Assembly (NCBI GenBank): GCA_964572175.1
Contig: CAZNEH010000001.1
Coordinates: forward strand, 9,788 to 73,787
Reading direction: 5' to 3'
Length of the DNA stretch: 64,000 nt
Source: an uncultured Gammaproteobacteria bacterium
GTDB lineage: Bacteria > Patescibacteriota > Patescibacteriia > UBA9570 > CAZNEH01
The notes beneath the pieces were generated by a model. The model was not told the DNA's origin. It ran no database searches and was given only the letters and a program-made list of their open reading frames with translations. The translations under genes and the position numbers were made by a program. Below, piece by piece: positions 1 through 64,000 of the stretch. Every line of letters begins with the position of its first letter. Within the stretch, counting starts at the first letter, position 1.

Positions 1-28
1 CGTGCAGTTGCGTAAGCAAATGCCTCGG

Positions 29-68
29 GCCGTTGTAGCTCAGTCGGTAGAGCATTCCCATGGTAAGG
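29..68 (+). tRNA. 5' fragment of a disrupted tRNA-Thr(GGU) (acceptor, D-arm, 5' anticodon stem and loop up to CCATGGTAAGG); tRNA identity breaks after position 68
   Basis: GCCGTTG-TA-GCTCAGTCGGTAGAGC-A-TTCCC-ATGGTAA-GG folds as a canonical tRNA 5' half. Its exact 3' complement (GGGAA-AGGTC-CGCGGTTCGAATCCGCG-CAACGGC-T-CCA) lies at 7219..7254, sharing the 11-bp core CCATGGTAAGG. Confidence 0.7.
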
Positions 69-180
69 AAGTGGTCTATCCAAATAAGTAATATTTTCGC
101 TAAACTTAGATAAGAAATTGCAATTTAACAAGTGAGACCGACCACTTCTATGGTGGAAGGGGTCGTTAAAACAGTCATTT

Positions 181-256
181 GCCGTTGTAGCTCAGTTGGT
201 AGAGCACACGCATGGTAAGCGTGAGGTCTGCGGTTCAATCCCGCACAACGGCTCCA
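181..256 (+). tRNA. tRNA-Thr (anticodon GGU), intact, element-borne
   Basis: Cloverleaf: acceptor GCCGTTG/CAACGGC, D-arm GCTCAGTTGGTAGAGC, anticodon stem CACGC/GCGTG with loop ATGGTAA (anticodon GGT), T-arm TCTGCGGTTCAATCCCGCA, then discriminator T and encoded CCA. Confidence 0.85.
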
Positions 257-293
257 ACTAACCAGAGCATTCATACTTCCACATAAAACAAGT

Positions 294-1196
294 ATGAATA
301 TGAAAATTAAACAAGTCCATGAGCAATTTTGTGAATATCAAATTGCTTTTAAGGGTTTTAGCCCTAAAACTATATTAGGTTATCAGATTGCCCTGGGAAT
401 ATTTCTTAAACATTTTCCTGAGATCAATTCTTTTGAACAGATTACCGAAACAAAAGTACAAAAGTTTTTTTACTGGGGGAGAACTGAAAGAAATTGGTTG
501 CCAGCAACATTTATCACATACCACAAACGCCTTAAGGTGTTTTTTGATTACTTAGTTAAAAATAGCTTTATAGCCAAGAATCCATTTGAGAATATTGATA
601 AGCCTAGTTTGGGCAGAAGACTCCCAAAAGCTTTGACAAAACAACAAGCACAACAAATATTAGACAAAGCCTTACATGAGAGTGCAGTAAAAGAATTCAC
701 CCGTATTCGTAATCATGCAATGTATACCGTGTTTCTACATGCTGGTTTGCGTAAGGGTGAAGTTTTAAAGTTAACTATGCAAGATGTTGACCTAACTAAC
801 AATAGATTGAGCATTCGTGAAGCTAAGGGCGATAAAGACCGCTTTGTGCCAATATCAAGTAAGCTTCATTCAGTTTTAACTCGTTATGTTAATCTCAGAG
901 TAAAAGAGGGGAAATATGCAGAACAGTTTTTTGTATCTTCAAACCGAGATGTTGGGCTTACTGATAATGGCTTGAAGCATGTACAAGATACCATGGAAGC
1001 CTTGGTAGACTTTAAATTTCATCTTCACAAGCTCCGCCATACTTTTGCTACGCTAATGCTTGACGGAGGCTGTAATATCTATACATTATCCAAGATTATG
1101 GGGCATAGTGATATAAAAACGACTACGATATATCTTTCAACATCTACGGAGTTACTTCAGAGCGAGATACATAAACATCCACTTAATTTAATTTGA
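294..1196 (+). CDS. tyrosine site-specific recombinase / integrase (phage integrase family)
   Basis: C-terminal catalytic region has HKLRHTFAT...GHSDIKTTTIYL (R..H..R..Y signature). It lies immediately 3' of the tRNA and is a paralogue of the 4838..5743 product. Confidence 0.85.
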   Translation: MNMKIKQVHEQFCEYQIAFKGFSPKTILGYQIALGIFLKHFPEINSFEQITETKVQKFFYWGRTERNWLPATFITYHKRLKVFFDYLVKNSFIAKNPFENIDKPSLGRRLPKALTKQQAQQILDKALHESAVKEFTRIRNHAMYTVFLHAGLRKGEVLKLTMQDVDLTNNRLSIREAKGDKDRFVPISSKLHSVLTRYVNLRVKEGKYAEQFFVSSNRDVGLTDNGLKHVQDTMEALVDFKFHLHKLRHTFATLMLDGGCNIYTLSKIMGHSDIKTTTIYLSTSTELLQSEIHKHPLNLI

Positions 1197-1235
1197 TATT
1201 GCCAATTTAGTTATATAAGGATATATTATCTTTAT

Positions 1236-2384
1236 ATGCAACAAGAAAAGTATGATGAAAGTGTAGTTAAAAACCAACATTATATACCAGTTGGTTTATT
1301 AAAAAATTTTATTAATTCAGATAATAAAATATTTGAAGCATTATTAAGTGTTCCTAAAATTTATCCCTCAACACCAGAGAAATCAATGTCTGCAAGATTC
1401 ATTTATGAGGATGATCATCTTGATTTAAATGCAGTAGAAAAATATTTTTCGAATATCGATTCAGAAATTGCACCTAAGGTTAAAGATGTTATAGAAGCTA
1501 TAGAAAAGTATAAAAAAAATCAGGTAGAATTTTCATATATACAAGAATTATTTGAAAAACTATTATCTATTTTTGTCGTGTTTTATTATCGTAGCGGAGC
1601 GTTACTAACTGAATTTTCAAGCATAGATTCAAAACATAAAATACCTTTATTAACAAAAAAAATTCATAATCAAAGATACATAAGTTTATTGTCGCAAACT
1701 ATAAAAGAATGTTATAAATTTGCTATTATTGAAAGTGATGAAAACTTCTTAATTAGCGATCAGTTTATTTCTACGGCTGCCTTAAAAATAAAAACTCAAT
1801 TCGCCAATATTTCTAATCGTCATATAGGAATAAAAGAAACTTTAATTTTGATACCAATATCCTCAAAGTATTATGCTGCGTATTGGCATTCTGATAGCTC
1901 ATCACTTTTATCCGAATCGGGCATAAATAAATTAGATGAATCACAAATTCATGAATTTAATGCTGTAATTATTAATAACTCTTATTTAAAATGTGTTGGT
2001 CAAAATGAAAATGATTTAAAAAAAGTTATAGATCGATACAAAATGGAGTTTCCTTCACAAGTATTTATTGGACATAGAGGTGGGGGCAGCTCAGGTTATA
2101 TTAGAAAAAAAGAAATATTTTTTTCAGAAAAAGAGAAAGAAGCATACGAATTTTTAATTCACCCCTCACAAAACATTAACGAATTTTTAAAGGCGAAATC
2201 TAATGATAAATGCCCATGTGGTAAAGAGATAAAATTTAAAAAATGTCATAGAGATATTGTTTCAAGAATAAAAATTCCTATACAAAGTTTTAAGCAGGGC
2301 GTTGATCCAACAGCATATAGAATGCCAAATGTTTCTGCTGTAGAGTTGCCAATAGATGAGTGGGGTCCTTATGCTGGAAATTAA
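1236..2384 (+). CDS. DUF4238-like protein with C-terminal SEC-C-type zinc-binding motif
   Basis: N-terminal HYIPVGLLKNF resembles the DUF4238 HY[IV]PQ..L.NF signature. C-terminus CPCGKEIKFKKCH resembles the SEC-C CPCGSGKK(Y/F)KKCC motif. Confidence 0.5.
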   Translation: MQQEKYDESVVKNQHYIPVGLLKNFINSDNKIFEALLSVPKIYPSTPEKSMSARFIYEDDHLDLNAVEKYFSNIDSEIAPKVKDVIEAIEKYKKNQVEFSYIQELFEKLLSIFVVFYYRSGALLTEFSSIDSKHKIPLLTKKIHNQRYISLLSQTIKECYKFAIIESDENFLISDQFISTAALKIKTQFANISNRHIGIKETLILIPISSKYYAAYWHSDSSSLLSESGINKLDESQIHEFNAVIINNSYLKCVGQNENDLKKVIDRYKMEFPSQVFIGHRGGGSSGYIRKKEIFFSEKEKEAYEFLIHPSQNINEFLKAKSNDKCPCGKEIKFKKCHRDIVSRIKIPIQSFKQGVDPTAYRMPNVSAVELPIDEWGPYAGN

Positions 2385-2393
2385 TATAAATAT

Positions 2394-3101
2394 ATGAATA
2401 TATTAACATTACATGAGAAACGTGAAACACTAAAGGGAACTAAAATTATTAGACTTCTAAAGCACTTAGCTGTAACTCACTATTCTTTTAGGGTTAATTA
2501 TAATGAATTATCAAAACTAATAAATATATTTGAGAAAGATGATGAAATAATATATTTAAAAAATAGAGAAAAAATAGATCGATTACTATATGAATTTTCT
2601 CGTTTATTATTAAATTATATAAGTTCAGTATCGACTTTTGTTGATCACGTTAGACGAGTTAGACATAAATTAAATAATGATAAAATTGATAGGCAGTTTA
2701 AAAAAGAATTAGATAATATATCAAAAGACGAGAATATAATTTTTTTAAAGGATTTACGTAATTACACAATACATGAAAAGTTGCCAGAAGTGGCAGCTAA
2801 TTTTACTCTTAAAAATCAAGTAAATGGTCAAAATAATAATCAGGAATTAGGCATAGTTAAGGAGGCTATACTTGAGTCGACTTATTGGACAAGAGGGTCT
2901 AAAGATTTTTTGTCAAAACAAGCAAAAATGATTCCAATAAAAAAAATATTAAATAGTCATTATCAAGTATTTAATGATTTTCAAGAAAAATTTTATAAAT
3001 TAGTTACAGAAGAATATAAAAATGAAATACAGGATTTAATCGAAGTTGAAAGACAGATGAATAAATGGATGAATAAAAAACAACCAAAAGAGGATAATTA
3101 A
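2394..3101 (+). CDS. hypothetical protein (island cargo)
   Basis: Long ORF in AT-rich coding context with no recognisable motif. Confidence 0.45.
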   Translation: MNILTLHEKRETLKGTKIIRLLKHLAVTHYSFRVNYNELSKLINIFEKDDEIIYLKNREKIDRLLYEFSRLLLNYISSVSTFVDHVRRVRHKLNNDKIDRQFKKELDNISKDENIIFLKDLRNYTIHEKLPEVAANFTLKNQVNGQNNNQELGIVKEAILESTYWTRGSKDFLSKQAKMIPIKKILNSHYQVFNDFQEKFYKLVTEEYKNEIQDLIEVERQMNKWMNKKQPKEDN

Positions 3102-3127
3102 TTCTATTTACCTCATTAGTTTAATTT

Positions 3128-3685
3128 TTAATTTTGAAAAGTTAAGATTAATTTGTTGAGAATAGTTATTAATTCTTCTTTTGCTGGCTCACCATTTAAG
3201 TTTGATATCTCTCCACTATAATACTTATCTTCGTATTTAAAATCAAAAGCAAGTGAAGAATGAGCATTTGTAAGCATAGTTCCATTTAGTTCGTAGTCTT
3301 CTTCGTAGCCAATTTGAACTTCAATGTTATTAATAGTTTTAGTAGATTTTTCCAATGGATAAGTTTCAGCATGTATATCAAGATTTTCATTGCTACTAGT
3401 TAACGCTACAGAGAAATCACTATTACCGGCTGGGCTATAAGTATAAATTCCCGCTTGAGAACTTTTTAAAGTAAAACCAGATAATTTATTTAAATTAACA
3501 CCTTGCTCTACTTCTTCATGGTTTACATTTGAAGTTTGCGAACTAGTTTTATTAGTATTTCCATCTTTTTCATCATCCTTAGGAGTTAACATTAAAATTA
3601 CAACTCCCAAGATAATAATTAGTAAAATAGCGATACCAATTTTTTCAGAAGCAATTAATTTTGGCTTCTTTTTTTCTTCTTTCAT
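3128..3685 (-). CDS. hypothetical membrane-anchored/secreted protein
   Basis: N-terminal hydrophobic helix IGIAILLIIILGVVILML follows a basic N-terminus. Ser/Thr/Asn-rich ectodomain. Confidence 0.5.
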   Translation of the reverse strand: MKEEKKKPKLIASEKIGIAILLIIILGVVILMLTPKDDEKDGNTNKTSSQTSNVNHEEVEQGVNLNKLSGFTLKSSQAGIYTYSPAGNSDFSVALTSSNENLDIHAETYPLEKSTKTINNIEVQIGYEEDYELNGTMLTNAHSSLAFDFKYEDKYYSGEISNLNGEPAKEELITILNKLILTFQN

Positions 3686-3730
3686 TTTGATTGTTCATTA
3701 ATTATTATTTTCTGCCAACCAAAAAAGGCG

Positions 3731-3854
3731 ACAGGATTAGTTGGCACTACGTAATAGTTCCCAAAGGAATTCTTACGCTCCTGCCGCCATCTCTATTCGT
3801 AAGAATAAGAGATAACGACTATGAGTCGTCCTTTGGGTTTAATTACGTAGTGCC
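3731..3854. repeat. long imperfect inverted repeat / branched stem-loop (~125 nt)
   Basis: Arms TGGCACTACGTAAT...ATTACGTAGTGCCA, CCCAAAGGA...TCCTTTGGG and CTTACG...CGTAAG are nested. An internal ACGAC-tatga-GTCGT side hairpin is also present. Confidence 0.6.
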
Positions 3855-3991
3855 ATTTACTATTATAGCAGAAAAGTAAGTAAAGTTAAGTATTTTATCT
3901 ATCTGGCATTATTAGAAGTAAATTTTTCAATTGAATATTATATAATTAATATAGAGGGAAAAAGCATTTTTTTACATATTTTTACACTTTT

Positions 3992-4387
3992 ATGAACGAT
4001 ATTGAGCAAAAAGCCTGTGAATTAAAATACTCGGGCATAAAATATAAGAAAATGTCTGAATTATTGGATGTTAATTACGATACTTTAGTTAGCTGGTTTA
4101 GAAAAGATGGGAAGATATATCAAGATTATCAGGAATATGCCATAGAAACGAATAGGCAAGCTAAATTAAGGGCTATTAATTTACTGACTAATAATGTCGA
4201 AAGAGCAATTGAAGTGCTAGTTAATGAAATGCATAATAGCGATTCTTCACAGGCAAAAATCAAAGCAGCGTGCGAGATACTAAATAGAGTTATTAAAAAT
4301 AATGAAACGCAGGAAAATGAAGAAACTATGACATGGGAGGATTATGTAACATTAAGGGAAAAAGAGATGGGGAATAACGGTAAGTAA
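3992..4387 (+). CDS. small HTH-type DNA-binding protein (putative regulator / terminase-small-like)
   Basis: KYSGIKYKKMSELLDVNYDTLVSWFRK has a helix-turn-helix character. Located within the island. Confidence 0.4.
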   Translation: MNDIEQKACELKYSGIKYKKMSELLDVNYDTLVSWFRKDGKIYQDYQEYAIETNRQAKLRAINLLTNNVERAIEVLVNEMHNSDSSQAKIKAACEILNRVIKNNETQENEETMTWEDYVTLREKEMGNNGK

Positions 4388-4672
4388 ATTTTTAAAGCTT
4401 AAATGCTACCATTATAGTAGAGGGGAAAACGCTAAAATATTAGCAAAAAAATACACTTATAGCGGCAGTGTTTAAACAACCGCTCCGAATACTGGTCTAA
4501 TGGAGAAAAAATAAAAGACCAACTATATAGATGAGGTAGCCCAGCAAGACTTGAGCACAGAGGCCTCTAGAATAAACAATCTGCTGTACCCCAAGGCGAC
4601 AAATAATTCTTTTTTAAGAGTTGTTAGTCTATTTGTCCGGGGGGAGTAATAATACATTATAATATATAATTT

Positions 4673-4834
4673 ATGTCTAAAAGAAAGAATCAATTTAGAA
4701 AACCTAAATTAATACAATATAGATCAGTTTGGTTAACTCAAAAGGGGTATGAATTATTAAGGTTAGCAAAAAAGGAAGAGAAAAAATCTATGATGGCAAT
4801 TGTTAATGAATTAATTAAGGAAAAATATAAATAG
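4673..4834 (+). CDS. ribbon-helix-helix (CopG/Arc-like) small protein, candidate excisionase/regulator (53 aa, not in ORF track)
   Basis: ATG at 4673 after a TATAAT at 4660. Translation MSKRKNQFRKPKLIQYRSVWLTQKGYELLRLAKKEEKKSMMAIVNELIKEKYK has a beta-strand then two helices. It ends 3 nt before the second integrase. Confidence 0.55.
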   Translation: MSKRKNQFRKPKLIQYRSVWLTQKGYELLRLAKKEEKKSMMAIVNELIKEKYK

Positions 4835-4837
4835 TAG

Positions 4838-5743
4838 ATGGAATTAAGAGAAGCTTTTAAACAATTTATTGTTGAAAGTCAAAATGGACGCTTTGCTTAT
4901 AATTCTGATAAAACTATTTTGAAACATAAAAATGTTTTTGAGCTTTTTGTAAAATGGATTCCGACAGAAAGAGTTCAAGATTTAAATGAAGAGCTGTTAT
5001 GGAGATATTTTAATAAAGGAGAAACTACTCGAGACTGGAAACCATCAACCGTGATAACTAATCGTACTAGTCTTTCAAGATTTTTAGATTGGTGCGTGAT
5101 TAATAAATTATTAAAAGAAAATCCTATAAAAAAAATTCCACGACCAAGATTAATTAAAAACACTCCCGACTATTATAGCGAGGAGGAAATTGACAAGATT
5201 TTGTATACTGTCAACAAATTATTTAAACGACAATTAACTAGAGCGAGAAACATGGCAATGATAGGGATTATGTTATTGGCAGGCCTTAGAAAGGGTGAAT
5301 TATTAAAACTAAAAATAACTGATGTTGATTTCAGTAATAAAGTTATAAGAATTAGAGCAGAAAATGCAAAAAATAGGAAGCCTAGGTCTCTGAATATAAG
5401 TCATAAATTAGAAGAACTACTAAAGGTTTATATTTCGTTGAGAGAGAAAAAAGGGATCAAAGCTTATAGCTTATGGGTATCATCAAATAATCATGCTCCA
5501 CTAACTGAAAATGGTTATAATCATATATTAGAAACGTTATCAGAGGGGGTTGGATTTAAGGTTAAATCTCATAAGTGTAGGCATACCTTTGCAACTTACG
5601 CATATAAAGGATGTAAAGATATTATGGCAGTAAAAGATGCCTTAGGACATGCTGATTTAAAAACCACGCTAGTTTATGCTACTCCCTTAGCTGAATCTAC
5701 TAAGTTAACTATAGAAGTTAATCCGATAAATGATTTGTTTTAA
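4838..5743 (+). CDS. tyrosine site-specific recombinase / integrase (second copy)
   Basis: HKCRHTFATYAY...GHADLKTTLVYA catalytic signature. Shares N-terminal blocks with the 294..1196 product. Confidence 0.85.
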   Translation: MELREAFKQFIVESQNGRFAYNSDKTILKHKNVFELFVKWIPTERVQDLNEELLWRYFNKGETTRDWKPSTVITNRTSLSRFLDWCVINKLLKENPIKKIPRPRLIKNTPDYYSEEEIDKILYTVNKLFKRQLTRARNMAMIGIMLLAGLRKGELLKLKITDVDFSNKVIRIRAENAKNRKPRSLNISHKLEELLKVYISLREKKGIKAYSLWVSSNNHAPLTENGYNHILETLSEGVGFKVKSHKCRHTFATYAYKGCKDIMAVKDALGHADLKTTLVYATPLAESTKLTIEVNPINDLF

Positions 5744-5789
5744 TTAAGTTTTTTTAGTATTATATTATTATTAACTAATAATAATATAA

Positions 5790-7055
5790 ATGAAAATATT
5801 TAATAAACACTTACATGACATTACTTATGATGAAATAATATCTTTTTGCAATGAAGGGCATATAGAAAGTTTATATTTAGATTACAAAGAAGATGTGAGT
5901 AGATCAAATTCAGTTGCTAAAACTTCAGCGGCAATGGCAAATTCTTTTGGCGGAATAATAATAATAGGTGTTGCTGATGACAATAATTATCCTAAATTAC
6001 CTGTAAAGGGTCTAGATAAATTAACAGAGGAGCAAATTACTCAAATAATTTCAGATAACACATTTCCACTAATTACACCAGAAATAAAAGTATATAAAAA
6101 AGCTAATCGATATTTAGGTATAGTTAGAGTTAAGCCATCGCAATCTACTCCAATTTTTTTTACTAAAGATAATACTATTCCTGTTAGAGTTAATAATATT
6201 ACAAAAAAATTTGAAGATAATGCAGATTTAAAACAGTTAGATTGGTTATGGAATAATAGAAAAAAATCTATAGAACTTTATGAAAATTGTTTATCATTTG
6301 CCAGGGATACTTTCGAAAAACAACGAAGTAATTTACATGGATTGGAATCTTTAATTGAAGCAAAAAAAGATCCATATTCTCCCCGCATGGTTAACTCTAA
6401 ACGCTTGTTAAGAGATCCGCATTATTTTCCAAATAGAATCGAAATATTTTCTCGACCTATTTATCCTGATATTACCCCCTTGAAAAATCCGAAAGAATTA
6501 AATGATATTTTTCCGAAAATTAATGTAAATGTAGATGAAAATTGCGGAGAGTTTCCAAGAAATATTCACAAAAGACGACGTATTTCCGGTGGTAGTATTA
6601 TTCAAGAATTAAAATCTAGAGGTTTAATTTATACCGAAATTAATCAATATGGATTATATTATCATAATGAAAAAATAATTATGCAAGATTATGATTTAAT
6701 GATTGATGAACATTATAACATTGACCATTTAACAAGCGAAGCTATAGCAGTATTAAAATGGCCAGTATTAAAAGGAGTGTTTATTTCCTTTTTAGAGTCT
6801 TTAAAACTATTTTATAAAGAAATTGAATATTATGGATATATTGAAATTGGTATAAAGCTTTTCTCTGTAAATACTATGCAATTAATTAAGGAGCAAATAG
6901 AAACTGAATTATATGATTCTCCTTTAGGCGCTTACTCAGTTGATGATTATATAAATTGGGATAGTGGAATTATCAATGTTTCAGAAATTGATAATAATTT
7001 AATAAATGATCTCGAAGAATACATTGATGATTTATTCGATTATAAAAAAAGATAA
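5790..7055 (+). CDS. AlbA_2 (Schlafen-like / divergent AAA_4) DNA-binding domain protein
   Basis: ESLYLDYKED...AAMANSFGGIIIIGVADD matches the AlbA_2 E..lEfK...AfaNt.GG.iiiGv.d signature. Confidence 0.6.
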   Translation: MKIFNKHLHDITYDEIISFCNEGHIESLYLDYKEDVSRSNSVAKTSAAMANSFGGIIIIGVADDNNYPKLPVKGLDKLTEEQITQIISDNTFPLITPEIKVYKKANRYLGIVRVKPSQSTPIFFTKDNTIPVRVNNITKKFEDNADLKQLDWLWNNRKKSIELYENCLSFARDTFEKQRSNLHGLESLIEAKKDPYSPRMVNSKRLLRDPHYFPNRIEIFSRPIYPDITPLKNPKELNDIFPKINVNVDENCGEFPRNIHKRRRISGGSIIQELKSRGLIYTEINQYGLYYHNEKIIMQDYDLMIDEHYNIDHLTSEAIAVLKWPVLKGVFISFLESLKLFYKEIEYYGYIEIGIKLFSVNTMQLIKEQIETELYDSPLGAYSVDDYINWDSGIINVSEIDNNLINDLEEYIDDLFDYKKR

Positions 7056-7207
7056 TTATTACTTTCTTTTTATAATATTATTTGTTATTATTTAAGTATT
7101 AATTATTAAGTGGAAGTACCCAGCGGTTAATACTGTTTATACTCACTGAAACAAGTAGTTTAAATCTAACCTTAGCCGAAAAACAAGGATTTTAAAACCT
7201 CGACCTA

Positions 7208-7254
7208 CCATGGTAAGGGAAAGGTCCGCGGTTCGAATCCGCGCAACGGCTCCA
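7208..7254 (+). tRNA. 3' fragment of the disrupted tRNA-Thr(GGU) (anticodon loop, 3' anticodon stem, variable loop, T-arm, acceptor 3' strand, CCA)
   Basis: CCATGGTAAGG-GAA-AGGTC-CGCGGTTCGAATCCGCG-CAACGGC-T-CCA. Perfectly complementary to the 29..68 5' half. Confidence 0.7.
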
Positions 7255-7326
7255 ATAAGCTACCCGAAAGGGTGGTTTTTTTTAACATTGACAAAAGCCA
7301 TAAAAATAGGGTATATTAATAGTACA

Positions 7327-9345
7327 ATGAAACATTTCAAAATATTATTTATCATCACTTGTTTGGCCAGTATTGCGTTTTTTAGCCAGGCAGCCTTAGC
7401 TCAGAATAGAGTTAAGAATTTTCGGGTTACAAATGAAACTTCAGAAACTATTACCCTTAAATGGAAGGCAAATCCTAGAGCTGTAAAATATAAGATTATA
7501 GTAAAAGAACAGGGAGGAGAGTTAGTTAAAAAAGTTTATACTACTAAAAATAGAAAAAAGATAAAGAATTTAAAACCAGATACAGTTTATAAATTTAAAA
7601 TTCGGGCTAAATTCAAAAGAAGATATAGTAAGCATTATAAAATTATTAGAGTTCGAACTGATTCTGCTACGCCAGCTCCGCAGGAACCAGAACCAATTCC
7701 TGAGCCAGAACCTGTTCCAACTCCCGAACCTGAGCCAGAGCCTACTCCCGAGCCTGAACCAACACCAGAGCCAGTTGATAACGACGGCGATGGTTACACT
7801 GAAGAAGAGGACTGTAATGACAATGATGCCACTGTTTATATAAATCAAACATATTACCAAGACTTAGATAGTGATGGGCTAGGTTCAGATACATCTACAT
7901 CAATATGTTCTTCTGTTACTCCAGAAGGTTATGTAACTAATAGTAATGATTCAAACGATAACGACTACGACAACGATGGCGTAGAAACTGGCATTGATTG
8001 TAATGATACCAATTCCGAATTAACCGTACATAATACTTATTATTTAGATAGCGACAACGACAGTTACGGTACTTCTGAAGGAGTTCAATTCTGTGCTAAT
8101 GAACCACCGGCTGGATATGTAACTAATAACACTGATTGTGATGATAGTGATTTAAATGTAAATACAGGCCAAGCATATTACCAAGATTTAGATGGTGATG
8201 GACTAGGTTCAGATATATTTACTTCTGTTTGCTCAAGTACTCCACCGACTGGTTATGTAACAAATAGTAATGATGTAAATGATAACGATTACGACAACGA
8301 CGGCGTAGAAACTGGCACTGATTGTAATGACACAGATGTCGATTTAGCTTACACAAATATTTATTATTTAGACACAGATAGTGATAGTTATGGCGTATCA
8401 ACTGGTACAGAATTATGTGCCACTGAAACACCAGCGGGTTATGTTACTAATGGTGATGACTTAGATGATTATGATCCTGAGATTGGTGATACTGAGCCAG
8501 AACCTGGATTGGATATACCATTTGGTTTTTGGGGCTTGAATGGATACACAGATTCTGATGGACTTGCTTATGTGCAAGATAATTTTGGGGTAAATGTTTA
8601 CCAAGTTTTATCTGATGGGCCAAATTATAATTTAAACACTTTGTTACCTAGGGTTGAAGCCGCGGGAATGAAGGTTAACTTGAATATCACTGGTAATTAT
8701 TATGACTTTAGAGATAGAGATAATAATTTTGATATAAATTTATGGAAACAGTCTTTAGATGATTATTTTAGTGATTCAGATACGGCTGTAGAGACTCAAG
8801 AGTATATTGATAACGGAACGATTGTTGGAATTATGATTTTAGATGATATTTATAATTATAGTTATTCTTATGGAGGAGTTAATCCTACTTCAGCAGAATT
8901 AGAAGAAATGGCTTGTGATTTAAAAGGATATGTTGATGTAACAACTTGGATTAGGGAAGATGTTAGTTATTTAGATCCTTATCAATTTAGCTGTTTAGAT
9001 GCCGCTGGTTTACAATATTCAGCTGTTAAAGGATCAGTGGAAGATTATATTTCAGTACAAGGGCAATTAGCAAGTGATTTAAATCTTGATGTGGTGGCTG
9101 GTTTAAATATTTGTGATGGCGGTGATGGTTCTAGCGGGCAAATTGGTTGGAGAAGTGGTAAGTATACGATGACTCCAGAAGAAATTACTACTTATGGTGA
9201 AGCGATGCTGGGAATGGACAATGTGATTATGTTTTTAATGTGGGAGTATGATGCTAATGAAGTGTGGGCAGATGGGGTAACAGTTGGAGCTGATTATTTT
9301 AATCAAGACGAGTATAAAGAAGCAATATATAATTTAGGTCAATAA
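7327..9345 (+). CDS. large secreted surface protein: signal peptide, Lys-rich FN3-like domain, Pro-Glu-Pro linker, four MopE-like Cys/Asp metal-binding repeats, C-terminal domain
   Basis: The true start is the in-frame ATG at 7327, not 7210 which overlaps the tRNA fragment. A TTGACA-N18-TATATT promoter lies upstream. Signal peptide MKHFKILFIITCLASIAFFSQAALA. Linker PEPEPVPTPEPEPEPTPEPEPTPEP. Repeats of type CNDND..TYYQDLD.DGLGSD. Confidence 0.75.
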   Translation: MKHFKILFIITCLASIAFFSQAALAQNRVKNFRVTNETSETITLKWKANPRAVKYKIIVKEQGGELVKKVYTTKNRKKIKNLKPDTVYKFKIRAKFKRRYSKHYKIIRVRTDSATPAPQEPEPIPEPEPVPTPEPEPEPTPEPEPTPEPVDNDGDGYTEEEDCNDNDATVYINQTYYQDLDSDGLGSDTSTSICSSVTPEGYVTNSNDSNDNDYDNDGVETGIDCNDTNSELTVHNTYYLDSDNDSYGTSEGVQFCANEPPAGYVTNNTDCDDSDLNVNTGQAYYQDLDGDGLGSDIFTSVCSSTPPTGYVTNSNDVNDNDYDNDGVETGTDCNDTDVDLAYTNIYYLDTDSDSYGVSTGTELCATETPAGYVTNGDDLDDYDPEIGDTEPEPGLDIPFGFWGLNGYTDSDGLAYVQDNFGVNVYQVLSDGPNYNLNTLLPRVEAAGMKVNLNITGNYYDFRDRDNNFDINLWKQSLDDYFSDSDTAVETQEYIDNGTIVGIMILDDIYNYSYSYGGVNPTSAELEEMACDLKGYVDVTTWIREDVSYLDPYQFSCLDAAGLQYSAVKGSVEDYISVQGQLASDLNLDVVAGLNICDGGDGSSGQIGWRSGKYTMTPEEITTYGEAMLGMDNVIMFLMWEYDANEVWADGVTVGADYFNQDEYKEAIYNLGQ

Positions 9346-9351
9346 AAAAAA

Positions 9352-9381
9352 CTGCTTTGATAATATCAAGGCAGTTTTTTT
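9352..9381. terminator. bidirectional rho-independent terminator
   Basis: A-run, then hairpin CTGCTTTGATA/TATCAAGGCAG, then T7. Lies between convergent genes. Confidence 0.7.
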
Positions 9382-9396
9382 GTACTTGGAAAAAGG

Positions 9397-9594
9397 TTAG
9401 ACCTTTTGAACGTTTACAGCTCGAGGGCCTTTATCAGAATCCTCAGTTTCGAACTCAACAGTATCACCAGATTTTAGCTCTTCATAAGAAATGCCAACTA
9501 GTGAGTTTGAGTGGAAGAAAAGATCTTTTTCTTCTCCTTCGATAGTGATGAAACCAAATCCCTTGTCTGTAAGGGTTTTAATAACTCCTGTCAT
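9397..9594 (-). CDS. cspA: cold-shock protein (CspA family)
   Basis: KGFGFI RNP1 motif in a 65-aa OB-fold-sized protein. Confidence 0.9.
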   Translation of the reverse strand: MTGVIKTLTDKGFGFITIEGEEKDLFFHSNSLVGISYEELKSGDTVEFETEDSDKGPRAVNVQKV

Positions 9595-9721
9595 AGGTGT
9601 GATTATTTGTTTAATTTTTTTAATTTAGAATTTATATAAGTTCGACGACACTTTTTTGCTCTATGGTTAGGAGTATACCAAATATGCTAAAAAAAGCAAG
9701 TTTTGTGCTATAATTAATAAG

Positions 9722-10789
9722 ATGAGAATTAAATATTACAAAAATATGGAAGGAAGTAGATCAAGAAGGGTGGGGTTAAGAGATGCGGTTAAGAAAACAG
9801 CCGAGGTCGGAGTTAGGTCTATTGTGGCTAAGTTAGAGGGTAAAAGTACTTTTGGGGTGGGCTCTAATTCTATTTTAGCGGCCTGTGCCATGGCTTATCC
9901 AGAAAGATGTGATATTAAACAAGAGGTAGAGCGAGATGCTTTGCCGGTTTTAATGAGATATGTGATGGGTTATAACGATTGGGTAGATGTGGGGGAGGAT
10001 CTTCCAGAAGGAAATGAGTTTAGAGATTATTTTGAAAGTGAATTAGAAAAACATAAAGCAGCTTGGTATGCATATTTGGATCAAATGCCAAATAGAGAAG
10101 AGGCTGATGCCTTAAGACTTCGAACAGACCAGATTATGGGTGATTTAGCGACCATTGAAGGAGCAGCTAAGTGTGTAGAAGGGGCGGATAATCCTTATCG
10201 AGAGGAATTAGACTTAAAAGAATTGGCTAATGGAGTGGACGCTATTTTAGGAATTATTGCTTGTGTGGATCATAATATGTTTGCCGATAGGATGGATACT
10301 GATCATGATACTTCGACTATAGAAGGGGTGAAAGCAAAATATGCCTGGTTAGTTGATTTGGATTATGAAGAGGTGGAAGGCAATGAGTTAACAGAGGATG
10401 AAAAAAGAGCTAGAATGCTTTACTTGGCTTCTATGGCTGCGCAAATGCAAAATGATATTAGTATTTATGATTATGACAAGGCTTTAGGAGTTGTGAAGCC
10501 AATAAACGTGTTAACTGACGTAGTTGGTCTTTCTAAAGAGGACGCAATTGAGAGAACAGAAAGAGAAGAGGCAAGGTATATTAGATTAGCGAAGAAATAT
10601 GGGTTCAAAAGAAGAGTGATTAAAATAGGGGATATTGGTTATAGGGCTGGTAATGATTGGTTGCATGGAATAGTAGACTTGGCTCGGAGCCAAGACCCAG
10701 ATAGTGTTATGAGAAAGTTGATTGCGGCTGGTTTTAAGAAAACTGGTTGTGTGAGGCAGGAGATGATGGTGAATAGAGATGATGAATAA
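9722..10789 (+). CDS. hypothetical protein
   Basis: An extended -10 (TGCTATAAT) lies directly upstream of the ATG at 9722. No recognisable domain. Confidence 0.5.
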   Translation: MRIKYYKNMEGSRSRRVGLRDAVKKTAEVGVRSIVAKLEGKSTFGVGSNSILAACAMAYPERCDIKQEVERDALPVLMRYVMGYNDWVDVGEDLPEGNEFRDYFESELEKHKAAWYAYLDQMPNREEADALRLRTDQIMGDLATIEGAAKCVEGADNPYREELDLKELANGVDAILGIIACVDHNMFADRMDTDHDTSTIEGVKAKYAWLVDLDYEEVEGNELTEDEKRARMLYLASMAAQMQNDISIYDYDKALGVVKPINVLTDVVGLSKEDAIERTEREEARYIRLAKKYGFKRRVIKIGDIGYRAGNDWLHGIVDLARSQDPDSVMRKLIAAGFKKTGCVRQEMMVNRDDE

Positions 10790-10869
10790 TATTTCTTAAT
10801 ATAAAAAAACTCACCGCGCGACTCGCTTGATGACGAATCGCTTGGTGAGGGGTCCCGGGGCTTGGATCC

Positions 10870-11076
10870 CTAGGCGGTCATGGGGAGGTCAGAGTTCAGG
10901 AAGGCCTGGGAGGTCGCCATGAAGGCTTCCATTTCCCCGGAGGCGGCGATGGCACCTAGGTCGACCTGGTGAAGCAGGGCGCTGCCCTCTTGTTTGTTGT
11001 AGACCAGGTTCGGTTGTCCGTCGAGGGTGAGGATGCCCACAGTTCCTTGCATTTCGAACTTCCACTTGTCGTTCAT
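10870..11076 (-). CDS. GC-rich small protein (68 aa) in a solitary cassette
   Basis: Minus-strand promoter TTGACA (11148..11143) - N17 - TAAGGT (11125..11120). The ORF has high GC (~60%, by eye) in a ~35% GC genome. Downstream minus-strand terminator hairpin CTCACC...GGTGAG plus T7 at ~10800..10850. Confidence 0.5.
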   Translation of the reverse strand: MNDKWKFEMQGTVGILTLDGQPNLVYNKQEGSALLHQVDLGAIAASGEMEAFMATSQAFLNSDLPMTA

Positions 11077-11389
11077 GTCGGCTCACTTTCAGGGCTTTGC
11101 CCTTTTGAGATTCACCCCAACCTTACCCATTTATAATGAAATTGTCAACCTATCTACGGTAGACAGGCTTTGTTTGGGGGTATGGAGGGTTTTGGAGGTG
11201 GGGGAGGGGGATTTGGAAGTGGCTCAACAAAAAAGCCGACAGTTTTTGTCGGTGTTTGTGGAGTTGTTGAGGAGTGAAATTGTTTGATATTTGCTAAGCT
11301 TGATTTAAAGTCTTATTAAGTGTTATAATATATTTACTTGTGGATAAACATAGATATTTAATAAATTCATTATTATTTAAATAAATACA

Positions 11390-11411
11390 GCCCTCACTGT
11401 AAAGTGAGGGC
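11390..11411 (-). terminator. rho-independent terminator
   Basis: GCCCTCACT-gtaa-AGTGAGGGC 9-bp stem, followed on the minus strand by TGTATTTATTT. Confidence 0.7.
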
Positions 11412-11431
11412 CATAAATAAGTTCGATAGGA

Positions 11432-11599
11432 TTATTCTGTTAAAGAGTCGGTGATTTCAGGCACTGGCTCTTTTTTTACTTTCTTTTTCTTTGCGTAGAC
11501 TTTGTCTACATAGAAACAAAAAGCATCTTTTCCATAATCTTTAGCGAAAATTCGCTTCCCATTACGGAGAGTAATCCACTTGCGACAAATTTTTGTCAT
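11432..11599 (-). CDS. small basic protein (55 aa, not in ORF track): MTKICRKWITLRNGKRIFAKDYGKDAFCFYVDKVYAKKKKVKKEPVPEITDSLTE
   Basis: Clean ORF followed on the minus strand by a perfect terminator hairpin (11390..11411) and a T-rich tail. Confidence 0.4.
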   Translation of the reverse strand: MTKICRKWITLRNGKRIFAKDYGKDAFCFYVDKVYAKKKKVKKEPVPEITDSLTE

Positions 11600-11913
11600 A
11601 AGTTTTTTGCTTATCCGGTTCTTAGAATTGTCCGGCTAAATGGTAAATACCTTGAATTCTGAGAATTCTGAAAGGATAAAGCAAAAACCACCGAGCGCAG
11701 ACGCCTCACCGTAATCTGTTTACACAGTTTGCGATGAGTGTTCGTAGCACTCAGCAAACCCTAGGGTTGGCAAAGCGACTACGCTCGATGGTTAATCTCT
11801 TTGTAGTAATTTGAGATTAATTTCTGCGCCCCGTCTACGAAACGGGAAAATTGTAATGAACTCTTCTATATTTTATAATTATAGCTCTTTTTTGTCAAGA
11901 GGTAAATTACTAA

Positions 11914-12861
11914 TTAAGCAACTATTCTTGCACCTATAGCATCTGTTAAAATAGTTTCAAGCTCTTGAATTGTTTTGTATTCATGGCATTGATAATGTTT
12001 GACATAGAATTCTAGTCTACTTTTCTCTTCTGTGCTCAGGCTATCATCTTTGTTATAAACGTAGATTATATCTTTTCCTAAGGCATAGGCGAACCCAACT
12101 TCAAAAAATACAGAATGTCTCATGCCTGTTAAATCAGCTATTATGAATTTACTTTTTCGAATTTCACTCAAAGCTTTTAAATATATAGGTTCTGAAAAGT
12201 GTTCTCCTTTTAAACATCGTGCTTCATGACCACTGTCTTTAACAATTTTTTTAATAGCATTTATTTTTTGATTTGTAGAACCCTCAAACCATACAGCAAT
12301 AAAAGCTTGTTTTTTATTATCTTCTTTTAAAGACATTTTAACTGAGTCCCATCCATCAATGGAAAGTTTTATAGACCACGGTCCTGTGGTTTTAGAGGGT
12401 AGCTCAATATAATTAGATGCTTCTAATAATTTTATTAATTCGATAAATTCAATACTATTTTTTGCATAAGCGATAGGATAGTCTCTATCAAGCTCAATTT
12501 GTATATTGTCGCCAAAATGTTCTGTTTTATTTCCTATAAAATTTAGTATTTTTTGAGATTGTTCACGTATGTTATTTTTTTCTGGTAGTAGATAGTGTTT
12601 TTCAATATAATCATCAATATTTGAATTATAAAATTCAGGTGGTTCCTTATCATTTTCATATAGTTCACGAGTAATACCAGAAAGCAAGTGTTTTGATTGA
12701 TTAACTTTGGCTACAATATCTCGATCGCTTACTGTTTTCTTGCTGATTAAATAATTTTTACAGCGAGGGCACTCGACATGATAAATACCTTTTTGAATAT
12801 TAAATCTAGAGATGATGGCGGCAAAATCACAGAGAGGACATTTTTCTAATTCTTTACTCAT
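11914..12861 (-). CDS. zinc-ribbon + nucleoside 2-deoxyribosyltransferase-like domain protein
   Basis: N-terminal CPLC...CPRC zinc ribbon. C-terminal FFEVGFAYALGKDIIYV resembles the NDT-family/TIR-like fold signature (D/E-x-G-x-a-a-G-K-P-v). Confidence 0.45.
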   Translation of the reverse strand: MSKELEKCPLCDFAAIISRFNIQKGIYHVECPRCKNYLISKKTVSDRDIVAKVNQSKHLLSGITRELYENDKEPPEFYNSNIDDYIEKHYLLPEKNNIREQSQKILNFIGNKTEHFGDNIQIELDRDYPIAYAKNSIEFIELIKLLEASNYIELPSKTTGPWSIKLSIDGWDSVKMSLKEDNKKQAFIAVWFEGSTNQKINAIKKIVKDSGHEARCLKGEHFSEPIYLKALSEIRKSKFIIADLTGMRHSVFFEVGFAYALGKDIIYVYNKDDSLSTEEKSRLEFYVKHYQCHEYKTIQELETILTDAIGARIVA

Positions 12862-12872
12862 AATTTTATAAC

Positions 12873-13637
12873 CTAATCAATCTTTTTATATTGTCTCACC
12901 GCGATGGGGAAGGCGAAGGTGAGGATGCCAGCGATCCAGAGGAGGATGTACCAGATAGAGTTTTCGTAGCTGCCGGTGATCATGAGTCCGCGGATGGAGT
13001 CGATGGCATAAGTGACAGGGCTGTGTTCGGCGAACCATTTTAAAGCAGTGGGCATGGAAGCGGTAGGGACAAAGGCAGAGCTAGCAAAGGTCATAGGAAA
13101 CATAAAAACCATTCCAGCCATTTGAGCAGTTTCGGTGTTTTTTACAGATAAGCCAATAATAGTCATGACCCACATAATAGCAAATCCAAAAAGGACGGCT
13201 AAAGCAATGCCAGCGATAGCTTCTAAAGGGCTTTGTTCTATTCGAAAGCCAATAGCATAGCCAACGCCGATCATGATACCAACGGTAAAAAGATTACGTA
13301 AAGAGTCAGCCAAAGTACGGCCAGCAATAACTGCGGATCGAGTCATAGGTAAAGAACGGAAACGATCCATAAGACCCCTAGTCATATCTTGAGACAATCC
13401 CACCGCCGTGTTGACTGCCCCAAAGAGAACAGTCTGGATAATAATAGCTGGAATAAGATAGTTGATGTAAGAGTTACCAGGAACATCAATAGCGCCACCA
13501 AAAACATAAGCAAAGAGAAGAACAAAGATAACAGGCTGGACCGCAGAGAAAAAGATTAAGCGAGGAGAGCGTTTATAGTGAATCAAGTTTCGTTTGGTGA
13601 TTTGCCAAGTGTCTGAAAAAAAGTTTTGTATATTCAT
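12873..13637 (-). CDS. ABC-2 type transporter permease
   Basis: Six predicted TM helices. Translationally coupled to the upstream ABC ATPase. Confidence 0.75.
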   Translation of the reverse strand: MNIQNFFSDTWQITKRNLIHYKRSPRLIFFSAVQPVIFVLLFAYVFGGAIDVPGNSYINYLIPAIIIQTVLFGAVNTAVGLSQDMTRGLMDRFRSLPMTRSAVIAGRTLADSLRNLFTVGIMIGVGYAIGFRIEQSPLEAIAGIALAVLFGFAIMWVMTIIGLSVKNTETAQMAGMVFMFPMTFASSAFVPTASMPTALKWFAEHSPVTYAIDSIRGLMITGSYENSIWYILLWIAGILTFAFPIAVRQYKKID

Positions 13638-13641
13638 ATGT

Positions 13642-14574
13642 TTATTCGGTGGCTTTACCAGTTAAGGATATAAAAACATCGTCTAAAGTAGGGCGGCGCA
13701 GCTGGATATCTAAAATATTAATACCGGCTTGGTCCATTTGGCGGACAACATCGATCAAGACATCAGCTTTACCATCAACTGGAACGCTAAAGCTAAGGCG
13801 GTCTTTGTCAAAGCTAATTGGTTTAGAGCTAGTAGCTTCTAAAATTTTTATAGCCTCAGCAGTATTATTTTTTTCTTTAATAACCACCTCTAAGACATTG
13901 CCTCCAGATTTAGTTTTAAGTTCATCAGCGGTTCCTTCAGCAATAATTTTACCTTCATTAATCACCGTGATAGAATCAGCTAAGTAATCAGCTTCTTCTA
14001 AATATTGAGTAGTTAGTAAAACAGTAGTGCCCTTAGCTTTTAATTCTTCGATCACTTTCCAAAGATCTTTACGGCTAGCAGGGTCTAAGCCAGAAGTAGG
14101 TTCGTCTAAAAATAGAATAGGAGGGTTTACAATTAAACTAGCCCCAAGGTCAAGACGTCGGCGCATTCCGCCAGAGTAATTCTTGGCTTGGCGATGAGCA
14201 GCGTCGGTTAGGCTGAACTGAGCTAATAGATCATCAGTTCGTTTAATGGCGTCTTTTTTACTTAAATGATAAAGACGAGAAAACATTAGTAGGTTTTCAT
14301 ATCCAGTAAGCTCTTCGTCAATAGCCGCATATTGTCCACTTAGGCCGATCTTAGTTCTAAGCTGCTTCTTGTTTTTTAAGGCGTCAGATCCATCAATAGT
14401 CACAGAGCCAGAAGTAGGAGATAAAAGAGTAGCTATAATACGGACTAGAGTGGTCTTACCAGCTCCATTTGGGCCTAGGAGAGCCTTGATAGAGCCCTTG
14501 GGGACGTGAAGGTCAACCCCTTTTAAAGCCTTGACGTTTTTAAAGGTTTTAACAACGTTTTTTACTTGAATCAT
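13642..14574 (-). CDS. ABC transporter ATP-binding protein
   Basis: Walker A GPNGAGKTT, ABC signature SGGMRRR, Walker B ILFLDEPTSGLD. Confidence 0.9.
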   Translation of the reverse strand: MIQVKNVVKTFKNVKALKGVDLHVPKGSIKALLGPNGAGKTTLVRIIATLLSPTSGSVTIDGSDALKNKKQLRTKIGLSGQYAAIDEELTGYENLLMFSRLYHLSKKDAIKRTDDLLAQFSLTDAAHRQAKNYSGGMRRRLDLGASLIVNPPILFLDEPTSGLDPASRKDLWKVIEELKAKGTTVLLTTQYLEEADYLADSITVINEGKIIAEGTADELKTKSGGNVLEVVIKEKNNTAEAIKILEATSSKPISFDKDRLSFSVPVDGKADVLIDVVRQMDQAGINILDIQLRRPTLDDVFISLTGKATE

Positions 14575-14652
14575 ATTGTGTTTTTAGTAGTAAATCTACC
14601 TTAGATTAACATTTATTGAGGGGCGGGTCAATTATGTGGTATAATAAGTGAT

Positions 14653-17600
14653 ATGATATCTCTTAAGGAGTTGATAAATAAAAATGATTTAACCATAGCA
14701 GATAAACTTAAGCTTTCTGCTAATTTAGCCGAGGCTTTAGGAAAAATTCATCAAAATAATATTATTTACAAGGCTTTATCTCCAGAGAATATTTTAGTTG
14801 ATGAAGAGATAAAAAAAGTAAAGATAGCTGATTCTGAGATGTCTTCAGAGTTGCTAATAGGTCAGCGAGAGGCCCCAGAGTCGGATATTCCTAAAGGTGA
14901 TTTAACGTATATTTCTCCAGAGCAAACTGGGAGAATGAACAGAGATATTGATTATCGGACTGATTATTATTCTTTGGGAATAGTTTTATACGAGTTATTT
15001 ACCCAGCAGATTCCGTTCGAGTCTATAGATCCTTTAGAAGTTATTCATGGCCATTTAGCCAAGAAGCCGATTCCGCCGCAACAGATAAATAAAGAAATTC
15101 CAGAGATGGTGGGGGAAATTATTTTAAAGTGTTTAGAGAAAAATCCAGAAGACAGATACCAGAATGCTTATGGACTTAAAGCTGATTTAGAGAATTGTTT
15201 TGAGCAGATAGTGAAAACGAAAAAAATTAAAAAGTTTGAACTAGGTAAAAAAGATGCGCCTTTGGCTTTTTCAGTTTCAGAAAAAGTTTATGGCCGAGAA
15301 GAAGAAATAAAAGAATTAAAAGAAGCATATCAAAGAGTGAGGACAGGTAAGACAGGGTTGGCTTTGGTTACAGGATATGCTGGAATAGGTAAGTCTGTTT
15401 TAGTGAGAGAATTTCAAAAAGAAATTATTGGTAAAGATAATTATTTTTTAACTGGTAAGTTTGATCAATATAAACGTAATGTTTACTACCATGCCTTTAT
15501 TGAGACTTTTAAAGATTTAGTTAATCAGATTTTAGCTGAAAATGAAAAACAAATTACTGAATGGAAAGAGAAAATTTTAAAAGCTTTAGGAGAAAATAGT
15601 CAATTAATGATTGATGTGATTCCAGAGTTAGAGTTAATAATCGGCAAACAGCCGCCAGTTATAGAGTTGACTTCTACAGAAGCGCAAAATCGTTTTCATT
15701 TAGTTATTCAAAAGTTTACTCAGGTTTTTGCTACAGAGGAAAGGCAATTGATTTTCTTTTTTGATGATCTACAGTGGGCTGATTTAGAATCTTTGAAATT
15801 ATTTGAATTATTAACCACTAATATTAATAGTAAGTATTTACTTTTTGTTGGAGCTTATAGAGATAATGAGGTGGATGAGACTCATCCAGTGTCGCTGATG
15901 TTAAAAAATATCCAAAAAGAGAATGTAGAAATAAATACAATTAAGGTTGAGCCGTTAGTTTTTGAGGATATTAACCAGCTTATTGCTGATTCCATAAAAG
16001 GCGATTTAGAATCAGTAAAGCCATTGACTGAGGTGGCTATTAAAAAAACTAATGGAAATCCCTTTTTCTTGATTCAGTTTTTAAATATTCTTTACCAAGA
16101 AGGACTTTTTGAATTTAATGAAGAGACTTATGTTTGGGAATGGGATATTGAAAAAATTAAAGAAAAAGACATTGCTGATAATGTAGTTGATTTAATGACT
16201 AAAAAGTTCAAGGATTTTTCTTTGGAAACTCAAGAAGTTTTAAAATTAGCCTCTTGCATAGGAAATAAATTTAAATTAGAAACTTTAGCCATTATATATC
16301 AGAAAAATAAAGAAGAAACATTTAATGATTTAAGCCAAGCGATTAAAGAGAGTTTAATTCGTCGGTCAGGAGATGATTATATTTTTGCCCATGATAGAGT
16401 TCAGCAAGTGGCTTATTCTTTAATTCCAAAAGAGCGGAAGCAAGAGATTCATTTTAATATCGGAGAATTATTACTTAAGAATACCAAAGAGGAAGATTTA
16501 TCAGAAAATATTTTTGAGGTTATTGATCAATTTAATTTTAATGTTGATCAAATTAAAGATCAGAAGATGAGAGATAGGTTGGCTAATTTAAATTTATTAG
16601 CTGGTAAAAAAGCTAAGGCTTCAGTAGCCCATGATGCGGCCCTAGGTTATTTTAAAATGGGAATAAAGCTTTTATCAAAAGATAGCTGGGAAAAGCAATA
16701 TAAGTTGTCTTTAGATTTGTATATAGAAGCAGCAGAAGGTTCTTTTTTAACATCTAAGTTTAAAGAAGTAGATAAATTTTGTGCCATTGCTTCAAAAAAT
16801 GCCAAAGAATTACTAGCTAAGGCAAAAATTTCAGAAATTAAAGGCCGCAGCTATTATGCTCAAAATAAAATGGTCGAGTCTTTTAAAGAAACATTAGAGG
16901 CTCTTAATTTTTTAGGATGCAAGTTTCCTAAAAAGGCCACCACAGTACATGCTTTAATAAGTGTTTTGAAAATAAAATGGGCTTTATTAGGAAAGTCAAA
17001 CAAAAAGATAGAGCAGATAAAAGACATGACAGATCCTAAGTCTTTGATAATTATGAGTTTGTTGAAATTTTCTTCTCATTCAGTATATCGAGCTAGTCCT
17101 AATTATTTTCCAATTGTAATATCTAAGGCAATTATTCTTTCATTGAAAAGGGGAATAGCTCCATCTACAGGTTTTTTCTTTAGCGCTTACTCAGTAGTTT
17201 TGATTTCTACTTTAGGAGATATTAACGGAGGTTATAAGTATGGCCAATTAGCTACAGCTTTATCTGATCGATCAGTGGCTAAAAAAATGAAATATCGAAC
17301 TTCTGTTATTGTTCATGGTTTTATTAATCATTGGAAAAAACATCTTAAAGAAAGTGTGGATAATCTTTTAGTGTCATATCAAAAACAATTAGAATTTGGA
17401 GATAATGAATTTGCAGCTAGTTCTTTAGTGATGTATTGTTCGTACTTTGGTTTTTCCGGAAAGTCTTTAAACGAAATTAATAAAGAGTTTGAAACATATG
17501 GCCGAGCTTTATGGCAATTAAAGCAAATGGTGGATTTTCAAGATAATAGTATTCATCATCAATTTTCATATAATTTTGTAGAATATGAAGAAAGCCCAGA

Positions 17601-19740
17601 TAAATTAAATGGTAAATATTTTAATGAAGATAAAATGATTCCGGTGTTTGAAAAGTCTGAGAATAGATCAGAGTTGGCAATGATTTATGCTGATAAAACA
17701 ATAGTGGCTAGTATTTTTAATCAGCATTTAGAAGCTATAAAAAGCGGGGATAAGTTTGAAGAATACTCAGATGCTGCTTTGGGATTGTTTCATGTGGTGC
17801 AGCATTATTTTTATGATTCTTTATCTAGGTTGGCAATAATTTCTGAGGTTAGTAAAAAGGATAGAAAGATTTATTTAAAGAAAATATTAAAAGCTAAGAA
17901 GAAATTAAAGAAATGGTCCAAGTATGCCCCGATGAATCATTTGCATAAATTAAAGTTAATAGAAGCGGAATTAGCTAGAGTAAATGGACAAGATAGGCTG
18001 GCTAAGGATTACTATGAGGAGGCAATAAGACTAGCTAAGAAAAATGATTATATTAGGGAAGAGGCTTTGGCTAATGAAGTGGCTGGTAAGTTTTATTTAT
18101 CTCGATCAGACAATAAGTCTAAAGATTATATTAAAGAGGCTTATCAAAAATACTTACAATGGGGAGCTAAAGCCAAGGCAAAACAATTAGAAGAGAAATA
18201 TCCAGAGTTGTTAGGGTTAAAAAAAGAAGATAAGAGTATAGATTTAAATACGGTTATTAAGGCTTCGCAAGCAATTTCAGAAGAAGTAGACTTAGATAAA
18301 CTAAAGCAAAAAATTGTTCAATTGGCTATAGAAAGCGCAGGGGCAGAAAAAGGAAATTTAATATTACTTATAGACAATAAAGTTCAAGATGTTCCAGTGG
18401 CCATAGTTAATTATGTGGCTAGAACTAAAAAAGAATTAGTTTTAAATGATGCTGTTAATGAAGGGCAGTTTACTAAGGATCCCTATGTGATTAAAAATAA
18501 CGTTAGGTCAATTTTATGTATTCCAGTAATGCATCAGGCAGAATTAATCGGGGTTATGTATTTAGAAAATAATATAACTACCCAGGCTTTTACTTCTGAT
18601 CGAGTAGAGTTGTTGGAAATTATTGCTGCCCAAGCTGGGATTTCTTTGGAAAATAGTTTAGACAGAGAGCTGCTTAAAGAAGAAAGAGACAAGGTTAAAA
18701 AGATTTTTGAGTTACTTCCTTTTGGAGTAGTGATTATTGGAAAAGATAAAAAAGTGCAATATGTTAATAGTGAAATTGTAGAACTACTAGGTTATAAATC
18801 AGATAGCGAGCTTTTAAATAAGAATTGCTACGAGGTTTTATGTGGATTCAAGAAAGAAGAATGTCCGGATTGTGATTTTAAACAAGAAGTAAATGAAATG
18901 GAAGGAGTTTTACTTACTAAAGATAAAAAAGAGGTGCCAGTTTTAAAAAGTATTGTTCCTATGGAACTAGAGGGAAAAGAGGTATTATTAGAATCTTTTG
19001 TAGATATTACTGAGCGAAAGAAAGCCAGGAAGCATGTGGAAGAAATGAATGCGTTGCGGAACAAGTTTGTGATGTTGCTTTCTCATCAATTGAGAACACC
19101 TTTAACTTCTATTCGATGGAATTTGGAAACTTTAATTAATGAGAGGTTGGGCAAGATTGGAGATTCGCAAAAAGAATTTTTAAAGTCTGCTTATCAGGCA
19201 GATTTAGAAATTATTCGACGTTTAGATGATATGTTGACAATTATTAATATTAGGGAGGGGCGTAGCGCCTTGGAAAAGGAAGATTCTTCTCTAGAAGTTA
19301 TTTGGAAGTCGTTGTTAGTGGAATTAAAGAAAGAAGCTCAGTTAAAAAATATAGATTTTATTTATGAACCTTCTCCAGAGCCTTTGCCGAATTCATTGCT
19401 TGATCCTAGAGTAATGAGAAAGGTTTTATTTAATTTGGCTACTAATGCCATTATTTACAATAAAGAAGGTGGTAAAGTTTTTGTAAAATTAGAAAAGAAA
19501 GAGAATGTTATTAGATTTGAAGTTAAAGATAATGGAATTGGGATTCCAGCTGCGGAACAGAAAAATATTTTTAAAGAGTTTTTTAGGGCGACTAATGCCT
19601 ATGTTATGATGACTGATGCTACTGGAATTGGGCTGGCTATTTCGAAATACTATGTAGAAGAACATGGGGGAAATATTGGATTTACTAGTAAAGAGGGAGT
19701 GGGTAGTACCTTTTGGTTTGAAATACCTGTTAATAACTAA
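14653..19740 (+). CDS. 1695-aa multi-sensor signalling protein: degenerate Ser/Thr kinase-like C-lobe, STAND/AAA NTPase, TPR-like, GAF, PAS, histidine kinase (HisKA + HATPase_c)
   Basis: The kinase catalytic loop reads YKALSPENIL (Asp lost) and a DLTYISPEQ APE-like motif is present. Walker A GYAGIGKS. H-box LSHQLRTPL. G-boxes DNGIGIP / GIGLAISK. Extended -10 TGGTATAAT upstream. Confidence 0.8.
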   Translation: MISLKELINKNDLTIADKLKLSANLAEALGKIHQNNIIYKALSPENILVDEEIKKVKIADSEMSSELLIGQREAPESDIPKGDLTYISPEQTGRMNRDIDYRTDYYSLGIVLYELFTQQIPFESIDPLEVIHGHLAKKPIPPQQINKEIPEMVGEIILKCLEKNPEDRYQNAYGLKADLENCFEQIVKTKKIKKFELGKKDAPLAFSVSEKVYGREEEIKELKEAYQRVRTGKTGLALVTGYAGIGKSVLVREFQKEIIGKDNYFLTGKFDQYKRNVYYHAFIETFKDLVNQILAENEKQITEWKEKILKALGENSQLMIDVIPELELIIGKQPPVIELTSTEAQNRFHLVIQKFTQVFATEERQLIFFFDDLQWADLESLKLFELLTTNINSKYLLFVGAYRDNEVDETHPVSLMLKNIQKENVEINTIKVEPLVFEDINQLIADSIKGDLESVKPLTEVAIKKTNGNPFFLIQFLNILYQEGLFEFNEETYVWEWDIEKIKEKDIADNVVDLMTKKFKDFSLETQEVLKLASCIGNKFKLETLAIIYQKNKEETFNDLSQAIKESLIRRSGDDYIFAHDRVQQVAYSLIPKERKQEIHFNIGELLLKNTKEEDLSENIFEVIDQFNFNVDQIKDQKMRDRLANLNLLAGKKAKASVAHDAALGYFKMGIKLLSKDSWEKQYKLSLDLYIEAAEGSFLTSKFKEVDKFCAIASKNAKELLAKAKISEIKGRSYYAQNKMVESFKETLEALNFLGCKFPKKATTVHALISVLKIKWALLGKSNKKIEQIKDMTDPKSLIIMSLLKFSSHSVYRASPNYFPIVISKAIILSLKRGIAPSTGFFFSAYSVVLISTLGDINGGYKYGQLATALSDRSVAKKMKYRTSVIVHGFINHWKKHLKESVDNLLVSYQKQLEFGDNEFAASSLVMYCSYFGFSGKSLNEINKEFETYGRALWQLKQMVDFQDNSIHHQFSYNFVEYEESPDKLNGKYFNEDKMIPVFEKSENRSELAMIYADKTIVASIFNQHLEAIKSGDKFEEYSDAALGLFHVVQHYFYDSLSRLAIISEVSKKDRKIYLKKILKAKKKLKKWSKYAPMNHLHKLKLIEAELARVNGQDRLAKDYYEEAIRLAKKNDYIREEALANEVAGKFYLSRSDNKSKDYIKEAYQKYLQWGAKAKAKQLEEKYPELLGLKKEDKSIDLNTVIKASQAISEEVDLDKLKQKIVQLAIESAGAEKGNLILLIDNKVQDVPVAIVNYVARTKKELVLNDAVNEGQFTKDPYVIKNNVRSILCIPVMHQAELIGVMYLENNITTQAFTSDRVELLEIIAAQAGISLENSLDRELLKEERDKVKKIFELLPFGVVIIGKDKKVQYVNSEIVELLGYKSDSELLNKNCYEVLCGFKKEECPDCDFKQEVNEMEGVLLTKDKKEVPVLKSIVPMELEGKEVLLESFVDITERKKARKHVEEMNALRNKFVMLLSHQLRTPLTSIRWNLETLINERLGKIGDSQKEFLKSAYQADLEIIRRLDDMLTIINIREGRSALEKEDSSLEVIWKSLLVELKKEAQLKNIDFIYEPSPEPLPNSLLDPRVMRKVLFNLATNAIIYNKEGGKVFVKLEKKENVIRFEVKDNGIGIPAAEQKNIFKEFFRATNAYVMMTDATGIGLAISKYYVEEHGGNIGFTSKEGVGSTFWFEIPVNN

Positions 19741-19824
19741 TCATAGTTGACTAATTTTTATAAATGTTATATATTATAGGGGCATTAAATGTATGTAAAA
19801 AGTACATTTTTTGGTTAAAAATAG

Positions 19825-19909
19825 GGGTCGGTACCAAAGCGGTCAAATGGGGCAGACTGTAAATCTGCTGGCATCGCCTTCGCTGGTTCGAATCCAGCCC
19901 GGCCCACCA
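19825..19909 (+). tRNA. tRNA-Tyr (anticodon GUA), class II with long variable arm, CCA encoded
   Basis: Acceptor GGGTCGG/CCGGCCC. Anticodon stem-loop GCAGA-CTGTAAA-TCTGC. T-arm GCTGGTTCGAATCCAGC. TTGACT-N17-TATATT promoter upstream. Confidence 0.85.
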
Positions 19910-19949
19910 GTGGCGTTTGCTACGCAACCGCACTGGCACGCCTCCCCGC

Positions 19950-20023
19950 GCCACCCTAGCTCAGCTGGTCAGAGCAACTGTTTTGTAAACAGTAGGTCGT
20001 CGGTTCGACTCCGACGGGTGGCT
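19950..20023 (+). tRNA. tRNA-Thr (anticodon UGU)
   Basis: GCCACCC-TA-GCTCAGCTGGTCAGAGC-A-ACTGT-TTTGTAA-ACAGT-AGGTC-GTCGGTTCGACTCCGAC-GGGTGGC-T. No encoded CCA. Confidence 0.85.
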
Positions 20024-20123
20024 CAGAAATATAATTAAGTAGATCTGGACAAGCCAGATCATAACAGCACTGTTAAGATGGGCTGTTGTGACCGAGCTTG
20101 CCTAGGTCATAAAAAAGTAAAAT

Positions 20124-20279
20124 ATGTCTCAAGATCGATTGATCAAACTGGAATGCACTGAATGCAAACGAGTAACTCATCATTCTTTTAAGAACAAAAA
20201 GATTCATAAGGAAAGATTAGAGTTAAGTAAGTTCTGTAAATTCTGTAAAAAGCATACCCCTCACAAAGAAACTAAATAA
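20124..20279 (+). CDS. rpmG: 50S ribosomal protein L33 (51 aa, not in ORF track)
   Basis: [51 protein letters not shown]: CxxC...CxxC zinc ribbon with the KN.K..PEKLELKK(Y/F)C..C.KHT.HKE L33 signature. Confidence 0.9.
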
Positions 20280-20285
20280 TTTTAT

Positions 20286-20723
20286 ATGGAGGATAAAAAT
20301 TGTGTCTTTTGTAACGAGGAACAAATAGCGGCTCATCAGATTTATGAGACCAAGCTTTTTAGGATTTTAATTGATAAGAAGCCGATTGCGGCCGGACATT
20401 GTTTAATTGTTACTAAGCGACATACTCCATCTTTTAGCTATTTGAATCAAGACGAAGTAGAAGAATTTGCCTATCTAATTAAAAAGTTGGGCTTAGCGTT
20501 GATGCGGGCAGTTCGTGCTGAAGGATACAATGTGTTGTTTAATGAAGGAACTGCGGCCGGACAAACAGTAAATCATTTTCATATTCACGTAATTCCTCGC
20601 CAGCAAGAAACAGCGGATATTAATCCTAAAGATGTTTTAGCTAAAGCCTTAAAAGCAAGAAAAGAATTAAGTATAGAAGAAGTAAAAGAAGCTCGAGAAA
20701 ATCTTTCCAAAGAGATTTATTAA
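20286..20723 (+). CDS. HIT family hydrolase
   Basis: Histidine triad VNHFHIHVIP. Confidence 0.85.
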   Translation: MEDKNCVFCNEEQIAAHQIYETKLFRILIDKKPIAAGHCLIVTKRHTPSFSYLNQDEVEEFAYLIKKLGLALMRAVRAEGYNVLFNEGTAAGQTVNHFHIHVIPRQQETADINPKDVLAKALKARKELSIEEVKEARENLSKEIY

Positions 20724-20728
20724 AATAT

Positions 20729-20803
20729 GGGGGCGTAGCTCCAATTGGCTAGAGCACTGGTCTCCAAAACCAGGTGTTGCAGGTTCGAATCCTGCCGCCC
20801 CCG
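20729..20803 (+). tRNA. tRNA-Trp (anticodon CCA)
   Basis: Acceptor GGGGGCG/CGCCCCC. Anticodon stem-loop CTGGT-CTCCAAA-ACCAG. T-arm GCAGGTTCGAATCCTGC. Confidence 0.85.
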
Positions 20804-20807
20804 CAGT

Positions 20808-21416
20808 ATGAATATAGTGCACAGAAAATTATTCCACATCGGAACTATCTTGCCTTTTGCTATTTTAATCTTTTTTATTGATGACCAAATTCCGCGGTCA
20901 TTTTTTATTTGGATAGGAGCAGCCTTGTTTATAATTTTTGCTTTATTTGAATATTATAGATTTAAAGAAAGGAAAATTCAAGAGATGTTAATGAAGAATT
21001 TTTCTAGCTTGTTTAAGGAAAAGGAAAAGGAAAATATTACGGCTTTGATATTTGGGCCAGTGGCTTTGATTATTTTGGTTTTGTTTTTTAGTAAGTTTGC
21101 CGTGGTGTCTGCGGTATGGGTGGGATGCATTAGTGATTCTGTGGCGGCGATTGTGGGGACTAAATATGGGACTAAGAAAAATCATTTAGGAAAAACTTGG
21201 GAAGGAACTGCTGGTTATTTTGTGTCTGCGTTTATTTTGTTGATTTTGCTTAATATTTTATTAAGCAGCCCAATTAGTTGGTTTTTCTTGTTGGGAGTGG
21301 CCCTGCTGGCGGCGTTAGTAGAGCGGGTAACTAGTATTTTAGATGATAATTTGGTAGTGCCAGTTGTAGTAGCAATAGCTATTGAATTGTTGTATAATAT
21401 AAGTGTAATATTTTAA
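20808..21416 (+). CDS. CTP_transf_1-family membrane protein (phosphatidate cytidylyltransferase / dolichol-kinase-like)
   Basis: Start trimmed to the ATG after the tRNA (track start 20745 overlaps tRNA-Trp). Multi-TM protein. SDSVAAIVGTKYGTKKNHLGKTWEGTAGYF resembles the CdsA-family SD..A...G...GK.K..P.KTWEG block. Confidence 0.5.
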   Translation: MNIVHRKLFHIGTILPFAILIFFIDDQIPRSFFIWIGAALFIIFALFEYYRFKERKIQEMLMKNFSSLFKEKEKENITALIFGPVALIILVLFFSKFAVVSAVWVGCISDSVAAIVGTKYGTKKNHLGKTWEGTAGYFVSAFILLILLNILLSSPISWFFLLGVALLAALVERVTSILDDNLVVPVVVAIAIELLYNISVIF

Positions 21417-21426
21417 CTTAAAATAT

Positions 21427-22707
21427 ATGGCTAGAAGACATGGGGCGAAAAGAAATTTACCAGGAGGTGCTTTCCCAACTGGTTATGGACGAGAAGCTCA
21501 CTTAAGAGGTGGGGATTTTGATGCAGACGGAGCTGTTAAAAAAGGAAAGAAAGACTCTTTAGAAGAAGCAGGGGGGAGAACTGGTAGAGTTAGAGAATTA
21601 GATAGAAGAGGTTCTAAAGAAAAACAAGAGTTAACTCCAGATCAAGAATTGGTAGCAATGTGGAGGACTGTTGATAATGCGGCTCATATGGGAGGGTATA
21701 ATATTAGTTCGTTAAAGGATAGAATAAAAGCAGAGTTGCAGAGAAGGTATGAAGAAGATGGTTTAAGATCTGCTGATTTTGGAATTAAAGAAGCATTGGA
21801 GTTAATAAAAAATCCTCCAGAGCAACCAGTAACTGAAGAAAGTGTATTTGGTCATGAGCCCAGCGATGAAGCTAGGGACAGGTTTTGGCAGAGATTAAAA
21901 GAATTAAATGATGCTGGAGATTATGAAATACTTGGTAGAAAAGGGGGCCTTGAGCAAATAGCTAGAGAAGTAGAAAGAAAGATTGAGGGTGAGAAAATAG
22001 CCCTTGAACAGTTTAGGGGTTTTTATGAAAGAGTAGTTGGTGATCCAGAAGAGAATCCAGAGGTCGTAAAAGAGGGGGCTAAGTTATTAGCGAAATGGTT
22101 ATCAGAAGGAAATGATGTAAACGATATAACTACAGAGCTTTTAAGCGGAATGGCTATGAATGCAGAGGCTGAGGTTCAGTATAGGGAGTATGAGGAGGGC
22201 TTAGATAAGGTAGAAATAGATCCAAAATTTAAAATAACTACCATTGAAAATCTTACCCCGATTAATCTTTGGGCAGATTTACGAGGAATTGAAGAAAGAG
22301 ATGATGATTTTATTAGAGAATTAGCCAGAGACATAGAGGTAATTCACGCTAGTCCAGAAGCAGTTTCTTTATTGAATGATCATATAGTAGAAATTAGGAG
22401 TTTTTTAGAAAAGTATAAAGATGAATTAGATGAGGATGTTCCGAGATTGGATGGAGAAGATGAGGTAGATTCTTTTTTAAGATCTTATTTGCGGGCAGCC
22501 TTTGGGCAGTTTAATGTTGAGACCCCAGGAATAAGACTATCTGATCTTTCTTTAATATTAAAAGGCTCTTTTAGTGATTATGCTCGTCAGATCTTAGCTG
22601 TTTTTTTTGGAAATAGAGGCTTATTAAGAAATGAGATAAAAGAAGAGTTGGATAGAATTTATAATAGCTTTGACGCTAGACTTGATCAAGATTTTAAAGA
22701 TAGATAA
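21427..22707 (+). CDS. hypothetical acidic protein
   Basis: Long ORF, Glu/Asp-rich, no recognisable motif. Confidence 0.5.
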   Translation: MARRHGAKRNLPGGAFPTGYGREAHLRGGDFDADGAVKKGKKDSLEEAGGRTGRVRELDRRGSKEKQELTPDQELVAMWRTVDNAAHMGGYNISSLKDRIKAELQRRYEEDGLRSADFGIKEALELIKNPPEQPVTEESVFGHEPSDEARDRFWQRLKELNDAGDYEILGRKGGLEQIAREVERKIEGEKIALEQFRGFYERVVGDPEENPEVVKEGAKLLAKWLSEGNDVNDITTELLSGMAMNAEAEVQYREYEEGLDKVEIDPKFKITTIENLTPINLWADLRGIEERDDDFIRELARDIEVIHASPEAVSLLNDHIVEIRSFLEKYKDELDEDVPRLDGEDEVDSFLRSYLRAAFGQFNVETPGIRLSDLSLILKGSFSDYARQILAVFFGNRGLLRNEIKEELDRIYNSFDARLDQDFKDR

Positions 22708-22712
22708 AATAT

Positions 22713-24164
22713 ATGGCTAGAAGAACAAGGGCTCAACAAAGAGCAAGAAAAGCAAGAATTAGAAAAGAGGTTGCCGGAACTAGGGCGGCTTTGCCGACTT
22801 TGGATAGTTCTGTTGAGCCAGAAAAAAAACCGGTTAAACTCACTAAACCAGTTCATGTCTCAGAATCAGCTTCCTACACTAAAGACACACAAGAAGAATA
22901 TAATTCAGATGAAGGAATAGAGGGTTCTTTTTTAGTCTCTGATGATTCTGAAGCAGAGCCTAAATTTGTTGGCATTCCTCAGCGAACTGAATCTAGATAT
23001 GGAGCAAGAAAAGGTTCTAAAACCAGGGTTAAGTCTAGTACAGCTATGACTAGAGGTATAACTGATCATGGAATTGGTAAAAGAGTATGGCCAGCACAAG
23101 GAAGAGTTAGAGATGAGGCGCAGACTAGTAAGTATCAAAAACAAGTTAATGAAGAACGTTATGGTTTAAAAGAAGACAATGATGAGTTAATGGAGCAATA
23201 TCATCAATGGAAAATTCAGGGTCATCAAGAAGATGATTTTCCAAAGTTTAAACAAGAATTAAATCCCGAGCCAGTTCGAGAAGAATTTTTACCGCCTCAG
23301 CCAAGAGACATAAGCGAGTCTCCTTATGAGATTAGAATAAGTCGAGAAGAAATGGAGGAGATGAAAAAGAATCTAGCTGAGGCTCAGTTTTTATTGCGGC
23401 GAAAACCAGATCAAGGAATTACAGGTAGCGGATTAAAAGAGAGTATGGCGGTGAGTCAAGATAGTAAAAAGAAGTTGAGAGGCGAGAAGCTTAGGGGTAT
23501 TAGAAGAAAGTTGCGTGAATCTTCAGAAAGAGACAGGCAATCATCAGAAGAGCATCAACGAGTAGAAGAAGTTAAAAATATTATTAGAGAATTAAAAGAT
23601 ATTCAGGCAGGAATAGATCTTAAAGCTTTAATAAGTGATTCAGTTGAAGATGCTATTGAAGATTTAATAAGAAGGGCTAAGCTTGTTTTTAGAGACCTAG
23701 AAAATATAAAAGAAATTGATCGTTTAAGTGGACTAATGGAAAATTATAGATATGGAGATGCTCCAAAATTGGATCTTAGTATAATTAAGTATTTAAAATT
23801 TAAAGACGAGTTTTTAGATGTCACAAAAGTTCCTGTTTCGGAAAGAACAGGTAATTTAGAAGTTGAGTATACTGATGTATCATCAAAATATGAGTTGCAA
23901 GATGTTCGCCCTTCTTATGAAGAAAGAAAGGGTAAAAGAGATGAAAAAAAGGCTGATTCAGGAAGACAAAGAGCGCGTCGAGAAAGAGAAATGATGAAAG
24001 AGCCTTCAATGATGGCAATGAAAATTGCTGAAGAAAGAGATTTAAGTTTAGAGGAGGAAAGAAAATTAGAAAGTATATTAACTGGCTTAAATAGAAAAGG
24101 TCTTTCTTTAGAAGATCTAGGAAGAAGAGATATTGATCAGATTTTAGAATTAGCTGCGAAATAA
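22713..24164 (+). CDS. hypothetical highly charged (K/E/R-rich) protein
   Basis: Long ORF 6 nt after the previous gene. No recognisable motif. Confidence 0.5.
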   Translation: MARRTRAQQRARKARIRKEVAGTRAALPTLDSSVEPEKKPVKLTKPVHVSESASYTKDTQEEYNSDEGIEGSFLVSDDSEAEPKFVGIPQRTESRYGARKGSKTRVKSSTAMTRGITDHGIGKRVWPAQGRVRDEAQTSKYQKQVNEERYGLKEDNDELMEQYHQWKIQGHQEDDFPKFKQELNPEPVREEFLPPQPRDISESPYEIRISREEMEEMKKNLAEAQFLLRRKPDQGITGSGLKESMAVSQDSKKKLRGEKLRGIRRKLRESSERDRQSSEEHQRVEEVKNIIRELKDIQAGIDLKALISDSVEDAIEDLIRRAKLVFRDLENIKEIDRLSGLMENYRYGDAPKLDLSIIKYLKFKDEFLDVTKVPVSERTGNLEVEYTDVSSKYELQDVRPSYEERKGKRDEKKADSGRQRARREREMMKEPSMMAMKIAEERDLSLEEERKLESILTGLNRKGLSLEDLGRRDIDQILELAAK

Positions 24165-24179
24165 ACTTTAAATAAAATT

Positions 24180-24205
24180 CCCCCTCTCCAGACGTGGAGA
24201 GGGGG
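24180..24205. terminator. terminator hairpin between convergent genes
   Basis: Perfect 11-bp stem CCCCCTCTCCA-gacg-TGGAGAGGGGG. T-rich on the minus-strand side. Confidence 0.65.
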
Positions 24206-24222
24206 CTAGGGGGAGAGGAAGT

Positions 24223-25860
24223 CTAGTCTATCCTAAGTTTGTGGATATATCGAGAATTTTTAATTTTATTGCCATCTTGCCAAAGTTGGAAGGTTAGGGT
24301 GTTTTTCTTTTTCTTTAAACCAGAAATGTCTTGAAGATTGAAAGTAAAATGTCCGCGAGAAGGGTTGTCGACTTTAGCGTCGTCGAGGTAAGTTAAGAAT
24401 TCTCCATTAACATATAAGGCAGTGTCATCAGCGCGCCAAGTAGAGGTGCCTTTGTTTTTATAGTTTAAAGTTACTTCTGGGTTCCAGCCTTCTTGAATAG
24501 CGGTGGGTAAATTTTGGTTTTTTAAGACCGCGTGGTAAGGACTGTCGACACGATAGGTGATGTAGGTGCGGGACTTGGAAATATACTGATCCTCGTCGCG
24601 GAAAAGACGTAAGGAAATAGTGTGTTCGCCGCGAGTATCAAAATCCCATTTAAAATTAAAAGTATATTCTTCTCCTACAGCGACTTTTTCTTTAATGTAG
24701 ATTTTTTTCTTTTGTAAAGTTTCAGGGTCGCGGACTTTTAAGTAGACTTTGTTTTTTGGAAAGTTTCGTTCTCCAGTATTTTTATATTTAACAGTAATAG
24801 TTTCTTGGGTGTCGATTAAGTAAGCAGTATCGAAAGAGTGTTCTTTTAGCTTGGCCTTACGGGCTTTAGCCACTTGTAAAGAAGAATATTTGTTTTTAGA
24901 TTTACTTATAATAGTATCTAGTTGGTCGTAGATTAGATTGCCCGGACAAGCAGTGTAATCAATATCTTTGTGGCCAATAACCGCATCAACCATAGAGCCT
25001 TGTAAGTTTCGTTGACCGTTTAAAGAAATACTTAGGTCAGAGGCTTTGTTAGAAATTAGATTAGTTAAAGCACTTTGGATTTGAGAAGTGTATTCATCAG
25101 GTTCTGAACAAGCAGTTTCGTCGTAGCAGCCCATAACAGAGATGCCAATGGTGTACTGGTTGTAATCTATATTAGTGTAATCATTATAAGCATGAGCTCC
25201 GATAACTTTGTCGCCTCCGTAGCGGCCTTCGTAGATGTTTCCGCTTTTGTCGATAAGGTAATTATAACCAATGTCGCCCCAGCCTAGGATTTGAGCGTGA
25301 TAATAGTAAATACCACGAACTGTGGCCATTGGGTCGTCTCCGCCATCAGAGCCGGCAGTGTGGTGAATAACAAAAGTTGTAGGCTCGGTATAGCTTGGTT
25401 CCCAAAAACGATAGCTATCATCAGCGCCCCATTCGTCGCGAGTAACTACGTCGATGCTGTATTTGGTTTGGAGTAATTCTAATTCTGTGGAAACAGAGTT
25501 GGTTAGAGATGGCTCTGGAGCTGGACGAGAATCGAAATAAGAAATTTCTAAAGGAACGTTAGTTGAGATATTTAGCTGAGTGCTTATTTCAAAGATAGGA
25601 TCAGAGAAATAATGACCAGGATTACCAGGATAAGCTCCTTCCATTGCCTCTATTAAAGTATTATTTATTGTTATTTTAGGATTTGAGTATTCTTTAGACC
25701 ATTTTACGCCAAAGCCGTTGAATTCAAAGTCTGTAGTGATTTGATAGTCACCTGGGTCTATATTTATTGTGTTAGAAGTAGTTTCGGCTAAAACTGTGGA
25801 AGAAAATAAAAAACTTGCTAAAAGCAAGAATGAAATTATTAAGAAAGTATTTTTTTTCAT
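24223..25860 (-). CDS. secreted N-acetylmuramoyl-L-alanine amidase (Amidase_2/PGRP domain) with C-terminal beta-rich domains
   Basis: Signal peptide. Motifs VIHHTAG, GWGDIGYNYLIDKSGNIYEGR and ACPGN are typical of Amidase_2. Confidence 0.75.
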   Translation of the reverse strand: MKKNTFLIISFLLLASFLFSSTVLAETTSNTINIDPGDYQITTDFEFNGFGVKWSKEYSNPKITINNTLIEAMEGAYPGNPGHYFSDPIFEISTQLNISTNVPLEISYFDSRPAPEPSLTNSVSTELELLQTKYSIDVVTRDEWGADDSYRFWEPSYTEPTTFVIHHTAGSDGGDDPMATVRGIYYYHAQILGWGDIGYNYLIDKSGNIYEGRYGGDKVIGAHAYNDYTNIDYNQYTIGISVMGCYDETACSEPDEYTSQIQSALTNLISNKASDLSISLNGQRNLQGSMVDAVIGHKDIDYTACPGNLIYDQLDTIISKSKNKYSSLQVAKARKAKLKEHSFDTAYLIDTQETITVKYKNTGERNFPKNKVYLKVRDPETLQKKKIYIKEKVAVGEEYTFNFKWDFDTRGEHTISLRLFRDEDQYISKSRTYITYRVDSPYHAVLKNQNLPTAIQEGWNPEVTLNYKNKGTSTWRADDTALYVNGEFLTYLDDAKVDNPSRGHFTFNLQDISGLKKKKNTLTFQLWQDGNKIKNSRYIHKLRID

Positions 25861-25909
25861 GTTTTTATTTTAGGGCGTTATTCTATTATAGCAAAAAAAA
25901 GAGCCCTCG

Positions 25910-26166
25910 TCAAGATGAATCGAGGAGGGCGAGAGGATCGTCCTGGCGGACGTGTTGTGATCGCTTGAGGGTCGGCAGCCAGTTGGGTACCTCGCGAAGC
26001 TGGGTGATGGTTCGTTGCCCAGAGATGCCGTGGTAGCCTTGGAGTGGTCCAGAGCGAATCTTGGTCCACCGGGGATGGTTGGTGAAGACCCACCAGCCAC
26101 GTTCGTTTTTGACTCGCAAGAAGATGATGGTGTGTCCGTCTTTGCGAGAGACGTAGGATTCGAACA
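25910..26166 (-). CDS. GC-rich small protein (85 aa) in a solitary cassette
   Basis: Minus-strand promoter TTGACT (26223..26218) - N17 - TATAAG (26200..26195), GGAG ribosome-binding site, ATG at 26166 (MFESYVSRKDGHTIIFLRVKNERGWWVF...). High local GC. The 123-aa track ORF is trimmed to this start. Confidence 0.5.
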
Positions 26167-26241
26167 TGAGTTTCTCCGGGTTGAGGTGTAGTTTTCTTAT
26201 ATCATTGATTTTAACTTGAGTCAAGGGTATAATAAAGACAT

Positions 26242-26934
26242 ATGAAAATAAAACAAGATTTAAAAAAATTAGCTGATCCAAAAAGAGCGAAAAGCTCTCA
26301 AGGGTTTTTTAAGACTGGGCCAGGGGAATATGGAGAAGGTGACAAGTTTTGGGGAATTAGAGTTCCTCAACAAAGAGAAGTGGCTAAGAAGTATAAGGAT
26401 TTACCACTAAAGCAAGTAGAAAAATTATTACAAGATAAAGTGCATGAAGTTAGATTAACAGCCTTGTTTATTTTACGGCACCAGTTTAAGAATAACCCAG
26501 ATGAGGCTTATAAGGTTTACATGAAAAATGCTAAGTATTGTAATAACTGGGATTTAGTGGACTCATCTGCGCCGTATATTTCTGGGCCGTATTTATTAGA
26601 TAAAGATCGTAAGGTTTTGTATAAATTTGCTAAGTCGAAGAATTTATGGGAAAAGAGAATTGCCATTATTTCTACTTTTGCTTTTATTAGAGAAAATGAT
26701 TATAAGGATGCCTTGAAATTGGCAGAGATCTTATTAAAAGACGAGCATGATTTAATGCATAAGGCCATTGGATGGATGTTGCGGGAAGTGGGGAATCGAG
26801 ATTTAGCAGTTGAAGAAAAATTTTTGAAAAAACATTATCAAAAAATGCCGCGAACCATGTTGCGGTATGCCATTGAGAAGTTTTCCCCAGCTAAGCGTAA
26901 ATTTTACATGAAAAAGACCCTTGCTAAGAAGTAG
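26242..26934 (+). CDS. DNA alkylation repair protein (AlkD/AlkC-like HEAT-repeat glycosylase family)
   Basis: Overall similarity to the DNA_alkylation family (KRAKSSQGFFKTGPGEYGEGDKFWGIRVP...). TTGATT-N17-TATAAT promoter. Confidence 0.7.
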   Translation: MKIKQDLKKLADPKRAKSSQGFFKTGPGEYGEGDKFWGIRVPQQREVAKKYKDLPLKQVEKLLQDKVHEVRLTALFILRHQFKNNPDEAYKVYMKNAKYCNNWDLVDSSAPYISGPYLLDKDRKVLYKFAKSKNLWEKRIAIISTFAFIRENDYKDALKLAEILLKDEHDLMHKAIGWMLREVGNRDLAVEEKFLKKHYQKMPRTMLRYAIEKFSPAKRKFYMKKTLAKK

Positions 26935-26971
26935 GGACTCTGTTATACTTGGCTAAATTAAATGTAAAAAA

Positions 26972-27298
26972 ATGGAATTAGAAGTAAAAATTTTAGAAAA
27001 TGGGAGCGGGGAAAAAGAATCTAAGAATGGTGATCTATTAACAGTTCATTATACTGGAACTTTAAAGGATGGAACTAAATTTGATTCAAGTTTAGATCGT
27101 AAACAGCCGTTTTCTTTTAAAGTTGGTGAAGGTCAAGTTATCGAAGGATGGGACCAAGGATTATTAAGAATGAAGATAGGAGAAAAAAGAAAATTAACTA
27201 TTCCTTCAGAACTTGGTTATGGGCAATCCGGAGCTGGAGATGTGATTCCTCCGGGAGCAGTTTTAATTTTTGAAGTAGAGTTAATCTCTATTAACTAG
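26972..27298 (+). CDS. FKBP-type peptidyl-prolyl cis-trans isomerase
   Basis: GDLLTVHYTGTLKDGTKFDSS...GWDQGLLRMKIGEKRKLTIP..YG canonical FKBP fold motifs. Confidence 0.9.
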   Translation: MELEVKILENGSGEKESKNGDLLTVHYTGTLKDGTKFDSSLDRKQPFSFKVGEGQVIEGWDQGLLRMKIGEKRKLTIPSELGYGQSGAGDVIPPGAVLIFEVELISIN

Positions 27299-27843
27299 AA
27301 AAAAGATACGCCGTAAGTAATTAAAGTAATAAAAATAATATTACCCAGAATAAGAGGAATAATAATTAGACGAAAAGGAACTTTGATAGCGGCTAAAAAG
27401 GCAGTAACTACGTCATTAGGCAGGGGGGTAAAGGCAGAGTAGAAAAATAAAAATATAGGAACAGTCCAAAGATGTTTTTGATGGACCCACTTATCAATCG
27501 GGTCTATTTTTTTATCTAAATATTCAGGCAAGGCATGGCGGCCTTTTTTACCCAAAAAGAAAAAGATTATATCACCAGAGCCGATGCCCAAACCTCCAAG
27601 AATACCTAAGGCCAGGGGATTAAGGCCTCCAGCGCCTAAAGTGGCGATAGTGGCGTAAAAAAAGCTAGTGGTTAAGAGCGAGCTACCGCCGATTACTGCT
27701 GAGACAAAAGCTAGAATATATCCGTTTTGAACACCAATTAAGTTAACAAAGTTTTCCGGGCCATAATAAAAAACAAATAAGCTCCAGATAATTAAAGCTA
27801 TTAAAATTATAAAAAAGGCTAGATATTTTATATTTTTTTTCAT
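27295..27843 (-). CDS. integral membrane protein (possible DedA/TVP38-like)
   Basis: Four or five TM helices. Family assignment is weak. Confidence 0.5.
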   Translation of the reverse strand: MKKNIKYLAFFIILIALIIWSLFVFYYGPENFVNLIGVQNGYILAFVSAVIGGSSLLTTSFFYATIATLGAGGLNPLALGILGGLGIGSGDIIFFFLGKKGRHALPEYLDKKIDPIDKWVHQKHLWTVPIFLFFYSAFTPLPNDVVTAFLAAIKVPFRLIIIPLILGNIIFITLITYGVSFF

Positions 27844-27889
27844 TGTTATAAGTATAGCCTAATTCTTGAATAAAAAAAAGCAGCCCCCA

Positions 27890-28111
27890 CTAGTGGCAGA
27901 TCTCGGAGATCGTTTCGCCACAGCGAGGGCAGTAGAAGGGATAGATGCCAGACGGACGCCAGGCCTTGGTGACACTTCCACGAAGAGCAGTGATGCATTG
28001 GCGGCATCCACGAACCTTGACTTGAAGGACTTGCTTGTCATGGAGCTTGGTTCCGCAGCCGATGCAGAACTTGTTGTCGTTCTGAGAGCTGAATTGGCAG
28101 CATGGCTTCAT
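27890..28111 (-). CDS. GC-rich Cys-rich zinc-ribbon small protein (73 aa) in a solitary cassette
   Basis: Minus-strand TTGACT (28171..28166) - N16 - TAAACT. Ribosome-binding site GGGGGA, then ATG at 28111. MKPCCQFSSQNDNKFCIGCGTKLHDKQ...CRQC...CPRCGETISEICH has multiple CxxC pairs. Confidence 0.5.
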   Translation of the reverse strand: MKPCCQFSSQNDNKFCIGCGTKLHDKQVLQVKVRGCRQCITALRGSVTKAWRPSGIYPFYCPRCGETISEICH

Positions 28112-28242
28112 GAGTTCCCCCTGAAAGAGCTTGAGTTGTACCAAGTTTACTAGAAATAGAGATAAAGTCAAATTGTGGATAAGATTTTGGGGATATGGTA
28201 TACTAAAAGAGTATTAATTTAAAATAATTAACTTAAAAAATT

Positions 28243-30378
28243 ATGTGGAGGAAAGCATTGTTTTTAGGCGCTATTCTTAGCGTTGTTTTTGTATTTCCCT
28301 TTGCCATGCAAGCAGCGGTAAGCACATCTGTTGATTTGTATGGAGGGTATGTAGAAGACGTAGTAATTGGGCCTAGTGGGGAGTTTATGGTCTTAACTAT
28401 GTCTCCTAATGGAGCGTGGCTTAGCACAGATGGATCTTCTTATACAGGTCCAGACAGTTCGACTCATGATATGGGTAATTGTACAGCTGGAGGAGCAGAT
28501 GCAAATTATTTTTATGCTGATTGCGGAATCGAGCTTTGGCAAAGTGGTGACGGTCTTATTTGGACAGATACAGGTCTAAGTAATGTTGGGCAATATGTCT
28601 ATGTTGATGACAATAGAATTATTCAGGTAATGAGAGGTAGTGACGAATATATGACTTTGGCGATTTCTGAAGATCAAGGAGCAACCTGGACAGAAGCAAC
28701 TGTTACTGGAGTAGAAAATATAGTAGACATGTCTTTTGCTGGAGATGTTGGCTATATGGTGGCTACTTTAAGTAGTGAATATGAAATTTATAAGACTACT
28801 GACGGAGGAGCTACTTGGTCTGGAACTGGCTATACTATTAGCAGTGGAACAAATTTTAGTATTGCCACTAAAGCATCTGATGATAGCTATGTAGGTTTAA
28901 GAGTTGATGATAGCGGTTATCTTTCTACTGATGGAGGTAGTAGTTTTACTGATTTAGGATTATCTATGGCTGGAGAGATGCAGTTTGTAGGAGATACTTT
29001 ATGGTCTGGTTTAGATTCTACAGATGATGATGGAGCTACTTGGACCCAAAGAGACGGAGGAGATGTGGCTGTAGGTGTAAATGATGTGGCGATTAGCGGA
29101 AGCACAATTTTAGCAGGAACAGGCTTAGGAACAGCCATTTCTACAGATGATGGAACTACTTGGACTGAGGCAACCGATGGTATTGAGGCTTTGGAAGTTG
29201 AGCAAATTGCTCAAAAAACAGGAGATAGAGACAAGGTTATTTTAGCAATTTATGGAGGAGTAGCTAGAACAGAGAATTTTACAGATAGCAATCCAACTTG
29301 GGTCTTAGATACTGAAGTTGGTTCTTCCACAGCTGTATTTTATGGAACAGATATAGCCTTAGTCGGAGCTTCAGAAAATATTTATTATTCTACTGATGAT
29401 GGAGTTACCTGGACTTCTGCAGGGCCAGCCGGAGGAACAGTTACTGACTTTATTAGAAGCGACAGTGTTTATTATGCGGCTTATAATGGAGGGGTTCTTT
29501 CTAGCGCAGATGGAATTACTTGGACAGATTTTGGGTTAAATGGTTATGCAGTTAATGCCATAGCTAAGACTAGTAATGAAAGATTTTATGCTGTAATTGG
29601 AGGAGAGGCAAATACTACTGGAGCTAATTCAGGGATTTATAAATACAATGGTAGTAGCTGGAGTCAAGTATATAGCGGAGGTTTTTATACTGATATAGAA
29701 GTAGTTGATAATATCAAAGGAAGTAATGTGGTTTATGCTGTATCTGCAGTTTCTGGAGATAGTGAATTCGGAGAAGTAATTATGTCTACTGATTATGGAA
29801 CAAGCTGGGATGATATAACAGCTAATGGCTTGGCTACAGATGGATGGTTTCATCAAGTAGTGGCCCAAGGAAACAATAAAGATGTTTTATATGTTTCTAC
29901 AGCTCGACCAGCGGGAACAGGAACTATTTATAAAACTTTAGATGGTGGTGATACTTGGAGTTTATTTCTTACTGGTTTAAGAGATGAAACTTTCCAAGCT
30001 ATGTATTGGGATGATCTAATGGTTGGGTCTAACGCTGGATTAATGAATGTTAATTCTGAAGCAAAGATTGCAGTAACTAGAACTAAGAAAAAAGTTAAAT
30101 CTGGAAATAAGTCTAGATTAAAAGTAACTTTGACTGATAAAGACACTGGAGATGCTTTAGCTAATAAGCCAGTTAAGCTTTATAGAAGATATAAAACTAC
30201 TGGAACTTGGAAATTATTAAAAACAAAGAAAACTGGAGCTAAAGGAAAAACTAATTTTTACAGAAAGATAACTAAGAAGACTTACTTTAAAGTAAGTTGG
30301 AAACCAGTTAAGGCAGCGGTTAAGAGAGCTTATGGCTCTAGTGCTTATAAAAAGTTGACTAATGTGAAGATTAAATAA
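28243..30378 (+). CDS. secreted BNR/Asp-box repeat beta-propeller protein with Lys-rich FN3-like C-terminal domain
   Basis: Signal peptide. Repeated S/T-x-D-x-G-x-T-W motifs (TTDGGATWS, STDDGTTWT, STDDGVTWT, TLDGGDTWS). Basic C-terminal tail. Confidence 0.75.
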   Translation: MWRKALFLGAILSVVFVFPFAMQAAVSTSVDLYGGYVEDVVIGPSGEFMVLTMSPNGAWLSTDGSSYTGPDSSTHDMGNCTAGGADANYFYADCGIELWQSGDGLIWTDTGLSNVGQYVYVDDNRIIQVMRGSDEYMTLAISEDQGATWTEATVTGVENIVDMSFAGDVGYMVATLSSEYEIYKTTDGGATWSGTGYTISSGTNFSIATKASDDSYVGLRVDDSGYLSTDGGSSFTDLGLSMAGEMQFVGDTLWSGLDSTDDDGATWTQRDGGDVAVGVNDVAISGSTILAGTGLGTAISTDDGTTWTEATDGIEALEVEQIAQKTGDRDKVILAIYGGVARTENFTDSNPTWVLDTEVGSSTAVFYGTDIALVGASENIYYSTDDGVTWTSAGPAGGTVTDFIRSDSVYYAAYNGGVLSSADGITWTDFGLNGYAVNAIAKTSNERFYAVIGGEANTTGANSGIYKYNGSSWSQVYSGGFYTDIEVVDNIKGSNVVYAVSAVSGDSEFGEVIMSTDYGTSWDDITANGLATDGWFHQVVAQGNNKDVLYVSTARPAGTGTIYKTLDGGDTWSLFLTGLRDETFQAMYWDDLMVGSNAGLMNVNSEAKIAVTRTKKKVKSGNKSRLKVTLTDKDTGDALANKPVKLYRRYKTTGTWKLLKTKKTGAKGKTNFYRKITKKTYFKVSWKPVKAAVKRAYGSSAYKKLTNVKIK

Positions 30379-32302
30379 TCTTTTTCACAATATCTTCCGG
30401 AGTAAATCCGGCTAGCTGGAAAACATCATCTGGTTGGCCGGATTTTAAGTATGTGTTAATACCTAAGGTTCTTTTCTGGTAATTATTTGGAAGAATAAAT
30501 GGATTTAAGAAGTCTTTCCAGCCGTTATGAAGAGTGATTAAGGTTTTTCTTTCTTGGTCAGTAATGATTTTTGGTTTGTGTTCTAAGTAAAGCTCAGGAG
30601 AGGTGACGGCAATAATTTTAATGTTTTTCTTTTTTTCTATAGCTGGTAAAGCTTTTAAAAGATTATCCATCATTTTACCTCCGCAGACAGCAATTACTTG
30701 TTTAGGTTTATTATTTTTTTTGTAATTTTTAAGAATATAAGCTCCTTGAGTGGCAAGTTTAGCGTTGTGTTTGAAAACAGGAGTATCGACGCGGCTAAGA
30801 GATAGGATCACTGGCTCTTGTTTGGCGATAGCGTGAAACATCATGGTCACTAGATCATTAGCGTCTAAAGGTTTGTAAACTTTAATGCCTGGATAAGCTT
30901 GAAATAGAGACATCCAATACATTCCTTGGTGAGTAGGGCCGTCTTCACCTGTTTCAGGGCCGTCATGAGAGGCTAGGGCCACGAAAAAGCCTTTATTTTC
31001 AATTAAGCTCATGCGAATAGAGTTAGCCATCATGGGAGTAAAGACAGCAAAAGTGCCGAACACGCTCATTGGTTTAAAACCGCCTGGTAAAGTGTCTTGA
31101 GTTAGAGCAGAGGAGAACATGGCCATGTTTTGTTCGGCAATGCCAAATCTAATACCTCGGCCATATTTATTTTTTTTGTTGATTAGGCCGTAAACTTCTT
31201 CGGCGGCAGTAGTGTAAGTAGACTTAGCTACGTCTCCAGAACCAGTGTATAAAAATCCAGTTTGTTCCATTAACCATTTGAAAAATATTTTACTGGCTTT
31301 ACGAGTAGCAGTTGGCTCGGTAAAAATTAATTCTTTTGGTAATTTTTTAGGACGCTTAATGTCTTGAGGATTTACTAAGGGCTTATTTTTTAGTTTAATT
31401 TTTTGTTTTGGAAGTTTTTTATTAATTAAATTAATAAAGTAATCTGTATCGTCTGATGATGTTTTTAATTTTTTTATAATTTTTTTGTATTCTTTGGTGT
31501 CGATGGCTTTGCCATGAGAGTCAGCGGTGTTAGCTAGGCTGCCGTAATGCTTTCCTTTGATGGTGTGACATATAACAACGCAGGGGCCTTTTATTTTTAC
31601 AGCTTGTTTGTAAGCGTGGATAAGTTGGAGGATGTTATGGCCGTCGACTTCAATAACATTCCAGCCCAAGCCAAGCCAATGCTCGACATAATCAGAGCTA
31701 ATAACTTCGTTGATGTTTCCGTCAATGCCATAGTGATTATAATCTAAAGAAACAAATAAATTTTTTAAGTCTAAAGACTTGGCCAAGTTGCGAGCTTCGT
31801 AAGTGATTCCTTCTTCTGATTCAGCGTCGCCCATCATAACGAAAACTTTAGTATCAAGGCCGCAAGATTGATGAGTTGTGGCTAGGCCGCAAGCTCCGGC
31901 AAAACCATGGCCAGAAGAGCCAGTGGATAAATCTGATAAAGGGTATTGTGATTCAGCGTGTCCGGGTAATCCATCGACAGTGCGAAAACTTTTTAAATCA
32001 ATATTTTTATCCCATAAAGCCAGGGTGCTATATAAAAGAGGAGTGCAATGGCCGGCAGACCAAACTAAGCGGTCGCGGTTAGGGTTTTTAGGATCCTTAG
32101 GATCGAATTTAATAACACCGCTAGCTAGTAAGGCGATTAGTTGTTCGGTTTTAGATGAAGACCCGCCTGGATGGCCAGACTTAGCTGCTTCTACGGCCAT
32201 AAAAGAGTTTTGACGAATAAGCTTGGCAATGTTTTTTAGCTTATTAATGTCTATTCCCTTAATAGGCTTTAGTTTTTGTTTTTTGAGGTTAATATGTTTC
32301 AT
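30371..32302 (-). CDS. tkt: transketolase
   Basis: TPP-binding GHPGGSSS motif. Length and overall similarity. Confidence 0.85.
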   Translation of the reverse strand: MKHINLKKQKLKPIKGIDINKLKNIAKLIRQNSFMAVEAAKSGHPGGSSSKTEQLIALLASGVIKFDPKDPKNPNRDRLVWSAGHCTPLLYSTLALWDKNIDLKSFRTVDGLPGHAESQYPLSDLSTGSSGHGFAGACGLATTHQSCGLDTKVFVMMGDAESEEGITYEARNLAKSLDLKNLFVSLDYNHYGIDGNINEVISSDYVEHWLGLGWNVIEVDGHNILQLIHAYKQAVKIKGPCVVICHTIKGKHYGSLANTADSHGKAIDTKEYKKIIKKLKTSSDDTDYFINLINKKLPKQKIKLKNKPLVNPQDIKRPKKLPKELIFTEPTATRKASKIFFKWLMEQTGFLYTGSGDVAKSTYTTAAEEVYGLINKKNKYGRGIRFGIAEQNMAMFSSALTQDTLPGGFKPMSVFGTFAVFTPMMANSIRMSLIENKGFFVALASHDGPETGEDGPTHQGMYWMSLFQAYPGIKVYKPLDANDLVTMMFHAIAKQEPVILSLSRVDTPVFKHNAKLATQGAYILKNYKKNNKPKQVIAVCGGKMMDNLLKALPAIEKKKNIKIIAVTSPELYLEHKPKIITDQERKTLITLHNGWKDFLNPFILPNNYQKRTLGINTYLKSGQPDDVFQLAGFTPEDIVKKII

Positions 32303-32347
32303 AGTTTTATTATAGCATAAGTAATCATTTTATGTTATAATATTTTT

Positions 32348-33247
32348 ATGTGGATTATTATTGTTATCATTGCGCATTTTTTAAATGCCATTAACTATGT
32401 TATAGACAAGCTTTTGTTAAATAAGTTTGTCCGCAGTCCGATTGTGTATGCTTTTATGATCGGAGTGCTGGGAATGTTAGCTATGGGGGCTTTGCCTTGG
32501 GCTTGGTACTTGCCGACTTTAAGTCAGTTTATCGTTGATGCTTTAGCTGGGGTGGCTTTGATTTTGGCCTTGTTGTTTTTCTTTAAATCTTTACAAATCG
32601 GAGAGACTTCTAGAGTAGTGCCTTTGATTGGTGGGCTTATTCCTGTTTTTACTTTTATATTGTCTTATATATTTTTAGCTGAAAGACTAGCTACTAAAGA
32701 ATTAATTGCTTTTGGATTATTATTAGTCGGGAGTATTTTAATTAGCTTAATGGAAGGTGGTAGTAAGAAAAAACGTGAGATGATTCGACTAGGTTATATT
32801 TATGGAGTGGCTGCGGCGTTGTTATTTGCGGCTTCTTTTGTGCTAACAAAATATGCTTATATAGAACAAGAGTTTTTAAGCGCCTTTATTTGGATTAGAG
32901 TAGGGTCGTTTATGGTGGTGCTGGCTTTTTTAGTGTCTAAGAAGAAAAGAAAAATGATTTTAAGCAGTTTTAAGGGGGTAAGTAATAAAGTGCGTTTAGT
33001 TTTTGTTGGTAATCAGGCTATCGGAGCGGCAGCTTATGTGTTGCTGAATTATGCTATTTCTTTGGCTAGTGTGTCGTTGATTAATGCTTTACAAGGAATT
33101 CAGTATGTTTTCTTAGTAGTGGCCATGGCTATTTTAGTAAAAGTTTTTCCAAAATATTTCAAAGAAAAAATAACTGCCGGAATTGTGATTCAGAAAGTAA
33201 TCGCTATAATATTAATTGGCGGTGGTTTATTTTTCTTAGCTTATTAA
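32348..33247 (+). CDS. DMT/EamA-like 10-TM transporter
   Basis: Ten hydrophobic helices arranged as two 5-TM repeats. Confidence 0.55.
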   Translation: MWIIIVIIAHFLNAINYVIDKLLLNKFVRSPIVYAFMIGVLGMLAMGALPWAWYLPTLSQFIVDALAGVALILALLFFFKSLQIGETSRVVPLIGGLIPVFTFILSYIFLAERLATKELIAFGLLLVGSILISLMEGGSKKKREMIRLGYIYGVAAALLFAASFVLTKYAYIEQEFLSAFIWIRVGSFMVVLAFLVSKKKRKMILSSFKGVSNKVRLVFVGNQAIGAAAYVLLNYAISLASVSLINALQGIQYVFLVVAMAILVKVFPKYFKEKITAGIVIQKVIAIILIGGGLFFLAY

Positions 33248-33250
33248 AAT

Positions 33251-34264
33251 ATGAAACATCATTTTAAAGTTCGGAGGAGATTTTTGTTGATAGTTATGGT
33301 TTCTTTTTGTTCTATAATTATTTTAGGCTGTTTTTTCTTAACTGGTTTTAAATTAGAAGAAAAAGACAATGAGCCGATTTACGGAGCTAATTTAAGTCGG
33401 ATTCAAGCTCAAGAGTATGGTTTAGATTATGGAGAGCTTTATTTAGCAGTGCTAGATGATTTAAAGGTTAAGAAGTTAAGATTGCCAAGCTATTGGTCTC
33501 AGATCGCGGCTACAGAAGGAGAGTATCATTGGGGAGATTTGGACTGGGAACTGCAAGAAGCAAGTAAGCGAGGAGTGGAAGTAATTTTAGTAGTTGGTAA
33601 ACGTCAGCCGCGGTGGCCAGAGTGTCATCTTCCAGGGTGGGCAGAAGAATTAAGTGAAGAAGAATTAAATAGCGAGACTTTAAAATTTGTTGAGGCAACT
33701 GTAGAAAGATATAAATATCATGATGCCATTAAAATTTGGCAAGTAGAAAATGAGCCATTGTTAAACATATTTGGAGAATGTCCCTATCGAGGAACCACGG
33801 AAGTTTTAGAAGAAGAAGTAGAATTGGTTAAGCGCTTAGATCCAAGTCGGCCAGTGCTGGTGACGGAGAGTGGGGAGCTTAGTAGTTGGCAAAGATCAAC
33901 TAAACATAGTGATATTTTAGGAATTAGTGTTTATCGATTGGTTTGGAATAAATATTTAGGATTTTTACGTTGGCCGATTACTCCTGGGCATTACGGCAGA
34001 AAATACGATTTAGTGAGTTGGAAGTCTGATGATTTTATTGTTACAGAGTTGCAAACAGAGCCTTGGGCGCCGGAAAGCGTGTTAAATTTAAGTATATATG
34101 ATCAATTAGGGCAGATTGATGCTCAAGAATTATCAGAAAGGGCTGAGTTTACCAGATTAACTGGAGCTAGTGAGATATATTTTTGGGGAATAGAATGGTT
34201 TTATTGGTTAAAGACAACCCATGATAATGATTCTTTATGGGAAGAAGCTAGACAATATTTTTAA
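33251..34264 (+). CDS. glycoside hydrolase, clan GH-A TIM-barrel-like (GH5/GH113-like), membrane-anchored
   Basis: N-terminal TM. IWQVENEPL contains the GH-A NEP acid/base motif. Confidence 0.4.
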   Translation: MKHHFKVRRRFLLIVMVSFCSIIILGCFFLTGFKLEEKDNEPIYGANLSRIQAQEYGLDYGELYLAVLDDLKVKKLRLPSYWSQIAATEGEYHWGDLDWELQEASKRGVEVILVVGKRQPRWPECHLPGWAEELSEEELNSETLKFVEATVERYKYHDAIKIWQVENEPLLNIFGECPYRGTTEVLEEEVELVKRLDPSRPVLVTESGELSSWQRSTKHSDILGISVYRLVWNKYLGFLRWPITPGHYGRKYDLVSWKSDDFIVTELQTEPWAPESVLNLSIYDQLGQIDAQELSERAEFTRLTGASEIYFWGIEWFYWLKTTHDNDSLWEEARQYF

Positions 34265-34287
34265 ATTCTTGTATAATTGCTTAAAAT

Positions 34288-36777
34288 ATGGATGAAGGAA
34301 TGTTATTTTTTGGCCTAGTTTTAGTGGCTTTTACTTGCTACGCTGGGTTTAAGTTTAAATCTCGAGCCATGCGTTATATTGGCTTGTTTTTTAGTATTGT
34401 TATCGCTTTATTTTTTCTTTTGAATAATATTGCCTTTGCTCAAACTGATTTTGATTTAAGTGAATTAAATCAGTTTACAGGAGAGGATTTAGCTGATTTT
34501 GCAGGAAAAAGCGTTAGTTATGCTGGGGACGTAGATGGTGATGGATATAATGATTTTATAGTTGGGGCTGATCAGAATGATGATGGCGGAAATCAAGCCG
34601 GAGCAGCTTATTTAATTTATGGGCAGTCTGAAGAATATTCTTCATTAACTGATTTATCAACGGTAGCTAAATTTATTGGAGAAGCAGGTGGTGATTATGC
34701 TGGAAAAAGCGTTAGTTATGCTGGGGACGTAGATGGTGATGGATATGATGATTTTTTAATTGGAGCTTATTTAAATGATGATGCCGGAAGTCAGGCCGGA
34801 GCAGCTTACTTAATTTATGGGCAAAGCGATAAGTATACAGGAGATATTGATTTGTCTACTAAGGCACAATTTACCGGAGAGGCAATTGATGATTATGCGG
34901 GGGTAAATGTATCCTCGGCTGGTGATGTAGATGGTGATGGATATGATGACTTTTTAGTTGGGTCTAGTAGAAATGGAGATGGAGCAAGTAAAGCTGGTGC
35001 AGCTTATTTAATTTATGGACAAAGCGCTGATTATACTGGAACAATTAGCTTGTCTACTAGGGCACAATTTACTGGAGAGGCAATTGATGATTATGCTAGT
35101 AAGGTTTCAGCAGCTGGAGACGTAGACAATGATGGGTATGATGATTTTTTAGTTGGATCTAAAGATAATGATGACGGAGGAAGCGGTGCTGGTGCAGCTT
35201 ATTTAATTTATGGACAAAGCGCTGATTATACTGGAACAATTAGCTTGTCTACTAGGGCACAATTTACCGGAGAGGCAGCTGGTGATTCTTCGGGAGTATC
35301 TGTTGCTGCGGCCGGTGATGTTGATAATGACGGATACGATGATATTTTAATTGGAGCATTTTTAAATGACGATGGTGGAAGTCAAGCTGGAGCAGTTTAT
35401 TTAATATATGGCCAAAGCGCCGATTATACTGGAACGTCTAACTTGTCTACTAAAGCACAATTTACCGGAGAGGCAGCTGGTGATGACGCAGGGGTAAGTG
35501 TAGCTTCGGCTGGAGATGTTGATAATGATGGGTACGATGATTTTTTAGTAGGAGCTTATTTAAATGATGCTGGTGGAGATATTGCCGGAGCAGCTTATTT
35601 AATTTATGGGCAAAGCGCGGATTATACAGGAACAGCTAGTTTGTCTACTAAGGATAAGTTTATTGGAGAAGAATCATTGGATTATGCAGGAATAAGCGTA
35701 TCGACAGCTGGTGATATTAATAATGATGGTTATAGTGATATTTTAATAGGGGCTTATCAAAATAGTGAGGGTGGAAGTCTGGCTGGAGCAGCTTATGTGG
35801 GTTATTTGCATATTGATTTAGATGGAGACGGGGTAACAGCTACTACTAGCTTAATTGCCGGAACTGATTGTAATGATAATGACGCAGCAATTTCTGCTAA
35901 TCAAACTTATTATCAGGATTCAGATGGCGATGGTTATGGCTCAGACACTACTACTTCGGTTTGTTCTTTAACAGCGCCGACAGGCTATGTGGCTAACTCA
36001 GATGATGCTAATGACAATGATTATGATAATGATGGCTCAGAAACCGGAACTGATTGCGATGATACTGATGATACTATTAGTGAGAATCAAACTTATTATC
36101 TAGATTCAGATGGAAATGGGTATGGTGATCCAGCAGAGACCACAGAGGTTTGTTCTTATACTGTGCCAGATGGTTATGCGTCTGAGGCTCGACTAGATGT
36201 GCCAGAAAATTTAGTTAATACAGACAGAGGAATTTATAAGGCTACTTTAGGTTGGGATGAAGTTAGTGATGTAGAAAGTTATAATATTAGATATAGAAAG
36301 TCTTCTGAATCAAGCTATACGACTACTACTAGTTCTATAAATAGTGTGGAGTTGGAAGATTTAGAAAATGCGGGAAAATATTATTGGCAAGTACAGGGGG
36401 TATCTGGTAGTTATACTTCAGAATGGACAGATGGAAAAAGATTAGTAACTTATCCAAGAAAGATAACTAAGTCTGAATTTACTTTTCCTAAGTCTGATAG
36501 AAAAGCAAAGAAGCTTAGAATAAAAATAGAGACTATGGCTAAAAGAGTGACTGGTTTTAATATTTTAGTTTATAAAAAGAAGAGTGGAAAGTGGAGTAAA
36601 ATAGAAACAGTTAAAAGATCTAATGATAGTTCTAAGAATTATGTTTATAAATATATTACTGGGTTAAAGCCAGATACTAAATATAAGTTTGAAGTAAAAG
36701 CTAGGAGAACTATTGGTTCAACTAAATACTTAAGTCAGAACGTAGCCACCAGATATATTACGACTAAATCGCTATGA
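34288..36777 (+). CDS. secreted FG-GAP (integrin-alpha-like) repeat beta-propeller protein with MopE-like Cys repeats and Lys-rich FN3-like C-terminal domain
   Basis: Seven or more repeats of AGDVDGDGYDDFL(I/V)GA...AGAAYLIYGQS. CNDND/CDDTD Cys motifs. Basic C-terminus. Confidence 0.8.
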   Translation: MDEGMLFFGLVLVAFTCYAGFKFKSRAMRYIGLFFSIVIALFFLLNNIAFAQTDFDLSELNQFTGEDLADFAGKSVSYAGDVDGDGYNDFIVGADQNDDGGNQAGAAYLIYGQSEEYSSLTDLSTVAKFIGEAGGDYAGKSVSYAGDVDGDGYDDFLIGAYLNDDAGSQAGAAYLIYGQSDKYTGDIDLSTKAQFTGEAIDDYAGVNVSSAGDVDGDGYDDFLVGSSRNGDGASKAGAAYLIYGQSADYTGTISLSTRAQFTGEAIDDYASKVSAAGDVDNDGYDDFLVGSKDNDDGGSGAGAAYLIYGQSADYTGTISLSTRAQFTGEAAGDSSGVSVAAAGDVDNDGYDDILIGAFLNDDGGSQAGAVYLIYGQSADYTGTSNLSTKAQFTGEAAGDDAGVSVASAGDVDNDGYDDFLVGAYLNDAGGDIAGAAYLIYGQSADYTGTASLSTKDKFIGEESLDYAGISVSTAGDINNDGYSDILIGAYQNSEGGSLAGAAYVGYLHIDLDGDGVTATTSLIAGTDCNDNDAAISANQTYYQDSDGDGYGSDTTTSVCSLTAPTGYVANSDDANDNDYDNDGSETGTDCDDTDDTISENQTYYLDSDGNGYGDPAETTEVCSYTVPDGYASEARLDVPENLVNTDRGIYKATLGWDEVSDVESYNIRYRKSSESSYTTTTSSINSVELEDLENAGKYYWQVQGVSGSYTSEWTDGKRLVTYPRKITKSEFTFPKSDRKAKKLRIKIETMAKRVTGFNILVYKKKSGKWSKIETVKRSNDSSKNYVYKYITGLKPDTKYKFEVKARRTIGSTKYLSQNVATRYITTKSL

Positions 36778-39512
36778 AGTTTAGATATTTATTAATTTTA
36801 TGTGTAGTTTTTTTCCCGCTGGCCGGGCAAGCGTTGACTTTGGATTATGATGGGTGTTGGGAAAAAGAAAGTAGTGCCTCGGCGATAGTCTTGAACATGC
36901 AGGGTTTTGAATGTGAGATTACGGTAGCTGGAAATGTGAATGAACAAATTTCTTTTACAGTAGAGCATGTGGATCCGGATTATTTTTTAGTAGATAATTA
37001 TGATTCTATAACTCGGGATGGAAATGAACTAAGCTTTACTAAAGTTTTAACAGCTAATGAAGAGGTGATAAATATTTCACCTTGGGAAGAGTTGGATGAT
37101 TTTTATTTTGTGGGAATGAGTGATCCGCAGCCAGACTCTGATCAATTATATGATCCGACTCATAAAGGAATTTTACAGCAAGTAGATATTATTAATCCTT
37201 ATTTTACTCTAATAGCCGGAGACCTTACTTTTGGTAGTAACACTGAAGCAGAAGTTCAAATTGATGCTGAGGGTTTTTTGACTGTGATGGAAGAAAATTT
37301 AAATACTTCTTGGTTTACAGCAGTGGGTAATCATGATGTAGAAGTAAGTATGGATTTATATACAGATTATTTTGGGTCAACTTATTATTCTTTTGATTTT
37401 GGAGGGGCGCATTTTATGAGTCTTTCTACAGAAGAAGATGGAGAAGAAAATAGCATAGAAGGAACGCAGTACACTTGGTTGCAGTCTGATTTGGCTAATT
37501 CTAGTGCAGACAAGAAAATTGCTTATTATCATCGGCCGTTAGTACCTCCATCTTGGGCTAGTTACACAGGCTGGGATGACCCTGACCAAGCCACTACTGT
37601 AGCGGGTTTATTTGACCAAAACGGGGTAGATTTGGTGTTAAATGGGCATTCTCATGGTTATGATTACGAGTTAATAGATAGTAGTGATTTTTCTAGTGTC
37701 AGTAACGGATTTTATCAGTTGGTTTCTGCGGGAGCTGGAGGGACTTTAGTTAGCGGAGAGAATCATTATGTATTAGTTCATGTTTCCGATGATGGGGTAG
37801 AGTATGAGAAAATTGATTATGATAGTTTTTATATTACTAAAAGCACAGAAGATTTAAATGACGGTACCGAAGATGAGGTGACAATTACAGTAACTAACTC
37901 TGGAGAAATAGATTGGGACTGGGCTAGAACTAAATTTTTATTAAGTGGATCTTATGTTCATGCTGAGGATCAAGATGGAAATTATTTAGACCATAGTGAT
38001 TATCAATTTGATGATTATCATGTAGTTTACGTAACCAGTGATATTCCAGCGGGAACATCTAAGGAAATTACAGTTAAGAAAAATCATAAAGCTCATACTG
38101 GAGTGACTAATACTTATAATAATGAAGGAAATGTTTCTTATTCAGAAAACCCAGAGAGCAGCGAGACTCAGATAGACTTAGAAGCTCAGACTTCTAAGGG
38201 AACAGCAGCTGTAACTGTTACAGATTGGGAGGGTAAAAGTTGGCAAGAAGTGGCGAGTAAAAAAAGTGTTCAAACAACTTATACAGTCGGTGATTTAACG
38301 GCTGATTATTGCTATGTGGTAAAAGTTAATGATTCTAATTTTGGTCGGTATTGCGCAGATGATGACGGGGCGATTAGTTTTACTTATGATAAAGAAGTTA
38401 AAAACAGAACTTATGAGATTACGGCTGAAACTGATTGGTACCCTGGAAAAGTGGCGGTAGCGCCTTATTCTGATGGTGGGGCACAGGTGAGAATGTTTAA
38501 TTCTAACGGAAAAACATTAGATCAATTTAGAATTTATAAAAATACTTGGGAAGGCGGGTTTAATTTAGCTTGGGGAGACTTAGATGGAGATAGAGAGGGC
38601 GAGTTGATTACTTTACCTAAAGAAGGAAATAGAGCCTTACTGCAAGCGTTTACAGATAGCGGAAGCTTATTAGCTAAGAAGCGAGTTTTTTCTAAAGATT
38701 TTAAAAGTGGAGCGCGGATAGCCGTGGGTGATATTGATGGAAATGGAAAAGACGAGATAGTAGTAGCTGGACCTAAAAGAATTAAAGTTTATAGGTATCG
38801 ATCTAAAAAAGATGATTTTAAATTAATTACTTCAAAAAGTGTTTATGGAGATGATTTTGAAGGAGACTTGCAGGTAGTTTTAGGGCAAGTTAATGATAAT
38901 GATAAGCTAGAAATTTTAGTGGGACCAAATACTGGGCAAGGTAATTTAAAGATTTATAAATTTACTAGCAGTAAATTAAGTTTAATTGGTCAAGAAGAGA
39001 CTCATGTAAATGAATTTGATGGCTTGAGCATAGCCGTAGGTGATATTAATAATAAGGGTAGAGCAGAAATAGCCGTAGCCGCCAATGGGTTAATTAAGTT
39101 TTATAGATTTACTAGTAGTAAAGAGGTAAAGTTTGTTAAGAAAAAAAGACCATATAAAAATTATTACGGAGATTTAGATATAGCTTTGGGAGATTTAAAT
39201 GGTAAGCCAAAAACAGAATTAGTAGTAGCTCCACAAGGAGGTCAAGATTTATTAAAAGTTTATAAGTTTAAGAGTAATAACACTTTTGAGCTACTAGATA
39301 AAAAAGAGCCTTATGGAGAGGGTTATAATTATGGAATGCAGGTGGAATTAGTGGATACTGATGATGATTGTGACATGGAAATAGTTTTAACTCCTTTACA
39401 AGGAAGCCCTAATACTAGGTTATATGATTTTGGGACAGACCTGGATTTAGAGGACTGGTGGTGGGCTTATGACACCGACTTTACAGGTGGGGTAAATGCT
39501 GCTACATTGTAG
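36774..39512 (+). CDS. secreted calcineurin-like metallophosphoesterase fused to FG-GAP-like repeats
   Basis: GDLTFGS and VGNHD phosphoesterase motifs, LNGHSHGY. Later GDLDGD/VGDIDGNGKDEIVVAG repeats. 4-nt overlap with the upstream gene. Confidence 0.7.
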   Translation: MKFRYLLILCVVFFPLAGQALTLDYDGCWEKESSASAIVLNMQGFECEITVAGNVNEQISFTVEHVDPDYFLVDNYDSITRDGNELSFTKVLTANEEVINISPWEELDDFYFVGMSDPQPDSDQLYDPTHKGILQQVDIINPYFTLIAGDLTFGSNTEAEVQIDAEGFLTVMEENLNTSWFTAVGNHDVEVSMDLYTDYFGSTYYSFDFGGAHFMSLSTEEDGEENSIEGTQYTWLQSDLANSSADKKIAYYHRPLVPPSWASYTGWDDPDQATTVAGLFDQNGVDLVLNGHSHGYDYELIDSSDFSSVSNGFYQLVSAGAGGTLVSGENHYVLVHVSDDGVEYEKIDYDSFYITKSTEDLNDGTEDEVTITVTNSGEIDWDWARTKFLLSGSYVHAEDQDGNYLDHSDYQFDDYHVVYVTSDIPAGTSKEITVKKNHKAHTGVTNTYNNEGNVSYSENPESSETQIDLEAQTSKGTAAVTVTDWEGKSWQEVASKKSVQTTYTVGDLTADYCYVVKVNDSNFGRYCADDDGAISFTYDKEVKNRTYEITAETDWYPGKVAVAPYSDGGAQVRMFNSNGKTLDQFRIYKNTWEGGFNLAWGDLDGDREGELITLPKEGNRALLQAFTDSGSLLAKKRVFSKDFKSGARIAVGDIDGNGKDEIVVAGPKRIKVYRYRSKKDDFKLITSKSVYGDDFEGDLQVVLGQVNDNDKLEILVGPNTGQGNLKIYKFTSSKLSLIGQEETHVNEFDGLSIAVGDINNKGRAEIAVAANGLIKFYRFTSSKEVKFVKKKRPYKNYYGDLDIALGDLNGKPKTELVVAPQGGQDLLKVYKFKSNNTFELLDKKEPYGEGYNYGMQVELVDTDDDCDMEIVLTPLQGSPNTRLYDFGTDLDLEDWWWAYDTDFTGGVNAATL

Positions 39513-39551
39513 CCTGAAATAAATAATAAATACGTGCGTATTATATAGTAT

Positions 39552-40100
39552 ATGGACCAAAAATTGGTGTTAGCTGCTTTGAAAAACCCTGATGATTATA
39601 CCCAAATAGTTCAAAAGTACGAAAAGCCTATTTTAAGCTATATTATGCGGATTTCGGGTGTTAGCTACCAAGAGGCCGAAGACATTGGGCAGGAAATATT
39701 TTTAAAAGCATATACTAATTTAAATGATTACGACCAGCGGAGGAAGTTTTCGACTTGGCTTTTTTCGATTGCTCATAACGAGACTATTTCTCATTGGCGA
39801 AAGAATAAAAAGCGTTTAAAAGACTTGGACATAGAAGATGATGTGCTGCAGAATATTTTGCCAGATGAATTTGACATGGTTAAAAATATTGATGATAAAG
39901 TTTTAAAACAAGAAATAAAAGAAGCTATTAAAAAGTTGGATATTAAATATCGGGAAGTTTTGCAGTTGAAGTATTATGATGATTTATCTTATGAAGAGAT
40001 TTCTGATATTATTAAAAAGCCAGTTAATACTGTAGGGACGTTGTTGAATCGAGCCAAGAAGAAGTTAGAAAAGTTATTAGCCAATAAAAAATATGACTAA
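39552..40100 (+). CDS. ECF-type RNA polymerase sigma factor (sigma-70 regions 2 and 4)
   Basis: Region 2 blocks (FLKAYTNLNDYD...FSTWLFSIAHNETISHWR) and region 4 HTH (SYEEISDIIKKPVNTVGTLLNRAKKKL). Confidence 0.85.
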   Translation: MDQKLVLAALKNPDDYTQIVQKYEKPILSYIMRISGVSYQEAEDIGQEIFLKAYTNLNDYDQRRKFSTWLFSIAHNETISHWRKNKKRLKDLDIEDDVLQNILPDEFDMVKNIDDKVLKQEIKEAIKKLDIKYREVLQLKYYDDLSYEEISDIIKKPVNTVGTLLNRAKKKLEKLLANKKYD

Positions 40101-40764
40101 CATAGCCGAAGAGATTAAGAAAAAAATAGAAGAAAAAAAGCTCAAGCCAAAGCCAAGAGTGTGGTTTGTAATTAAGCATGTTTTGTTATTGGCTGGAGCA
40201 GTTGTTTCTCTAATATTTATTAGTTTAGCTTTAAGTTTAAGCTGGGAGATTTTAGAGGATCAAGAAATTTGGGCTTTACGTCGAAAGATATTTTTAATGG
40301 TTGAAGCGATTCCTTATTTTTGGATTGGAATAGCTGTGATTGTGGGAGTCCTTGGTTATTTGGATTTAAAAAAGACTAAGCGAGGGTATAAAGTGCGGCT
40401 ATGGAAGGTTTTAGGAGGAATGGCTTTAGTTTGTTTATTTTTAGCGAGTATATTTTATTTTGTGGGAGTAGCTGAAAAAGCAGAAGAAAGATTAGAAAAG
40501 AGAATGAAGGGGTATCATAAAGTAGTGCCATTTTCCGAACATCATTGGATGCAGCCAGAACGTGGTTTATTAATGGGAGATGTTTTAGATATTTCAGAGG
40601 AAGAAATAGAATTAGAAGATTTAGAAGAAAATTATTGGATAGTAATAATTGAAGAGGATACTAGATTTGGGAAAAAAGGAAAACCAGAAAAAGGCCATAG
40701 AATTAAAGTTTTAGGTGAAGAAGAGGAGGAAGAGTTTAGATTTAAGGCTGAGTTTGTGAAATAA
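40093..40764 (+). CDS. membrane protein, candidate anti-sigma factor
   Basis: Overlaps the sigma factor gene by 8 nt. Three TM helices. Confidence 0.45.
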   Translation: MTNIAEEIKKKIEEKKLKPKPRVWFVIKHVLLLAGAVVSLIFISLALSLSWEILEDQEIWALRRKIFLMVEAIPYFWIGIAVIVGVLGYLDLKKTKRGYKVRLWKVLGGMALVCLFLASIFYFVGVAEKAEERLEKRMKGYHKVVPFSEHHWMQPERGLLMGDVLDISEEEIELEDLEENYWIVIIEEDTRFGKKGKPEKGHRIKVLGEEEEEEFRFKAEFVK

Positions 40765-40820
40765 TATTTTTTAATTGTCGTATTACTTAGTGTCTAGACA
40801 AGATTATTAAAAAAATTATT

Positions 40821-41186
40821 ATGACTAAAAAAAGTAAAGTAATTAGTATTTCATCATTATTAGCAGTAGTTGGGATCGTTGGAGCCCTAGGCTTTGCCGG
40901 AGTCAGCTATGCTCATGAAAGAAATGATGTTGATCATCAAGAGCATCGAGCAGAAATGGATCAAATTTTTGCTGATCGTGACTACGAAGCTTGGAAAGAA
41001 GTAATTGAATCTAAGCCAAAGATCACTGATTATGTAAATGAAGAAAACTTTGATCGTTTTGCAGAGATGCATGAGTTAATGCAAAGCGGCGATAAAGAAG
41101 CAGCTGATGAGATTCGTAAAGAACTAGGCTTGCCTGAGAAAATGGGAAAGAAAGGAAAGGGCATGCACGGAAAAAGATTTCAATAA
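40821..41186 (+). CDS. small secreted hypothetical protein
   Basis: Signal peptide. Followed by the terminator ATCCCC-N14-GGGGAT plus T-run. Confidence 0.5.
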   Translation: MTKKSKVISISSLLAVVGIVGALGFAGVSYAHERNDVDHQEHRAEMDQIFADRDYEAWKEVIESKPKITDYVNEENFDRFAEMHELMQSGDKEAADEIRKELGLPEKMGKKGKGMHGKRFQ

Positions 41187-41195
41187 CATATAAAA

Positions 41196-41228
41196 ATCCC
41201 CCGACTCCTCCGCCAGGGGATTTTTTAT
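41196..41228. terminator. bidirectional rho-independent terminator
   Basis: A5-ATCCCCC...GGGGAT-T7, between convergent genes. Confidence 0.65.
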
Positions 41229-41238
41229 TTACAGATAA

Positions 41239-42129
41239 TTATCTAATGAATTCGCTTTGATATTCAGGGTTTATTTTTTTAGTGAAGCAAATTTCACCAG
41301 TGTCGTGCTCCCAGGTGTTTGCGGGAATGGTCATGTCGTACTTATTACTGAATTCGTAGCCATAGCTAGGGAAGTTGAACTCGGTACAGATTTGATAATG
41401 GGTTTCGTCAGTAATAGTGTATTGATAAGCTTCTTTGTAATCGTCGAAATCAGTAATATTTTCTGGGAGAGCTTTTTGATTATTATAGTAAGAGCTAATA
41501 CTGTAGTCTAGAGATTCTAGGTCATTAATTTTATCTTGGTCGATGTTGCGAAGTCTTTGATTAGCTGGAGAGCCAACAAAGAAGAATCCGGCGATTATAG
41601 CAGCTAGAACAACTATAGAGGTAAAGATAAATAAAAAGCGAAGTTGTTTGTCGTATTTATTTTTTAAGTCAACAATATAGTAACCGAAAACAATTCCGGC
41701 GACAAAGAAGACGGTTAAAACTTTTAAGGCAAAAGCCATGGTTAGGCCGCCGTATAAGAAGCCGATTAATAAGGCAATTAAGTTTCCGATAATTAATAGG
41801 GCAGTAACAAATAAAGTGAAGTAAACTAACCACTTACGTAAAAACATTTCTTTTTTCCAAGCATCTTTGGCATAGCTTTTTTTAATTAGCCAGGTGCTGA
41901 TTACATAAACAGGGTAGGTGATAATTAAAAAGGCCAGTCCACTGCGAATGAGGTCGTAAGCTCCTTCGATTTGATAGGAGTGGATGTAGTCCTCGGCTAA
42001 TAGGTCTGGCATTAATAGGTTGATAATTTGGAAGATAACCACCATAAAGCTGATAGCACTGGCATACAGCATAATGACGGAAAGGAGGTGCATAAACACG
42101 TCCTTGGCGGAGATTGGTTTTTGTTGCAT
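41239..42129 (-). CDS. integral membrane hypothetical protein
   Basis: Multiple TM helices. Confidence 0.55.
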   Translation of the reverse strand: MQQKPISAKDVFMHLLSVIMLYASAISFMVVIFQIINLLMPDLLAEDYIHSYQIEGAYDLIRSGLAFLIITYPVYVISTWLIKKSYAKDAWKKEMFLRKWLVYFTLFVTALLIIGNLIALLIGFLYGGLTMAFALKVLTVFFVAGIVFGYYIVDLKNKYDKQLRFLFIFTSIVVLAAIIAGFFFVGSPANQRLRNIDQDKINDLESLDYSISSYYNNQKALPENITDFDDYKEAYQYTITDETHYQICTEFNFPSYGYEFSNKYDMTIPANTWEHDTGEICFTKKINPEYQSEFIR

Positions 42130-42191
42130 ATTTTTTTATTTTAATGATTCTTTAATTATAACACAATATCTATAAAATAAATAAATTTTAG

Positions 42192-42220
42192 TTGACAGGG
42201 GTAGTTTATTTAGGTAAGAT
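42192..42220 (+). promoter_or_regulatory. sigma-70-type promoter TTGACA-N17-TAAGAT (first cassette)
   Basis: TTGACA 42192..42197, GGGG-containing spacer, TAAGAT 42215..42220. AGGAGG ribosome-binding site at 42241. Confidence 0.6.
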
Positions 42221-42252
42221 ATTTACGAATCCACAAGCAAGAGGAGGAAATC

Positions 42253-42507
42253 TTGCAAGGACAGACACAGAGAGACAAGCATCCGGCCAAGCATGGCTGG
42301 GTCAAGGTCAAGAAGCTGGTGAACAACTCTCGTGGCCGACGGCGCCCGAAGCGCGTCTGGGTCCAGAGCGGCGATGCTCCTGGTAAGAAGGAGGAGCGCA
42401 TCAGGGCCAAGAAGAAGCGCGAGGCTCAGCAGAGAGCGGCAGCTCAAGAGGCCCGGAGGAAAAGGGATGAAGAGGAGCGCCGAGCAGCACGCCGCCGCTG
42501 GTGGTAG
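42253..42507 (+). CDS. highly basic Lys/Arg-rich small protein (84 aa), TTG start
   Basis: AGGAGG lies 6 nt upstream of the TTG start. KRK/RRR-rich sequence. GC-rich codons. Confidence 0.45.
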   Translation: MQGQTQRDKHPAKHGWVKVKKLVNNSRGRRRPKRVWVQSGDAPGKKEERIRAKKKREAQQRAAAQEARRKRDEEERRAARRRWW

Positions 42508-42533
42508 CTGGTTTTCAGCGACGAGTGTGAATA

Positions 42534-42578
42534 CCCCCCCCTGCAGCTCTACGGAGTTGACAGGGGTTATTTTTTTAT
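42534..42578 (+). terminator. terminator hairpin CCCCTG-N17-CAGGGG plus T-run, with the next promoter's -35 (TTGACA) embedded in the 3' arm
   Basis: CCCCCCCTG cagctctacggagttga CAGGGG TTATTTTTTT, followed by TATACT 18 nt after TTGACA. Confidence 0.55.
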
Positions 42579-42624
42579 TCTATACTTACATTACAATTTT
42601 TCAAACCGACGAAGGAAGATTCCC

Positions 42625-42834
42625 ATGAAGATGCTCAAGTGCGAGAACTGTGGATACCCTATGCCAGTATCTGGCAAAATCAACGAAGATGATGGCCTGC
42701 GGTGCCCGATCTGCAACGGGCTGATGAAGAAGCCTGGGGCCGGGGAGCCGACGACCGAGGTGGACATCACCGAACGTCCCTTCATTCCGCCGCGGCCACT
42801 GCCGCCGCCGACCGAGATCCCGGCCTACGCTTAG
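42625..42834 (+). CDS. zinc-ribbon small protein (69 aa)
   Basis: CENC...CPIC pairs. Ribosome-binding site GAAGGAAG. Pro-rich C-terminus. Confidence 0.5.
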   Translation: MKMLKCENCGYPMPVSGKINEDDGLRCPICNGLMKKPGAGEPTTEVDITERPFIPPRPLPPPTEIPAYA

Positions 42835-42961
42835 GCCAAGGACAACTTCGCGGGCATTAGCCCCACGACCCTAGGATGAGATTCATCTGATGGGTCGCTT
42901 TTTTTGACTAAAACAGGGTGGGGTGGTAGGCTAAAGTTAGCGTAAACCAAGGGAGGTACGC

Positions 42962-43348
42962 ATGTGTGAGAAAAGGTATTTCTTCGATGATCGTCAGTCC
43001 ACCCAGTTCAAGTGCGTCTGCGGGGGATCGGTCGTGGTTCTGGAGCATGATGCTCAGGCCGAGAAGATCGGGTGTCAGTCCTGCGGCAAGACGGCTCGGG
43101 TTCGTCCGAGTGCTTCTCCAGACACTCTGATCGAGTGCCAGCCGGAGAAGTGGTCGGGGACGAACTTCTACCTCGAGAACCATGGGCCCGACAAGGGCTG
43201 GACTCACTGCGGCCAGCCCATGGTGATCATCGGTCGTCTGGATGCTCACCTGTGGCCAGTTGGCTGCCAGGTCTGTGGAGCCATGGGCCATGTCGGACAC
43301 AACTCCACGCCCGAGGACTGGCCGCCCGACGGCAGCTGCTCTGGCTAG
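42962..43348 (+). CDS. Cys-rich small protein, family A member 1 (128 aa)
   Basis: Ribosome-binding site AAGGGAGG. Shares HCG(Q/R)(P/T)MVIIG...GCQVCG...H.G.N...W.P with the 45593..45934 product. Confidence 0.55.
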   Translation: MCEKRYFFDDRQSTQFKCVCGGSVVVLEHDAQAEKIGCQSCGKTARVRPSASPDTLIECQPEKWSGTNFYLENHGPDKGWTHCGQPMVIIGRLDAHLWPVGCQVCGAMGHVGHNSTPEDWPPDGSCSG

Positions 43349-43370
43349 AGCACACAACGACTTGTTCGAT

Positions 43371-43404
43371 GACCTATATTGGGGGATATAGGTCATATTT
43401 TTTT
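43371..43404 (+). terminator. rho-independent terminator (GACCTATAT family)
   Basis: GACCTATAT-tggggg-ATATAGGTC plus T-run. Confidence 0.7.
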
Positions 43405-43486
43405 CCGCCTTCGCAGACTGCGGCGGACAAGTTTGACTCTAATGGGGTGGGATGGTAGGGTTAAATTAACAAGGGAGGATTTAGAA

Positions 43487-43882
43487 ATGTCTAAGAGAAG
43501 TGAACCTTTTGACGCTTGCTTGGCTGGCTGGATGGAGTTGGAAGAGATGATGCTTCGGGATCGGCCCCCAGTTCGAGCGAGGAAGCTCAAGAAAGGGATG
43601 CTGAAGCGCTGGTCCTGGGTGACCAATTCCCGCGGGAAAAAGGTTCGGCGTAAGACCTGGGGTAAGCCTGGTCCGCCGCCGAAGCCTCGTTCGGGTAATC
43701 TAGTGGCCTTCAACGCTTCGGATCAGTGGCGGCTGCACCGGGCGGCTGGAGTTAAGAGCCGGAGGGACTGGGATAGGCTGACCACTTGCCAACAGGACGA
43801 GGTTTTTATGAAGGCCCTGGAAGATGGTTTGGAGCCCTTTAGCCTGGTCGATGGCTATCGGCACTTCTGCCGTGGCGACTAA
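43487..43882 (+). CDS. basic small protein (131 aa), start trimmed to the ATG with a ribosome-binding site
   Basis: AGGGAGG lies 7 nt upstream of the ATG at 43487. Promoter TTGACT-N17-TAGGGT at 43433..43461. Confidence 0.5.
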   Translation: MSKRSEPFDACLAGWMELEEMMLRDRPPVRARKLKKGMLKRWSWVTNSRGKKVRRKTWGKPGPPPKPRSGNLVAFNASDQWRLHRAAGVKSRRDWDRLTTCQQDEVFMKALEDGLEPFSLVDGYRHFCRGD

Positions 43883-43991
43883 CCCCTGTTCAACCCGAGT
43901 GGTTGACAGGGGGTATTTTTATTTGGGTTGACCCGGGGAGGGTTTTGTGCTAAGGTTAGGGCGCCTAATTCACAAAGGGAGGGCACACAAA

Positions 43992-44462
43992 ATGCTCGGT
44001 TTGATTTCCAGAGGCTGGCATATGTTCATGGGTCTGTGGGTGGAAGATATCGAGACGGTTCGCGGTGTTCCGCTGAAGCCTGGAGTGGTTCACGACCTCT
44101 TCATCTGCGGTGGCTGGCCGTTCAAGGCCGAGATCGTGCCGGAGTACGTGGCGATCAGGCCCAGGGGCGAGACCTGGCCGCTGGACTACGGTATGATGTC
44201 CAAGAGCTTCCGGCACCGTGACTCCAAGGCGCTGCAGGCCTACAACTGGTCCATGGTGCGTCGGACCGATGGCGGTCCCATGTTCGAGTGCGACCACAAC
44301 ATCTTCGTCCTCCGCGTCCACAAGGGTGAACTTCCTCGACATGATCACTTCATCGCACGCGAGGGGCGTGATTTCTCTGAGGCCCAGGTCTTAGAGGTCA
44401 TCGACGACGAGAAGGATCTGATCATGTGCGTCTGGATCCGCGAGGCCGGGCTCGTCGAGTAG
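43992..44462 (+). CDS. small protein, family B member 1 (156 aa)
   Basis: AGGGAGG ribosome-binding site. N-terminus MLGLISRGWHMFMGLWV is paralogous to MLSWLARPWNSFIGLWV of the 45252..45554 product. The ~70-bp promoter/5'UTR is near-identical to the one at 45182..45251. Confidence 0.55.
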   Translation: MLGLISRGWHMFMGLWVEDIETVRGVPLKPGVVHDLFICGGWPFKAEIVPEYVAIRPRGETWPLDYGMMSKSFRHRDSKALQAYNWSMVRRTDGGPMFECDHNIFVLRVHKGELPRHDHFIAREGRDFSEAQVLEVIDDEKDLIMCVWIREAGLVE

Positions 44463-44484
44463 CGGCGAAGACAACTAGTTCGAT

Positions 44485-44518
44485 GACCTATATCGGGGGG
44501 ATATAGGTCGTTTTTTTA
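44485..44518 (+). terminator. rho-independent terminator (GACCTATAT family)
   Basis: GACCTATAT-cgggggg-ATATAGGTC-G-T7. Confidence 0.7.
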
Positions 44519-44586
44519 TTGACTTAGAGTGGGGGAGATGTTAGGGTAAAAATAGTGTTCAACTTCAACCCCGAGCTCGAGGTGAG

Positions 44587-44799
44587 ATGATGAAAGGTGC
44601 TGCTCTCAGCTGTGTTCCCTGTGACTGGACGGCGACTGATGTGTCCAATGCAAGGTTCTGTCCGTTCTGTGGAGATGATCTGGAGAAGAAGGGAGTCCTG
44701 GGCAAGAAGGTTCCCTTCCGGGTGAAGCTCTTGGCCCGCGTGCCCGTGACCGCGAGGCTCAGGCGCCTGGCTTCTATCTTCGGGGAAGACAAGCGCTAG
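44587..44799 (+). CDS. zinc-ribbon small protein (70 aa)
   Basis: CVPC...CPFC pairs. Promoter TTGACT-N17-TAGGGT at 44519..44547. Confidence 0.5.
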   Translation: MMKGAALSCVPCDWTATDVSNARFCPFCGDDLEKKGVLGKKVPFRVKLLARVPVTARLRRLASIFGEDKR

Positions 44800-44927
44800 A
44801 CAGCGACGACGAGGTAAGTGTGGGCCGTGCCCGCCATAGTCCTGATTCATATCGGGACGACGGCGGGTCTATTTTTTTGACTAAAAAAACAGGGGATGTT
44901 AGAGTATTATTATCAAGGGGGAAAGAC

Positions 44928-45143
44928 ATGGATTTTAGTATTTTTCTAGTGGCAATGATCGTGGCTTCACTGGGCCTGGGTAAACACTTCGTTTTCAGGG
45001 GCGCAGAAAAAATGGATCGCTTCAAAAAGAATACGGGGCGCACCGTTACAGAGCGAGAAGAGGTACACGAGGCAGAGGGCCTTCTTCTGGCAGGGGGCAT
45101 CCTGATTTTCTTGGCGTTCAATGCCGCGATGTTCATTCTTTAG
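44928..45143 (+). CDS. small two-TM membrane protein (71 aa)
   Basis: Ribosome-binding site AAGGGGGA, ATG at 44928. Two hydrophobic helices. Promoter TTGACT-N17-TAGAGT at 44877..44905. Confidence 0.45.
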   Translation: MDFSIFLVAMIVASLGLGKHFVFRGAEKMDRFKKNTGRTVTEREEVHEAEGLLLAGGILIFLAFNAAMFIL

Positions 45144-45251
45144 CCCGCTACAGTCTTCGGACCACGGCGGGTTCTTTTTTTATTTGGGTTGACTCGGGAG
45201 GGTTTTGGTGCTAAGGTAAGGGCGCCTAATTCACAAGGGAGGGCATGTAAG

Positions 45252-45554
45252 ATGTTGTCATGGTTGGCTAGACCGTGGAATTCATTCATTGGTCTGTGGG
45301 TTCATGGTGCCCCTCAGATCGAGGATCAGCAGGTTTCCGAGCCGCTGCAGGTCGACGAGGTCGAGCTGGTGGTCGGGGAGACCTTCTTTTTCCAGAGGGA
45401 CAAGTTCTTCATCGTGATCACCTGGAGTGCTCGCAGCGCGCGGCGTCCGGTGGTCGGCGATCGGATCAAGGGATCGTCTGGGCAGGACGCGATCGTGCTG
45501 TCGACCATTCCTGGAGAGAAGAACAAGTACCTCTGCCGGATCATGATCGACTAG
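45252..45554 (+). CDS. small protein, family B member 2 (100 aa)
   Basis: AGGGAGG ribosome-binding site. Paralogue of the 43992..44462 product. Co-transcribed with the downstream family A gene, with no intervening terminator. Confidence 0.55.
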   Translation: MLSWLARPWNSFIGLWVHGAPQIEDQQVSEPLQVDEVELVVGETFFFQRDKFFIVITWSARSARRPVVGDRIKGSSGQDAIVLSTIPGEKNKYLCRIMID

Positions 45555-45592
45555 GCAGAGCAGAACTACACGAATCACACGAGGAGGTGTGC

Positions 45593-45934
45593 ATGTCGGA
45601 AGCGAGGTACCACAAGAACCACTTCGGTCTGAAGGAGGGCTTCGAGCACTGCGGCCGGACCATGGTGATCATCGGATGTGGCGATCGTCTGGAGACGCTC
45701 GGCTGCCAGGTCTGCGGTCACACGCAGCACTCTGGCATGAACACGGAAAACTGGACGCCCACGTCGACGGATGACGAGGACGACGATCCGGAGGAGGAGT
45801 CAGCGCCTCGGCCCTGGCTTCGAGATTCGGGTCCCAGCTCCTGCGAAGGGTGTACTCGTTACGGGGAGACCTGTTCCGGGTCTACCTTCGGAGAATCGTG
45901 CACCGACGCAGATGATGGACACCGTAGCTGGTGA
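45593..45934 (+). CDS. Cys-rich small protein, family A member 2 (113 aa)
   Basis: AGGAGG ribosome-binding site, ATG at 45593. Motif EHCGRTMVIIGCGDRLETLGCQVCGHTQHSGMN is paralogous to the 42962..43348 product. Confidence 0.55.
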   Translation: MSEARYHKNHFGLKEGFEHCGRTMVIIGCGDRLETLGCQVCGHTQHSGMNTENWTPTSTDDEDDDPEEESAPRPWLRDSGPSSCEGCTRYGETCSGSTFGESCTDADDGHRSW

Positions 45935-45940
45935 TTCCAT

Positions 45941-45976
45941 GACCTACACCGGGGGGATGTAGGTCGTATTTTTTTA
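45941..45976 (+). terminator. rho-independent terminator (GACCTA family)
   Basis: GACCTACA-ccgggggga-TGTAGGTC plus T-run. Confidence 0.7.
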
Positions 45977-46036
45977 TTTTGACTAATTTGGGGTGGGGTG
46001 TTAAGGTTAAATTGAAAATAGTAACTTAGAACACTT

Positions 46037-46714
46037 ATGAAAAAATTATCCCTCGCGATCTTGGTATTAGCGTTTTTTGCGTTGACTATGCCAAGTAGCT
46101 CGTCCGCAGCTGTTAGAACTGTGACGACAATTAAAAAAGCTTCAGGTTTAAAAGCTGATATCTCCGCAGACTCTGATTCCAAACTTAGATGGACCAAGGT
46201 TTCCAAGACCAAGTATTATAAAGTTCAGCTTAAAAAGAAAAACGGTAAAAAAGTTAAGACTTGGACAAAGCGGAAAAAGAATTGGGTAAAGATTACGGAT
46301 AATGTAAAAGAGGGGAAGAAGTATAAGTATAGAGTGAGGGGTTGTAAAAAGAATAAATGTGGGAAGTGGTCGAAATATAAATATTTTAATACTAATGATT
46401 TAGTTGAAGAAACTGAAGAAGAGGTAGTTGTTAGTGAAGAGAGTAATGAACAATCAGAAGAGGTGGTTACTACGCCAGTAGTTGAGCCTACTCCAGATCC
46501 GACTCCTGATCCTGAGCCAACGCCTGAGCCGGAACCCACTCCTGAGCCAGAGCCAGTTAGCTATGAGTGTAGCGCAAATATTTATAATTGTAGTGACTTT
46601 AATTATCAGTCAGAGGCACAAGATGCTTATGAGCAGTGTTTAGCTGAAGTGGGGGATGATATTCATGATTTGGATAGGGATGGGAATGGGTTGGCTTGCG
46701 AGAGTTTAAAATAG
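46037..46714 (+). CDS. secreted protein: signal peptide, Lys-rich FN3-like domain, PEPTPEP linker, C-terminal Excalibur calcium-binding domain
   Basis: Driven by a promoter TTGACT-aatttggggtggggtgt-TAAGGT identical in style to the GC-rich cassettes, but the gene itself is low-GC. C-terminal CSDF...DRDGNGLACE matches the Excalibur motif. Confidence 0.7.
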   Translation: MKKLSLAILVLAFFALTMPSSSSAAVRTVTTIKKASGLKADISADSDSKLRWTKVSKTKYYKVQLKKKNGKKVKTWTKRKKNWVKITDNVKEGKKYKYRVRGCKKNKCGKWSKYKYFNTNDLVEETEEEVVVSEESNEQSEEVVTTPVVEPTPDPTPDPEPTPEPEPTPEPEPVSYECSANIYNCSDFNYQSEAQDAYEQCLAEVGDDIHDLDRDGNGLACESLK

Positions 46715-46719
46715 AAGAT

Positions 46720-47448
46720 ATGAAAAAAAATAAATTTGAAGATAATTTATTTTATAAAAATTTTTATGGTAAAAATGGTTTTTTAACCCCTATAATGATT
46801 AAAATGGTTAAGGAGGGGCGTGGAAAAGATTCTGTTAATTTAGAAAAAGATGAACAGTCTACAGTAGATTGTTTTAAATTAGTAAAAGAAATTGATTTAA
46901 AAATAAGAGATTTAAATTATTGTATATACTTGATTAAATATTATCCTAGTAATAAAAAATTACGAGATAATATAACTAGGCACGATTACATAATTTATCA
47001 TTTAGAATATTTTTATATAAATGTAGTAGCGTTATTTGATAGGATTTTAAAATTATCAAATTTTGTACATGACATTGGCTTGTCTGATAAATATGTTAAA
47101 TTAGATATTCTTATTACAAATAAGAAGATAAGTAAGCAGCACGTTAGTGCATTAAAAAAGTTCAATAAGTCGATAGAAGAAATAAGAGGTATACAAAATA
47201 ATATAAAGCACAAAGAAAAATTGAAAGACCCAGGAATAAAGAACGCACAGTTACTAGAGTCTCTTTATAGGGTTAATAATTTAGACAAAAAAAGTGCAGC
47301 ATACTTGGGTTCTAAAAAAGAGTATAATAAATATATAAAAGATAAAGTGCAAAAAATAAAAGAATTTAACGATACTATAGAAGTAGTAGTTTTTGATTTA
47401 GTCGATTCTTTTTACAGCACGTATGAATCTAATTTTATTAATAAGTAA
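46720..47448 (+). CDS. hypothetical protein
   Basis: ATG at 46720 preferred over the upstream TTG. No recognisable domain. Confidence 0.45.
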   Translation: MKKNKFEDNLFYKNFYGKNGFLTPIMIKMVKEGRGKDSVNLEKDEQSTVDCFKLVKEIDLKIRDLNYCIYLIKYYPSNKKLRDNITRHDYIIYHLEYFYINVVALFDRILKLSNFVHDIGLSDKYVKLDILITNKKISKQHVSALKKFNKSIEEIRGIQNNIKHKEKLKDPGIKNAQLLESLYRVNNLDKKSAAYLGSKKEYNKYIKDKVQKIKEFNDTIEVVVFDLVDSFYSTYESNFINK

Positions 47449-47454
47449 TTTTTC

Positions 47455-47709
47455 ATGCCCACATTCCGAGAAAAAGTACTAAAAGTAGTGTCTCAGATTA
47501 CGAAAGGGAAGGTTTTGACGTATAAGGAAGTAGCTAAGAAGGCGGGGAGTGCGGGAGCGTCGCGGGCAGTGGGGAATATCCTGAATAAAAATTACGATAA
47601 AAAAATACCCTGTCATAGGGTGGTTCGATCTGATGGGAAGATAGGTGGCTATAATCGAGGAGAGGCTAAGAAGAGAAATCTGTTAAAAGAAGAGGGAGTT
47701 ATCCTTTAG
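47455..47709 (+). CDS. ogt: methylated-DNA-protein-cysteine methyltransferase, DNA-binding/catalytic domain only (MGMT/Ogt C-terminal domain)
   Basis: Active-site PCHRVV motif with Cys retained. 84 aa. Helix-turn-helix-like region. Confidence 0.8.
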   Translation: MPTFREKVLKVVSQITKGKVLTYKEVAKKAGSAGASRAVGNILNKNYDKKIPCHRVVRSDGKIGGYNRGEAKKRNLLKEEGVIL

Positions 47710-47781
47710 TGTTTTAAATTTGACTAGGGATAGCGGAAAATGTTATCCTTTAAAAAAGGAAGTATATTAATTTAAAAAAAT

Positions 47782-47940
47782 ATGCCAACAGAAAAAACAA
47801 AAAAAGCCAAAAAGAGGCATCGTAGCTGCATTAGCGGCAAGTATGTTTCAAAAAGCTCAGTTAAGCGCCATCCTAAAAGAAGCGTATCTGAGGTTGCAAA
47901 GAAACGTAAAACTGCGACTAAGAAAAAAGCAAAAAAGTAA
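47782..47940 (+). CDS. small Lys-rich basic protein (52 aa, not in ORF track)
   Basis: MPTEKTKKAKKRHRSCISGKYVSKSSVKRHPKRSVSEVAKKRKTATKKKAKK. Followed by terminator hairpins. Confidence 0.4.
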   Translation: MPTEKTKKAKKRHRSCISGKYVSKSSVKRHPKRSVSEVAKKRKTATKKKAKK

Positions 47941-48012
47941 AACTACTAGAAAAAGAAAGAATTAAATAAGTGTTTAGTATACGGAGGGGAGGGCCGTCGG
48001 TGAGTTTTTTAT

Positions 48013-48039
48013 ACACAGGCTTTAAAGCCTGTTTTTTTA
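48013..48039 (+). terminator. rho-independent terminator
   Basis: ACAGGCTTTAAAGCCTGT plus T7. Confidence 0.75.
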
Positions 48040-48155
48040 TTATTTTATAGGGTGTTGAGCTTGTTTGTCGGTAGATGAGCCGTCGCGTTTTTTGTATTAA
48101 CAAAATTGAGAGGTAGTTTATAGTTAAAAGTGAATATAAAAATTTAATAAAAATT

Positions 48156-48965
48156 ATGAAAAAAGAAAAAATGAAAAGAAATAATAAGATAGTATTATTT
48201 CAAAGTAAAAAAATAAGGCGGGTTTGGCATAAAGAAGAATGGTATTATTCGGTTATTGATATCATTGATATTTTAACTGATAGCGCAAACTCAAGGGATT
48301 ATTGGTATCAAATGAAGAAAAGAGTTGGTGATGAAGAAAAAATTGAACTATCGACAATTTGTCGACAGTTGAAATTAAAGGCACTAGATGGAAAGATGAG
48401 ACTTACAGATTGTGCTAGCACAGAAGGAATTTTTAGGATTATTCAGTCAATTCCATCTCCTAAGGTCGAGCCATTTAAGAGATGGTTAGCTAAAGTTGGA
48501 AAAGAAAGATTAGACGAGATAGAGAATCCAGAACTAGCTCAAGAAAGAATGAAGAGAATATATGAACAAAAAGGATATTCTAAAGAATGGATTGATAAAC
48601 GATTAAGGGGAATTGCTATTAGACAGAATTTAACAGATGAGTGGAGAGAAAGAGGGGTTAAGAGACCTAATAATTACGCTATTTTAACAGCTGAGATTTC
48701 TAAGGCGACTTTTGGATTAACTCCAAGTGAATATAGAAGCGTAAAAGGATTAGATAAAAAGAATTTACGTGATTACATGACAGATCTTGAGTTAATATTT
48801 ACTATGTTAGGAGAAAGAGTGACGACGGAAATTTCTAGCCAAGAAAAACCAAAAAATATGCCGTCGCATAAAAAAGTTGCTAAGCGCGGAGGTGGCGTAG
48901 CTGGTAAGGCAAGAAAAGATACGGAAAAAGAATTAGGGCGAAGTGTTATTTCTGGAAATTTATAA
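48156..48965 (+). CDS. dinD: DinD-like DNA-damage-inducible protein (Bro-N/DinD family)
   Basis: N-terminal block KIRRVWHKEEWYYSVIDIIDILTDS and C-terminal block LTAEISKATFGLTPSEYRSVKGLDKKNLRDYMTDLELIFTMLGE align with E. coli DinD blocks recalled from memory. Confidence 0.55.
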   Translation: MKKEKMKRNNKIVLFQSKKIRRVWHKEEWYYSVIDIIDILTDSANSRDYWYQMKKRVGDEEKIELSTICRQLKLKALDGKMRLTDCASTEGIFRIIQSIPSPKVEPFKRWLAKVGKERLDEIENPELAQERMKRIYEQKGYSKEWIDKRLRGIAIRQNLTDEWRERGVKRPNNYAILTAEISKATFGLTPSEYRSVKGLDKKNLRDYMTDLELIFTMLGERVTTEISSQEKPKNMPSHKKVAKRGGGVAGKARKDTEKELGRSVISGNL

Positions 48966-49955
48966 TTCCAACTCATCATCCTGAAGCCTGTCATAAGCAC
49001 AACCAGCAGCAACGGTCATAGAATCTTCATCATAAATAGAGTTATCACCCTTGTAATCTTCCCAGTCTTCCATGTGCTGGAGGATTTTATCTTCGTATTC
49101 GTCTTTTAAGTCAGGGTCAAAATAGTTAAAGGGACATTCATACCCCTCACTAGAGGCGACCATTAACTCCACACGCCCAAGGCTAGAGGTCCAGGTGCCG
49201 GCGCGGCCGATGAAGTCGCCAGCTTTAACTTCGTCGCCTTCAGAAACTTGAAGACTTTTAACATGGTCTATGTAAACTTGAACATCATTGCCCTCATATT
49301 TATTAATAATCAACTCATAATCATTAGTTGAGTTTTGAAAGACAGCGCTTTGAATAGTTCCGTTTACAGGGGAGTAAACTCTAGCATTGGGGCCGGTGCG
49401 ATATTCAAAAGTAGGCAACATTTTATATCCTCCGCTGCCAGTGGGGACAACAGCGCCGAATTCGTAAAAAAGTTTGTCTTCGTTATAACCAGAGGCAAAG
49501 TCAAAGGCTCCGGCGCGGTCGGTTGTTGAGCTATATCGTTTAAAATTAACAATTAAATTTTTTACTACTGGGGGAGGGGTGTCAGTAGTGGCTCGTAGTT
49601 TTTCACTCCAAGGGCCACAATTAAGCTTAGTCCGGCAGGCGCGGGCTTTAAAATAATAAGTGTATCCAGGAGATAGGTTTTTTAAAGTTTTTTTATAATT
49701 ATTGTCTTTAGTCCGGTTTCTAGTTACCCATTTTAATTTTCCTGACCTTCTTTCACGATAAGTTTTAACTTGATAAAAGTTGACCCCACTGTCTGTTATT
49801 TTTTTCCAGCGAACAGTAATTTTTTTGTTATAAGTTTGTAAAACCCTAAATTGATCAATAGTAGGGATGCTATAATCAGGAACAGCCAGAGCTGGTTTTA
49901 AATTAACACACAAAAAAGACACTATAATTATAAGCGAAGAAATTATAATTTTCAT
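48960..49955 (-). CDS. secreted M23-family peptidase with N-terminal Lys-rich FN3-like domain
   Basis: Signal peptide. VYSPVNGTI...YIDHVKSLQVSEGDEVKAGDFIGRAG matches the LytM/M23 pattern. Confidence 0.7.
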   Translation of the reverse strand: MKIIISSLIIIVSFLCVNLKPALAVPDYSIPTIDQFRVLQTYNKKITVRWKKITDSGVNFYQVKTYRERRSGKLKWVTRNRTKDNNYKKTLKNLSPGYTYYFKARACRTKLNCGPWSEKLRATTDTPPPVVKNLIVNFKRYSSTTDRAGAFDFASGYNEDKLFYEFGAVVPTGSGGYKMLPTFEYRTGPNARVYSPVNGTIQSAVFQNSTNDYELIINKYEGNDVQVYIDHVKSLQVSEGDEVKAGDFIGRAGTWTSSLGRVELMVASSEGYECPFNYFDPDLKDEYEDKILQHMEDWEDYKGDNSIYDEDSMTVAAGCAYDRLQDDELEL

Positions 49956-49956
49956 T

Positions 49957-50457
49957 TTATTTTATGCTAATGATTTTGTATTCGATTTGGCGTCCGTTGA
50001 TGGTAACCTTAACTAAGTCACCTATTTTGTGTCCGAGTAGGGCAGAGCCAAGAGGTGAGGAGTGAGAAATAACGCCCTTGCCAGGATCAGTCTCAGCCGA
50101 GCCAAGGATTTGGAAAGTCGCTTCTTTATCGTTTACAGAAATAGTAACAGTGTGGCCGAGTTGGATAGAGTCAGTGTCAGTAGAGGCTTTGATAATAGTA
50201 ACATCTTTGAGCTGTTCTTCAATATCGTCGATAGCGCGGTTGAGTCCGCGGAGACGGGACTTTGCATTTTGGTATTCGGCGTTTTCGGAAAAGTCTCCGT
50301 TTTCTGCGGCGATTCGCATTTCTTTAATAGTGCGGGGGCGGGAAACCTTAATAATGTGCTCCAGTTTAGACTTGAGCTCGTCGTATTTTTCTTGGGTTAA
50401 ATTTTTGTCGTATTTTTTAACCGCGTATTTACCCGGTTTTCGATATGGTGTTTGCAT
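49957..50457 (-). CDS. greA: transcription elongation factor GreA
   Basis: N-terminal coiled-coil (EYQNAKSRLRGLNRAIDDIEEQL) and C-terminal FKBP-like domain. 166 aa. Confidence 0.85.
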   Translation of the reverse strand: MQTPYRKPGKYAVKKYDKNLTQEKYDELKSKLEHIIKVSRPRTIKEMRIAAENGDFSENAEYQNAKSRLRGLNRAIDDIEEQLKDVTIIKASTDTDSIQLGHTVTISVNDKEATFQILGSAETDPGKGVISHSSPLGSALLGHKIGDLVKVTINGRQIEYKIISIK

Positions 50458-50516
50458 AGGCCTATTATAGCAAATATGCTATAATAAATATATAGTTAAA
50501 AATTAAATATAAAAAT

Positions 50517-51191
50517 ATGAGTATTGGAATTTGGCCTTGGGTAGTCTTAGGACTAGGGTTGTTCGTAGGCTTTGTGGCCTTATTAGTAACTATTATTGTA
50601 GTTATTAAAATTAAAAAGTTTTTAGTGCCGATATTAATTTATCTGCCGTTTTTATTAGTTAGTTTAGTTTTAATTGGACTTTTTGTTTATCAAGTAGTGG
50701 TTTATTATGCCGATGATTACACAGATGATGATTGGTATTACAATTACAATACTAATACTGATTATGATTATAACTATAATACTAACACTAGTTATTATGA
50801 TGAATATGATTATTATGATGGGTTGGTAAAAAATACTGATTATGGATTTATTATCGACGTTGGAGCAGAGAATGAGATTAATTTTTGGGAAACTCCAGAG
50901 TATTATCCTTTAGAAGGGGTAACAGCCACTTATTATTATTGTTATCTGACAGATGACTATGATTATGAGGATTATTATTGTGGAACTGGCTGGGTAAATT
51001 CTTTTTCTATCCAAGTATATACTGAATCACAATGGCAGGTAGTTAGAGATTTGATAACTGGAACTTTAATGGGCCAAGATGGAGGATATTACTTTGTCTT
51101 AACTCATCCCAATGGTTTCTTACCGGATGATGTGCCAAGTACTCAAACATTTTATGATAGCGTAATTTATAGTATTGATTTTGCTGATTAA
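50517..51191 (+). CDS. membrane-anchored Tyr/Asn/Asp-rich low-complexity protein
   Basis: Two TM helices followed by YYADDYTDDDWYYNYNTNTDYDYNYNTNTSYYDEYDYYDG. Confidence 0.5.
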   Translation: MSIGIWPWVVLGLGLFVGFVALLVTIIVVIKIKKFLVPILIYLPFLLVSLVLIGLFVYQVVVYYADDYTDDDWYYNYNTNTDYDYNYNTNTSYYDEYDYYDGLVKNTDYGFIIDVGAENEINFWETPEYYPLEGVTATYYYCYLTDDYDYEDYYCGTGWVNSFSIQVYTESQWQVVRDLITGTLMGQDGGYYFVLTHPNGFLPDDVPSTQTFYDSVIYSIDFAD

Positions 51192-51702
51192 ACATAAAAG
51201 ACACAAAAGAGCTAAGAATTTAACTCTTAGAATAGAAGGCGATGGCCTAGTTGTAGTGACTAGGCCGTGGTTTGTGCCGAAAAAATTAGCTGAGATATTT
51301 TTTCAAGAACAGCGAGAGTGGATACAGAAAAAGATTGAAGACATGAAAAAGAGCCAGCGAGTGGTTTTAGGCGGTAGTAGAGAGCATTATTTAAAACACA
51401 AAGAAGAGGCTAGGCAGTTAATTTGTGAAAGGCTGGAATATTATAATCAATTTTATGGTTTTAAGTATCAGCGAGTGAGTGTGCGTAATCAAAAATCTAG
51501 ATGGGGGAGTTGTTCGCAAGATGGTAATTTAAACTTTAATTATAAGGTTCTATTCTTGACAAAAGAGGCTAGAGACTATATTGTAATCCATGAGCTTTGC
51601 CACTTAAAAGAACTGAATCATTCACATAGATTCTGGGCTTTAGTAGAGCAACAAGTGCCTAATTATAAACAATTAAGAAGAAAAATACGTGGAGTTGAGT
51701 AA
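51175..51702 (+). CDS. YgjP-like (DUF45/WLM) zinc metallohydrolase
   Basis: HELCHLKELNHSHRFW HExxH motif near the C-terminus. Confidence 0.7.
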   Translation: MILLIKHKRHKRAKNLTLRIEGDGLVVVTRPWFVPKKLAEIFFQEQREWIQKKIEDMKKSQRVVLGGSREHYLKHKEEARQLICERLEYYNQFYGFKYQRVSVRNQKSRWGSCSQDGNLNFNYKVLFLTKEARDYIVIHELCHLKELNHSHRFWALVEQQVPNYKQLRRKIRGVE

Positions 51703-52654
51703 ATTAGAAGAAGTATTAAAAGATGAGCCTAAGTTTCGTTTAAAACAAATAGACGAGGCGATTTATGATAAAGCAATTGCTGGCTGGGATGAAGCAACGA
51801 CTCTTAGTAAACCTCTGAGAGAGAAGTTGAAAAAAGAATGTCCTTTAGGAATTAAAGGAAAAATATTTAAATCTGAAGACGGGAAAACAGAAAAAGCATT
51901 AATTGGAAAGGTAGAAGCTGTATTAATGAAGCATAAAGATGGCCGAGCCACGGTTTGCGTTTCTTGCCAAGAAGGATGCCCAATGGGATGTAGTTTTTGT
52001 GCTACTGGTAAGATGGGATTTTGTCGAAATTTAACAGCTGAGGAAATGGTGAGCCAAGTTTTATTTTTTAAACGCCAAGGTGAAGATATTTCTAATGTCG
52101 TGTTTATGGGAATGGGTGAGCCGTTTTTAAATTATGATGAAGTTTTAAAAGCAGTAAGGATTTTAAATAGTAAGATGGGCTTAGGAGCGCGTCGGATTTC
52201 TATTTCTACTTGTGGAATTATTGACGGAATTAAAAAATTAGCTAAAGAGGATTTACAAGTTAATTTAGCTTTAAGTTTGCATGCTCCGAATAATAAATTA
52301 CGGAGTCAATTAATGCCGGTAAATAATCGTTATAGTTTAGACAAAGTTTTGTCTGCGATTAATGATTATATTAAGCGGACAAATCGTCGAGTAATGCTAG
52401 AGTATGTAATGCTTGATAAAGTAAATGATAGCGAAGAACATGCCAAGGAGTTGGCTTGGTTATTGAAAAATAGTTTAAGTGGTTTATACATGGTTAATTT
52501 GATTAATTATAATCAAACTGGAAAGTATAAGCCGTCTGAAAATATTGAAAAATTTAAAGAAGTCTTGGAGCAAGAACATGTTCCAGTGACTCGTAGATAT
52601 AGTTTTGGGCAAGATATTAAAGGGGCTTGCGGGCAACTTGCTACGAAGAAATAA
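51689..52654 (+). CDS. rlmN: 23S rRNA (adenine2503-C2)-methyltransferase RlmN (radical SAM)
   Basis: CVSCQEGCPMGCSFCATG radical-SAM cluster motif. C-terminal GACGQL. Confidence 0.85.
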   Translation: MELSKLEEVLKDEPKFRLKQIDEAIYDKAIAGWDEATTLSKPLREKLKKECPLGIKGKIFKSEDGKTEKALIGKVEAVLMKHKDGRATVCVSCQEGCPMGCSFCATGKMGFCRNLTAEEMVSQVLFFKRQGEDISNVVFMGMGEPFLNYDEVLKAVRILNSKMGLGARRISISTCGIIDGIKKLAKEDLQVNLALSLHAPNNKLRSQLMPVNNRYSLDKVLSAINDYIKRTNRRVMLEYVMLDKVNDSEEHAKELAWLLKNSLSGLYMVNLINYNQTGKYKPSENIEKFKEVLEQEHVPVTRRYSFGQDIKGACGQLATKK

Positions 52655-55037
52655 TTTTAGTAACAGCGTTGATTAAGCTATTGGTGCGGACAATTATAGT
52701 TCCATCTTTAAAGGTTTTATAATCTTTGTCCATTTTTACTTGCTCGCGGACATGATCGGTACGCATATGGCTAGGAACATAAGTTTGTGTTTCTCTCATT
52801 CTTTCGCCTGGGTCAGCGTATTCTATTTCTACATGAAGACCTTCTTCCTCTAGGTCTTTTTTAAATTTAGCAATACTTGCATTTTCTTCAGCTCGGGCTT
52901 CAGTGATGTGGCTGACTTGAGGTAGGCGAAGAGTTATTCCTTCGTCTCTGGCTAAAGCTCGGCCTTCTTTTTCTGCGGCTTCAACAGCCTCTCGGTATTT
53001 TTCTCGATAGGCTTCTAGGTTTACTAAAGATTGCTGGTTAACTTCGTCTAAATCTATTTTTTCTGTGCCAGTATATTTGTTTAAAAGGTCAACGTAAATA
53101 TTATCAATAGTTTGTTGGACTAGTTCAGCAACTTGTTGGCGAATAGTAGGGTCGTCGATTTCACAAAAGCGTTCAACTATTTCTTGAGCAGAAAAACGAT
53201 GAGAGTTTTTAGCAGTGATTAGGGTTTCTATATTTTCTTGTTGCTCCGGAGCTAAAGCTTGCCAAGCTGGTGGAAGATTTTCTTGAATATCTACTAAAGC
53301 GTTTATTCTGGATTCCATTACTAGAGAGGTGGATAGCTCTCTCCAATGAGCTCGAACAAAGCGGACCAACTCTAAGGTTCCTTTTTTGGGGTTTTCAATA
53401 GAGGCTATGCTTTCAGCTGGCTTATCTTTTTTATTTTCTGGATCAATAATAAGATAAGTTTCTAATTGGTGAATTGCGGACTGCTCTTGTCTTTCTACTT
53501 CTTCTCCTTCTTGATTTTCTGGAGAGCGTTCTTTTTGCTTAGAGATACTTAGTTGACGAACAGTTTGACCATGGATTAAAGCTAGGGCATAGGCTTTAAG
53601 AATTAAAGACCTGTCATTATCAGGACTTACTAATAGATTATAATCGAGATCAAAACTTTCGGTTACAATGACATCACTATTTTCATCTAAAGCATAAAAA
53701 CCAGCTTCTCTAGAAGGGTGTTTTTTTGTAGGTGGGACAAGATGAATGGTTAATCCAGGTGAGACTCGATAAGTTCCTTTTTTAATACCTAAAGACGGGT
53801 ATTTTTTAATTTCTTCAGTTAAGCGATCACAGAATTGGGTTAAAGTAGTTTTTTGCTCAGGCGATAATTCTTGATTTTCCATAAATTCTTCTGGGAGAAC
53901 ATTTTTTTCATCAATGTAAACGATTCTAGACGGATCAATTGGGATTGATAATTCTTCAGAATGTATTATTCCTTCCCTTGGCTGTAAATTATTTTTTGTT
54001 TGCCAGTCATCACCAAAGACAAAGTCTGCTTGTTTATTGAGAGAGTCTAGAAGTTTTTTCTTTTTATCAGCGGATTTTTTATGTTTAATAGCGGCGTCTA
54101 AAAAAGAATTAATGTCTTCAGGGGTATTTTCGCTGATAAATAATTTTTTTCTAATTAAGCGTTGAGTTCTGGGTTTATTAGGGTTGTCTTCTATGGGAAA
54201 CATTAACTCATCAGGAGATTTGTCTATTTTTGGTATTTTTTGATCTGTAATTTGATTCATTATGCCGTAAAATTTTTCCTGTGAATCATTCATTATTCTA
54301 TTTTTTCCTAAGCCTAAAGCAATTATTCTAGCTTCATCTTTGTGCCCCATTTTGTATAATTGATAAGCTACTTCAGTAGAGTACTCCTCAATGATTAATT
54401 GGGCTTCAGGAGATTTTTTACCCCCTGGGTTTTCTGAAAAAGCCATTTTCATAGCAGTGGGATAAAATCCATACTTAATAACTTCGTCCATATTTAAATT
54501 TTTTTCAGGATGTTTTTGTATTTCTAATTTGGCGGCCTCTATTAATTCATTAAAAAAATTGGCGCAGTGTTCAGGGGTGTTTTTTCCTTCAGGAAATTCT
54601 CCCATTTTAGAAAGACCCTTAGCCATGGCTTCATGGATTCGTTTGTGCACTAATAATAATTGAGATTCTATACGACTATCTGGTTCTGCTTGGGATATTT
54701 CATAAAAAGATGCTTCTAGTTGAACCCAAAAAGCCAAAAAGGCGCCAGCTTTAGTAGATTTTTTTTTAGAAGTAAAAGCAGGTTCAAAAATAGCTTCAAT
54801 ATCCCGCTTCATTTTCTTATTAGCTAGGGTCAATTTTTTATATCCATCCGGGTCTTGTTGAAGGGTTTCTCTAAGAGCTATTCCGTCTTCGTTTATTTTT
54901 CTAAGTTGTTCAGTGAGGTTATCGGCGACTTCATTAGTAGGTAAGGAGTCTAATTCATTTATTGCGCGTTCTGGTCTAGTAGCAGCCCGTTGTTGTTTTC
55001 TTTTTCTGCGACGACGACTCGGGTTTTTTTTAGCCAT
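52641..55037 (-). CDS. large hypothetical protein (798 aa) with basic N-terminus
   Basis: Long ORF with no recognisable motif. Confidence 0.5.
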   Translation of the reverse strand: MAKKNPSRRRRKRKQQRAATRPERAINELDSLPTNEVADNLTEQLRKINEDGIALRETLQQDPDGYKKLTLANKKMKRDIEAIFEPAFTSKKKSTKAGAFLAFWVQLEASFYEISQAEPDSRIESQLLLVHKRIHEAMAKGLSKMGEFPEGKNTPEHCANFFNELIEAAKLEIQKHPEKNLNMDEVIKYGFYPTAMKMAFSENPGGKKSPEAQLIIEEYSTEVAYQLYKMGHKDEARIIALGLGKNRIMNDSQEKFYGIMNQITDQKIPKIDKSPDELMFPIEDNPNKPRTQRLIRKKLFISENTPEDINSFLDAAIKHKKSADKKKKLLDSLNKQADFVFGDDWQTKNNLQPREGIIHSEELSIPIDPSRIVYIDEKNVLPEEFMENQELSPEQKTTLTQFCDRLTEEIKKYPSLGIKKGTYRVSPGLTIHLVPPTKKHPSREAGFYALDENSDVIVTESFDLDYNLLVSPDNDRSLILKAYALALIHGQTVRQLSISKQKERSPENQEGEEVERQEQSAIHQLETYLIIDPENKKDKPAESIASIENPKKGTLELVRFVRAHWRELSTSLVMESRINALVDIQENLPPAWQALAPEQQENIETLITAKNSHRFSAQEIVERFCEIDDPTIRQQVAELVQQTIDNIYVDLLNKYTGTEKIDLDEVNQQSLVNLEAYREKYREAVEAAEKEGRALARDEGITLRLPQVSHITEARAEENASIAKFKKDLEEEGLHVEIEYADPGERMRETQTYVPSHMRTDHVREQVKMDKDYKTFKDGTIIVRTNSLINAVTKIISS

Positions 55038-55049
55038 ATTTTTATTTAT

Positions 55050-55988
55050 CTAAGCTTGTTCGATAAGATATTTGATAATTGCTTTTTGGGCGTGCATCCT
55101 GTTTTCAGCTTGGTCGAAGATTAAAGCGCTAGGATGGTCAACAGCGTCGCGAGTGATTTCATAACCCAAGTGACAAGGCATACAGTGCATGATCTTAGCT
55201 TGAGGGCAATATTTTTCGATTAATCCAGCGTTTAATTGAAAAGGTTTGAATTTTTCAATCCGAGCGTCGTATTCTGCTTTGAATTCTGGTTTTACTTCAC
55301 CGTCTTCAAAAAATTCCATGTCCATCCAAGTGTCGGTATGAACATAGTTAGTGTCTTTTAAGGCTTCTTCTAAATCAGTAGTGTAGGTAACTAGGCCAGT
55401 GTCGTTAGCTTGTTTGTTTAATTCTTCGTCTACACTAGCTTCGTTTACTTCTGGAGCGCAAATAGCTACTTCAATACCTAGTTTAGCGCAAATAAGTTTT
55501 AAAGTATTAGAAACATTATTTTCGATTCCGAGCCAAGTTACTTTTTGGATGTTTTCAATTCCACCGGCGTCTTCGGCCATGGTTAGAACATCAGCAAAAG
55601 ATTGGCAAGGATGATATTTTTCAGAGCAAGCGTCAATAACTGGGATTTGGTTTTGGGCAGCGGCAGTAACTACATCGTCTGCTTTTACAGCTCTAAACAT
55701 TAAACATTGGCCATATCTCATTACGGCTTTGATTTCGTCTTTAAATTCTGTTAAAGCAAATTGAGTGGTTCGAGAATCTAGGAAGATTCCGTGTCCTCCT
55801 AGCTCGGTCATTCCAGCTTCAAAAGAAAGACGAGTTCTAGTAGAAGTTTTTTGGAAAAGCATTACTAGAGTTTTGTTTTTTAATAACCCGCCATACTTTT
55901 CTTTGTCTGCCTTAATAGCCATGGCTTGGTTAATAACGTCTTTGATTTCCTCCGCGCTCCAGTCTTTTAGTGAAATTAAATGTTTCAT
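55050..55988 (-). CDS. arcB: ornithine carbamoyltransferase (catabolic type likely)
   Basis: STRTR carbamoyl-phosphate binding motif and HCMP(C) (HCLP-like) motif. Adjacent to carbamate kinase. Confidence 0.75.
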   Translation of the reverse strand: MKHLISLKDWSAEEIKDVINQAMAIKADKEKYGGLLKNKTLVMLFQKTSTRTRLSFEAGMTELGGHGIFLDSRTTQFALTEFKDEIKAVMRYGQCLMFRAVKADDVVTAAAQNQIPVIDACSEKYHPCQSFADVLTMAEDAGGIENIQKVTWLGIENNVSNTLKLICAKLGIEVAICAPEVNEASVDEELNKQANDTGLVTYTTDLEEALKDTNYVHTDTWMDMEFFEDGEVKPEFKAEYDARIEKFKPFQLNAGLIEKYCPQAKIMHCMPCHLGYEITRDAVDHPSALIFDQAENRMHAQKAIIKYLIEQA

Positions 55989-56032
55989 GTTTTTATTGAG
56001 ACGCGATGAATCGTGTCTTTACTAATTATTAT

Positions 56033-56923
56033 TTATTTTATTATATGGGTTCCGGTTTGGTTTTGCAAGGCTTCTAAAAGTTTAAATGGGTGAGTGATGA
56101 TTACTTTTTGGCCGCCAGCTTTAATAAAGTTTATAGCGGCTTCTATCTTGGGTAACATACTGCCAGGAGAAAAATGATTTTCTGAAATATATTTTTCTAA
56201 TTGAGTTAGATTTATTTCTCCTAAGCATTCTTGGTCCGGAGTGTTGAAATTTAAGCAAACTTGTTCTATGTCAGTTAAGATTACAAAGATGTCGGAATTG
56301 GTTTCATTAGCCAGTAATTGGCCGGCGCGGTCTTTGTCAATTACGGCGTCAACGCCTTTTAATTTATCATCTTCTTTGATTACGGGAATTCCGCCGCCTC
56401 CGCAAGCAATAGTTAAAATATTTTGGTCAATTAATTTTTTAATGGTCTCTATCTCGATTATTTCTTGAGGCAGGGGAGAGGCAACTATTTTTCGATAGCC
56501 GCGACCAGCATCTTCGATCATGGTTTCCCCTTTTACAGGTTCTTTATAAAAAGGGCCCACTGGTTTAGAAGGTTTTTTAAAAGACGCATCTTCTTTATTA
56601 ACTAAGACTTGAGTAACTATAGTAGCGGCTTTGATGTTTTGGTTGGTTAGAGATTGTTGAATTAAATAACCGATTTGTCCTTGGGTTTGGGCTCCGCACA
56701 TAAACATAGGTAAGGCAGGGACTTGTTTTTTTCCAGCTTCGTGTTGGATAAGTAAGTTTCCAACTTGAGGGCCGTTTCCATGAGCAATGATTATTTGGTG
56801 ATTTTGGTGAAGCTCCGCGATTTGAGCCATAGTTTTATCAATGTTTTCGGCTTGTTCTTGATAAGTGCCCTTTTGTTTAGCGCTAATAATGGCGTTTCCG
56901 CCTAAAGCAATTGTAATCCTCAT
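56033..56923 (-). CDS. arcC: carbamate kinase
   Basis: MRITIALGGNAI N-terminus and amino-acid-kinase fold blocks. Confidence 0.85.
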   Translation of the reverse strand: MRITIALGGNAIISAKQKGTYQEQAENIDKTMAQIAELHQNHQIIIAHGNGPQVGNLLIQHEAGKKQVPALPMFMCGAQTQGQIGYLIQQSLTNQNIKAATIVTQVLVNKEDASFKKPSKPVGPFYKEPVKGETMIEDAGRGYRKIVASPLPQEIIEIETIKKLIDQNILTIACGGGGIPVIKEDDKLKGVDAVIDKDRAGQLLANETNSDIFVILTDIEQVCLNFNTPDQECLGEINLTQLEKYISENHFSPGSMLPKIEAAINFIKAGGQKVIITHPFKLLEALQNQTGTHIIK

Positions 56924-56988
56924 ATAATTTTATTAAAAATAGAAAACACCCTGAATGGGTGTCTTCTATTATATCAAACGATATAGGG

Positions 56989-58119
56989 TTAGTAAACTCT
57001 AAGGCGGACGCGGTTAGAGATTGTTTCTCCACCGCTATTTTTTACTTTAAAGTAGTAAATTCCTTTTTTATTTGGCTTTACTTTACGATAATAATAGCCG
57101 TTATCGTTTAAAGTTTCTAAATCAGCTTTTTGAATTAAGTTATATCCTTTAACACCTAGTTTTTTACGATAAAGCTTTAATTCTTCCCCGGCTTCTTGAT
57201 TTTTATACCATCCGTATAATTTAGCGGTTTGGCCTTTTAGTTGAGCCTTGCGCTTTAGGGCGGCGCTCATCTCAGAAGCTTGTTTAGCAAAAGCAGTTTT
57301 AGAAACAGTGGTTGAGGACATAGTGCTGCTAGATACAGAAGTAGCGGTGCTTCCAGAAAAAGTTACATTAATATCAAAGATTATTCCACCGTCATCTGTA
57401 ATAGTGTTGTTGATATTGGCTTGATAATCATCAATGTAAAGAGCTAGATCTTCAGCAGTGATGGTTTCACCACTCATGGTGCTCATTAGATCAAGCATAG
57501 TAGAAGGCATGTAAATACCGAAGTATCCAGTTTCTCCAGCAGGTCCATTTAAAGTTAGGCCAAATCCCATTTCTTCTGGTCCAGAGGGAGGAAAGATTTC
57601 CCAATCATTAATATCACAGTAGATGTAGCCGCCAGCCATAGATGCTGGAGGACCTACTGTTTCTGGGCTTTCTAGGGTTGGGTCTGCAACTGGGTCTATG
57701 AATACAAAGGCAGATTCGCTGCTTTCAGTGGTTTGTCCAGGAATCATGAATTGATCTGCTTCCCAAACAACAGTGGCTTGGGAGGTTGTAGAATCCCAGG
57801 TGTAAGAACTTATTTTCCCTCCGCTAATTAAAAGCATTGGGGCATAAGTGTAATCAGAAACAGTAAATACGCCGGTCATCACAGTGCCGACTAATGCATC
57901 GGCATAGCTTACTCCAAAGGTGTCTTCGGTAATTCCAGCTTCAGGCGGCATAGATGGGGTGTCAGCCACGGTTAGGGCGTCGGCGACTCCATCAGAGTCT
58001 AGGTCAGCAGAGCCAGTATAGGTGATACTGTCTACACTAACTTCATAGGCATAAGCGCCCATGGGAGCTAATAATAAAACAAAAGCTCCGATAGCCATAA
58101 TAAAGAGAGCTTTTTTCAT
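56989..58119 (-). CDS. secreted surface protein with Lys-rich FN3-like C-terminal domain (paralogue of the 60604..61686 product)
   Basis: Signal peptide. Shared blocks WEIFPPSGPEEMGFGLTLNGPAGETGYFGIYMPS and IFDINVTFSGSTA. Confidence 0.65.
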   Translation of the reverse strand: MKKALFIMAIGAFVLLLAPMGAYAYEVSVDSITYTGSADLDSDGVADALTVADTPSMPPEAGITEDTFGVSYADALVGTVMTGVFTVSDYTYAPMLLISGGKISSYTWDSTTSQATVVWEADQFMIPGQTTESSESAFVFIDPVADPTLESPETVGPPASMAGGYIYCDINDWEIFPPSGPEEMGFGLTLNGPAGETGYFGIYMPSTMLDLMSTMSGETITAEDLALYIDDYQANINNTITDDGGIIFDINVTFSGSTATSVSSSTMSSTTVSKTAFAKQASEMSAALKRKAQLKGQTAKLYGWYKNQEAGEELKLYRKKLGVKGYNLIQKADLETLNDNGYYYRKVKPNKKGIYYFKVKNSGGETISNRVRLRVY

Positions 58120-58183
58120 AGGTTTCTCCTTTAATTTTTAGATGTTTTTATTATATCATATTTTGTGCTATAATATAAACATT

Positions 58184-59230
58184 ATGGAGGAAATCTTAAA
58201 TTATTATTTGTGGCAAGAAGAGGTACTAGGTAATTTAGTGCAAAATTATTTATTTTGTTTTATCACTTTATTTTGTTTGGTTTTATTTTTTGGGGTATTT
58301 AAAAAGTATTTAGTTCATCGTTTAGAGAAGTGGGCTCAAAAAACAGAGACAGAATTTGATGATATTATAGTTGATCTAGCCGGGTCTATTAAGATTTGGT
58401 TTTATTTTTATACAGCTTTATGGCTGAGTTTGTTTTGGCTGGAAATAAACACCACAGCGCAAAGAGTGTTGAATGTTTTATTTATAATTTTAGTTTTTTA
58501 TCAAGGAGTAAAATTTGTGCAGGCGTTGATAGAGTATTTTGCTAGCCAGAAATTTGATCAAGAAAAAGAATATAAGAAAAAAGTTGATTTATTAAGTAAG
58601 TTGGCTCAAGGGGTAATGTGGGCTTTGGGATTGTTGTTAATTTTATCTAACTTAGGAATTGATATTAATGCTTTGATCGCGGGTCTGGGAATTGGAGGGA
58701 TTGCTATAGCTTTAGCTTCACAAAATATTTTAGGAGATTTATTTGCTTCGTTTACAGTTTATTTGGACCAGCCGTTTGAATTAGGAGATTTTATCGTAGT
58801 GGGCAAGGAGTCTGGAACTGTAGAAAAAATAGGAATAAAAACAACTCGTTTAAAAGCAATGACTGGAGAGGAAATTATTATTGCCAACAAAGATGTTACT
58901 AGTGCCCGGATCAAGAATTATCGTAAGATGAAAACTAGGTTTGTGACTTTTGATTTAACTCTAGATTATAAAACTAAAAAAATAGAAAAAATACCTGATT
59001 TAATTACTCAATCTGTAAAAGGGATTAAGGATGTGAAGTTTAATAGGGCTTTATTAAAAGAATTGGGAAGTTCTGGAATTGTTTTTAATATTGCCTATAC
59101 GGTTCAGTCTCGAGATTGGCAAAAATACTTGGAGATAAATCAAGAGGTATTATTTAAAATAAAACAAGCTCTGGATAAAGAAAAGATTAAATTAGCTTAT
59201 CCAACTCAAACTATAAATATTAATAAATAA
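58184..59230 (+). CDS. small-conductance mechanosensitive channel (MscS family)
   Basis: Start moved to the ATG at 58184, downstream of a TATAAT at ~58167. MscS core GIGGIAIALASQNILGDLFASF...GDFIVVG...GTVEKIGIKTTRL. Confidence 0.8.
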   Translation: MEEILNYYLWQEEVLGNLVQNYLFCFITLFCLVLFFGVFKKYLVHRLEKWAQKTETEFDDIIVDLAGSIKIWFYFYTALWLSLFWLEINTTAQRVLNVLFIILVFYQGVKFVQALIEYFASQKFDQEKEYKKKVDLLSKLAQGVMWALGLLLILSNLGIDINALIAGLGIGGIAIALASQNILGDLFASFTVYLDQPFELGDFIVVGKESGTVEKIGIKTTRLKAMTGEEIIIANKDVTSARIKNYRKMKTRFVTFDLTLDYKTKKIEKIPDLITQSVKGIKDVKFNRALLKELGSSGIVFNIAYTVQSRDWQKYLEINQEVLFKIKQALDKEKIKLAYPTQTININK

Positions 59231-59234
59231 AATT

Positions 59235-60560
59235 ATGCGTGGAGGAAAAATTTTAGGCCTAATAATAATTATGGCTTTTGTTTTTTGTTTAGCCCCGACT
59301 GCTATTTACGCGGCAGATTTAGATGGAGATGGTATAAATAACGCTGACGATCTAGACGATGACGGAGATGGGTATCTAGATTCTATAGAAAAGAAAAAAT
59401 ATCGCAAAGATACTGATAATGACGGAATTAAAAATTCTAAAGATAAAGATGATGACGGAGATGGTATTAAAGACACAAAGGAGGATGATGGAGAGGAATT
59501 AGATGGGGACAATGATGGTATTTTAGACGAAAAAGAAAACAGAAAGACTAAATCTAAGAATGATGAGGATGCTGACGGTATTCCAGATTGGATAGAATTG
59601 AAAAAATATCAGAATAATCATGATAATGATAAATACAAGGACAAAAAAGATACAGATGATGATCAAGATGGAATAAAAGATTCAAAAGAATCTAAAAGTA
59701 ATAGGCTTAATCATGATAATAATGGGAAAAAAGATAAATTAGATACCGATGATGATAATGATGGATTTGATGATTATGAAGATACTGCTGGGCATTTTAA
59801 TCATGATAATGATAAAAAAGATGATAAAGCAGACACTGATGATGATAATGATGGAATAAGTGATAAAAACGATGATTATTCTTGGGATCATGATAATGAT
59901 GGATTATCTGACTTAAAAGACACAGACGATGACAATGATGGGATTAGTGATGAGGATGAGCCAGAAGGTTATGCTTGGGATCATGATAATGATGGACTAA
60001 AAGATAAAAAAGACACAGATGATGATAATGATGGTATTTATGATTGGGAAGATGAGTATTTCTGGGACCATGACAATGATGGAATGGATGATTATGATGA
60101 CTGGGATGATGATGGAGATGGAATCCCAGATTGGGAAGATGAGTATTTTTGGGATCATGATAATGATGGGACTGATGACTGGCTAGATGATGACGATGAC
60201 AATGATGGGATTTATGATTGGGAAGATATGTATTCTTGGGATGAGGATAATGATGGAACAGATGATTGGATGGATGAAGATTATGAGGGAAATGATGAAT
60301 GGGAAGACTATGATTATGAAAATTATAATCCAGAAGAAGACGGAATGCCAGATTGGGATGGTGAATGGGAAGAAGATGGAGTAGAAGTTCCCGGAGATGA
60401 TGAAGAGGGTGAGATGCCTGAGGATGATACAGAAGAAGTGCCAGGTGATGACACAGAAGAGGATCCTGGAGACTACCCAGATGATGAAGATCCTGGAGAT
60501 TATCCTGATGAAGATCCTGGAGATTATCCTGAAGATCCAGAAATACCAATAAGTTTATAA
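59235..60560 (+). CDS. secreted Asp-rich calcium-binding protein with thrombospondin type-3-like repeats
   Basis: Signal peptide. More than 15 D-x-D-x-D-G-x-x-D motifs (DTDDDNDGISD, DHDNDGLSD). Confidence 0.7.
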   Translation: MRGGKILGLIIIMAFVFCLAPTAIYAADLDGDGINNADDLDDDGDGYLDSIEKKKYRKDTDNDGIKNSKDKDDDGDGIKDTKEDDGEELDGDNDGILDEKENRKTKSKNDEDADGIPDWIELKKYQNNHDNDKYKDKKDTDDDQDGIKDSKESKSNRLNHDNNGKKDKLDTDDDNDGFDDYEDTAGHFNHDNDKKDDKADTDDDNDGISDKNDDYSWDHDNDGLSDLKDTDDDNDGISDEDEPEGYAWDHDNDGLKDKKDTDDDNDGIYDWEDEYFWDHDNDGMDDYDDWDDDGDGIPDWEDEYFWDHDNDGTDDWLDDDDDNDGIYDWEDMYSWDEDNDGTDDWMDEDYEGNDEWEDYDYENYNPEEDGMPDWDGEWEEDGVEVPGDDEEGEMPEDDTEEVPGDDTEEDPGDYPDDEDPGDYPDEDPGDYPEDPEIPISL

Positions 60561-60565
60561 AACAA

Positions 60566-60597
60566 AAGACCCTGATCTATTCAGGGTCTTTTTTGTT
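60566..60597. terminator. bidirectional rho-independent terminator
   Basis: AAGACCCTG-atctatt-CAGGGTCTT flanked by an A-run and a T-run, between convergent genes. Confidence 0.75.
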
Positions 60598-60603
60598 TGA
60601 GTA

Positions 60604-61686
60604 TTATTTAGTAACTCTAACTTTTTTAACGTTAGTGTACTTCTTTTTCTTTGGCCAATAAACTTTATAAGAAGCAGTTTTCTTTTTCATGGCTGGCCTG
60701 AATTTGAAGTAGCCATTATTGTTTTTTAGAGTAGAAACGTCTTGTTTTACCCATTTTTTCTTACCCAAGGCTTTTCGCCATAAAGACACTTTTTGGTTTT
60801 TCTTACCGTTTTTAATCCATCCAAAACAAGTGAATTTATCACCCTTAGCTTTGCGATAGCTTTTACAAGCAAAGGTACGAGCAGCTTGTTCGCGAACTTT
60901 TACTTGTTTAGTGATTTGTTCTTCTTCTCCGCCAGTACGGCTAGCTAAAGAAGAAATTTTAGTAGTGTTTTCGGAAAAAGTCACTTGGATATCTACTAAA
61001 GCTCCGCCAGTTGTTTCAGTAATAGATAAAGAAGCTTGGTCATCATCTAAGTAAACGGCTAAGTCTGTCCAGTCTAATTCTTCGTCAGCCATTTCACTGA
61101 GCATGTCTTTAGTTCCATCAGACATAAACATTTGAAAAAATCCAGATTCTCCAGTAGTTCCTGAAAGTTGGTATCCGAAGTAAGGAGTGCCTCCATTTTC
61201 ATCAGAGGGAGGAATAAGATTCCAGTTCATTAAATTAGTAGCCATCCAAGAGCCATTCATATCTGTTGGGGGTCCATCTTCTTCTTCAGTTTCAGCAGCC
61301 CAGACAATGGCAATGCCAAAGGGGCTATAAGGGGTAAAATCTCCAGAGCCTTCAATGTACCCAGTATGCTCGGTGCTAACAGTAATAGTTTCGGCAGTAG
61401 AATCGTAAGACCAGTCTTCCATAGTTCCGCCAGTGATTACTACCATGACTGGCTCCTCTGAAACAGAGTAGACTGCAGTGTAGACTTGACCAATGGTGCC
61501 GCTAAATACGTCTAAAGATACTCCTTCAGGAGCATCGTCGTCTTGCCCGGCTAAATCGTTGATGTTAGTAGCATCTGGGGTGATGCTGACTAGCTCTGCG
61601 GTTTCATCTCCAAAAGCTAGGGCTGATCCAGGAAGGATCAAAAAAGCCATCATTAAAACCAATAATGGCAAAATAAACTTTTTCAT
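60604..61686 (-). CDS. secreted surface protein with Lys-rich FN3-like C-terminal domain (paralogue of the 56989..58119 product)
   Basis: Signal peptide. Shared blocks WNLIPPSDENGGTPYFGYQLSGTTGESGFFQMFMS and LVDIQVTFSENTT. Confidence 0.65.
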   Translation of the reverse strand: MKKFILPLLVLMMAFLILPGSALAFGDETAELVSITPDATNINDLAGQDDDAPEGVSLDVFSGTIGQVYTAVYSVSEEPVMVVITGGTMEDWSYDSTAETITVSTEHTGYIEGSGDFTPYSPFGIAIVWAAETEEEDGPPTDMNGSWMATNLMNWNLIPPSDENGGTPYFGYQLSGTTGESGFFQMFMSDGTKDMLSEMADEELDWTDLAVYLDDDQASLSITETTGGALVDIQVTFSENTTKISSLASRTGGEEEQITKQVKVREQAARTFACKSYRKAKGDKFTCFGWIKNGKKNQKVSLWRKALGKKKWVKQDVSTLKNNNGYFKFRPAMKKKTASYKVYWPKKKKYTNVKKVRVTK

Positions 61687-61749
61687 AGTTTTCTCCTTTA
61701 ATTGTTATAAATATTATGTTATTATTAGTATATCATTAAATATAAAAAT

Positions 61750-62589
61750 ATGAAAAAATTGTTACTAATTTTGCCTTTAGTTGTTTTGTTATTAATGGGG
61801 GCAAGTTGTACTGATCAAGATGATCAAACTGGAGATACAAGTGAATTAAAAGCAGAAAAATTTGAATTAGGCCAAGGACAGACTTTATTAAATTTAAGTG
61901 ATGGTTGGGATTCTGTAGTAGATGAATCTGCAGAGCAAGAAGCAGTGGGTCAAGAAGAGACTTTAGACGAAGACGAGTGGAAAGGGGATCCAGCTCAAGT
62001 GTTAAAAGAAATTTATTTTTCTGGGCCAGTTTCTGGGCAAGTAATGAACCAGGCGCATCATTTAGAAAACTTAGGAGCGACTTTAAAAGGAATAATGGTG
62101 GTTTATCAAGACGGGTCTATTGGTGGAACAGGGACTATTACTTATAACGATGCTAATAGAGTTTGTAAGATAGATATGGGAACAGAAGGAGTTATAGAGT
62201 GTAAATATGCTGGAGTTACAGACGGGACCTTTAATTTAACTGGTGAGATAGTAGATTCTGAGCAGGCTTGTGATTATAGTGAAGAGTGGCTAGGCAATGA
62301 GAATTATCGTTTTAAAACATTTTTTAGCTCAGACCAGAATCCTACAGAAAAAATTAGCTATATAAATAATATTTCTGGGTTAATCCAAGATTTAGATAAT
62401 TATGAGCTACATCAGATTTTACATGCGGGATTATTTGGTCGCAGTCATATGATTTGTCCAATTTTATATGATCCACAGACTTTAAATTTATCAAGTAGCC
62501 AGGCTTCTGGAGAGTTTACTATTGAATTTACTGATGATTTTGGGCAGTTTCAGGATTTACGAGAGACAATGGGCTTAACTGTGCAATAA
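61750..62589 (+). CDS. lipoprotein, hypothetical
   Basis: Signal peptide with lipobox LMGASC. Confidence 0.55.
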   Translation: MKKLLLILPLVVLLLMGASCTDQDDQTGDTSELKAEKFELGQGQTLLNLSDGWDSVVDESAEQEAVGQEETLDEDEWKGDPAQVLKEIYFSGPVSGQVMNQAHHLENLGATLKGIMVVYQDGSIGGTGTITYNDANRVCKIDMGTEGVIECKYAGVTDGTFNLTGEIVDSEQACDYSEEWLGNENYRFKTFFSSDQNPTEKISYINNISGLIQDLDNYELHQILHAGLFGRSHMICPILYDPQTLNLSSSQASGEFTIEFTDDFGQFQDLRETMGLTVQ

Positions 62590-62593
62590 TTAT

Positions 62594-63484
62594 ATGAAAA
62601 AAGTATTAATATTAGCTATATTTTTACTGTTGGTTGGAGCTAGTTGTGGAAAAGAGGTGGGGGAAGAGTATAATTGGTCAACCATGGACGAAGGACCTTA
62701 TAAAGATAAGGTTTCTTATGCTACGAGCGCGGATTTGCTGCATTGGACAGATTCTGAAGTAATTTTAGCAGAGCATGCCTCAGTACCAGGAGTTATTTAT
62801 AAAGATGGAGTAATTTATGTTTATTTTACTGATGTATCTACAGATGGGATTGTTGAGCAATTAGGAATGATAAAATCTGAGGATGAGGGTAAGAATTGGA
62901 GTGAGAAAAAGATTATTGATATCCAAGGCATTGAAGATAGGGTCGCTATTGATCCGGCGCCACTAGTAACCGAAGATGGAAAAATTAGATTATATTATTT
63001 TGATGGAGAGGGAGCTAAAACTTCTTCAGAGCATAAAATATATTCGGCTATTTCTGAAGATGGAGAGAATTTTATTCAGGAAGATGGGGTGCGCTTAACA
63101 AATGATTTTGTTTATGATCCAGATGTTCAAAAAGTAGGCGACAAGTATTACATGTATATTGGTGATATTCAAGGAAATGTGGTGGCTTATGCAGAATCTA
63201 GTAATGGACTTGATTTTGAGTTTAAAGGAGTTGTTTACGAAGGAGGAGCAGTGCCAGATGTTTATTTTGATGGTCAAAAATATTATTTATACATTTCTGG
63301 AATTGATATTTTAACCTCAGAAGATGGATTGAATTTTCAAAAAAATGGTTACTTATTCAGGTCTAATATTGGCGAGGTTACATCTGATGCATCAGTGATA
63401 AAATTAAAAGACGGAACCTACATGATGTTGTATAAAACTAAAACAGATCCGATTCCAAGGAAAATGTTTGAGGAAAATAACTAA
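62594..63484 (+). CDS. lipoprotein, beta-propeller-like (GH43/sialidase-like fold suspected)
   Basis: Lipobox LVGASC. Repeated hydrophobic-Y-Y-F-D/G blade-like motifs. Confidence 0.4.
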   Translation: MKKVLILAIFLLLVGASCGKEVGEEYNWSTMDEGPYKDKVSYATSADLLHWTDSEVILAEHASVPGVIYKDGVIYVYFTDVSTDGIVEQLGMIKSEDEGKNWSEKKIIDIQGIEDRVAIDPAPLVTEDGKIRLYYFDGEGAKTSSEHKIYSAISEDGENFIQEDGVRLTNDFVYDPDVQKVGDKYYMYIGDIQGNVVAYAESSNGLDFEFKGVVYEGGAVPDVYFDGQKYYLYISGIDILTSEDGLNFQKNGYLFRSNIGEVTSDASVIKLKDGTYMMLYKTKTDPIPRKMFEENN

Positions 63485-63529
63485 ATATGTTATAATAAAT
63501 TTGATTTTATAATAATAAATTTTTAAGTT

Positions 63530-63892
63530 ATGGCAAAAAAAATACTGATTGCTGAAGATGAGCGGCCGATTGCTAAAGCAATCGAGTTAAAACTTAAAGG
63601 AGCGGGTTATGAGGCGGTGGTGGTGAATGATGGAGAGGCAGCTTTAAGAATATTAGAAGAACAAAAATTTGATTTAATAATGTTAGACTTGGTTATGCCC
63701 AAGAAAACTGGATTTGATGTTTTAGAGGATTTAAAAGAAAAAGGTGATAAAACCCCAGTAATTGTGACATCTAACTTGAGCCAAGAAGAAGATTTGAAAA
63801 AATCTAAAGAATTAGGAGTAGTTGATTATTTTGTAAAATCTGATACACCATTAGTAGAGATTATTCAAAAGGTTTCCAATTACTTAAAATAA
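63530..63892 (+). CDS. stand-alone response regulator receiver (CheY-like)
   Basis: ILIAEDE...DLIMLDLVMP (phospho-acceptor Asp)...VIVTS...K REC signature. Confidence 0.85.
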   Translation: MAKKILIAEDERPIAKAIELKLKGAGYEAVVVNDGEAALRILEEQKFDLIMLDLVMPKKTGFDVLEDLKEKGDKTPVIVTSNLSQEEDLKKSKELGVVDYFVKSDTPLVEIIQKVSNYLK

Positions 63893-63923
63893 AAAATAGT
63901 TCGATAAACTCACTATAAATATA

Positions 63924-64000
63924 TGGAGGAACAACAAATAAGAGAGATTTTAGTTCAAGGAAACTATGTTTCAGCAGAAGATATGAAAGCTGCTGATACC
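63924..64000 (+). CDS. 5' end of an ORF running off the window (MEEQQIREILVQGNYVSAEDMKAADT...)
   Basis: ATG at 63924 with an upstream A-rich leader. Truncated by the window edge. Confidence 0.3.

Follow-up and report, generated by a model that had tools for sequence, protein, structure and literature searches.

A tandem array of apparently self-contained, GC-rich ORFan gene units in an AT-rich Patescibacteria chromosome

Integron cassettes are promoterless and are read from a single common promoter, Pc. Repeated strong promoters are found in the early or host-takeover regions of phages, for example SPO1, T4 and T5. Phage morons are reportedly associated with the names of Juhala and Hendrix. 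The term moron denotes one additional gene that brings a promoter and a terminator of its own and differs in GC content from its surroundings (PMC3594210).

Here, we delineated a 3.8-kb region (42192-46007) in which nine small, GC-rich ORFan genes are arranged in tandem in eight predicted transcription units; positions refer to the window, the whole stretch of 64,000 nt that was analysed. The host genome belongs to the tiny-celled Patescibacteria, with an AT-rich chromosome of 35% GC. An identical 11.5-kb contig was recovered in an independent Logan assembly, so the array sequence is real. We favor, with moderate confidence, the reading that eight self-contained units, carrying nine GC-rich ORFans, stand here in tandem, and that a G-tract in the promoter spacers marks the descent of the modules. 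The predicted features are, from left to right (D1 to D4, repeat families):

42192..42220, + strand: promoter P1, TTGACA-17-TAAGAT, GGGG directly after the -35; copy of the D4 module AGTTGACAGGGGT
42253..42507, + strand: O1, 84 aa, TTG start, Arg/Lys-rich, GC3 0.72
42538..42578, + strand: terminator T1, CCCCCTG...CAGGGG hairpin, then T-run; 3′ arm holds TTGACA (42557)
42557..42586, + strand: promoter P2, TTGACA-18-TATACT, fused with T1
42625..42834, + strand: O2, 69 aa, zinc-ribbon-like (under the Pfam cut-off), GC3 0.77
42866..42905, + strand: terminator T2, nested hairpin GACCCTA..TGGGTC, then T-run; a single, placed in no family
42904..42932, + strand: promoter P3 (D1), TTGACT-17-TAGGCT with TGn, G-tract GGGTGGGGTGG
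42962..43348, + strand: O3, 128 aa, rich in Cys; paralogous to O9 (54 aa aligned at 50% identity)
43369..43428, + strand: terminator T3 (D2), GACCTATAT hairpin and T-run, then an additional CCGCC..GGCGG hairpin
43433..43461, + strand: promoter P4 (D1), TTGACT-17-TAGGGT, G-tract GGGGTGGG; ortholog in contig L119
43487..43882, + strand: O4, 131 aa, alone among the cassette genes in having a homolog elsewhere (P0061)
43883..43924, + strand: terminator T4, CCCCTG...TTGACAGGGGG, then T-run; embedded TTGACA without a -10
43928..43956, + strand: promoter P5 (D3), TTGACC-17-TAAGGT, GGGGAGGG from 2 nt past TTGAC
43992..44462, + strand: O5, 156 aa, ORFan, GC3 0.80
44483..44518, + strand: terminator T5 (D2 family)
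44519..44547, + strand: promoter P6 (D1), TTGACT-17-TAGGGT, G-tract GTGGGGGAG
44587..44799, + strand: O6, 70 aa, zinc-ribbon-like
44829..44878, + strand: terminator T6, CCCGCC...GGCGGG family, then T-run
44877..44905, + strand: promoter P7 (D1), TTGACT-17-TAGAGT, GGGG from 10 nt past TTGAC
44928..45143, + strand: O7, 71 aa, GC3 0.57; both ends hydrophobic, by eye probably a membrane protein
45144..45181, + strand: terminator T7, CCCGC...GCGGG family, then T-run
45189..45217, + strand: promoter P8 (D3), TTGACT-17-TAAGGT, G-tract GGGAGGG
45252-45554, + strand: O8, 100 aa, first gene of the O8-O9 unit (45252..45934)
45593-45934, + strand: O9, 113 aa, own Shine-Dalgarno site, without a promoter
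45939..45976, + strand: terminator T9 (D2), bearing a compensatory C-G pair
45979..46007, + strand: promoter P9 (D1), TTGACT-17-TAAGGT, GGGGTGGGG

Each unit would be made up of a promoter of the housekeeping-sigma type (TTGACy, 17 nt, TGn, TA[AG]G[GC]T), then a short 5′UTR bearing a strong Shine-Dalgarno site, a coding region and, as its fourth element, an intrinsic terminator insulating the unit from its downstream neighbor. O8-O9 is the sole two-gene unit. All nine sigma-70-type promoters on the + strand of the array (P1-P9) have the TTGACA-like -35, 16-18 nt spacer and TAnnnT -10 of sigma-70/sigma-A promoters, and the -35 and -10 are invariant across the aligned array promoters (alignment A2). 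P3 to P9 follow the pattern TTGACy-17-TA[AG][AG][GC]T, six with TA[AG]G[GC]T and P7 with TAGAGT, and these seven of the nine, unlike P1 and P2, carry TGn directly 5′ of the -10. Most resident promoters of the genome are likewise TGn-extended, but have TATAAT and weak -35 elements where the cassettes have TA[AG]G[GC]T. The predicted promoters and terminators are probably active, and the cassettes would be expressed strongly and each independently. The last predicted promoter, P9, would drive a resident AT-rich fn3/Excalibur gene (46037-46714).

The eight terminators all consist of a G+C hairpin followed by a T-run past the stop codon, with folding energies between -13 and -30 kcal/mol and z-scores from -2.2 to -4.1. 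The sequence-only reading had described modular terminators reused in three families, and this was borne out: there are three copies of the GACCTATAT (D2) family, two of the CCCCTG...TTGACAGGGG family, whose loops measure 17 and 18 nt, and two of the CCCGCC...GGCGGG family, plus the single T2. The stems show one compensatory U-A to C-G change in D2 and one compensatory double change in the T1/T4 family, a small sample. In two cases, a terminator 3′ arm supplies the -35 of the next promoter. Overlaps had been proposed at two places within the array, of which T1/P2 stands, with TTGACA at 42557 inside the 3′ arm of the hairpin; the one at 43883-43925 does not, as the TTGACA at 43904 lacks a -10 and P5 uses TTGACC at 43928, past the T-run.

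The cassette genes differ from their surroundings. Their GC3 ranges from 0.57 to 0.80 versus 0.15-0.45 (mostly 0.15-0.35) in resident protein-coding ORFs, and a Shine-Dalgarno-like motif precedes 11 of 12 cassette genes versus 4 of 52 resident genes. TAG is the stop codon in 9 of the 12, and TGA is rare, as in resident genes. The composition points to a GC-rich source from which the cassettes would have been acquired; the TGn promoters and rare TGA common to cassettes and residents fit a long association equally as well as a recent import. Homologs are scarce: none was found for O5 among 5.8 billion protein clusters, the profile search with O3/O9 gave no match among 1.84 billion representatives, and the cassette genes matched no Pfam, PHROG or PADLOC family. 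No phage or plasmid match was found at the DNA or protein level. The homolog of O4, P0061, is 54% identical by search and 56% over 124 aligned codons.

The genes flanking the array are of cellular type (metallophosphatase/FG-GAP, ECF sigma, DUF5671, fn3/Excalibur, MGMT-like and the GreA region), and no recombinase or phage gene was found adjoining it. A gene for a Bro-N protein 2 kb downstream is the sole flanking gene not of cellular type. The window contains three further cassettes, each solitary and away from the array:

10800..11148, - strand: S1, promoter TTGACA-17-TAAGGT (11148), strong terminator
10870-11076, - strand: ORF of S1, 68 aa, GC3 0.80
25880..26230, - strand: S2, with ORF 25910-26167, 85 aa
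27860..28171, - strand: S3, promoter TTGACT-16-TAAACT (28171), with ORF 27890-28111, 73 aa, Cys-rich

The S2 terminator embeds TTGACG, which is the -35 of the promoter of a resident amidase gene.

Three promoter lineages can be recognized, D1 with five copies (63-78% identical over 41 nt), D3 with two (89% over 63 nt) and the TTGACAGGGG type with two; among the repeat families, AGTTGACAGGGGT is D4. The promoters are thus mutually related, as had been noted before, and because they belong to repeat families D1, D3 and D4 the copies are not independent. O1 is a distant paralog of O4, sharing the motif NSRG..R..W, and within each of the pairs O1/O4 and O3/O9 the terminator family is common to both members. 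O5 and O8 are alike in promoter, UTR and the first 17 codons only. These relationships indicate that the array grew by duplication. A few promoter and terminator lineages would have spread across it via duplication and recombination, the modules moving with the coding sequences and at times apart from them, and the conserved modules may double as homology patches for cassette reshuffling.

The G-tract was originally claimed for six of eight promoters, at 6-8 nt after TTGAC. The G-runs are real and non-random, but the promoters number nine and a G-run occurs in the spacer of every one of them. GGGG is present in eight of nine array spacers versus two of the 28 credible spacers of resident genes (Fisher p = 1e-5), the mean G fraction is 0.46 versus 0.21 (Mann-Whitney p = 1e-4), and about 9 of the ~27 GGGG loci in the array sit within the 154 nt of spacer. 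The absence of a tract from the solitary promoters was confirmed for the spacers of S1, S2 and S3; in S1, TGGGGTG lies just past the -10. The tract position is not fixed relative to the -35 and -10. It starts 6-7 nt past TTGAC in P3, P4, P6 and P9, the only four that fit the original description, 2 nt past it in P5 and P8, 1 nt in P1 and P2, and 10 nt in P7, so that the two supposed exceptions (P2 at 42557 and P7 at 44877) both have GGGG. The 3′ end of the tract (GTG/ATG) is part of the TGn extended -10. Because the offsets track the three promoter lineages, sharing of the tract reflects common descent rather than independent retention. The common G-tract would mark the descent of promoter modules, not a sequence-specific operator, and in the TTGACAGGGG type it would be the 3′ arm of the terminator hairpin lying before it.

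A single orthologous cassette was found, on a 634-bp ENA contig from a different metagenome (L119), and the conservation argument therefore rests on a single pair. The homology begins exactly at the -35; 5′ of it lies an unrelated AT-rich gene end, hence the genomic context differs. In this one comparison, identity reaches 85% for the P4 module and 90% for the T4+P5 module, with about 1-2 mismatches in T4, whereas 53% of the synonymous sites differ (dS 0.91, dN/dS 0.41). Gene conversion among paralogous modules could mimic such purifying selection. In P4, the -35, GATG, the TG-extended -10, the 5′UTR and the Shine-Dalgarno site are all kept; TTGACTCTA, GATG and the 18-nt stretch of UTR and Shine-Dalgarno site show no difference. 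Substitutions are concentrated in the tract, where six of eight positions differ and GGGGTGGG is lost.

The G-rich spacer might instead be a structural or compositional element, selected for composition rather than sequence, that tunes strength or opening by the housekeeping holoenzyme through stiffness, C-avoidance or a non-template G-quadruplex. We regard this as unlikely. The L119 spacer still has 8 G in 17 nt, versus 9 in the window, despite the change of motif, and C makes up just 5% of the array spacers, but P2 and P7 are merely 22-29% G. A two-tetrad quadruplex pattern fits P3 and P4, though no other promoter and not the L119 ortholog, and no canonical (G3+) motif exists anywhere in the window. 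The enrichment of G-runs, together with the G-richness kept in the ortholog, points to some constraint on spacer composition, at most on G-richness or C-avoidance.

The sequence-only reading took the tract for the operator of one repressor co-regulating the whole array, possibly tied to the adjacent ECF sigma/anti-sigma pair. A location between -35 and -10 is common for repressor binding, G-runs are enriched over resident spacers, and columns 7-13 of the spacer in the D1 alignment are more uniform than columns 1-6. Yet the offset varies by lineage, the orthologous P4 lost the motif while keeping all other promoter elements, so that the tract is less conserved there than the flanking spacer, and neither dyad nor direct-repeat symmetry is seen in the tract, GGGGTGGGG being a mirror repeat only. 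Among the array-encoded proteins, no Pfam DNA-binding regulator is recognizable. Such co-regulation is quite improbable. The ECF pair is an unlikely regulator as well: it adjoins the same DUF5671-domain gene, which forms the left flank of the array, in a relative that has no array (L113), and the array promoters are of the housekeeping TTGAC/TAnnnT type, whereas ECF promoters are of the AAC/CGT type.

It is highly improbable that the boundary hairpins and G-tracts serve an integron-like capture system as recombination sites and are not expression signals. In favor of this view, each cassette is a discrete unit, the homology to L119 starts exactly at a module edge in another genomic context, solitary cassettes are dispersed through the window and two tyrosine recombinases are encoded in it. 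Against it, the recombinases lie 36 kb off, next to an AT-rich island and a tRNA; the hairpins, short G+C stems with a T-run behind them, look like terminators; the candidate GTT heptamers seen by eye where the promoters end (GTTAAGG, GTTAGGG) have a final G in place of the pyrimidine of the integron R′ core GTTRRRY; and every cassette here carries a promoter, which sets it apart from those of integrons.

Compared with known systems, the array shares with integron arrays the co-oriented tandem of small genes that are foreign in composition and mostly ORFans, and the stem-loop at the 3′ end of every cassette; it differs in having a promoter and terminator for every unit. No IntI or attI adjoins the array and by eye no attC core site occurs in it; the nearest Phage_integrase genes (294-1196 and 4838-5743) are 36 kb away. 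Phage early regions likewise combine many small ORFans, interspersed terminators and repeated near-consensus promoters alike beyond the two hexamers; the array, in contrast, lies outside a phage context and showed no sequence or protein similarity to the phage records and viral contigs searched. It has all defining sequence features of bacterial extended -10 promoters and intrinsic terminators, except for its G-rich -10 hexamers (TAGGGT, TAAGGT), where resident promoters have TATAAT. As in phage morons, the units have a promoter and a terminator of their own and a GC content unlike that of neighboring genes. Morons, however, lie within phage or prophage genomes and are usually single, whereas here eight tandem and three solitary units are chromosomal, and phage structural, replication or integration genes are absent within about 20 kb on either side of the array. 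By analogy, the array resembles a set of phage morons minus a prophage.

The window has a GC content of about 35%, with more G than C on the + strand across its whole length, and from 42.2 to 46.0 kb GC rises to about 57%. An 11.5-kb contig that crosses both array junctions is present with identical sequence in an independent Logan assembly of run SRR8146440; an assembly chimera as the source of this composition switch is therefore ruled out. The segment is filled by nine small ORFs (O1 to O9), all on the + strand, and three solitary cassettes (S1 to S3) lie elsewhere in the window.

42253-42507, + strand: array ORF O1
42625-42834, + strand: array ORF O2
42962-43348, + strand: array ORF O3
43487-43882, + strand: array ORF O4
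43992-44462, + strand: array ORF O5
44587-44799, + strand: array ORF O6
44928-45143, + strand: array ORF O7
45252-45554, + strand: array ORF O8
45593-45934, + strand: array ORF O9
10870-11076, - strand: ORF of solitary cassette S1
25910-26167, - strand: ORF of solitary cassette S2
27890-28111, - strand: ORF of solitary cassette S3

Upstream of every array ORF except O9 lies a promoter that is of the sigma-70 type by sequence. Promoter P1 reads TTGACA-17-TAAGAT and P2 TTGACA-18-TATACT; P3 to P9 follow TTGACy-17-TA[AG][AG][GC]T, each with a TGn extended -10 (six have TA[AG]G[GC]T, and P7 has TAGAGT). P9 is predicted to drive the AT-rich resident gene at 46037-46714, encoding an fn3 and Excalibur protein. 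A hairpin with a T-run closes every unit (-13 to -30 kcal/mol; z-scores of -2.2 to -4.1 against shuffles). Around terminator T3, an inverted repeat ACTTGT (43360)/ACAAGT (43427) flanks both the terminator and an extra CCGCC..GGCGG hairpin (window 43360-43432), and its arms are paired in the minimum-free-energy fold.

The cassette genes differ from the resident genes in several respects. Their GC3 is 0.57-0.80 (n=12, S1 to S3 included) versus 0.15-0.45, mostly 0.15-0.35, in the resident protein-coding ORFs listed, a spread among the cassettes that would fit differing residence times. Shine-Dalgarno-like motifs precede 11 of the 12 cassette genes (six with GGAGG) versus 4 of 52 resident genes, and the stop codons are TAG (9), TAA (1) and TGA (2) in the cassettes versus TAA (40), TAG (10) and TGA (2) in the resident genes. 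Among the resident promoters, the TGnTATAAT form with a weak -35 prevails, and the leaders of several are as short as 6-8 nt. The TGn element and the rarity of TGA stops are habits common to both groups. Cys-rich, zinc-ribbon-like proteins are encoded by O2, O3, O6, O9 and S3, and basic proteins by O1 and O4. Two pairs of array ORFs are paralogous: O3 and O9 share 50% identity over 54 aa, and O1 and O4 28% over 79 aa. Each pair has retained its terminator family, and the array has therefore grown partly by duplication of coding sequence together with terminator; after duplication, divergence was much greater in the proteins than in the signals.

The sequence-only reading had proposed that a G-tract at a conserved position between -35 and -10 is a repressor operator through which the whole array is co-regulated. 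The underlying observation is largely correct, apart from some positions and one overlap. G-runs do exist: GGGG is present in 8 of the 9 array spacers versus 2 of the 28 credible spacers of resident genes (Fisher p = 1e-5), and the mean G fraction of the spacers is 0.46 versus 0.21. The sequence GGGGNGGG is present in 10 copies in the window versus 2.9 expected, three of them within array spacers. The proposed position, however, holds only for P3, P4, P6 and P9, where the tract begins 6-7 nt past TTGAC; the offset is 2 nt for P5 and P8, 1 nt for P1 and P2, and 10 nt for P7. These offset classes match families of repeats. Promoter family D1 has five copies with 63-78% identity over 41 nt, and D3 has two copies with 89% identity over 63 nt including the UTR, a homology that extends into O5 and O8 over their first 17 codons. 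Family D4 (AGTTGACAGGGGT) is at the same time the 3' arm of the terminator hairpin in T1 and T4. Because the offsets coincide with these families, the promoters are homologous copies, and the common tract is therefore not independent evidence of function. On the opposite strand, just upstream of the S1 promoter, lies the long G-rich tract GGGGGTATGGAGGGTTTTGGAGGTGGGGGAGGGGG (11170-11215, + strand), which does not match a canonical G-quadruplex motif.

The terminators fall into the three families described earlier, namely GACCTATAT (n=3), CCCCTG..TTGACAGGGG (n=2) and CCCGCC..GGCGGG (n=2), with T2 outside them; one compensatory U-A to C-G change was detected in the GACCTATAT family. Of two suggested overlaps between a terminator and the following promoter, that of T1 and P2 stands, with TTGACA (42557) inside the hairpin arm. 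The TTGACA embedded in T4 (43904) lacks a -10, and the -35 of P5 is a separate TTGACC at 43928. Outside the array, the S2 terminator (25880-25935, - strand) embeds TTGACG, the -35 of a resident amidase promoter (TTGACG-17-TGcTATAAT), a fusion of the same kind as T1/P2. Taken singly, the promoters and terminators are ordinary.

One outside homolog was identified for O4, the protein P0061, with 54% identity by search and 56% over 124 aligned codons. It is encoded on a 634-bp ENA contig from a different sample (ERZ24794666; L119), where the last part of an AT-rich gene (GC3 0.30; similar by eye to a cysteine-synthase C-terminus) is immediately followed by TTGACT and the orthologs of P4, O4, T4 and P5. 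Homology between the window and L119 starts exactly at the -35; upstream of this point lie O3 and T3 in the window versus the AT-rich gene in L119, and the cassette is therefore in a different context. In this comparison, which rests on one ortholog on a very short contig, P4 is 85% and T4 plus P5 90% identical, whereas the coding sequences differ at 53% of synonymous sites (dS 0.91, dN 0.38, dN/dS 0.41); the regulatory modules thus far exceed neutral sites in conservation and have evolved 5-9 times slower than synonymous sites.

Within P4, conservation is uneven. TTGACTCTA is identical at 9/9 positions, GATG is identical, the -10 hexamer matches at 5/6 and TTAAATTAACAAGGGAGG at 18/18 positions. 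The G-tract reads ATGGGGTG in the window versus GGAGTGGT in L119, with 6/8 positions changed, and is the least conserved part of the promoter; the motif is lost but G-richness is kept (8 G per 17 nt of spacer in L119 versus 9 in the window). In P5, GGGGAGGG has become GGGGATGG. A sequence-specific operator is expected among the best-conserved parts of a promoter. The tract is thus probably not an operator, and co-regulation of the array through it is not supported. The symmetry of the tract is mirror rather than dyad, and none of the array-encoded proteins is a recognisable DNA-binding regulator. The persistent G-richness of the spacers is only partly explained.

The ECF sigma/anti-sigma pair, named as candidate regulator, is unlikely in that role. 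It adjoins the gene for a DUF5671-domain protein, the left flank of the array, also in the relative L113, and neither an array nor GC-rich cassettes were found within 20 kb in L113 or in two further relatives, L114 and L115 (47-54% identity to the DUF5671-domain protein). The array promoters are of the housekeeping TTGAC/TAnnnT type, and ECF-type promoters were rejected. A G-quadruplex role was also discarded, as the window contains no canonical motif and only P3 and P4 show a two-tetrad pattern, which L119 lacks. A DGR or retroelement origin was dismissed, with no reverse transcriptase among the window proteins scanned.

Homologs of the DUF5671-domain protein are annotated as Patescibacteria, including one from Candidatus Kerfeldbacteria at 47% identity. 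L114 contains a non-coding GC-rich patch that by eye resembles a structured RNA. A close relative (NCBI GCA_046766335.1, contig of 1177 bp; L120) matches window 41000-42330 at ~85% nucleotide identity and is uninformative on the array itself, as the contig stops 30 nt before the array boundary. This break lies 30 nt upstream of the DUF5671-domain gene start, where the array begins in the window, and may reflect variable content at the array site. No phage or prophage context was detected among the flanking proteins scanned. A Bro-N domain protein, of a family often linked to phages, is encoded 2 kb downstream of the array (48156-48965), and an ORF of 250 aa and 24% GC without Pfam or PADLOC match overlaps the end of the fn3/Excalibur gene (46696-47448). 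At the other end, window 1-7055 (24-30% GC) contains a tRNA-Thr (181-256) followed by tyrosine recombinases (294-1196 and 4838-5743) and DUF4238 and Schlafen/AlbA_2 proteins; it is probably an integrated island, possibly a defence-related one.

Searches for further relatives yielded little. O5 matched only itself among 5.8 billion protein clusters, and an O3/O9 profile only itself among 1.84 billion representatives, apart from one hit, P0059, rejected as a repeat-protein artefact. No Pfam, PHROG or PADLOC family scored above cut-off for the cassette proteins, tblastn and blastn against phage and plasmid collections gave no match, and a single-sequence AlphaFold model of O5 was unusable (pLDDT 39.5). 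Scanning genome, metagenome and viral collections for exact patterns revealed no further module copies. The D2 terminator and P5 UTR patterns had no matches in genome contigs (species representatives, from which the source genome is evidently absent). The palindromic terminator pattern lacked specificity. The D1 G-tract promoter pattern had two matches in metagenome contigs, both unrelated, and nine stretches in viral contigs, or ~5 distinct sequences, roughly the number expected by chance if ~60 Gb of viral sequence is assumed. Neither the three conserved modules nor an O4-family profile found anything in viral contigs. Viral contigs of 62% GC (IMGVR_UViG_3300043580_000084 and IMGVR_UViG_3300043502_000004; L003, L006, L011) carry TTGACCCGGGGGAGGGGTGGGGGGTAGGGT with identical flanks, the former in two copies on opposite strands, one at the stretch start. 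Its first 15 nt are a near match to P5 (TTGACCCGGGGAGGG), and these contigs show no protein similarity to the array ORFs.

Taken together, the array is most likely a tandem series of insulated units, each autonomous in expression, for small proteins that are foreign and evolve fast. Modules are reused, and homology to L119 breaks off exactly at a module edge, in a context that differs; this suggests that the conserved signals may double as homology patches through which cassettes are reshuffled. A bolder and rather improbable reading is that this lineage hosts an undescribed type of mobile cassette, promoter-to-terminator units with persistently GC-rich ORFan genes. The standardised modules would then both direct expression in a form adapted to the resident machinery (TGn promoters, rare TGA stops) and provide homology handles for cassette gain, duplication and transfer between chromosomal sites and genomes, in an integron-like manner that involves neither integrase nor attC sites; a GC-rich virus or plasmid that specialises on these bacteria could be the source. 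If the units were mobile or serially acquired, they would give genes a new way into candidate-phyla-radiation bacteria and would be a source of fast-evolving small proteins, possibly for conflict with phages or host cells.

The setting of these insulated units is unusual. A streamlined, AT-rich Patescibacteria genome keeps a dozen small GC-rich genes with almost no relatives among billions of proteins, each packaged for a predicted strong, independent expression, and the regulatory modules are far better conserved across metagenomes than the encoded proteins. For organisms without characterised expression signals, the array is a natural kit of promoter, Shine-Dalgarno and terminator parts.

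Among known systems, an integron was rejected. Integrons differ from the array, which has no adjacent integrase (the tyrosine recombinases lie 36 kb off by the tRNA-Thr island) and an own promoter on every cassette; candidate GTT heptamers at promoter ends by eye do not match the attC core. By definition, the closest known kind is the phage moron, which has its own promoter, its own terminator and a deviant GC content (PMC3594210). The array units share these three features but differ in being tandem as well as solitary, chromosomal and without prophage context. The array is thus an unusual version of moron-like gene cassettes, apparently undescribed so far, within the genome of a candidate-phyla-radiation bacterium.

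Follow-up and report, generated by a model that had tools for sequence, protein, structure and literature searches.

A GC-rich island of nine orphan mini-genes with repeated predicted promoters and terminators in an AT-rich bacterial chromosome

Genes and expression signals of the island

Within the window, the whole 64,000-nt stretch of DNA analysed, positions 42190-46007 of the plus strand form a 3.8-kb GC-rich island in which nine small ORFs are arranged in eight transcription units, all on a single strand (Table 1). The duplicated genes and duplicated promoter to which an earlier note had drawn attention are real and not a product of chance, but they make up just part of this nine-gene island.

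Table 1. Genes, predicted promoters and predicted terminators of the island, with the adjoining host gene (window positions).
Feature	Position	Strand	Description
Promoter of g1	42192..42220	+	TTGACA-17-TAAGAT; inside half T3 copy (3' arm alone) at left border
g1	42253..42507	+	84 aa, pI 11.8; TTG start after AGGAGG; g4 paralogue ("family C")
Terminator T3a	42534..42576	+	After g1; 3' arm holds the -35 of g2
Promoter of g2	42557-42586	+	TTGACA-18-TATACT; -35 within 3' arm of T3a
g2	42625..42834	+	69 aa; CxxC...CxxC zinc-ribbon pattern, Pro-rich tail
Terminator T4	42867..42905	+	After g2; T-run overlaps next -35
Promoter P1a	42904..42932	+	TTGACT-N14-TGgTAGGCT; -35 overlapped by T4 T-run
A1	42962..43348	+	128 aa; two A-type Cys/His zinc-ribbon-like domains (residues ~17-47, ~80-112)
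Terminator T1a	43369..43405	+	After A1
Promoter P1b	43433..43461	+	From motif scan and repeat comparison
g4	43487..43882	+	131 aa, pI 10.3; basic; g1 paralogue
Terminator T3b	43883..43921	+	Immediately 3' of g4 stop codon
Promoter P2a with 5'UTR/SD of B1	43928..43991	+	Near-identical to 45189-45251
B1	43992..44462	+	156-aa orphan; first 17 codons common with B2
Terminator T1b	44482..44519	+	After B1
Promoter P1c	44519..44547	+	From motif scan
g6	44587..44799	+	70 aa; CxxC...CxxC zinc-ribbon pattern, basic tail
Terminator T2a	44830..44878	+	After g6
Promoter P1d	44877..44905	+	From motif scan
g7	44928..45143	+	71 aa; hydrophobic segment at each end
Terminator T2b	45144..45181	+	After g7
Promoter P2b with 5'UTR/SD of B2	45189..45251	+	Near-identical to P2a segment
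B2	45252..45554	+	100-aa orphan; first gene of B2-A2 bicistron
A2	45593..45934	+	113 aa; one A domain (residues 1-56), acidic linker, C-terminal 4-Cys cluster
Terminator T1c	45939..45980	+	After A2; one compensated stem pair vs T1a/b (T-A to C-G)
Promoter P1e	45979..46007	+	Last island cassette; directed into host gene
Host gene	46037-46714		Fn3 + Excalibur, AT-rich; downstream of P1e

Each unit consists of a predicted extended -10 promoter (TTGAC-N15-TGnTAnnnT), a leader of ~30 nt, a GGAGG SD, one or more ORFs and a terminator. Specifically, the motif TTGAC-N15-TGNTANNNT occurs nine times in the window, compared with 0.09 copies expected by chance, and seven of these copies lie within the island as predicted promoters, all on the plus strand and all preceding an SD-ATG. 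By type, the predicted promoters comprise five of P1, two of P2 and two of P3, the last P1 copy lying 29 nt upstream of the start codon of the host gene. A GGAGG-type SD is found at all nine island genes, compared with roughly 4-5 of the 46 host ORFs, and many host genes display TGnTATAAT 8-12 nt upstream of the ATG. Similarly, eight predicted terminators, each composed of a hairpin and a T-run (dG -16 to -27 kcal/mol) and each located shortly 3' of a stop codon, fall into types T1 (three copies), T2 (two), T3 (2.5) and the single-copy T4. T1 follows A1, B1 and A2 (39 nt long; identity 69-87%, with a single stem pair compensated), T2 is common to the 3' ends of g6 and g7, and T3 is present behind g1 and g4 and, as a half copy, at the left island border. 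These repeat families are common to unrelated ORFs, as B1 carries the T1 of A1 and A2, while g6 and g7 have both P1 and T2 in common. Part of this likeness, especially that of P1, could be convergent, because terminators and promoters are functionally constrained.

The nine ORFs are protein-coding. In all nine plus-strand frames the GC content of the codon positions follows the order GC3 > GC1 > GC2, and each ORF runs from an SD and start codon to a stop just before a terminator, with the exception of B2, which is joined to A2. Overlapping minus-strand ORFs were rejected as genes, their mirror-image GC pattern identifying them as shadows. In AT-rich genomes a patch of high GC is the classic signature of structured RNA, long accidental ORFs arise on both strands of GC-rich DNA, and the possession of a promoter and terminator by every unit resembles the layout of sRNA genes. 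Nevertheless, a reading of the island as non-coding repeats or structured RNA genes with accidental ORFs is very improbable in light of the codon-position pattern and its mirror image, the placement of the ORFs between SD and terminator, the restriction of A1/A2 indels to multiples of three with paired CxxC motifs kept, the lack of an Rfam match with E below 0.18, and the weak folding of the common B leader (-7.6 kcal/mol over 89 nt).

Paralogy among the island proteins

A1 and A2, put forward in the earlier note as protein-coding paralogues, are indeed so at the level of a ~50-residue domain: A1 residues 70-120 and A2 residues 6-54 are identical at 26 of 52 positions (50%; E=1e-10, BLASTP), and the proposed family motif was confirmed within this alignment, in the form HCG(Q/R)(P/T)MVIIG-x8/9-GCQVCG-x3-H-x-G-x-N...W-x-P. 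Frameshifted similarity was not seen, the homologous stretch containing DNA gaps of 3, 6 and 9 nt alone. The description of the differences as mostly synonymous or conservative proved too generous, as the 57 codons comprise 19 identical, 8 synonymous and 30 non-synonymous pairs, with just 7 replacements scored as conservative by BLAST. A dN/dS comparison, which the same note had suggested, could be made (Nei-Gojobori; dN 0.47, dS ~1.0), with dS near saturation. As read from the alignment, constraint is on the Cys, His and hydrophobic core rather than on the whole domain.

In addition to this pair, the N-terminal half of A1 represents a further diverged A domain (local score 59-60, versus 21-22 +/- 4 for shuffles; 0 of 3000 shuffles reach the score), and weak similarity to the A domain is observed in g2 (p 0.002-0.009 by shuffling). 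We take A1 and A2, and probably g2 as well, to carry copies of a single zinc-ribbon-like domain that have since diverged. In the zinc-ribbon fold, two CxxC-type metal-binding knuckles are carried on beta-hairpins 10-25 residues apart. Here the Cys pattern is CxC...CxxC in the N-terminal half of A1, HC...CxxC plus His in its C-terminal half and in A2, and CxxC...CxxC in g2 and g6. In sequence, g2, g6 and the A domains resemble small stand-alone zinc-ribbon proteins (for example Zn_ribbon_8 / FmdB-type CxxC_CxxC_SSSS, DUF1922, Lar) in having two putative Cys(His) knuckles separated by 15-20 residues. Unlike in these families, the first knuckle of the best-conserved A copy is H-C rather than CxxC, and conserved His residues follow the second. 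No curated zinc-ribbon profile of Pfam or NCBIfam matches A1, g2 or g6 above threshold, the best sub-threshold Pfam scores being 18.3 bits for g2 (cut-off 34.4; best profile E-value 0.0024) and 13.5 bits for A1 (cut-off 31; 0.07), and no known family matching the A domain was found in the profile libraries searched. Structure models were unusable for both B1 (pLDDT 40) and A1 (pLDDT 48), the low-confidence AF2 model of the latter displaying beta-strands/hairpins at the knuckles.

The basic proteins g1 and g4 are, on the evidence of their alignment, the third paralogue pair of the island (28% identity over 79 aa; common V-x-NSRG-[KR]-x5-W; 0 of 3000 shuffles reach the score). The hydrophobic ends of g7 probably form two transmembrane helices.

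The case of B1 and B2 is different in kind. The duplicated promoter and 5'UTR described in front of these genes was borne out as a segment of 76 nt, reaching from a T-run to the ATG (43916-43991 versus 45177-45251) and ~88-90% identical. Of the proposed protein family, the common N-terminus stands (32/51 identical nucleotides, 63%, in the first 51 coding nt; 9/17 identical residues), but the bodies that follow it, of 139 and 83 residues, bear no demonstrable relation to one another: past codon 17 no significant similarity was detected (best local score 35, versus 25 +/- 4.4 for shuffles, p = 0.04). We propose, from these comparisons, that B1 and B2 may be two unrelated bodies placed under one duplicated 127-nt 5' module consisting of promoter, leader and 17 codons.

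The C-termini of B1 and B2 display a weak resemblance (35% over 23 aa, p = 0.04), which fits whole-gene duplication rather than module swapping. This match enters into a possible, if somewhat unlikely, account of the whole island as the product of plain tandem duplication and fast divergence within acquired DNA, in which cassettes have no role, B1 and B2 are full-length paralogues, and the B promoter, leader and N-terminus would have been kept by selection or local gene conversion, the 17-mer serving as a functional tag (a targeting or interaction peptide). Divergence in the island is indeed fast, as seen in g1 and g4 and in the half-domains of A1, whose identity is lower still; the B 17 codons retain a pattern, in which M, L, R, W, F, G, L, W and V are conserved, with two synonymous changes; and the same type of terminator is found within the g1/g4 pair and within the A1/A2 pair. 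Such an account is less easy to reconcile with the finding that the non-coding 76 nt (~89%) are far more alike than the coding 51 nt, with the abrupt stop of similarity at codon 17, with the additional 56 residues of B1, and with the presence of the same cassettes at unrelated ORFs.

The suggestion that B2 and A2 form a bicistron was upheld, as the 38-nt spacer between them, with AGGAGGTG, contains no hairpin and T-run. The further suggestion that A and B proteins function together did not find support, since this bicistron is single, while A1 and B1 occupy separate insulated units with g4 between them.

Foreign composition, integration and absence of relatives

The composition of the island sets it apart from its surroundings. 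Its GC content is 55-60% (0.50-0.57 per kb), compared with 0.27-0.43 per kb elsewhere (~35%; genome 33-37%), and the GC3 of its ORFs ranges from 0.57 to 0.80, compared with 0.20-0.36 in host and flanking genes. Because GC, GC3 and SD usage all differ from those of the host, the island is best read, on compositional grounds, as foreign, horizontally acquired DNA in an AT-rich bacterial chromosome. The flanking genes are bacterial and chromosomal (ECF sigma factor, DUF5671, GreA, transketolase, OTCase), and the neighbours of the island include a Bro-N gene and an orphan very rich in AT. Pfam scanning of 40 window ORFs outside the island, not including those at 294-9345 and 14653-19740, revealed no integrase, no transposase and no gene for phage structure or replication.

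The sharp shifts of composition and expression signals at both borders, and the finding of organism and island in one sample alone, might also be expected if GC-rich contaminant DNA had been misjoined into a low-GC contig. Such a chimera is highly improbable: with host genes on either side it would require two independent misjoins, and the last island promoter stands just ahead of a host start codon. Furthermore, integration into the host chromosome is real, because a second, independent assembly (an 11,508-bp contig of the Logan assembly of SRR8146440) is 100% identical across both junctions.

All nine island proteins are orphans for which none of the searches detected a relative. From 5.8 billion protein clusters, self-matches alone were returned for A1, for B1 and for the alignment of A domains, and the same was true of B1 with 1.84 billion representatives; tblastn of the nine proteins against phage and plasmid records gave no match; and nothing significant was found for the island proteins in Pfam, PHROGs, NCBIfam, PADLOC or PDB sequences. 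The small size of the proteins, the predicted two-TM peptide and the adjoining Bro-N gene and orphan could hint at a defence or toxin-antitoxin cluster, whether native or acquired, with, for example, g7 as membrane toxin and the zinc-ribbon proteins as regulators; this is quite improbable, as none of the nine proteins has a PADLOC, Pfam or NCBIfam match and the ORFs, unlike toxin-antitoxin pairs, are mostly monocistronic and insulated.

Likeness to known systems and proposed origin

Several properties of the island recall known arrays of small genes. Firstly, integron cassette arrays are likewise unidirectional, with imperfect palindromes between ORFs that are small and for the most part orphans; in the island, these palindromes fall into sequence families. 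Integron cassettes are normally promoterless, their attC sites span 57-141 bp with the structure R''/L''-L'/R' and a GTTRRRY core, and an adjacent intI is accompanied by attI and Pc. In the island, in contrast, a predicted promoter and an SD belong to every cassette, the palindromes read as short intrinsic terminators (hairpins of 28-38 nt plus T-runs) at whose ends no GTTRRRY core was seen by eye, and no integrase, tyrosine/serine recombinase or transposase occurs in the 40 scanned ORFs. An integron-like or recombinase-driven array with attC-like hairpins is therefore extremely improbable.

Secondly, a close parallel in organization is found in the promoter-early stem-loop (PeSL) cassettes of hyperplastic regions in T4-type phages. 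These unite an SD and a terminator stem-loop with a strong sigma-70-like promoter whose -35 is preceded by AT-rich sequence, are present in many copies between small orphan ORFs, and are common to otherwise unrelated genes; cassette-cassette recombination and mini-circles have been documented (Arbiol et al., 2010, PMC2839356; Comeau et al., 2014, PMC4122927). The island, as predicted, has the same composite build, with seven promoters and eight terminators directly upstream, in the arrangement of the PeSL subclass whose stem-loop lies upstream of the -35, and related copies of its cassettes flank small orphan ORFs. It differs in its location, on a bacterial chromosome and away from any phage genes, in its 60% GC, and in its -10 boxes (TA(A/G)(G/A)(G/C)T with TGn, versus TATAAT in PeSLs), and neither PeSLs nor any phage record proved similar to it in sequence. 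While recombination between PeSLs is documented, for the island it is hinted at indirectly by unrelated ORFs carrying the same cassettes and by the half T3 at the left border.

Thirdly, the host-takeover module of Bacillus phage SPO1 (genes 37-60; Stewart et al., 1998, via PMC6873191) groups small genes, most of them without a known function, into numerous short operons whose promoters and ribosome-binding sites are of the kind seen in highly expressed genes. It is located in the terminal redundancy, and several of its products have been shown to shut off host functions. The island, known from its sequence, is predicted to have the same small genes, many short units and strong housekeeping-sigma promoters and ribosome-binding sites, and differs from the SPO1 module in lacking phage context and homology. 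Taken together, the two phage parallels are best read as an organization like that of phage early or hyperplastic regions.

On balance we lean, with a little more confidence than doubt, toward the island being an acquired array of nine orphan mini-genes, expressible as it stands, in which eight autonomous cassette units have been diversified by cassette duplication and shuffling. In such an array, housekeeping RNA polymerase would start at each sigma-70-type promoter (TTGACT/17 bp/TGnTAnnnT), the strong SD would drive translation of each mini-gene, and the hairpin and T-run would end transcription, the T-run doubling as the AT-rich sequence ahead of the next -35; by this arrangement each mini-gene would be insulated and portable, and the last cassette would read out into the host gene. 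Repeated cassettes would provide homology patches of 25-75 bp, and recombination or duplication at these patches, in addition to ordinary gene duplication, could generate the observed pattern of A1/A2(/g2), g1/g4 and B1/B2. Because searches turned up neither a related island or donor nor an empty site or relative of the host locus, we infer cassette recombination from one static sequence, the island being known as one instance in one sample. Judged by sequence, the products comprise zinc-ribbon-like proteins, two very basic proteins, one acidic-tailed protein and one small membrane protein, and by analogy their most likely role is that of small accessory proteins with nucleic acids or host proteins as binding partners. 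The GC content of phages is usually equal to or below that of their hosts, and if the origin is phage-like, a 60% GC fragment in a 35% GC cell would need a donor from another host.

A bolder proposal, which we consider unlikely and advance tentatively, is that the shuffling of orphan genes by cassettes is a general mechanism beyond T4-type phages, and that the island, with its entirely new families A, B and C, amounts to a self-contained "gene nursery", moved from an SD-using donor of ~60% GC to a largely SD-less, CPR-like bacterium of ~35% GC, possibly as cassette-bounded DNA, with its own signals intact and with one promoter having captured a host surface-protein gene. If true, this would mean that cassette shuffling, so far described solely inside T4-type phage genomes, works outside them.

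Composition and expression signals of the GC-rich island

The two duplicated gene families singled out in the earlier note, A (genes encoding a Cys/His domain) and B (genes sharing a promoter, a 5' untranslated region and their first 17 codons), are part of a larger object: an island carrying nine plus-strand ORFs, all small and without known relatives, the remaining five being g1, g2, g4, g6 and g7 (see table). From about position 42190 to 46007, GC content rises to 0.50-0.57 per kb, as compared with 0.27-0.43 in the rest of the window. All nine island ORFs display the coding signature GC3 (0.57-0.80) > GC1 > GC2, while GC3 in the flanking host genes is 0.20-0.36. The long minus-strand ORFs of the island show the mirrored codon-position GC pattern and are shadows of the plus-strand genes.

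The signals surrounding these genes are equally distinctive. Specifically, a GGAGG-type Shine-Dalgarno (SD) sequence lies upstream of 9 of 9 island genes versus about 4-5 of 46 host ORFs (those of at least 120 aa in the whole window). The pattern TTGAC-N15-TGNTANNNT, which combines a -35 box with an extended -10 box across a 17-bp spacer, has nine occurrences in the 64 kb where 0.09 would be expected, and seven of the nine copies are located in the island, all on the plus strand and each ahead of an SD-ATG; the predicted promoters of g1 and g2 read TTGACA-17/18-TAAGAT/TATACT. Right behind each of the eight unit-ending stop codons lies a hairpin with a trailing T-run (dG -16 to -27 kcal/mol), the T-run usually extending into the next -35 box. 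Together, the individual promoters and the eight terminators point to eight insulated transcription units, of which one is bicistronic and the other seven are monocistronic. The bicistron, B2-A2, had been suspected previously, and its 38-nt spacer indeed carries AGGAGGTG and lacks a terminator.

The possibility that the island consists of non-coding RNA or repeats is excluded by codon periodicity, the placement of SD-ATG pairs and in-frame indels; in addition, Rfam returned chance-level matches only, and RNA folding of the leader common to the B genes gave no convincing conserved fold. By these criteria the mini-genes are clearly protein-coding, each equipped with a complete set of predicted, consensus-like expression signals. 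The island is also clearly foreign to its genome, as seen from its GC content, its codon usage, the signals for translation initiation and the length of its leaders, and a donor at about 60% GC with SD-led translation is implied.

Features of the island, its regulatory cassettes and example host starts (window coordinates)
Feature	Position	Strand	Associated with	Remark
g1	42253-42507	+
g2	42625-42834	+
A1	42962-43348	+		128 aa
g4	43487-43882	+
B1	43992-44462	+
g6	44587-44799	+
g7	44928-45143	+		71 residues, both ends hydrophobic
B2	45252-45554	+
A2	45593-45934	+		113 aa
Promoter P1			before A1, g4, g6, g7, host gene	G-rich spacer GGGGTGGGRTG
Promoter P2			before B1, B2
Terminator T1			after A1, B1, A2	39 nt, 69-87% identity
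Terminator T2			after g6, g7
Terminator T3	42190-42212 (3' arm)		after g1, g4	3' arm alone recurs at left border
Example host starts	9722, 14653, 26242, 30371(-), 32348, 34288, 49957(-)			SD/TGnTATAAT survey

Paralogous genes and shared regulatory cassettes

Pairwise alignment of A1 residues 70-120 with A2 residues 6-54 yields 26 identities in 52 positions (E = 1e-10) and includes the motif HCG(Q/R)(P/T)MVIIG...GCQVCG...H.G.N...W.P; the A core reads CACTGCGGCCNGNCCATGGTGATCATCGG. The corresponding DNA is 77% identical with gaps of 3, 6 and 9 nt, and the similarity is therefore in frame; the resemblance proposed in the earlier note is one of proteins and not a frameshifted similarity. The accompanying statement that the differences are mostly synonymous or conservative was, in contrast, too strong: the 57 aligned codons comprise 19 identical, 8 synonymous and 30 non-synonymous ones, with dN at 0.47 and dS near saturation at about 1.0. 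Constraint sits on the Cys/His/hydrophobic core and not on the whole domain. The N-terminal half of A1 is a more diverged second copy of the A domain (CVCGGSVVVLEHDAQAEKIGCQSCG versus HCGQPMVIIGRLDAHLWPVGCQVCG), local scores being 59-60 versus 21-22 +/- 4 for shuffled sequences, with 0 of 3000 shuffles equalling the observed score. The putative zinc ribbon of g2 also resembles the A domain (p = 0.002-0.009, shuffle test). A2 additionally possesses an acidic linker and a further four-Cys cluster. Two candidate relationships involving these genes were rejected, namely this C-terminal Cys cluster as a copy of the A domain (p = 0.14-0.69) and g6 as a paralogue of g2 or A2 (p = 0.02-0.03, CxxC motifs driving the score). 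As judged from its sequence, the A domain is zinc-ribbon-like, yet it matches no curated family. A further pair of paralogues is formed by g1 and g4, which are 28% identical over 79 residues (0 of 3000 shuffles reach the score), have the motif V-x-NSRG-[KR]-x5-W in common, and are both very basic (pI 11.8 and 10.3).

The likeness between the B genes is of another kind. The near-identity observed earlier in front of both genes extends over 76 nt upstream of the ATG at ~88-90% identity, while identity across the first 51 coding nt is no more than 63%. The shared N-terminus likewise stands, with 9 of the first 17 residues identical, and past codon 17 nothing significant is found; the best local match there has p = 0.04, and paralogy of the B1 and B2 bodies is not established. 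A duplication of the whole gene followed by divergence of the bodies past recognition is rather unlikely, given that the similarity ends abruptly at codon 17 and that non-coding DNA is better conserved than coding DNA, both of which point to a 5' module instead.

Such modularity extends to the terminators and the remaining promoters. B1 bears T1, the terminator of the A genes, although its ORF is unrelated to theirs, and g6 and g7 have both promoter type (P1) and terminator type (T2) in common; these cassettes are thus common to unrelated ORFs. Conversely, the paralogues g1 and g4 differ in promoter, the former having P3 and the latter P1. In the third copy of T1, one stem pair is altered on both sides. 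Taken together, the alignments make a clear case that expression signals, along with some of the ORFs, were duplicated in mosaic fashion within the island.

Borders, neighborhood and host

An assembly chimera is an unlikely source of this structure, as a Logan contig from run SRR8146440 matches it at 100% identity across 11,508 bp, both island junctions included; so far as one can tell, the island did not arise in assembly. Secondary self-matches of this contig brought to light ~77% identical internal DNA repeats, offset by about 195-200 nt, at 35043-35800 within a gene (34288-36777) encoding an FG-GAP/Fn3 protein.

At the left border, T3 is represented by its 3' arm and T-rich tail alone (AGTTGACAGGGGTAGTTTATTTA; compare 42555-42577), and the TTGACA within this half terminator doubles as the -35 box of g1. 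To all appearances, the island was cut or joined within a cassette. A direct repeat of 14 nt, TATTTTTTTATTTT, is found just left of the island (42129-42142) and in the T-run of the last terminator (45967-45980). It was rejected as a target-site duplication on account of its low complexity, and could reflect chance or microhomology used during insertion. At the right border, a ninth promoter, P1e (the last P1 copy, 45979-46007), faces an AT-rich host gene (46037-46714) across a 29-nt leader without an SD sequence. The product of this gene contains a signal peptide, Fn3, a Pro/Glu/Thr-rich linker and an Excalibur domain, and P1e may represent promoter capture by a host surface protein gene.

Adjoining the GC-rich island is a second compositional outlier, an ORF of 250 aa (46696-47448; 24% GC, GC3 0.20) that overlaps the end of the upstream gene and has no match in Pfam or PADLOC. 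Genes for a stand-alone 84-aa MGMT-type DNA-binding domain (47455-47709) and a Bro-N domain (48156-48965) lie 1.5-3 kb right of the island. The Bro-N family is common in phages and mobile elements, and foreign DNA may land in this neighborhood quite generally. On the other side, 1.4 kb left of the island (39552-40764), an ECF-type sigma factor gene is followed by an overlapping gene whose 223-aa product is a membrane protein and probably acts as anti-sigma factor; the promoters within the island belong to the housekeeping and not to the ECF type.

As for the host itself, roughly nine genes display TGnTATAAT ending 8-12 nt before the ATG, a spacing that suggests widespread leaderless or near-leaderless mRNAs. 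The presence of DUF5671, low GC content and many proteins without a family make the host look like a reduced, CPR-like bacterium. A cluster of tRNA-Thr, tRNA-Tyr, tRNA-Thr and tRNA-Trp genes occupies 181-256 and 19825-20804; because tRNA-Trp (20729-20804) overlaps the TTG-start ORF at 20745-21416, the start of this ORF is probably mis-set.

Relatives, known systems and implications

Searches for relatives were uniformly negative. Queries with A1, B1 and the A-domain alignment against 5.8 billion clusters recovered nothing beyond the queries themselves, and the outcome was the same for B1 against 1.84 billion representatives (full HMMER). The nine proteins, concatenated, had no tblastn match at E <= 0.1 among 50,697 phage and 72,556 plasmid records, and blastn of the island DNA against phages gave no match. 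Pfam, PHROGs, NCBIfam, PADLOC and PDB sequences yielded sub-threshold zinc-ribbon noise and nothing significant. The A alignment found nothing in genome contigs; its sole match in viral contigs (L002, 3607-3816) is a false positive, because the frame that holds the seed peptide HGPDKGWTH is non-coding and the real genes are on the other strand. Viral contigs likewise yielded nothing for B1 or for the seven proteins that remain besides A1 and B1, searched as a concatenate. Zero matches were obtained for the P1, P2/UTR, T1 and T3 DNA motifs in viral contigs and for the P1 and T1 motifs in metagenome contigs. An exact look-up of the flanking host proteins led to the same single sample only, and a search for empty sites anchored on GreA produced relatives of only 36-40% identity, therefore permitting no synteny or empty-site comparison. 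AlphaFold2 single-sequence models (pLDDT 48 for A1 and 40 for B1) were too poor for a fold search.

Among known systems, the closest in logic are the promoter-early stem-loop (PeSL) cassettes of T4-type hyperplastic regions, which unite terminator stem-loops and strong sigma-70-like promoters that have an AT-rich stretch upstream; they lie before orphan ORFs and mediate modular shuffling (PMC2839356; PMC4122927). The island follows the same logic as a PeSL-bounded orphan-gene region, but it neither resides in a T4-type phage nor has any sequence in common with one; going by its sequence it is not a PeSL family member, and cassette-to-cassette exchange is proposed here from a single instance. 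The style of the island genes, which are small and individually promoted and have strong ribosome-binding sites, also brings to mind the host-takeover module of the Bacillus phage SPO1 (PMC6873191). An integron-like array, by comparison, fails on integrase (none among the 40 window ORFs outside the island that were scanned with Pfam), attC and promoterless cassettes, and a defence or toxin-antitoxin cluster finds no support in PADLOC.

In the proposed scheme, the housekeeping RNA polymerase would transcribe each unit separately, and terminator-promoter cassettes would insulate neighboring units while doubling as short homology patches for duplication, deletion and replacement. Exchange at these patches would account for the B1/B2 5' module, for the presence of T1 behind unrelated genes and for the half copy of T3 at the left edge. 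The weakest step concerns the products (putative zinc ribbons, basic proteins and an acidic tail), which, by analogy with PeSL and SPO1 genes, may be small accessory proteins with nucleic acids or cellular proteins as binding partners.

The island is unusually clean and wholly orphan, with an expression "dialect" strikingly unlike that of its host; as a single locus known from sequence alone, it is of limited practical weight. If the reading is correct, it would provide a natural example of orphan genes moving and multiplying as insulated promoter-gene-terminator units, and would carry the PeSL idea beyond T4-type phages into a cellular chromosome. The island would also add at least three protein families without a relative among billions of sequences, namely the A Cys/His domain, the basic g1/g4 family and the B1/B2 N-terminal 17-mer. 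Finally, it would mean that DNA written in a wholly different dialect, one distinguished by GC content, codon usage, long leaders and translation led by SD sequences, can be acquired by a bacterium that is reduced, AT-rich and mostly SD-less.
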